From an uncultured Planctomycetaceae bacterium (GTDB taxonomy: Bacteria; Planctomycetota; Planctomycetia; Planctomycetales; Planctomycetaceae): a stretch of 20,000 bases of DNA. The stretch's first letter is position 1. Every line of letters starts with the position of its first letter. A program made the position numbers and the translations under genes. Under the pieces are notes generated by a model that had not been told where the DNA came from, made no database searches, and worked only from the letters and a program-made list of their open reading frames with translations. The stretch is taken from positions 368,393-388,392 of the forward strand of contig CAXBME010000005.1 in the NCBI GenBank assembly GCA_963976765.1, read 5' to 3'. Shown in pieces: positions 1 through 20,000 of the stretch.

Positions 1-58
1 GAACGAGTCGTGTGCTCGATAGTTTCGAGCATTCGGACAAGAGCTTTGTTTCGAGAAA

Positions 59-413
<355 letters not shown>

Positions 414-417
414 TCTT

Positions 418-456
418 AATAAGCCACATGCGATTCGTCGCATGTGGCTTATTTTA
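418..456 (+). terminator. Intrinsic terminator of ssrA
   Basis: Perfect 16-bp stem AATAAGCCACATGCGA (418-433) / TCGCATGTGGCTTATT (438-453), TTCG loop, T-rich tail. Confidence 0.85.
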
Positions 457-477
457 TTGGACTTACAGCGATCAGAA

Positions 478-589
478 TGGGACAGGATCGTGTCCCACGA
501 TTGCCTCGGTCGGATAAAAATTGCATTTACGGTCGGATAACGCCTTGTCACAGTGCGGATAGTGAGCCTATGATGATTTATCCGACCGA
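478..589. repeat. Putative integrase binding sites next to attL
   Basis: Inverted repeat TGGGACA-N6-TGTCCCA (478-497); CGGTCGGATAA direct repeats at 507-517 and 530-540; partial CGGATA at 556-561; inverted 13-bp copy TTTATCCGACCGA at 577-589. Confidence 0.7.
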
Positions 590-616
590 TAAATCCATTC
601 ATTGAAAGGGCTGGCA

Positions 617-2404
617 ATGCCCATCCGTACCAAGAAGAAGTGGAAGCGAGACAGCCGAGGACATTTCCCAAGAGAGCTTGGGCAGAAGAGGACCGATTCC
701 GGGAAACTTGTGCCGCACAAGTTTCGGCTGAAATGCAATGAAGAGGCTGAGGCTGTCAGAAGGAACGCCCGACTGGAAGAGCTATGGCTCGCCATTGAAA
801 GCGAGGCCGAGAAGTTCGATTGGGAACCGCTCTGGAACGAACTGACGATCATGATCGGGCAGCAGATCGCAGAGGGCAGATACACAATCGAAGTCAGCAA
901 ATTCGAGAAAGACAGTCCCGACGCCTACGCTCGATACATCAACCGGCTCCAGACATCATTCCCGATGGTCACATTTGTTCCGGCACGTGGGTTGACCGAG
1001 GTTTTCGAAGAGGGGGCAGAAGATGCTCGCAGGAAGGCCAGCCGCTCTCTGAAGAAACGCATGGCAGAGTTTCGTGCTGAATTCGAGGATAAGCTCGTTC
1101 GGTTCGGGGGCCTCACTCGTGATGACGCCATGAACGGTTCAGAGATGCTTCACGAAGCACTGGACGAGTACGTGGAATACATCAAGACCACTGATATTCA
1201 ACCGGGCACCGACATCCTGACCGATTACGGCCAAATGAAAATCAACAACGTCGAGAGGCTCAAGGAACGCCATAACAATATTCCGCTCAAGTCGCTCTCG
1301 ACATTCGACAGCGTTCAGGCTTTGCTGAACATCTGGAGAAATCGGCCACTGGTAAAGAACTCCGATCCTCCTCGTCCTGTTACCATTAAAACTGCACGAC
1401 ACCACATTGCCGAGTTGATGCGGTTTCTTCGATGGTTGAATCGAACATCACACTTCGATTGGCGGAAGCCCCGTGACTTTGATGAACTCGACACTCGTGT
1501 CAAAGAAACACCGCAGGAGAAGAAGAGGCGCAATGGGCACACGCAAGTGGCCACATACACGATTGAGGAACTCAAGCTGCTGAATGAATACGCCACTCCA
1601 CTCGAACGGTTACTGCTGTTGCTGGGTCTCAATTGCGGTTTCGGGGCAGCCGAACAAGGTCGAGTAACCCTTTCAGACATCTTCCTGAACCAGCATCACC
1701 CAAATATCGAGTTGTTACAGCAACACGAATTGATGCACGAATTCGAGTGTCGCCCGACCGATAGCTTCCTGATGACATCTCGCCCCAAGACAGGAGTGTG
1801 GGGGGAATGGCTACTTTGGCCGCAGACAGTTGAGGCCATCAAATGGGGTCGTCAGCGTCGTGAGCGCATTGGCGGTGCGAACCAAGATGCCCTCTTGCTT
1901 GTAACCAGTCGAGGTACTCCGTTTTTGAAATCAACGTCAGCCGGAAACAGAAGCCAGAACTTCTCCAGACGATGGGCGGATTTGAACGGACGAGTCAAAA
2001 AAGAACACAACAGCTTTCCCACGCTGAGTTTTGGCAAGCTGAGAAAAACTGCCGGTACGATGATCCGCCACATGGCTGGTGGAGAGATTGCCGGGATTTT
2101 CCTGTGCCACGGGACGCCAGATCGAGGCAATGACCTTCTTGATGTTTACACTGATCGCCCATTCCCGAAACTGTTTACTGCATTACGTGACCTTCAGGAA
2201 AAACTAGCTCCCGTCTTTGATGCAGCACCGAATGATCTTTTTGCACAGCCGACTCAGCAGTACACGGGATTGTCCAAGATCAAACGCATTTACAAATTGA
2301 AAGACGACGGGATGCCGGTCCGTGACATCGCAATGGAAGTTGGAATCTCCAAGAGTGCTGTCCATCGGCATTTGAAGGCACGAGCCGAGAAGGCGAAGGT
2401 TTAG
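617..2404 (+). CDS. Atypical tyrosine recombinase/integrase with C-terminal helix-turn-helix
   Basis: Position next to ssrA; box I-like LLLGLNCGFG, RPKT lysine, box II-like FGKLRKT, FLCH and downstream VY tyrosine; C-terminal GMPVRDIAMEVGISKSAVHRHL HTH. ATG 617 (after GAAAGGG) preferred over TTG 602. Confidence 0.8.
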   Translation: MPIRTKKKWKRDSRGHFPRELGQKRTDSGKLVPHKFRLKCNEEAEAVRRNARLEELWLAIESEAEKFDWEPLWNELTIMIGQQIAEGRYTIEVSKFEKDSPDAYARYINRLQTSFPMVTFVPARGLTEVFEEGAEDARRKASRSLKKRMAEFRAEFEDKLVRFGGLTRDDAMNGSEMLHEALDEYVEYIKTTDIQPGTDILTDYGQMKINNVERLKERHNNIPLKSLSTFDSVQALLNIWRNRPLVKNSDPPRPVTIKTARHHIAELMRFLRWLNRTSHFDWRKPRDFDELDTRVKETPQEKKRRNGHTQVATYTIEELKLLNEYATPLERLLLLLGLNCGFGAAEQGRVTLSDIFLNQHHPNIELLQQHELMHEFECRPTDSFLMTSRPKTGVWGEWLLWPQTVEAIKWGRQRRERIGGANQDALLLVTSRGTPFLKSTSAGNRSQNFSRRWADLNGRVKKEHNSFPTLSFGKLRKTAGTMIRHMAGGEIAGIFLCHGTPDRGNDLLDVYTDRPFPKLFTALRDLQEKLAPVFDAAPNDLFAQPTQQYTGLSKIKRIYKLKDDGMPVRDIAMEVGISKSAVHRHLKARAEKAKV

Positions 2405-2461
2405 AAAGCTCTGGTGATGACACCCGCATGGCCTCCACCTTGAAACTCGGTGGAGGCCCAG

Positions 2462-2935
2462 ATGAACCAGATAACCAACTCTCTCTTCCGTTTTGGCGTT
2501 TTCGCTATCGGCTTCGCTGTCGCAGTAATCGCCTTTCTCGCCGTCGTTGGAATTGGCGGCCTTGTGTTGCCAGTGCTGCTGGGTTCTCTTGTCGGCGTGA
2601 CGCTGCTCGTGCTCGTCTGTTGGGGAGGCAGCCACCTACTCGGCCATCTCTTTCTCGGCCACGACCCTGCGTACCGGGAATGGTGCCGTAAGAGCGACCC
2701 TTGGTTTGACACCCTGCCTCCGCCATTCCGAGCACCGGATAGTCATCACGCTCCATACCAGTGTCTCCGATGTCATGGCGGCATGTGGTCCATCAATTGT
2801 GTCTGTCCATCTTGTGGCTTTGGCAGAAATGAAATGGTGTGCCCGTGTGGAGTCGAAGTGGTGCAGCCTCACGAGAACGCTTTCGAAACTACCGGAGTTG
2901 TTTGCTGGAATTGCCACCGCATCCTGAATCGGTAG
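2462..2935 (+). CDS. Hypothetical membrane protein with Cys-rich (zinc-ribbon-like) C-terminus
   Basis: GGAGG at 2452-2456 before ATG 2462; long hydrophobic stretch (about two TM helices); CLRC, CPSC, CPCG and CWNC motifs. Confidence 0.7.
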   Translation: MNQITNSLFRFGVFAIGFAVAVIAFLAVVGIGGLVLPVLLGSLVGVTLLVLVCWGGSHLLGHLFLGHDPAYREWCRKSDPWFDTLPPPFRAPDSHHAPYQCLRCHGGMWSINCVCPSCGFGRNEMVCPCGVEVVQPHENAFETTGVVCWNCHRILNR

Positions 2936-3194
2936 ACAGCGCCTCCTGAGACTATCGCCGGATATTTTGAGGCCGCTGCCCTTCTCGACATTTGCAGGAT
3001 GCTCCTGACTGTCCAACGAATACCGCCATTCGAACTTTTGTAACCACAATTCCGCAGACGAATCTTCATTCGGTCACGCACACATAAAGACATAGGGGGC
3101 TTGGTCGTTCTACAGGCCATCCCCGCCAGCCGCTTTTCAACATTTCTGACGATCAATTCGCCAAAACAATCTTTGCAACAGGAGTCGGACTGGC

Positions 3195-3229
3195 GAGAGC
3201 CCGCTCGACATTCCTGTCGAGCGGGTCTC
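3195..3229. terminator. Hairpin between convergent genes, probable terminator
   Basis: CCCGCTCGACA (3200-3210) / TGTCGAGCGGG (3215-3225), just downstream of the recombinase stop; no strong T tract. Confidence 0.5.
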
Positions 3230-3247
3230 CTGATTTCGGGGCGGGTG

Positions 3248-3982
3248 TTACAGGTCAACTTCCTTCATGGCAGACTGGTACTTGTCTTCAAGCTGACCAT
3301 CGAGAGCGACGTGCTGATAGACGGCAAGTGTCTCCCGCCGAGCGTGACCGGTGATGAGTTGCAGTTCAGCATCGGCCATCCCGGAATGCCGGGTCAGCCA
3401 TGTGATGGCTTGATGCCGGAAAGTATGAGGCGTTGCCTGTACGCCAGCTTCTTCTGCGTACCGCTTGACGATCTGCTGGATTCTGCGAGTCGAGAACCGG
3501 GAAGCTCTTCGTGTCTGGAAGAGCCAGCGATTGTGTGGGTGATTGGCCATGTGAGTCCGCAGTGCCGTGCCAAACGACTTTCCGAATAGCACGTAGCGGT
3601 CCTTCGAGCCTTTGCCCTGTTCGATCCTGATCTTGTGGTTGTCCAGATCAACGTCTTCGATTTTCATAGCACAGAGTTCTGAGACTCGGACACCGGTGAA
3701 GAACATCAGTCGAAGCATCAGGCTGTGCTGGACATCATCGGCCTGATCCACGATCCGATAAAAGCGCCGGAACTCGTCGCCGGTCAGAACTCGGGGCAGT
3801 CGCCGCCCCTTCTTCTTCGGGCTGAGGTCGCATTCCTGCCGGACCCGCTTGGAGATGTACCGCCAGTCGTCATAGTCGAGTCCAGCCTTGCGGATGATCC
3901 GACTGATCTGCGAGACGATCTTGGACTTGTCTGATTTCGCTTTTCCGTTTTGTGATGCGCCACTGGCCTTGTTTGAGGGCAT
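3248..3982 (-). CDS. XerC/D-like tyrosine recombinase (resolvase type, short N-terminus)
   Basis: Complete catalytic set: TGVRVSEL (R), GKGSKDR (K), TPHTFRH (HxxR), ITGH (H), AVY (Y). ATG 3982 has an AGGAG RBS; the ORF track start is 4057. Confidence 0.93.
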   Translation of the reverse strand: MPSNKASGASQNGKAKSDKSKIVSQISRIIRKAGLDYDDWRYISKRVRQECDLSPKKKGRRLPRVLTGDEFRRFYRIVDQADDVQHSLMLRLMFFTGVRVSELCAMKIEDVDLDNHKIRIEQGKGSKDRYVLFGKSFGTALRTHMANHPHNRWLFQTRRASRFSTRRIQQIVKRYAEEAGVQATPHTFRHQAITWLTRHSGMADAELQLITGHARRETLAVYQHVALDGQLEDKYQSAMKEVDL

Positions 3983-4080
3983 TCTTGGTGCTCCTGACGG
4001 GCTGAATCGTTCGTTGAATTTCGTGAACTGACTGTTCTGCGAAATTGCGGGTGCCATGTTGGACGCTCATGTCATGAAGA

Positions 4081-4112
4081 GCCCCGGAGCATCAACCTTG
4101 ATGCTCCGGGGC
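4081..4112 (-). terminator. Strong GC-rich hairpin after the 83-aa gene
   Basis: Perfect inverted repeat GCCCCGGAGCATCAA (4081-4095) / TTGATGCTCCGGGGC (4098-4112); only a short TCTT tail on the minus strand. Confidence 0.6.
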
Positions 4113-4124
4113 AGCCAACGACCA

Positions 4125-4376
4125 TCACTCAGGCTCAAAGGAATAATACAGGCGTGGGTCATGTTGAAACTTGACGCTCCCCCTGATTCCGCCTGTCTTT
4201 CGCTGGACGACACAGAACGGGGCCATGAACCCGAGGACTGTGAACTCTTGCTGGAGTTCTGAAGTCGTCCACACGTTTCCGACACCGTGCTTTTCTTCCA
4301 GCAGTCCCTTCGGGCTGGGATTCCGATTGATCTCTCGTTGTTCATTGCGGCGGATGGTTTCGATTGCGTCGTTCAT
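4125..4376 (-). CDS. Hypothetical protein (83 aa)
   Basis: GGAG RBS, protein-like composition, co-oriented with the cluster, preceded by the boundary motif. Confidence 0.75.
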   Translation of the reverse strand: MNDAIETIRRNEQREINRNPSPKGLLEEKHGVGNVWTTSELQQEFTVLGFMAPFCVVQRKTGGIRGSVKFQHDPRLYYSFEPE

Positions 4377-4430
4377 GCGTTACTCCGGTCAAAGGTGAAG
4401 TGGACTCAACGTCTCGATCACGGGTGTCAT

Positions 4431-4859
4431 TCATGAGGCCAGTTGAGACCGCTTTCGCTGTCGTTTTTCTTTCTGCCGGGCGTGATGCTCACGCACCTGT
4501 TGCCGCCACTCTGAGTTGCCGCCGTAGCGTGCCATCGGAACCAAATCGAAATACCTGAGCGGGCACGAGAAGCAATATGGACCGCAGGATTCTGACATGT
4601 CTTTGAATCCCCATTGCCCGGCGTGACATCGAATCAGGTCACAGGTGATCCAGCGTTGTTCAGGTTCAACTTCAACACCGTCCTTCTCAAACGTGCATTG
4701 CCACACTCCCCACAGCACACCGCTGAATCGTCCGCCACGAAAGCAGTGAGCAAGACAAACTCTTTTGACGGTCATGTCTTCGCCCTCACGCTCCCAAGCC
4801 TTGGTACGGTCTTCAATCAGGTTCCTTCGTGTCGCCGCTTGTGGATAAGTCCAGCCCAT
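4431..4859 (-). CDS. DUF6927-like protein of mobile elements
   Basis: N-terminal MGWT and WGFKDMSESCGPY...CP...WR motifs resemble DUF6927 (recalled, not searched); GGAG RBS. Confidence 0.7.
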   Translation of the reverse strand: MGWTYPQAATRRNLIEDRTKAWEREGEDMTVKRVCLAHCFRGGRFSGVLWGVWQCTFEKDGVEVEPEQRWITCDLIRCHAGQWGFKDMSESCGPYCFSCPLRYFDLVPMARYGGNSEWRQQVREHHARQKEKRQRKRSQLAS

Positions 4860-4870
4860 GTTGGTACTCC

Positions 4871-4905
4871 AAAAAGAAAGGCCAGTGAGTTCGTGCTCAC
4901 TGGCC
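4871..4905 (-). terminator. Terminator/attenuator-like hairpin in the leader of the DUF6927-like gene
   Basis: Perfect 10-bp stem GGCCAGTGAG/CTCACTGGCC (4880-4905), followed on the minus strand by TTTCTTTTT and then directly GGAG and ATG. Confidence 0.7.
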
Positions 4906-4931
4906 GTGCGGGTGTTCGATTTAAGGGGCCT

Positions 4932-5081
4932 CTAGCGAACCGCTTCGGTCTCGATCCGTTGCAGTGCCTCGTCAGACGGCTCGTCAGATGGATCGAATGG
5001 TAAATCGTCAAAGAGGTCGAACTCGTCGGCGACTTGATCGAGAACGTCGTAGTCGTCTTCGGTGAAGTGGAAGTCGTTCAT
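4932..5081 (-). CDS. Very acidic 49-aa protein
   Basis: ATG 5081 with GGAG RBS inside the 117-aa track ORF; 18 of 49 residues are D/E, with no K and 2 R. Confidence 0.65.
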   Translation of the reverse strand: MNDFHFTEDDYDVLDQVADEFDLFDDLPFDPSDEPSDEALQRIETEAVR

Positions 5082-5177
5082 TTCTGTCTCCAGTAATCGA
5101 GTGAGTGATTGACTGAAGACGTGGCGGGTGTCCGGTAAAATGGCCGCTGGCCACATAAATAGATCACGGAGGATCGA

Positions 5178-5735
5178 ATGTCTGAGTACCGTAGTGACCA
5201 TCTGACAGCCGCCACGTTTCGTGGCTATCAGCCCACTGAAGACTTCACTGACCTCATCCATGAGGCAGAGGAAGACCGTATCCATGCGGCGTTGACGAGC
5301 GGCAATCTACGAGCCGTGTTCAATGGCGCATCGGCAGCATCACAGGCAGATGATCCGTCGTTGTTTCTGGCCTTGCTGCAACGAGCCTTCCAGCAGGCGT
5401 GTGACGTTGAACAATGGGACGTTGTTGATGAGGCCGAGATAGACATCGCCACGGCGCTGGAAATGGTCCAGTTCGAGTGCCTTGAATCGTTGGCTTTGTG
5501 CGGTGAAGAGGCTGTTGCCTTGCTGGCATCAGTGCTGCAAGGAACCAACGATACTTTGATGTTTTCCGTGTTGAATGGGATCAAGGCCAGTGCCGATTCC
5601 GTGTTTGTTCCCATCGTCCACGGCTTCAAGCAGGAGCTTGAACATCTCGCCGTCCACGCTGACTCAGTGTCGCATTTGAATGATGCCGCCAACGAAGCAC
5701 TGGCAGCATGTTCTTCTGAGCTACAGCAGTTGTGA
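5178..5735 (+). CDS. Hypothetical acidic, Ala/Leu-rich helical protein (185 aa)
   Basis: GGAGG RBS before ATG; fills the gap between minus-strand genes; no recognised motif. Confidence 0.7.
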   Translation: MSEYRSDHLTAATFRGYQPTEDFTDLIHEAEEDRIHAALTSGNLRAVFNGASAASQADDPSLFLALLQRAFQQACDVEQWDVVDEAEIDIATALEMVQFECLESLALCGEEAVALLASVLQGTNDTLMFSVLNGIKASADSVFVPIVHGFKQELEHLAVHADSVSHLNDAANEALAACSSELQQL

Positions 5736-5796
5736 GGTCGCCTTGTGAGGTAGTCCAGAACTAGCGTCGGAAGGGCTTGTCCTGAAGGCGTGGGTG

Positions 5797-6708
5797 TCAG
5801 GCTTCAGCCTCAGCTTCGAGACGTTTCCTGACCCGGAAGTAGCTGGCTCGACTCTTCCCGGTGGCCTTGCACCAATGTTGCTGCTGGTCTGCTGTTGATT
5901 CTGGATGCCGCTTGATTGCATCCCGCAGTGCCTTGAGGTCTGCCGACTTGTTGTCGAGTCGTTTCGTGGCAATCTGCTTCCTGCCAAGTGACGACAACTG
6001 GCTCTTCAGTAACGGGCGGAAATCGATGCCTACGTCTCTGGCATAGCGGAATTTGCGAAGGCTGCTTCCTAGAAGCCGCAGGCTTAGCTGCCGGTCTTCA
6101 GACTCCTGTTCGATGTAATCAATCACGGTCTCGCAGTCCTCGACACTCAATTGGTCGAAGCCATTACGGGACAGATGCCGCATCATTTCGATGACCTCTC
6201 CGTTCGTGGCGGAAAGCTCGAACTGATCGCATCTCGTCAAGACAGCATCGAAGGCGTTATTGCTCTTTGGGATGACGTTGCAGGCAAAAACACAGCGAGA
6301 CGTGAACTCGAAACTGCTTGGCAGATCGGCAAGTTGGCTGCTCCCGTAGGTGACGATTCTTGGATTGCCCCACAAAGCCGATCTGAGCAATCCAAGATGC
6401 GCCATGGATGACGACGAGAACATCGAGTCCACGTCATCAAAGAAAATCACGGCGTCATCTCTGTGGGTCCACAACGTCGCAAAGAGCGCTAATGGAGTGA
6501 TGTGGCTGTTAATAAGCACTGGCTCGATGCCGCATTCTTCCAGCGTAGAGAGGATTACCCTGCTTTTGCCCAAACCTCCCTGTGCGCCAAAAACGAAGAG
6601 CCCCGCCGTCATCTTCCGTGCCAGAAGGCGGACGTGATGGGCCAGCAATTGCTGTTTCTTTTCCAATGCCAACAATGGTTCTGTGCCGTGCGAGTCGTCG
6701 AATGACAT
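5797..6708 (-). CDS. P-loop (AAA+-like) ATPase with possible C-terminal HTH
   Basis: Walker A-like GAQGGLGKS, Walker B VIFFDD, ACN sensor-like and LTR Arg-finger-like segments; C-terminal TGKSRASYFR. ATG 6708 has a GGAG RBS. Confidence 0.8.
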   Translation of the reverse strand: MSFDDSHGTEPLLALEKKQQLLAHHVRLLARKMTAGLFVFGAQGGLGKSRVILSTLEECGIEPVLINSHITPLALFATLWTHRDDAVIFFDDVDSMFSSSSMAHLGLLRSALWGNPRIVTYGSSQLADLPSSFEFTSRCVFACNVIPKSNNAFDAVLTRCDQFELSATNGEVIEMMRHLSRNGFDQLSVEDCETVIDYIEQESEDRQLSLRLLGSSLRKFRYARDVGIDFRPLLKSQLSSLGRKQIATKRLDNKSADLKALRDAIKRHPESTADQQQHWCKATGKSRASYFRVRKRLEAEAEA

Positions 6709-6755
6709 CTGGATTCTCCAGTAGAACAATTTGGGTGATGGCTTACTTGCGGGTG

Positions 6756-7160
6756 TCATTCCAGTCCGAGTTCTTCCCTGCCGACGTACTGGCCATATTC
6801 GTCAATCCCCAGAACCATCAGGATGCTGCTCTGGAGCGACGTTGCAGCGTCCCAGATGTCTTCTGCCGAATGTTGGTCGTTGTCCTTGAAGTCCGTATCG
6901 CCGAGTCTTCTGAGAAGCACACAGATCGAATGAGGCGTCACCTCGCATCGTCCCGTGTTCTCGAACACATCTGCCGGATCGCAGATGGCTTCCAGATGCG
7001 AATCAATCCCCCGATTCACGCATTGGGCAATTGCCGCCCATTCAATCGGGCACCGAATCAACATCGGGAATGGATCACTTCCCGTGGCTTCAATGGCTTT
7101 GCGAACTGTCGAGTACGGAAGCTCGATCAGGTCAGAGTTGGTGATCGTAGCTGTCGTCAT
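6756..7160 (-). CDS. Hypothetical acidic protein (134 aa)
   Basis: ATG 7160 (MTTATIT) after GGCGGA; co-oriented with the cluster; flanked by boundary motifs. Confidence 0.7.
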   Translation of the reverse strand: MTTATITNSDLIELPYSTVRKAIEATGSDPFPMLIRCPIEWAAIAQCVNRGIDSHLEAICDPADVFENTGRCEVTPHSICVLLRRLGDTDFKDNDQHSAEDIWDAATSLQSSILMVLGIDEYGQYVGREELGLE

Positions 7161-7333
7161 TGTGTGGTTCCGCCAGAAAGAAGGGTGGTTACTGACGGAA
7201 GCACGGGTGTCACTGGATAGAGGCACTCCAGAACCACAATGCCGCCGTGACGGGCATCACCAGTGGTCCTGTTCTTTTGGTGTAAGGACCACCGAGAAGC
7301 GACGTGTCACGGCGGCATCCGGGTGTCATGCTG

Positions 7334-7633
7334 CTACTCGTTGTCGAAGTACACGCAGTTGTATCCACCTCGATCAACATGAAATGCGACTGTTCCATGC
7401 TGGCGAACCATGCCAAATGCCAACTCGACAAGCTCATCGTGCGACAACTCAGCAAGCCGTAGTTTCTCTGCTTCGAAGGCTGCATTCGCCGCCTCGAATG
7501 CTTGTTGATAGACGACTGAGAATCGATCCGAGGCGATGGCCTTTGTGAGTGCCTCGTCTGGCCACTCTTCGAGCATGCTGTGGATTGCATCCCAAAGGTC
7601 GTCGGGAATCGTGAATGGCTCTGGCATGTGCAT
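7334..7633 (-). CDS. Hypothetical acidic protein (about 99 aa)
   Basis: Protein-like composition, directly downstream of ardC; start may be 7633 or 7627. Confidence 0.65.
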   Translation of the reverse strand: MHMPEPFTIPDDLWDAIHSMLEEWPDEALTKAIASDRFSVVYQQAFEAANAAFEAEKLRLAELSHDELVELAFGMVRQHGTVAFHVDRGGYNCVYFDNE

Positions 7634-7687
7634 CTCAATCTGTGCATGACGGACTCGGCTTACTTAGTCGAGTCCGAGAAAAGTCTG

Positions 7688-8590
7688 TCAGGAGGCCACC
7701 ATTGCGGGTGTCTGCGCTTCAGCAGTGGAACCAGAGTCATCCACACAGTTGAGAAGGAACGAGACTGTTTTGGCCGACTGTGATGCCGCTTGGAAGATCA
7801 CAGAATGGTTCTGACGAATGGCTTCAATCCAGCTTTTCAAATAGGCCGCTGAATTGTCATTCGTCGCCTGTGTGGCCAGTCCGAAATGGGCCATCAATGT
7901 GCAGGCAGAAATCTCAGCGACCAATTCACCAAAGCCGTAACTGTGTCCCGGCACTGTTCGGTCAAATCCTGTTCGTGATTCCGCAAAATGAGAGAGTTCG
8001 TGAAAAGCGGTTTCGTAATAGGCTTCGGGAGATTCGAAACGATGTTTCGCTGGCAGGGTGACTTCATCCGTGGCCGGGCAGTACGACGCTTGCTGACCTG
8101 TCCTGATTGTGCAGCCAACCGAATCAATGAGCCGTTCCGCAGCCTCGTGTCGTTCGAAGACCGTGCTGGACTCGTCAGGATCATCCACATGCAGATGCTT
8201 CAGCGTCGTCTGCTGTCCATTGAAGACAACGAAGCTCTTCATGATCGCAAACGTGCTTTCGGACTCGTCCCCGTTTGCGTCAATCGTTGTCTTCTTCACC
8301 GGCTTGAACAGAACTATTCGTGTCCCACGCTGACCTTTGAGGACGCTTCCCTGCATGGCTTTGATCTGACGGAACGTCCCCCACCATTTGCTCTCGTACC
8401 CGTACTTCCATGCGGAGCACATCAGGAGCAGTTGGTTGATGCCGGTGTAGACGTTGCCAGTCGAAAGAGAAGTGGCGAGACCGCTGTTTCTGCTGATAGT
8501 CCAGCTTCGACGCCAAGGCAACAGGTCGCCTTCCATCGCCTCAAGGATGCGGGCAACAACGTCCGCCTGAATTTCTGATCGAGTCTGCAT
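7688..8590 (-). CDS. ardC: ArdC-family ssDNA-binding antirestriction protein (DUF1738 plus zincin-like domain)
   Basis: LPWRRSW, YTGINQLLL, WGTFRQ, FHELSH (HExxH), ELVAEIS and AYLKSW motifs; GGAGG RBS before ATG 8590. Confidence 0.93.
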   Translation of the reverse strand: MQTRSEIQADVVARILEAMEGDLLPWRRSWTISRNSGLATSLSTGNVYTGINQLLLMCSAWKYGYESKWWGTFRQIKAMQGSVLKGQRGTRIVLFKPVKKTTIDANGDESESTFAIMKSFVVFNGQQTTLKHLHVDDPDESSTVFERHEAAERLIDSVGCTIRTGQQASYCPATDEVTLPAKHRFESPEAYYETAFHELSHFAESRTGFDRTVPGHSYGFGELVAEISACTLMAHFGLATQATNDNSAAYLKSWIEAIRQNHSVIFQAASQSAKTVSFLLNCVDDSGSTAEAQTPAMVAS

Positions 8591-8975
8591 GAATGCCTCC
8601 GTCGTTGGTGTGAGTGACGAAGGCATTGCGGGTGTCAGAGATTGGCCGAGGGGCTTACACGACCGAATCCCTGAGAATTGAGACGGCGGTTTCAGAACTG
8701 GTTTCAATCTCGGTTGTGGCTGGCATTTCTGACACCGACTCCGGGCCAGACAGGCCAGCACAACTCTCATTCCGGCAGCGGGTTACGATGCAACGTTGAT
8801 GGCCAGTCTCAAGTTTCAAAGAGACCAGCGTTTTCGACGCACCGGCAATGACGGGCCTTGGCTCGATGAGATTTATCTCAGTCTTTATCTCGTCGCCACG
8901 ATTCCCGGCGAAGAGCAGCTTTGGTAAGGTTTGACAAGAACAAACGATGTTCCGACAGGTCGATGAGATCGTCAC

Positions 8976-9182
8976 ATGGAAAAGCTCAATGATTATCTCC
9001 GGGTCTCGGAGGCGGCAGCCTATCTGGGGGTCGCCCCGAACACGCTGCGTAACTGGGAGCGGGCTGGAAAGATCGTCTCCCACCGACACCCGGTGAACGA
9101 CTACCGGCTTTTCAAGCAGGAAGACCTCGATGCGCTGTTGCTCAAGGCTGACAAACCTCGAAAGGCCCCGAAGAAGGGCTGA
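8976..9182 (+). CDS. Small MerR/excisionase-like HTH DNA-binding protein
   Basis: LRVSEAAAYLGVAPNTLRNWERAGKI...YRLF winged-HTH pattern. Confidence 0.88.
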   Translation: MEKLNDYLRVSEAAAYLGVAPNTLRNWERAGKIVSHRHPVNDYRLFKQEDLDALLLKADKPRKAPKKG

Positions 9183-9203
9183 GCACCGCTTGAAGGTCAA
9201 ATC

Positions 9204-12074
9204 ATGACGACACCATACCACGCCAAATACTTTGCTCACGAACTGACCCGGCAGGCCGAGCCGGGGGGCGTGGATCGCTTGTCGATGGCCTTGTTTGACG
9301 CCTGTGTCGATCTGAACCCGCACCAGATCGAAGCGGCAATGTTCGCTCTGCGAAGCCCACTCTCGAAGGGCGTCGTGCTGGCCGACGAGGTTGGCCTCGG
9401 CAAGACCATCGAAGCCGGTCTCGTTCTTTGCCAACACTGGGCCGAGCGAAAACGAAAGCTGCTCATCATCTGCCCGGCGAGCCTACGCAAACAGTGGAGT
9501 CTGGAGCTTCAGGAGAAGTTCAATCTCCCGACCGAGATTCTCGATGCCAAGACGTACCGGCAAGCTGTTCGTGAAGGACGTGGAACTCCCTTCGACGGCA
9601 ACAAGGTGGTCATTACATCGTTCCATTTCGCCAGCCGCTATCGGGGCGAAATCCGTGCTGTCCCCTATGACCTCGTGGTCATTGATGAGGCTCACAAACT
9701 TCGTAATGCCTACCGACCCAGCAACAAGATTGGCCAGAACATCAAATGGGCCATCGAAGAGCGAAAGAAGTGCCTGCTGACCGCCACTCCGCTCCAGAAC
9801 TCTCTGCTGGAGCTATATGGTCTGTCGTCAATTCTGGACGATCTGATCTTCGGCGATGTGAATTCCTTCCGAACTCAATACACAAATGCGGGTGCCGATC
9901 TCGGGGCTTTGAGGAATCGCCTTCAGTCGTTCTGTAAACGCACGCTGAGACGACAAGTCACCGAGTACATCCAATATACAAAACGCATCCCGCTGACTGT
10001 CCGGTTCCGGCCAAACGATGATGAGCAGAAACTCTATGAGGCGGTTTCCGACTTCCTGAATCGGGAAGAGACTTACTCGGTCCCGCATCGCCAGCGTCAC
10101 CTCACGGCCCTGATTCTTCGCAAACTTCTTGCCTCTTCGTCTCACGCCATCGCCAACACGCTCGACACAATGAAGTCCCGGCTGGAGGACATGCGTGATG
10201 CGCCGAAGCAGGAAGAGGACGAAGATGAATTCATGGAAGAACTGATCGAGAATGAGGAACTCGAAAACGACTACCTCGATGAAATCCTCGAAGGAACCAC
10301 GGATCAGGAAGAAGAACCAGAACCACAGGTCGATCTCCCGAAGCTGAACGATGAGATCAGAGAGCTTTCGCAGTATGCACAGTGGGCACGCAGCATTGGG
10401 ATCGATACGAAAAGCCGTTCGCTGTTGCAGGCGCTCGACCTTGGCTTTGCCCAGATGGAAAAGATGGGGGCCAACCGCAAGGCCCTGATCTTCACTGAGT
10501 CCCGACGCACGCAGGACTACCTGAAGAACTTTCTGGAATCCAACGGATTCGGAGGACAGGTGGTTCTTTTCAACGGAACCAATTCAGACCCGGACTCACG
10601 CAGCATCATCGACAAGTGGATTGACCAGAACACCTCGACGGGCCGAATTACTGGATCACGGGCTATCGACAGCCGCACGGCTCTCATCGAACACTTCCAG
10701 AATCATGCCACGGTGATGATCGCTACGGAAGCAGCGGCGGAAGGTGTCAACATGCAGTTCTGCTCGCTGGTCATTAACTATGACCTGCCGTGGAATCCGC
10801 AGCGCATCGAACAGCGAATCGGTCGCTGCCATCGTTACGGCCAGAAGCACGATGTTGTGGTTATCAACTTTCTGAACGAGCGGAACGAAGCCGACAGACG
10901 GGTTCACGAACTGCTGTCAGAGAAGTTCAATCTTTTCAGTGGCGTCTTCGGCGCTTCGGATGAGGTTCTCGGCCAGATTGAATCCGGTGTCGATTTTGAG
11001 AAACGCATCCTTGCCATCTACCAGCAGTGCCGCACGGTGGACGAAATCGATGTCGCCTTCAAGCGCCTTCAATCTGAAATGGACGAGGCCATTCAGTCCA
11101 AGATGGACGAGACCCGTCAGATGCTCATGGAGCATTTTGATGAAGATGTTCACTCTCGCCTGAAGATGCGTCTTGATGATGCCAAGGCAAATCTGGACCG
11201 CATTGGCCGTCAGTTCTGGACCCTCACAAAGATTGTTCTCAATGGCCATGCCAACTTCTGTGACGACACGCTGACATTCGTGCTCGACAGATCGCCGGTC
11301 AGCACGTGTCGGCCCGGTGAATATCATTTAATCTCAAAACAGCAAAAGAACGTGACAGGCGATTTTCTTTACCGCCTGTCTCATCCGCTGGGTGAGTGGA
11401 GCATCGAACAGGGAAAGCAGGCCAGCACACCTGTGGCGAAAGTCCGCTTCGACGTGACGAACTACCCGCTGAGAGTGGCGGTGGTCGAAGCCCTGAAAGG
11501 GAAGAGCGGCTGGCTCACGCTTCAGTACCTCACCATCGATTCCTTTGACCGGGAAGAGTACCTGCTCTTTTCGGCGATGGACTCCAGCGGCAGGTCGCTC
11601 GATCAGGAATCCTGTCAGAAGCTCTTCAACTGCTCCGGTCAAATTATGGAGACCACAGAGCCACCCCTTGAGATGACAGAGCGACTGAGGAAAGAAGCCG
11701 GACGCCATGCCGAAGCAACGATCACGCATTCGCTGGAAGGCAACAACGCTCTGTTCAATGAAGAACGGGAGCGACTCGAAAAGTGGGCCGAGGACATGGT
11801 GATTGCCGCCGAGAAAGACTTGGCGGACACTAAGGCTCAAATCAAGACAGTCCGGCGACAGTCACGTCTGGCAACCACATTGGATGAGCAGAACGAACTT
11901 CAGACGAAGTTGCGTGACTTGGAAAAGAAGCAACGCAAACAGCGTCAGCGGATTTTTGGGATCGAAGACGAAATCGCTGAAAAGCGTGATGATCTGATCG
12001 ACGGACTTCAGCGACGGATGACACAGAAAACTCACAGCACCCACCTTTTCACGATCCAGTGGGAAGTGGTTTGA
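9204..12074 (+). CDS. SNF2-family helicase associated with Type III-like RM
   Basis: LNPHQ, LADEVGLGKT, IDEAH, LTATP and YDLPWNPQRIEQRIGRCHRYGQ motifs; coiled-coil C-terminus. Confidence 0.95.
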   Translation: MTTPYHAKYFAHELTRQAEPGGVDRLSMALFDACVDLNPHQIEAAMFALRSPLSKGVVLADEVGLGKTIEAGLVLCQHWAERKRKLLIICPASLRKQWSLELQEKFNLPTEILDAKTYRQAVREGRGTPFDGNKVVITSFHFASRYRGEIRAVPYDLVVIDEAHKLRNAYRPSNKIGQNIKWAIEERKKCLLTATPLQNSLLELYGLSSILDDLIFGDVNSFRTQYTNAGADLGALRNRLQSFCKRTLRRQVTEYIQYTKRIPLTVRFRPNDDEQKLYEAVSDFLNREETYSVPHRQRHLTALILRKLLASSSHAIANTLDTMKSRLEDMRDAPKQEEDEDEFMEELIENEELENDYLDEILEGTTDQEEEPEPQVDLPKLNDEIRELSQYAQWARSIGIDTKSRSLLQALDLGFAQMEKMGANRKALIFTESRRTQDYLKNFLESNGFGGQVVLFNGTNSDPDSRSIIDKWIDQNTSTGRITGSRAIDSRTALIEHFQNHATVMIATEAAAEGVNMQFCSLVINYDLPWNPQRIEQRIGRCHRYGQKHDVVVINFLNERNEADRRVHELLSEKFNLFSGVFGASDEVLGQIESGVDFEKRILAIYQQCRTVDEIDVAFKRLQSEMDEAIQSKMDETRQMLMEHFDEDVHSRLKMRLDDAKANLDRIGRQFWTLTKIVLNGHANFCDDTLTFVLDRSPVSTCRPGEYHLISKQQKNVTGDFLYRLSHPLGEWSIEQGKQASTPVAKVRFDVTNYPLRVAVVEALKGKSGWLTLQYLTIDSFDREEYLLFSAMDSSGRSLDQESCQKLFNCSGQIMETTEPPLEMTERLRKEAGRHAEATITHSLEGNNALFNEERERLEKWAEDMVIAAEKDLADTKAQIKTVRRQSRLATTLDEQNELQTKLRDLEKKQRKQRQRIFGIEDEIAEKRDDLIDGLQRRMTQKTHSTHLFTIQWEVV

Positions 12075-12091
12075 GATAGCGAGGAAAAGAA

Positions 12092-15160
<3,069 letters not shown>

Positions 15161-15174
15161 AGGAATCAACGATT

Positions 15175-15642
15175 ATGAAATCTGAACAGTTCAAGAGCGA
15201 CGGGTCAAGATATTCGTCAATTATTGTCCCCTTTAATCGACGTTGGCGAACCCCGATTGAAAAGCACGAGATAAAGGCCGTCTTTCGTAAGAAGGGGCCA
15301 AGCGATGCCGATGGACTTCGGACGATATACGCATACGTCGGCTCTCCAGTAAGTGCAATCTGCGCAAAAATGGAAGTCGTCAAGACGATGCGTCTGTCGG
15401 TTGAGGATGCTCGCAATCACTGTGAGGCGGCGAAGCTGTCTGTGAGCAAATTAGAGGAGTATGCAGGAGGCCAGCCTTTATTTGTGTTTGAGATTGGAGA
15501 GATCACTCTGCCGAAGACGTGTCTTGATCGCCACGAGTTGCTCACACAGTTCGGGTTTCAACCGACGCCTAGCTTTGTGGCATTGTCGGTCGCAGGAGCA
15601 GACGCTCTCGATGCTGCGCTCGGAATACTGTCACAGGATTAG
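15175..15642 (+). CDS. ASCH/PUA-like domain protein
   Basis: AVFRK..., IYAYVGSPVSAI and C-terminal GFQPTPSFVAL resemble ASCH-family signatures; GAGGA RBS before ATG 15175. Confidence 0.6.
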   Translation: MKSEQFKSDGSRYSSIIVPFNRRWRTPIEKHEIKAVFRKKGPSDADGLRTIYAYVGSPVSAICAKMEVVKTMRLSVEDARNHCEAAKLSVSKLEEYAGGQPLFVFEIGEITLPKTCLDRHELLTQFGFQPTPSFVALSVAGADALDAALGILSQD

Positions 15643-15647
15643 GTTAA

Positions 15648-18600
15648 ATGGCAAAGAAACGAACAAAGAAGAACGAGAAGCCGCCACTGAGATTCGACGA
15701 GAAACTCGTCCTGAACCAGTGGATGCTGTCGCTATTTGAGGTGAGCGGTTTCGACAAGCTGGCCGAACATCTGAAGTCTCTCGAACTCGAAGGACTGGAC
15801 GAAAACAACGTCCACAAGTACCTGCACCAGATGAAACTGCTTTGGGAGTACGAGGAGTTTCCCGGTGACACGTTGCTTGGTTACGACCAGAACATTGTCA
15901 AGCACACGCTGGCCCTCAGCGAGAAACGAGCCGAGCCGCTGCGTTGGAAATACTTCCAGTACCTCTCTCTGCTCTTCACCGAGGTCTACCTCGACCGCTT
16001 CTTCCGTGACCCGGCCAAGTTGTTGGCCAACCTGAACCTGCACGTCGCCAAGTTCAATGAGGGAAAAACCACAAAGGAACAAATCCCCGACTACGAACCT
16101 GACGACCTGCGGAAGCTGGCGTTCTGGAATGCCACGGGCAGCGGCAAGACGTTGCTGATGCACGTCAACATCCTTCAGTACCAGCACTACCTGAAGCTAA
16201 ACGACAAAGATAAGGGCCTGAACCGGATTATCCTGCTCACTCCCAACGAGGGCCTTTCCAAGCAGCACCTCGAAGAGTTCCACGCTGCGGGGATCGACGC
16301 TGATCTGTTCTCAAAGGAATCCCGGTCGCTCTTCTCGGGCCGGTCGGTTGAGATCATCGAAGTCACCAAGCTCAAGGAAGAGATGGGCCAGAAGACCGTC
16401 GCCATTGACGCCTTCGAGGGGAACAACCTTGTACTGGTCGATGAAGGACATCGAGGTGCCAGTGCGAGCGTCGAAGGGGCATGGATGAGTGCCCGGAACC
16501 GACTCTGCGAAAATGGCTTCTCCTTCGAGTATTCCGCCACGTTCGGACAAGCAATGAAGGGGAAGAAGGGCCTCGAACCGATCTACGCCAAGAACATCCT
16601 GTTCGACTACTCGTACAAGTATTTCTACCGGGATGGCTTCGGGAAGGATTACCGCATTCTGAACCTCGCCGACGACTCCGATGAAGAACGCCGTCGCCTA
16701 TACCTGTCTGCGTGCCTCGTCGCCTTCTACCAGCAACAGAAGCTCTACGCTGACAACCCGAACACATTTCGGCCCTTTCTACTAAAGAAGCCCCTGTGGG
16801 TTTTCGTGGGTGGCAGCGTGAATGCCGTTCGGACCCAAAACAAACGCAAGGTGTCTGACGTTGTTGATATTCTGCTGACGCTTTCAGAGTTCGTAAAGAA
16901 CAAACGAGATTCGATCAGCCTGCTGGAACGACTACTGAGCGGCAAGCCGGGTGTGCTGGATCAACGTGGCAACGAAATTTTCGCTACGGCCTTTCCCCAC
17001 TTGGTCTCCACGAAGATGTCAGCCGAGGATGTGTACAACGACATCCTGAACGTGCTGTTCAATTCGACAACACAGGCGGCCCTGCACGTCGAGAACCTGA
17101 AAGGCACGGATGGAGAGATCGCCCTGCGTCTTGGCGAGAATGACTCTTTCGGTCTCATCAACGTCGGCGATGCCTCGAACCTCTGCAAGCTCTGTGAAGA
17201 ACACCCGGAACTGCTGGTTGTTACGGAGAAGGAGTTTGCTGGTTCGCTCTTCCGTGGACTGAATGATGATGACTCGACCGTCAATGTGCTGATCGGATCA
17301 AAGAAATTCACCGAGGGATGGAACAGTTGGCGTGTCAGTACGATGGGCCTCATGAACATCGGGCGCACAGAAGGTTCCGAGATCATCCAGTTGTTCGGTC
17401 GTGGTGTGCGTCTCAAGGGCCACGGCATGACTCTGAAACGTAGCAGTCAGCTTGAAGGCATCGACCGCCCAGACAGAATTCACTTGCTAGAGACGCTGAA
17501 CATCTTCGGCATCCGGGCCGACTACATGAGGCAGTTCAAAGAGTACCTCGAAGAAGAAGGTCTCCCCGGCAACGAGGAGAGGATCGAGTTCATCCTGCCG
17601 GTCGTCAAGAACCTCAATGGGAAGAAGCTCACTAGCGTCCGCATTGAAGAGGGGAAAGACTTCAAGCTACACGGACCCAAACCAAAACTCGAATCGCCAC
17701 CAGACCGACTTCTGCGGCATCCTGTAGCACTCAACTGGTATCCAAAGATTCAGGCCCAGCAGAGCAAAGGCGTGGCCAAGACCGAAGACTCGGCGGTGAA
17801 GCATGAAGGGAAGCTCGAAGAGCGACACCTCGCCTTCATGGACATCGACGCCATCTGGTTTGAACTTCAGCACTTCAAGAACGAACGGTCATGGTACAAC
17901 TTGAACCTCGACCGGGATTGTATCCTGCATTTGCTCTCACCACCCAACAACGAGTGGTACAAGCTCTTCATCCCGCCCGAGGAATTGGAGTTCACACAGT
18001 TCGACCGGGTACGCCGCTGGGAAGAGATCGCCGTCGCCCTGCTCAAGAAGTACGCCGACCGCTACTACAAGCACAAGAAGCAAGAGTGGGAGTCGGACTT
18101 CTACGAGTACCACGATCTTCGGGAAGACGATCCAAACTTTGTATCGGAGTACCGACTGCTAATCGACGAGTCACAGGACACCATTGTCGAGAAGCTTGGC
18201 GAACTGAAGGAGAAGATCGAAGATGGGTCACTGACCAACTGGTCCTTCGGGAACCTGCACGCCATCTCGTTCGGGCAGCATCTCTACCAGCCGCTTCTGC
18301 ACTTCAAGAGTGACTTCGTGGATGTCAGCCCGGTTTCACTCAACGAGGGTGAGAAAGAGTTCGTCACCGATCTGCGCTCGTTCTACGAAGACAACCCGTC
18401 GTTCTTCGAGGATCAAGAACTGTACCTGCTCCGCAACATGAGCCGAGGCCGAGGCATTGGTTTCTTCGAGGCTGGAAACTTCTACCCTGACTTCCTGCTC
18501 TGGCTACTGACAGACGACAAGCAATACGTCACGTTCGTCGATCCAAAGGGAATCCGAAACCTCGAAGGACCAGATGATCCCAAGATTCGGTTCTACCGCA

Positions 18601-18824
18601 CGATCAAGGAACTGGAGGGACGACTCGGCGACCCGAACGTCATCCTGAACTCGTTCATCATCTCGAACACGCCCTTCCAGCAAGTCCGATGGTGGACCGA
18701 GGACTTATCCAAGGATGAGTTCACCAAGGCGCACGTCCTTTTCCAGAAGGAAGACCGAGCTACCTACATCAAACGACTCCTGACAACAGTAGCGAGCGCA
18801 CAGCAAGTGGCCATCGAGGTGTAA
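15648..18824 (+). CDS. res: Type III RM restriction subunit (SF2 helicase plus PD-(D/E)xK nuclease)
   Basis: ATGSGKT, VDEGH, YSAT, QLFGRGVRL helicase motifs; C-terminal FYPDF...FVDPKG nuclease motif. Confidence 0.93.
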   Translation: MAKKRTKKNEKPPLRFDEKLVLNQWMLSLFEVSGFDKLAEHLKSLELEGLDENNVHKYLHQMKLLWEYEEFPGDTLLGYDQNIVKHTLALSEKRAEPLRWKYFQYLSLLFTEVYLDRFFRDPAKLLANLNLHVAKFNEGKTTKEQIPDYEPDDLRKLAFWNATGSGKTLLMHVNILQYQHYLKLNDKDKGLNRIILLTPNEGLSKQHLEEFHAAGIDADLFSKESRSLFSGRSVEIIEVTKLKEEMGQKTVAIDAFEGNNLVLVDEGHRGASASVEGAWMSARNRLCENGFSFEYSATFGQAMKGKKGLEPIYAKNILFDYSYKYFYRDGFGKDYRILNLADDSDEERRRLYLSACLVAFYQQQKLYADNPNTFRPFLLKKPLWVFVGGSVNAVRTQNKRKVSDVVDILLTLSEFVKNKRDSISLLERLLSGKPGVLDQRGNEIFATAFPHLVSTKMSAEDVYNDILNVLFNSTTQAALHVENLKGTDGEIALRLGENDSFGLINVGDASNLCKLCEEHPELLVVTEKEFAGSLFRGLNDDDSTVNVLIGSKKFTEGWNSWRVSTMGLMNIGRTEGSEIIQLFGRGVRLKGHGMTLKRSSQLEGIDRPDRIHLLETLNIFGIRADYMRQFKEYLEEEGLPGNEERIEFILPVVKNLNGKKLTSVRIEEGKDFKLHGPKPKLESPPDRLLRHPVALNWYPKIQAQQSKGVAKTEDSAVKHEGKLEERHLAFMDIDAIWFELQHFKNERSWYNLNLDRDCILHLLSPPNNEWYKLFIPPEELEFTQFDRVRRWEEIAVALLKKYADRYYKHKKQEWESDFYEYHDLREDDPNFVSEYRLLIDESQDTIVEKLGELKEKIEDGSLTNWSFGNLHAISFGQHLYQPLLHFKSDFVDVSPVSLNEGEKEFVTDLRSFYEDNPSFFEDQELYLLRNMSRGRGIGFFEAGNFYPDFLLWLLTDDKQYVTFVDPKGIRNLEGPDDPKIRFYRTIKELEGRLGDPNVILNSFIISNTPFQQVRWWTEDLSKDEFTKAHVLFQKEDRATYIKRLLTTVASAQQVAIEV

Positions 18825-18878
18825 AGAAACGTCCTGAATCGGTGACGGTTACGGTGACAACCATAATTGGATGCGGCC

Positions 18879-19226
18879 TTAATTCGGTAGCCCAGACACG
18901 CCGGAATGGTGGCGTATGCGGGGAACGAGTTCGCCGTCGTGCCACAGCAGTCCCGTCAGGCACCGTTTTATCTCAGCAATCCGTTCGAGCTTTGACTTGA
19001 GCGGATTTGAGTCCGGCAGATGGATTGGTGGTCTCCCTTGCCAGACCTCATGGCATCGGCGGCAAACCAGAATCACCCATTCAGGATTGTAGAACCCGAA
19101 CTTGTATGAAAGATGGTGACAATCGAGGCCGGGGGCTCTGCACAGAAAGCAAAGCCCCTTTTCTCGTCGCCAAACTGTCTCTCGGACGGTTTGCCATTCG
19201 GGGGTCAAGTAGGGATCAGTTTTCAT
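18879..19226 (-). CDS. Small HNH endonuclease-like protein
   Basis: W..VR..V..R...CFLC, HH and CRRCH zinc-binding HNH pattern. Confidence 0.8.
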   Translation of the reverse strand: MKTDPYLTPEWQTVRETVWRREKGLCFLCRAPGLDCHHLSYKFGFYNPEWVILVCRRCHEVWQGRPPIHLPDSNPLKSKLERIAEIKRCLTGLLWHDGELVPRIRHHSGVSGLPN

Positions 19227-19249
19227 GCAGCTATTTATGCCGCAGAAGA

Positions 19250-19546
19250 TCAGAACCCTTCCCTTTGCCAGTCAATATGTTGAGTCGGCTTTGGCTGTCC
19301 TCGAAAGCGCCTCAGCCACCGCATGATGTCATCAATGACTCTCGTGGTTTCTTCGGCACGAATCTCAACGCCACGGTGACAGTATGAGTCCGACTCATGG
19401 CCCTCGATCTCGTCCATCTTCTGGAGAAATTCAAGCTCGACACTGAATTCAAAGGCATCGTCGTAGTTGAGACACAAGCGATTGCCTGCTCTATCTGACA
19501 CCACGATCTCGTCGTCAAAGCCCACGACTCTTGCAAGATTACGCAT
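19250..19546 (-). CDS. Hypothetical protein (98 aa)
   Basis: ATG 19546 with GGAGG RBS, overlapping the upstream stop codon. Confidence 0.6.
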   Translation of the reverse strand: MRNLARVVGFDDEIVVSDRAGNRLCLNYDDAFEFSVELEFLQKMDEIEGHESDSYCHRGVEIRAEETTRVIDDIMRWLRRFRGQPKPTQHIDWQREGF

Positions 19547-19958
19547 GGACAACCTCCATTCCTTCTGACCATTCAAACGGAGGTACGTCGTACTTGCCTT
19601 TGCTGTCATCTTCGGCAAGCTGAGTCATGAACTCCGTAACCGTGGCTTTGATGTCCTGCCCGTAGTGATGGTTGAATTTGGCGAGCGTGTGGGCCAGACG
19701 AATCTTGGCCGCCTTGCAGCTTCTTAGTCTGACGCTTGTTGGATCGCCTAGATGTGCCTTCACCATGAAATCCATCCAGTGGCGGGAATAGTCCTCAATG
19801 AGACTGTCTGCCTTCTGGTGATTTGTGAATGGGTGATCGTCAAATCGAACTCGGTCAGTCAGGCTTTGTGGACAAAGGATGTGGCTCTCATGCAGGGGGT
19901 CGGCTGCTGCCTCATCCAGTTCTCGCTGTTGATCCTTTTTGAATTTGGAGATAGGCGT
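19539..19958 (-). CDS. Hypothetical protein, start uncertain (frame open to 19958; possibly the 3' part of a longer or disrupted gene)
   Basis: The frame of the 78-aa track ORF stays open to 19958, has one TGA at 19959-19961 and is open again to the window edge. Confidence 0.45.
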   Translation of the reverse strand, partial: TPISKFKKDQQRELDEAAADPLHESHILCPQSLTDRVRFDDHPFTNHQKADSLIEDYSRHWMDFMVKAHLGDPTSVRLRSCKAAKIRLAHTLAKFNHHYGQDIKATVTEFMTQLAEDDSKGKYDVPPFEWSEGMEVVHA

Positions 19959-20000
19959 TCAAAACGGACCCACTTCGGGGAGCTGATCGGCGTTGAAAAT

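Follow-up and report, generated by a model that had tools for sequence, protein, structure and literature searches.

What is the function of a short, directional motif that recurs along the accessory genes of a bacterial island? The window analysed here, a stretch of 20,000 nucleotides, holds such an island at a tmRNA gene, and the original prediction saw in its motif either a coordinated switch for establishment and anti-defence genes or junctions for the shuffling of gene cassettes. We conclude that the motif is probably a promoter cassette of non-host type, dedicated to establishment genes, which would probably be read in trans. Enrichment, confinement to elements, spacing, initiator step, RNA boundary, folding pattern and break points are all present in the sequence itself; promoter nature, a +1 position, the timing of expression and a reader acting in trans are inferred. 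The features concerned are as follows (RBS, ribosome-binding site; YR, pyrimidine-purine).

59..416, plus strand: tmRNA gene (ssrA) where the island is inserted; the left attachment site is the 3' end of this gene
545..574, plus strand: candidate sigma70-type promoter of the integrase, TTGTCA-18-TATGAT, of host type and distinct from the motif, by consensus match only
620..2404, plus strand: planctomycete integrase-like protein with C-terminal HTH (family F40)
2418..2427, plus strand: motif copy on the inward arm, with +1 predicted at 2437; its leader hairpin is predicted to lock the RBS, opening energy 20.2 to 4.7 kcal/mol
2462..2935, plus strand: membrane protein with Cys-rich tail (F17); flipped motif copy ahead, also in related elements
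3241..3250, minus strand: motif copy that contains the stop codon of the recombinase and has YR, with +1 predicted at 3231; hairpin, no ORF behind
3248..3982, minus strand: tyrosine recombinase, XerC/D-like
4047..4056, minus strand: motif copy, 64 nt ahead of the recombinase start; YR not at 10/11
4125..4376, minus strand: 83-aa conserved protein (F2), look-alike clusters mostly viral
4420..4429, minus strand: motif copy; predicted +1 at 4410
4431..4859, minus strand: 142-aa conserved protein (F0) that marks the element family
4880..4905, minus strand: intrinsic-terminator-like hairpin and U tract directly behind the 4908 motif, predicted +1 (4898) in its 5' arm
4908..4917, minus strand: motif copy with 2 mismatches; predicted +1 at 4898
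4932..5081, minus strand: 49-aa very acidic protein
5124..5133, minus strand: motif copy; predicted +1 at 5114; predicted RBS lock, 15.3 to 6.5
5178..5735, plus strand: 185-aa gene running opposite to the cluster, without a motif ahead
5790..5799, minus strand: motif copy with the ATPase stop, a probable remnant that lacks YR and is followed by no gene
5797..6708, minus strand: AAA+-like ATPase with C-terminal HTH-like tail (F11)
6749..6758, minus strand: motif copy with the previous gene's stop; predicted +1 at 6739
6756..7160, minus strand: 134-aa protein
7203..7212, minus strand: motif copy; predicted +1 at 7193; predicted RBS lock, 12.1 to 4.3
7319..7328, minus strand: motif copy, a probable remnant that lacks YR and is followed by no gene start
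7334..7633, minus strand: 97-99-aa protein
7688..8590, minus strand: ArdC-like anti-restriction protein (ArdcN and zincin domains), first gene of the cluster
7704..7713, minus strand: motif copy within the last codons of ardC; relatives start a structured RNA of ~190 nt here, which is missing in the window island
8628..8637, minus strand: first motif copy of the cluster; predicted +1 at 8618; leader hairpin predicted to lock the ardC RBS, 17.2 to 5.2 kcal/mol
8730..8739, plus strand: degenerate divergent motif copy, TGACACCGAC
8976..18824, plus strand: motif-free cargo (HTH_17, SNF2 helicase, N6/N4 methyltransferase, 154-aa protein, ResIII-type nuclease)

The F40 protein is called integrase-like from its position and a few database names, without a Pfam integrase match; a 20-nt repeat of the ssrA 3' end was found on contig C48 (32898-32917). 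The F0 protein forms a curved beta-sheet, for which a fold search (best Z 6.8) gave no clear match and was uninformative, and the 49-aa protein may, judging by its composition, be DNA-mimic-like.

All 12 copies of the original prediction were confirmed by coordinate and strand. With at most one mismatch, the window contains 12 matches against 1.59+/-1.20 expected, a number reached by 0 of 200 shuffles; 11 of them are copies listed earlier, and the twelfth, TGACAGCCGC at 5203, is intragenic and was not in that list. The 4908 copy has two mismatches, and at that tolerance 29 matches against 21 are not significant. The 12 copies all lie in 2400-8700, with none in 1-2399 or 8701-20000 and therefore none at the RM operon, as had been claimed. 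Re-measured from the end of the 10-mer, seven copies precede a start codon by 34, 43, 48, 42, 40, 42 and 37 nt and two further ones by 64 and 70 nt, and the stop codons at 3248, 5797 and 6756 fall within copies, in agreement with the earlier description. It also holds that orientation follows transcription and not a DNA strand, divergent and convergent pairs included. The statement that nearly every gene boundary is marked suits most copies, but not the one inside ardC (7704), nor those at 3241, 5790 and 7319, which have no gene behind them. The YR step is absent at 4 of the 12. The degenerate copy at 8730 was missing from the earlier list, and the extended consensus, the downstream YR step and the leader hairpins had gone unnoticed.

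Beyond the window, the motif is the mark of an ArdC-led island family of Planctomycetota with 32 elements, among which seven majority 7-mers occur; inside each element the sequence is near-uniform (206 of 243 sites). Enrichment against the host genome, a check proposed at the outset, revealed no host regulon: none of 3310 host genes has the motif ahead, PWM matches 20-49 nt before host starts number 0 against ~0.9 expected per 10-nt bin, and in the complete genome G504, 17 of the 18 exact 12-mers lie inside the element. A host-wide signal or Chi-like site was rejected, ACACCCGC being found 236 times genome-wide against 196 expected, without positional bias. The motif also stands before the structured RNA, some elements have it ahead of the integrase or of an ECF sigma gene, and 30 sites of the 204-site set are intragenic. 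Recombinases vary between elements (tyrosine, serine or neither family), many have a RuvB-like partner beside the cluster's tyrosine recombinase, and no relaxase or transfer genes were seen among the scanned proteins. The F0 marker gene is present in 21 of 401 class genomes, and trees cover F0 (full) and ArdC (quick). This family is widespread in Planctomycetota and apparently undescribed: in the main texts of the open-access literature, we found no description under planctomycete ArdC or integrative elements, leading-region promoters or the literal motifs, for which the matches listed (15 of 225) were all on unrelated subjects, and none of the motif under ECF and virion polymerase promoters.

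The extended consensus, G-RYACCNR-C-W-A, is wider than the 10-nt motif first described, and its core ends 40-49 nt before the start codon in 154 of 204 sites, the distance to the previous stop codon being spread. Upstream conservation does not exceed 0.16 bit from -30 to -3 in the 204 sites, which bears out the claimed lack of a -35-like box; between the box and the inferred +1 it is weak. By the YR initiator rule, transcription tends to start at such a step. Of 77 dereplicated sites, 65 have a YR step 10/11 nt downstream (34/77 at the next best offset; background 0.22), and it recurs in 16 of 17 gene families. The conserved RNA opens with an invariant 5' hairpin, which begins exactly at position 11 in 13 elements out of 17 and within one base of it in all 17; in Rfam, this RNA behind ardC has no gathering-score match (best E 3 at a lax threshold), tmRNA and tRNA being the only families found by the scan. 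No TTGACA-17-TATAAT-like boxes were matched on the minus strand in 400-9300. Because the sites stem from related elements, their p-values are overstated, and shared ancestry of one duplicated leader could be a partial source of the positional signal.

In predicted folds the motif core is not structured in RNA, and pairing goes up at positions 4-12 (~0.5 against 0.2 when shuffled). The predicted opening energy of the RBS falls from 7.70 to 5.15 kcal/mol up to position 10-11 and is then level, a drop of 2.55 that compares with 0.92 when the 10 bases are shuffled (p=0.026) and with 0.50 in 300 host genes (p=0.0013). A lock of at least 2 kcal/mol is predicted for 26 of 77 leaders against 45 of 300 in the host, and for 4 of the 7 window leaders; a terminator is found in 3 of 77.

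We propose that a recognition box (G-RYACCNR-C-W-A) would lie at about -18 to -8, without a -35 box, and that transcription would start 11 nt past the 7-base core. This box precedes nearly every establishment gene, ardC first, and is also found on the inward arm after the integrase. In about one third of the leaders, the 10 bases from core to start would be the 5' arm of a hairpin with the RBS or a terminator; RNA reading through from upstream would be poorly translated or stopped and motif-started RNA would be open, so that the cluster would stay quiet in the resident host. A non-host factor (an alternative sigma or polymerase, probably in trans) would turn it on as a block, and flanking copies would become homogenised within each lineage. 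Of the predicted coordinated switch, what gains support is a promoter-like element rather than an operator, stoperator or boxA, as the spacing, initiator step, RNA 5' boundary and predicted hairpin lock indicate; activity is predicted from sequence only.

RNA processing would account equally for the hairpin release, the RNA boundary, the YR step and the constant spacing; here a nuclease would bind the motif in polycistronic RNA, cut at YR and free monocistronic messages with open ribosome sites. We regard this as unlikely: at the ardC copy there would be no upstream RNA to cut, because the upstream cargo is on the opposite strand and a sigma70-like -10 box lies upstream of this copy in only 2 of 32 elements, the core is unstructured in RNA as predicted above, and the cluster offers no nuclease candidate.

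Gene gain and loss do break at the motif. Twelve of 16 clean indel junctions lie within 15 nt of a copy, 7 of them within 3 nt, against 5.7% expected under a uniform null; this null is lenient, since a gene that is cleanly lost will always break between genes, and some of the 16 junctions are one event counted twice. Relative to the C41 element, the window island has lost one gene exactly at the copy 5124..5133. Contigs from four DNA sequencing runs showed no joints, a result that does not bear on rare excisions. Relatives largely share the gene order: of 139 family pairs, 118 occur in one order and 21 in both, and ardC leads in 25 of 25. The junctions, the uniformity within elements, the pairs in both orders and the tyrosine recombinase, often with its RuvB-like partner, would suit a crossover site where a site-specific recombinase excises and reinserts cassettes in the manner of an integron or shufflon, with the 7-mer as the overlap that has to match within an element. 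This we find very doubtful, as the motif architecture is constant with tyrosine, serine or neither recombinase family, flanks are self-complementary over two bases only, ardC keeps its first place, copies stand before the RNA, before the integrase and inside genes, and a crossover site would not need a fixed start-codon distance. IntI has a specific insertion between box I and box II; the window's recombinase has 87 residues from the box I R to the box II H and reaches 87.5 bits with the integron-integrase model (cut-off 265), and neither attC-like flanks nor a scrambled order was found. Under the promoter reading, copies would serve as break points because 11-13 identical bases flank each gene. 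The idea of cassette shuffling is thus upheld for the position of gains and losses but not for an integron-like system, and shuffling looks like a by-product of repeated sequence, because order is kept and the recombinase family varies.

An operator or stoperator, at which a repressor on each asymmetric copy would block host-polymerase transcription until a naive cell is reached (zygotic induction), appears highly improbable to us. The copies are asymmetric, transcription-oriented, intergenic and lineage-specific like L5 stoperators (in the part of PMC9283540 describing them), and such control would suit anti-restriction genes, as in the clade II repressor system of pLS20 (PMC8708921, in the section concerned), but there is no host-type promoter there to repress, YR step and RNA boundary are left unexplained, and no HTH co-varies with the motif. 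Least credible is a single-strand signal, be it a primase-polymerase start or an ssDNA promoter from a reverse copy pairing with the ardC copy: the C41 element encodes a Prim-Pol/D5 helicase, and 10 of 24 elements have, no more than 300 nt from ardC, a reverse copy that varies along with the motif type and that several DNA folds pair with the ardC copy, but the other 14 have none, copies occur on both strands following transcription, no close Prim-Pol was found in 3 of 5 genomes, the 2 hits lie outside elements, and transfer genes were not seen, as mentioned.

As to the reader of the proposed promoter, the candidates named originally gained no support where tested: the recognition helix of the ATPase is unchanged across motif types, and the family of the 8976 HTH travels with RM cargo (AUC 0.48 for motif type). 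HTH proteins and the linked ECF sigma were rejected for recognition residues that are constant across motif types, and G129, G035 and G048 yielded no member of the linked ECF clade. Among families with at least 15 loci, none except F19 and F21 reached an AUC of 0.9 for motif type, and these two are missing from most elements. No dedicated sigma was recognised among the window's proteins by Pfam, PHROGs and NCBIfam, which left several small proteins unassigned. PF00940 (T7-type polymerase) was found neither in the island's own genome (G000) nor in G504, G518, G129, G035 and G048; it occurs in 12 of 401 phylum genomes, where the surrounding 2-4 kb contain no motif cluster, and a T7-type polymerase from an infecting phage could still be the reader. 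Prim-Pol was rejected on its distribution given above, and a motif-complementary small RNA on reverse copies that share a 3' extension or sit divergently. Helper phages were sought by viral-contig pattern scans (the first among the matches listed, 80 of at least 118 stretches) and by protein scans (7 and 22 loci), neither of which found a contig with a motif cluster before genes.

Tentatively, and with considerable doubt, we suggest that the islands could be transcriptional parasites whose anti-defence regulon, including the new ~190-nt RNA, would be under a promoter unreadable by island or host and triggered by a polymerase or sigma factor that a helper brings, or else that the reader could be a small island protein, an initiation factor of a new kind. 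The helper could be a virion-packaged enzyme of a planctomycete phage, and motif types would then be helper-specificity groups.

Mobile elements are known to confine the expression of anti-restriction genes to brief times of need by repressor-based and ssDNA-promoter systems. The islands point to another route, in which a promoter orthogonal to the host would carry its own translational lock. The motif could serve as bait, a gene behind it being a candidate anti-defence factor, and its natural variants would give a possibly orthogonal promoter set once the reader is found.

Among known systems, ECF sigma promoters have -35 and -10 boxes ~16 nt apart, and here we see one box plus YRK at 10-12, with nothing conserved at -35. 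T7-promoter islands exist in enterobacteria and were not found by our literature search; the motif lacks the conserved stretch from about -17 through +1 with an AT-rich upstream part that T7-like promoters have, and there is no cognate PF00940 in element or genome. With promoters of single-subunit phage polymerases it shares one contiguous box, many near-identical copies per element and lineage specificity (PMC11617373 and PMC11880802, in the parts on promoters). The Syn5 promoter ATTGGGCACCCGTAA (PMC11617373, same part) matches it in 8 of 11 letters, which is not significant given the promoters and offsets tried; unlike Syn5, the motif has no AT-rich upstream part and its inferred +1 lies 7 nt further downstream than the Syn5 register. 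The likeness to L5 stoperators extends to the many copies, but not to the fixed start-codon distance and initiator step, and no cognate repressor was found. Frpo and EGeRS1/2 of pLS20 are likewise common upstream elements before ardC and other anti-defence genes, but consist of 400-600-bp repeats, of strong promoters under repression, or of long ssDNA hairpins that include -35/-10 (PMC11541004, PMC8708921, in the excerpts concerned), whereas the island motif has 11 bases, uses both strands, lacks canonical boxes, comes with no conjugation genes seen and has a reverse partner at the ardC copy only. PeSLs, the early promoter-terminator composites of lytic phages, are in their T4-type form also repeated regulatory units ahead of small accessory genes, combining promoter and hairpin, at which indels break (PMC4122927, in the sections on these units); unlike them, the present unit belongs to a chromosomal island, and has an 11-base non-sigma70 box without -35 and a predicted hairpin behind the box overlapping +1. 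Late promoters of T4 gene e start inside an inhibitory hairpin (PMC3014915, in the part dealing with this gene). The island box differs from these in its GC-rich, other sequence and its anti-defence genes, and no gp55-like gene was found on the element; it would resemble the T4 late promoters of gene e and I-TevI, with their short, gp55-read box TATAAATA (same source), in that a start in the 5' arm of a hairpin would free the RBS.

The motif is a real, family-wide element. All 12 copies of the original prediction were found at their positions, and window matches with at most one mismatch number 12 against 1.59 expected (maximum of 5 in 200 shuffles). They all lie within 2400-8700 and none in the restriction-modification (RM) cargo; the claimed spacings and the three shared stop codons hold. 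The copy at 7704 lies within the last codons of ardC, and no gene follows those at 3241, 5790 and 7319. The window, the end of contig C5 in a genome of 8.6 Mb with relatives assigned to Planctomycetota, carries in order a tmRNA, an integrase-like gene and one membrane-protein gene (both inward), a minus-strand cluster and type III-like RM cargo, including:

2462..2935, plus strand, membrane protein
3248..3982, minus strand, tyrosine recombinase
4125..4376, minus strand, 83-aa protein
4431..4859, minus strand, 142-aa protein, marker of the element family
4932..5081, minus strand, 49-aa protein
5797..6708, minus strand, ATPase
6756..7160, minus strand, 134-aa protein
7688..8590, minus strand, ArdC-like protein (Pfam ArdcN and MPTase-PolyVal), head of the minus-strand cluster

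The 49-aa protein (4932-5081) is very acidic and may be a DNA mimic; a 71-aa acidic family occupies a similar position in relatives. At 6751, a 20-base insertion in a related strain (run X3, one contig) places an additional GACACC immediately 5' of the motif. The island probably comprises about 23 kb plus an insertion sequence, because contigs C5 and C48 terminate in the same repeat, a 5-base duplication is common to both flanks, and 20 bases of the 3' end of tmRNA recur 3.2 kb into C48. The insertion-sequence end with this duplication (window 19950-20000 and G000:C48:32898-36091) breaks an HTH replication-initiator-like gene, and C48 also carries the attachment site of the right end and another integrase, which is truncated. 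Among the scanned proteins of both island parts, no sigma factor, polymerase, relaxase or capsid protein was recognised.

Similar motif density in the host, named in the original prediction as an argument against it, was not observed: matches across the genome average 1.3 per 20 kb, and just two 10-kb bins are clearly richer, with 12 in the window island and 14 in another ArdC island, on contig C41 (next best 4); ACACCCGC occurs 20-69 nt upstream of 0 of 3310 host genes. The proposed matrix comparison points the same way; trained on 69 motif sites from other genomes, a matrix recovers seven of the 12 window copies at 12 bits or more; of the remaining copies one scores 9.5 bits and four score less than 9, four further hits lie in the window, and there is no excess before host start codons. 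The C41 island (G000:C41; L051, L052) has the same motif and contains Prim-Pol/D5 helicase, an ECF sigma with a Ser/Thr kinase, two serine recombinases, efflux and type I RM cargo.

The 142-aa gene matches 143 metagenome stretches (80 kept) and is present in 21 of 401 class genomes. Elements have their own motif versions (GACACCCGC, GGCACCTGCTA, GGACACCGGCAA, GGCACCCCCTAG, GGATACCCTCCA, GATACTGACTA and others), the majority 7-mer of the element filling 206 of 243 sites in the 32 elements that have at least five scored sites. Motif type is loosely linked to the lineage of the element (marker-gene AUC 0.75) and is not tied to the host, since elements of different types occur within single genomes; in the complete genome G504, the element accounts for 17 of the 18 exact 12-mers. 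Empty units, in which tandem copies 32-95 nt apart enclose no gene, also occur (L110:5519-5585, L135:9917-9949, L093:1951-2133).

The anatomy of the motif points to a promoter-like element. A conserved gene follows within 120 nt of 204 of 280 copies (35 elements); in 154 of these 204 the copy ends 40-49 nt before the start codon, the distance to the preceding stop codon is spread, and nothing upstream is conserved, in line with the original prediction, which saw no -35-like box. Bacterial transcription start sites favour a pyrimidine-purine step, and such a step is found at positions 10/11 after the core in 65 of the 77 sites left after dereplication on motif type and gene family (34 at the next-best offset; background 0.22), in 16 of 17 families. 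For the window, this puts the predicted start sites at 8618, 7193, 6739, 5114, 4898, 4410 and 2437. Copies facing each other about 93 nt apart after the integrase, around a perfect AAAGGAGGTG site, were seen at L344 (G504:C1:3649004-3649316) and L364 (G563:C45:89162-89266) and could give sense and antisense RNAs that pair; in G504 a two-codon ORF lies at this site, and the same genome has four forward copies within 210 nt.

Leader folding fits a translational lock. Bases 4-12 after the core are predicted to pair with the downstream leader (about 0.5 vs 0.2 in shuffles), and the calculated cost of opening the ribosome site, 7.70 kcal/mol at first, is 5.15 once the 5' end has moved to position 10-11 and does not change beyond; this drop of 2.55 compares with 0.92 after shuffling of the ten bases between core and predicted start, and with 0.50 for 300 host genes. 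It is uneven, reaching at least 2 in 26 of 77 leaders (host 45 of 300). In the window, a strong lock is predicted for ardC and the 134-aa, 49-aa and 2462 genes and none for the ATPase and 83-aa genes; in the 142-aa gene a terminator-like hairpin straddles the predicted start instead.

In 15 of 43 sources, the window not among them, a non-coding hairpin RNA of about 190 nt scored highly directly behind ardC (e.g. L106:7183-7375; L052:10252-10495, minus strand), with GTCCTGATCGGGAC at its start, a palindromic CTGGCCAG in the top loop and a U tract at its end. On 11 partly related sequences, 24 of 52 pairs have changes in both partners, a count that none of the 500 shuffles and no slid control reached; Rfam gave no match. 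The rod shape of this RNA may resemble that of 6S RNA. Its invariant first hairpin starts at position 11 after the core in 13 of 17 elements (within one base in 17 of 17), a boundary that independently supports the promoter reading and, with the step at 10/11, would place the box at about -18 to -8 relative to the predicted start site. That the motif is an RNA processing signal seems unlikely to us.

The motif had also been proposed as a junction for cassette shuffling. When elements of a single motif group are compared, a copy is found no more than 15 nt from 12 of 16 clean indel junctions, and no more than 3 nt from seven, against 5.7% under a uniform null that is lenient; some of the junctions are also shared events. 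The window lacks one gene present in C41, with the break inside the 5124 copy. Gene order, however, is mostly kept (ardC leads in 25 of 25, and no more than 21 of the 139 family pairs are found in both orders), and elements of the same architecture carry a tyrosine recombinase or a serine resolvase, or lack both families. Integrases of integrons are marked by a specific insertion, which was not found in the window's recombinase. A site-specific recombination site is accordingly improbable, and the motif is best read as doubling as a recombination break point. In many elements (L032:13925-16342, minus strand, and 26 other loci) a RuvB homologue, an AlpA-like HTH protein and a second tyrosine recombinase type replace the ATPase-HTH gene, a block that moves independently of motif type.

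As to the reader, the ATPase HTH suggested originally is not supported, its helix being unchanged with motif type, and the AlpA-like HTH was rejected on the same ground; an operator is about as improbable as a recombination site. Prim-Pol was dismissed, occurring on C41 only. An ECF sigma and kinase adjoin motif copies in several elements, but the sigma's recognition residues are constant across motif types, and searches of three genomes with intact motifs did not find it. The motif stands 19-32 nt before the ECF sigma gene start in L315, L316, L319 and at L051:7735; in relatives the gene has a leaderless start there, behind a sigma70-type TAGAAT promoter. The Syn5 phage promoter, as tabulated in PMC11617373, has letters similar to the motif; a T7-type polymerase of the host was discarded, the gene being absent from this genome and five others with elements. 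Such genes occur in 12 of 401 Planctomycetota genomes (L289-L300), in families other than the host's. The motif was not found in phage relatives of two cluster genes, and a look through sequencing runs turned up no RNA run that covers the region. A single-strand signal we regard as very improbable.

The predicted coordinated switch for establishment genes gains support, at the level of sequence, from promoter-like anatomy (spacing, pyrimidine-purine step, RNA boundary, lock), but no reader was found; interest would rise if it were a helper's enzyme or a new factor. On balance we lean towards a dedicated promoter, coupled to a leader lock, that would serve the establishment genes. No earlier description was found in the openly accessible articles searched. 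In T4 gene e, according to PMC3014915, the long early RNA has an inhibitory hairpin and late promoters begin inside it; the motif leaders with a predicted lock would resemble this, their predicted start lying inside the hairpin. T4 PeSLs (promoter-terminator cassettes), according to PMC4122927, are repeated units acting as points of exchange, and the island motif matches them in that indels break at a repeated, putatively regulatory unit. The motif would work like T4 late promoters and like PeSLs, while being a member of neither.

Follow-up and report, generated by a model that had tools for sequence, protein, structure and literature searches.

The window analysed here, a stretch of 20,000 nucleotides, carries a planctomycete anti-restriction island in which each gene apparently has its own private promoter, with the start site lying within a hairpin. 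At the left edge is a tmRNA gene (59..416, plus strand; Rfam RF00023), which is probably the integration site of the island; it is the sole Rfam match in the window, and seven ardC loci gave no match at E<=1. It is followed on the plus strand by a 600-aa putative integrase (602..2404), so labelled from its position and inspection by eye, with only a C-terminal HTH recognised by Pfam and with homologues in L011, L015 and L036, and by a 157-aa Cys-rich membrane/zinc-ribbon gene (2462..2935), whose L015 homologue has a zinc-ribbon match. The minus strand carries an array that begins with ardC (7688..8590; ArdcN and zincin-like domains) and continues with a 99-aa gene (7334..7633), a 134-aa gene (6756..7160), an AAA+ ATPase with a helix-turn-helix-like C-terminal end (5797..6708), an acidic 48-aa gene from a family of 9 (4932..5078), a 142-aa gene (4431..4859), an 83-aa gene of a phage-like family (4125..4376) and an Xer-like tyrosine recombinase (3248..3988). 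A 185-aa cargo gene (5178..5735, plus strand) lies antisense within it, with boxes on both sides. Relatives of the Xer gene were found at 60 loci and ardC matches in 63 of 301 family genomes. An IntI integrase, with its extra helix, was considered and rejected, as the integron-integrase profile TIGR02249 matched the Xer-like protein in two separate stretches with 87 bits against a cut-off of 265, and the XerC/D models match it in one.

The units of the island start with a 12-nt box, T-G-A-C-A-C-C-C-G-C-W-A, the first base of which is numbered position 0. The window has 13 copies of the motif ACACCCG, where 2.33 would be expected, and 12 box copies start island units, two of them with one mismatch (ACACCCA at 5797 and GCACCCG at 4054). 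On the plus strand, TGACACCCGCAT (2418..2429) precedes the Cys-rich gene, with a predicted +1 at 2437. The others, all on the minus strand, are TGACACCCGCAA before ardC (8626..8637; predicted +1 8618), a box within the final ardC codons (7702..7713), TGACACCCGGAT (7317..7328), TGACACCCGTGC before the 134-aa gene (7201..7212; +1 7193), a box on the stop codon of that gene (6747..6758; +1 6739), a box on the ATPase stop codon (5788..5799), GGACACCCGCCA before the acidic peptide (5122..5133; +1 5114), the boxes of the 142-aa gene (4906..4917; +1 4898) and the 83-aa gene (4418..4429; +1 4410), a degenerate copy, TGGCACCCGCAA, preceding the Xer gene (4045..4056), and a terminal, gene-less box on the Xer stop codon (3239..3250; +1 3231), after which comes a strong hairpin (within 3190-3241; z -5.10). 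Box orientation follows gene direction, divergent flanking genes included, and many boxes lie within coding sequence or have no gene behind them. The unit of box, pyrimidine-purine (YR) step, Shine-Dalgarno (SD) sequence and ATG is absent from the own genome outside two elements, and the box sequence varies, with five families using differing versions.

Four stems bury an SD, and their coordinates and arms had been given correctly in the initial annotation. The ardC stem (8592..8627, minus) reaches a z of -4.85 against shuffles and folds with -17.6 kcal/mol in full and -4.0 when cut at the predicted +1; the Cys-rich gene stem (2430..2458, plus), whose 5' arm runs across the predicted +1, has a z of -4.82 and energies of -21.2 and, cut at 2437, -3.5 kcal/mol. 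The corresponding values are -2.83, -15.3 and -6.2 for the acidic peptide (5086..5120, minus) and -2.00 (7 of 200 shuffles as good), -12.8 and -2.5 for the 134-aa gene (7168..7200, minus). Covariance analysis, as the initial annotation had suggested, found compensatory changes in three of these leaders: covariation among the ardC orthologues, a change in L136 for the 134-aa gene and one in the C41 orthologue of the Cys-rich gene. The acidic peptide lock is present in only 1 of 9 orthologues. Prediction and covariation thus indicate that the SD of these four leaders is sequestered in long transcripts. Elsewhere the folding is mixed. Values of z below -2 were obtained at 7 of the 12 window boxes; the stems after 4420 and 6749 are weak, as had been noted (+0.19 and +0.45), so the 83-aa gene stem is not significant and the 6747 box is unlocked, as is the 7702 box, where the 7704 stem (z -0.71) is no better than chance. 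Among 314 boxes in 25 array stretches, z was below -2 downstream of 57 and upstream of 46, which makes strong stems the exception rather than the rule. Box positions 10-22 pair with the SD in 28 of 140 box-led leaders in related islands versus 31 of 400 host leaders, a threefold enrichment. These sequence comparisons support a selected SD-burying stem in some leaders; the stems proposed earlier as a translational lock are real, but with 28 of 140 box-led leaders locked it is not the general job of the box. The imperfections of the stems are indeed G-U pairs (one each in 8592, 5086 and 7168, two in 5754), but as an argument for function in mRNA they are weak, because folding of the coding strand beats that of its complement in no more than 5 of the 12 window units (118 versus 192 of 314 overall) and wobble cannot separate RNA from coding-strand ssDNA.

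Four further stems had been listed with the locks, after the boxes at 5790, 4047, 4908 and 7319, the last three with z below -2, and their reading needs correction. The 4908 stem (4880..4905, minus; z -5.31) is a hairpin with a U-run that leaves the SD outside and therefore resembles an intrinsic terminator (308 boxes yielded 13 terminator-like stems); the predicted +1 (4898) lies in its 5' arm, which is consistent with a promoter-in-stem design. The 4047 stem (z -2.93) is a 28-bp dif-like DNA site with an 11-6-11 core (4018..4045, minus; consensus ATTTCGCAnAA-N6-GnnCACGAAAT), single-copy in the window and preceding the Xer genes at 43 of 43 loci examined. It resembles dif/pdif Xer sites in its 11-6-11 layout and in the ATTTCGCAnAA arm, which resembles that of ODN4, an oligonucleotide tested there, but, compared with what the available part of that report describes, it adjoins the element's own single Xer-like gene and its right arm differs from the XerD arm (PMC7399989). 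The 7319 stem is no leader stem but belongs to a 105-nt rod-like unit (7215..7319, minus; z -5.77) with a box at either end and a 15-codon ORF (7210-7257) whose stop is the next box. The 5754-5786 stem reaches a z of only -1.47 and is followed by no gene in the sense direction, as the nearest one (5178-5735) is antisense.

Several features of the boxes point to a fixed position downstream. First, a YR step falls at 18|19, eight bases past the box, in 121 of 140 main-class leaders, 17 of 28 short leaders and 87 of 134 boxes without SD and ATG, against 133 of 429 GACACCCR matches in the own genome outside C41. The step occurs in 80, 71, 83, 83 and 60% of the five box families (n = 93, 142, 29, 23 and 40), and it is CA, CG or TG across families and thus not a mirror image of the box. 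It is found at only 8 of the 12 window boxes and at 33 of the 54 boxes that L114 carries in 13 kb, some of them intragenic and others facing an antisense gene or no gene at all; in the TGTAC and TCGCCCT classes of box it is missing. Second, the first SD base lies upstream of position 19 in only 3 of 174 units, with a pile-up at 19-22. Third, of 141 strong stems, 58 have a 5' arm ending at 20-22 and 94 have one that straddles position 19. In addition, a covarying RNA-like element of about 190 nt 3' of ardC begins at position 19-20; its 16 sequences show two-sided change in 11 of 27 pairs, with a score reached by 0 of 500 shuffles. Taken together, the YR step, the limit of the SDs and the ends of the arms lead us to infer a start site within the 5' arm of the stem. 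All four window locks collapse when cut at position 19. Of the 35 most deeply buried SDs, truncation leaves only 8 with over half of their bases unpaired, and the improvement does not differ significantly from that of host controls (p 0.29, in a data set where p-values overstate because the loci are kin and the regex limits were chosen by eye); in many ardC leaders the arm extends to position 23-25, so some pairing survives.

We consider it somewhat probable that the box is the element's private promoter, that transcription starts at position 19 and that the hairpins act as a catch on read-through. Such a promoter, with no conserved -35, would stand before nearly every gene of the mobile element and sometimes inside genes, and the start at position 19 would place the box between roughly -19 and -8. 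Some units have DNA positions 10-22 that are complementary to the SD region, as a lock, or form a terminator. Read-through RNA coming from the tmRNA side, the integrase or neighbouring units would contain the whole 5' arm and be shut or terminated, whereas box-started RNA would keep at most 1-3 nt of the arm and be translated. Since a cut at the start removes the locks, read-through RNA would be locked and own-promoter RNA open, and an unlocking sRNA or ribosome would be unnecessary; the box and most of the arm would be absent from the translated mRNA because the predicted start lies within the arm. The hairpins would then keep ardC and the remaining establishment genes from leaking, with transcription initiation by a factor other than host sigma-70 as the actual switch. 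Recombination from box to box between these short repeats would also shuffle whole genes, as each unit brings its own promoter.

The search for a reader of the box covered both the window, where the contig ends at 20000 and the element is partly outside view, and related genomes. Beside the box, only 1 sigma-70-like site was found, on the other strand, versus 2.8 expected, and TAnnnT was absent at fitting positions. Of 39 genomes searched, 25 lack the sigma-like family, including six single-contig genomes, and an ECF sigma was rejected as it is cargo in 4 loci whose boxes differ. Box distance was not correlated with the distance of ArdC or of the ATPase (rho -0.02 and -0.005; 28 loci), no cognate repressor co-varying with the box was found within the stretches compared, and 94 proteins contained no match to an RHH repressor. 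A bolder reading, which we regard as rather doubtful, is that the box represents a new promoter class: a 12-nt, -35-less block with several mutually exclusive dialects and a reader that is no recognisable sigma, the block doubling as the crossover point by which genes are captured and reordered. Candidates for its reader include the AAA+/HTH protein of the array, a factor from a helper element and a complex guided by RNA. If true, the island would be an integron-like library of establishment genes, each cassette with a promoter and a read-through lock.

It is unlikely that the box is instead a -35-type element whose start falls in the loop or 3' arm, at about position 33-35, leaving the short units (ATG at 30-36) leaderless. 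TGACA does resemble TTGACA, a TCGCCCT-N15-GGTT class with ECF-like -35/-10 spacing occurs in the same arrays, and box-to-ATG distances fall into two groups (118 of 186 at 45-56, 23 at 30-38), such that the gap at 37-44 nt and the minor peak at 30-36 fit a start near 33 equally well. However, the SDs of the short units, at positions 19-27, are strong and suitably spaced, neither a YR nor a -10 signal is present at 22-36, and the small hairpin of the rod element (positions 19-32) keeps G-U pairs and tolerates bulges, like a single strand. Even so, the consequence for the hairpins would be unchanged, with locks only in read-through RNA.

The unlocking mechanism of the initial annotation, in which the box is part of the mRNA and a trans-acting protein, an sRNA or a ribosome ending on the overlapping stop opens the SD hairpin, now appears quite improbable. 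The locks it builds on are enriched and, in ardC, covarying, and a stop codon lies at position 0 in 51 of 451 boxes, from where the reach of a ribosome covers the 5' arm. Yet 80% of box-led leaders are lockless, and there are boxes within genes, before antisense genes and before no gene. For the ribosome in particular, the box is free of an overlapping stop codon in 3 of the 4 locked window leaders: ardC opens the array, the acidic peptide comes after the antisense gene, and the stop upstream of the Cys-rich gene is 14 nt off, while the units after the three long genes with a stop on the box (5799, 6758 and 3250) have no significant SD lock. The fixed YR step and the mid-array terminator would also be left unexplained, and by eye the rod alignment contains no box-complementary segment.

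Processing that unlocks translation occurs at T7 RNase III sites, and with this precedent the box could be a signal at which polycistronic RNA is cut at Y|R 8 nt downstream, which would take away the 5' arm and free the SD. For the YR step, the limit of the SDs and the geometry of the arms, this is as good an explanation as a promoter, but we think it very unlikely, for the mid-array terminator would halt the polycistronic RNA, boxes also precede the first gene and divergent genes, and no nuclease family is found among 94 box-led or neighbouring proteins.

Only a slight chance is given to the reading that a repressor encoded by the element blocks initiation or elongation at the box, which would be its asymmetric operator or stoperator, with secondary hairpins. 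Being asymmetric, oriented with transcription, element-specific, multi-copy and also intragenic, the box resembles the Reg576 heptamers of p576 (PMC6294495) and the stoperators of Cluster A mycobacteriophages, which are asymmetric 12-13-bp sites, many per element, oriented with transcription and divergent between lineages, as far as the available part of the source describes them (PMC6550527). Unlike these stoperators, the box has no co-varying repressor and is followed by a fixed initiator-like step, which a stoperator would not predict, and it lacks an adjacent host-type promoter.

Gene order is shuffled among the arrays, and at 19 of 37 synteny junctions an end falls within -15..+20 of a box in both partners (about 7% expected by length), a count biased upward because shared boxes make alignments stop there. 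Two adjacent units are swapped between L036 and L058, a related contig has a 20-nt insertion duplicating GACACC at 6751, in the stop box of the 134-aa gene, and in a further contig the neighbour changes at the 5133 box. Folded single strands of the attC type, with inverted core ends, were rejected, as the box lies outside the stems and positions 18-22 mirror it in no consistent way across families. That the box is the crossover site of integron- or shufflon-like cassettes, at which the adjacent recombinase would use the hairpins as attachment sites in folded form, is highly improbable despite this shuffling, since the Xer gene has its own dif-like site, same-box arrays end in a serine resolvase (C41, L094 and G155), the supposed right half-site does not mirror the box, and no joints (excision forms or mini-circles) were found in four contig sets of low depth that drop rare variants.

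The private-promoter reading has counterparts in known systems. In the T4 late genes e, soc, 49 and I-TevI, the late promoter, a single block TATAAATA read by the non-host factor gp55, lies inside an SD-sequestering hairpin (PMC2988022, PMC3014915); by analogy with the parts of these reports available, the SD here would be buried in read-through RNA only and freed by a start within the 5' strand. In contrast to T4, the element is integrated in a planctomycete, every unit would have its promoter, the predicted block covers 12 nt between about -19 and -8 and varies from element to element, and no gp55-like factor was found among the candidates compared. PeSL cassettes of T4-type phages place promoter and stem-loop repeats before small uncharacterised genes, and in the accounts available repeat exchange shuffles whole genes and some stems are terminators (PMC2839356, PMC4122927). 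As in PeSL cassettes, the breakpoints of indels and swaps fall at the repeated unit, but the boxes have no sigma-70-like promoter. The ardC-containing mosaic establishment-gene sets of pLS20-family plasmids likewise start each unit with a repeated signal, EGeRS1 (420-750 bp), which blocks read-through, or EGeRS2, with dual heptamers, a sigma-A promoter and an RHH repressor; by these partial descriptions, they differ from the single 12-nt box per gene found here (PMC8708921, PMC6294495).

In conclusion, our analysis suggests how widespread Planctomycetota mobile elements silence anti-restriction and establishment genes in the chromosome and then induce them together. It would carry the promoter-in-hairpin design of T4 and that of the PeSL cassettes over to integrated elements, and it points to a transcription factor with at least five sequence dialects. 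To our knowledge, Planctomycetota promoters have barely been described, and exact predicted start sites are supplied here. Orthogonal promoter dialects with built-in read-through locks could also serve as genetic parts.

The box, a 12-nt repeated motif, and the reported stems are a real feature that the initial annotation partly misread. The window lies at the end of contig C5; in it, a tmRNA (59-416) is followed 3' by a putative integrase and a Cys-rich gene, and then by a minus-strand array of ardC, genes of 99 and 134 aa, an AAA+ ATPase with a C-terminal HTH (5797-6708), an antisense 185-aa gene, genes of 48, 142 and 83 aa, and a Xer-like recombinase, with an HTH gene and a restriction-modification block beyond. 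Relatives are Planctomycetota. The block (9204-18824; SNF2 helicase, N6/N4 methyltransferase, ResIII protein) is type III-like and adjoins the anti-restriction array. The box core, ACACCCG, occurs 13 times in the window against 2.33 expected, and about 20 further copies precede related genes in a second element of the same genome, on contig C41. This element (loci L061 and L062, same box) also holds a PrimPol-D5 gene, serine recombinases, a GYF-domain gene, a type I restriction-like block and a box-led ECF sigma with a Ser/Thr kinase. Across arrays, the ATPase with a C-terminal HTH and a RuvB-like ATPase accompanied by an AlpA-like HTH gene (L008:8311-9252 with L011:9459-9908) are almost mutually exclusive.

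The four quoted stems burying the Shine-Dalgarno (SD) are present as written and fold beyond shuffled sequences (z -4.85, -4.82, -2.83 and -2.00), and in a fixed 50-nt folding window z was below -2 at 7 of 12 window boxes. The stems after 4420 and 6749, called weak in the initial annotation, were at chance level against shuffles, as was that after 7704; the stem after 5790 is weak by this comparison. Two further stems are present but were misassigned. The one at 4880-4905, linked to the 4908 box, does not bury the SD, which lies outside; a U-run follows, and it is a terminator. The stem at 4017-4046 is a 28-bp dif-like site (11-6-11; 4018-4045, minus strand) that precedes all 43 Xer-like genes examined (of 60 loci fetched) and resembles a Xer test site in PMC7399989. 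The G-U pairs taken to favour function in mRNA are present in the four stems concerned. However, it is the complementary strand that gives the better fold for 7 of the 12 units of the window and, overall, for 192 of 314. The window also contains a 105-nt rod between two boxes (7210-7328, minus strand; z -5.8), with no homologue among the related loci compared, in which a 15-codon hydrophobic ORF (7210-7257) has its SD within the inner stem and its stop in the next box.

Across the arrays, strong stems were a minority (57 of 314 downstream of boxes, against 46 upstream). With crude ORF calls from the same genome as host-leader controls, loci that are kin and array limits set by eye, an SD less than 20% unpaired was found in 53/225 box-led units and 91/500 host leaders, and counting only SDs paired with box positions 10-22 (first box base, position 0) gave an enrichment, 28/140 against 31/400. 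Covariation, which the initial annotation had proposed to examine, was borne out in ardC leaders. Here, pairing was scored by an anchored count in place of a MAFFT alignment of the 39 leaders obtained from 41 loci tried, in which the 3' arm was out of register; 28 leaders were anchorable, and the 11 dropped include that of the window, which pairs in another register. The three anchor-adjacent pairs were formed in 69 of 84 instances; shuffling gave 57.3 on average, none of 5000 shuffles reached 69, and one stem position was paired in 28 of 28 leaders, as U-A, C-G, G-C or U-G. By a stricter probability test, some leaders of five gene families were locked, namely those of ardC (11/30, including one row with a wrong internal start) and four others (6/15, 4/7, 2/3 and 2/2), and few locks were seen in ATPase (1/21), 83-aa (2/24) and acidic-peptide (1/9) leaders. 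Judged from these sequences, locks are under selection where present.

We propose that the box would act as the private promoter of its unit, such that RNA from this promoter would be open and read-through RNA would be locked or terminated. Transcription probably starts at position 19. For five units of the window, this position corresponds to 8618, 7193, 5114, 4898 and 2437. In leaders with ATG at 44-60 (n = 137), position 18 is a pyrimidine in 91% and position 19 a purine in 93%; bacterial starts usually prefer a pyrimidine at -1 and a purine at +1. This YR step occurs in 121/140 main, 17/28 short and 87/134 gene-less boxes versus 133/429 genome matches, and five box families retain it, in the form of CA, CG or TG. 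The SD begins ahead of position 19 in just 3 of 174 units and clusters at 19-22, and a conserved element after ardC begins at position 19-20 in 16 loci. Among 141 strong stems, the 5' arm ends at 20-22 in 58 and straddles 19 in 94, raw counts from a folding window starting at position 9, which biases arm starts. When RNA begins at 19, the four window locks weaken from -17.6, -21.2, -15.3 and -12.8 to -4.0, -3.5, -6.2 and -2.5 kcal/mol, and such a start would bypass the 4880-4905 terminator too. Against position 19, the exact YR step is found at only 8 of 12 window boxes, and the accessibility gain over host controls across all units was not significant. The box-to-ATG distance is bimodal and compatible with a start near 33; both readings place the start within the hairpin.

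With a private promoter, the unlocking routes suggested earlier (a factor, an sRNA or a terminating ribosome) are not needed. The ribosome route does not fit the window: of 451 boxes, 51 have a stop codon at position 0, but three of the four locked window leaders lack one. A promoter within a hairpin is known from the T4 genes e, soc, 49 and I-TevI (PMC2988022, PMC3014915); as in those genes, own-promoter RNA would be open and read-through RNA shut, here as a prediction from sequence.

A strand-biased word precedes genes in at least 26 of 60 Xer loci, and each element has its own, including GGACACCGGCCA, GGATACCnGCTA, AGGCACCTGCTA, GGAGACC, GACACCGACT, TAGTTTTCCTGTACA and TCGCCCTCC; ArdC and ATPase searches added further arrays with boxes. 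Boxes also lie within ardC, ATPase and Xer coding sequences, before antisense genes and past the last gene. For example, 54 boxes lie within 13 kb of locus L114, where about 2 would be expected; these GGACACC copies (L114/L115:4000-16800) are on the gene strand, many inside coding sequence and 33 with the YR step, an apparent runaway accumulation of the site. Two classes are mixed in the arrays of L036, L058, L038, L056 and L033, where the TCGCCCT-N14/15-GGTT class resembles an ECF -35/-10 promoter and the TAGTTTTCCTGTACA class resembles a -10-to-start block, with a near-perfect inverted copy at an array end (L036:11512). Box-to-box mini-units of 65-66 bp lie directly ahead of ardC at L001:5145-5210 and in stretches G237 and G058. 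A host regulon is unlikely, since no box-pattern unit was found in the window's own genome outside its two elements. A host-specific box is ruled out by a genome in which GGACACCG occurs in just one of two arrays, and further by the combination of two classes in L036, L058 and L038. A primase or Chi-type site was rejected because orientation tracks genes and not one strand. A palindromic operator (TGACA-N13-YGTSA) was also rejected.

No reader of the box was found among ECF sigma, the ATPase HTH, a sigma-like family and box-led proteins. Xer was rejected, having its own dif-like site and a tree that tracks box type only loosely. ArdC and 83-aa trees were made with FastTree; box types were assigned to them automatically, which is not dependable for the TCGCCC and TTGGAC classes. 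Also rejected were sigma-like family A2 (in 14 of 39 genomes, with an ECF-like fold at E 0.03 only), the ATPase HTH (KSRASFxR near-invariant across box types) and ECF sigma with kinase (4 loci, differing boxes). A divergent ECF-sigma-like family with no clear Pfam match is box-led in some arrays and reaches 18 copies per genome (L003:10797-11342, L012, L021, L004, L009:12491 and L014; C17:53187-53753 in the window's genome); the L009 and L014 forms lack the C-terminal HTH.

The element after ardC is a gene-less unit of about 190 nt, mostly directly downstream of that gene and absent from the window (L062:9282-9490, minus strand; L015:6494-6700; L017:5041-5256; L094:5606-5825; and 12 more loci). 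It folds into a small hairpin, GTCCYGATCGGGAC, and a long covarying rod with a U-rich run at the end, had no Rfam match, and is a candidate ncRNA or single-strand origin; by eye, a Frpo-type ssDNA promoter did not fit.

Gene order varies widely among elements. A comparison of 24 locus pairs gave 37 junctions. Of these, 19 had an end between -15 and +20 relative to a box in each of the two partners, where length alone would predict about 7%, and two adjacent units are swapped between L036 and L058. A 20-nt insertion duplicating GACACC at 6751 and a neighbour change at the 5133 box each come from a single low-depth contig, and contigs from four DNA runs had no joints. Across Planctomycetota, the Xer-like recombinase shows 70-80% identity; in other arrays a serine resolvase takes its place. 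Given the separate site of Xer and the serine resolvase found at the end of arrays with the same box, shuffling probably results from the promoters being repeated. It resembles PeSL exchange (PMC2839356, PMC4122927).

Searches of viral contigs for Xer relatives, ATPase relatives and the 83-aa locus returned none, and 21 single box-pattern matches there came with no arrays or homologues of box-led genes. No account of the box and hairpin system was found in the literature searched, which covered few subscription papers. We consider the system, with a putative factor as its reader, a variation on known phage-type designs.
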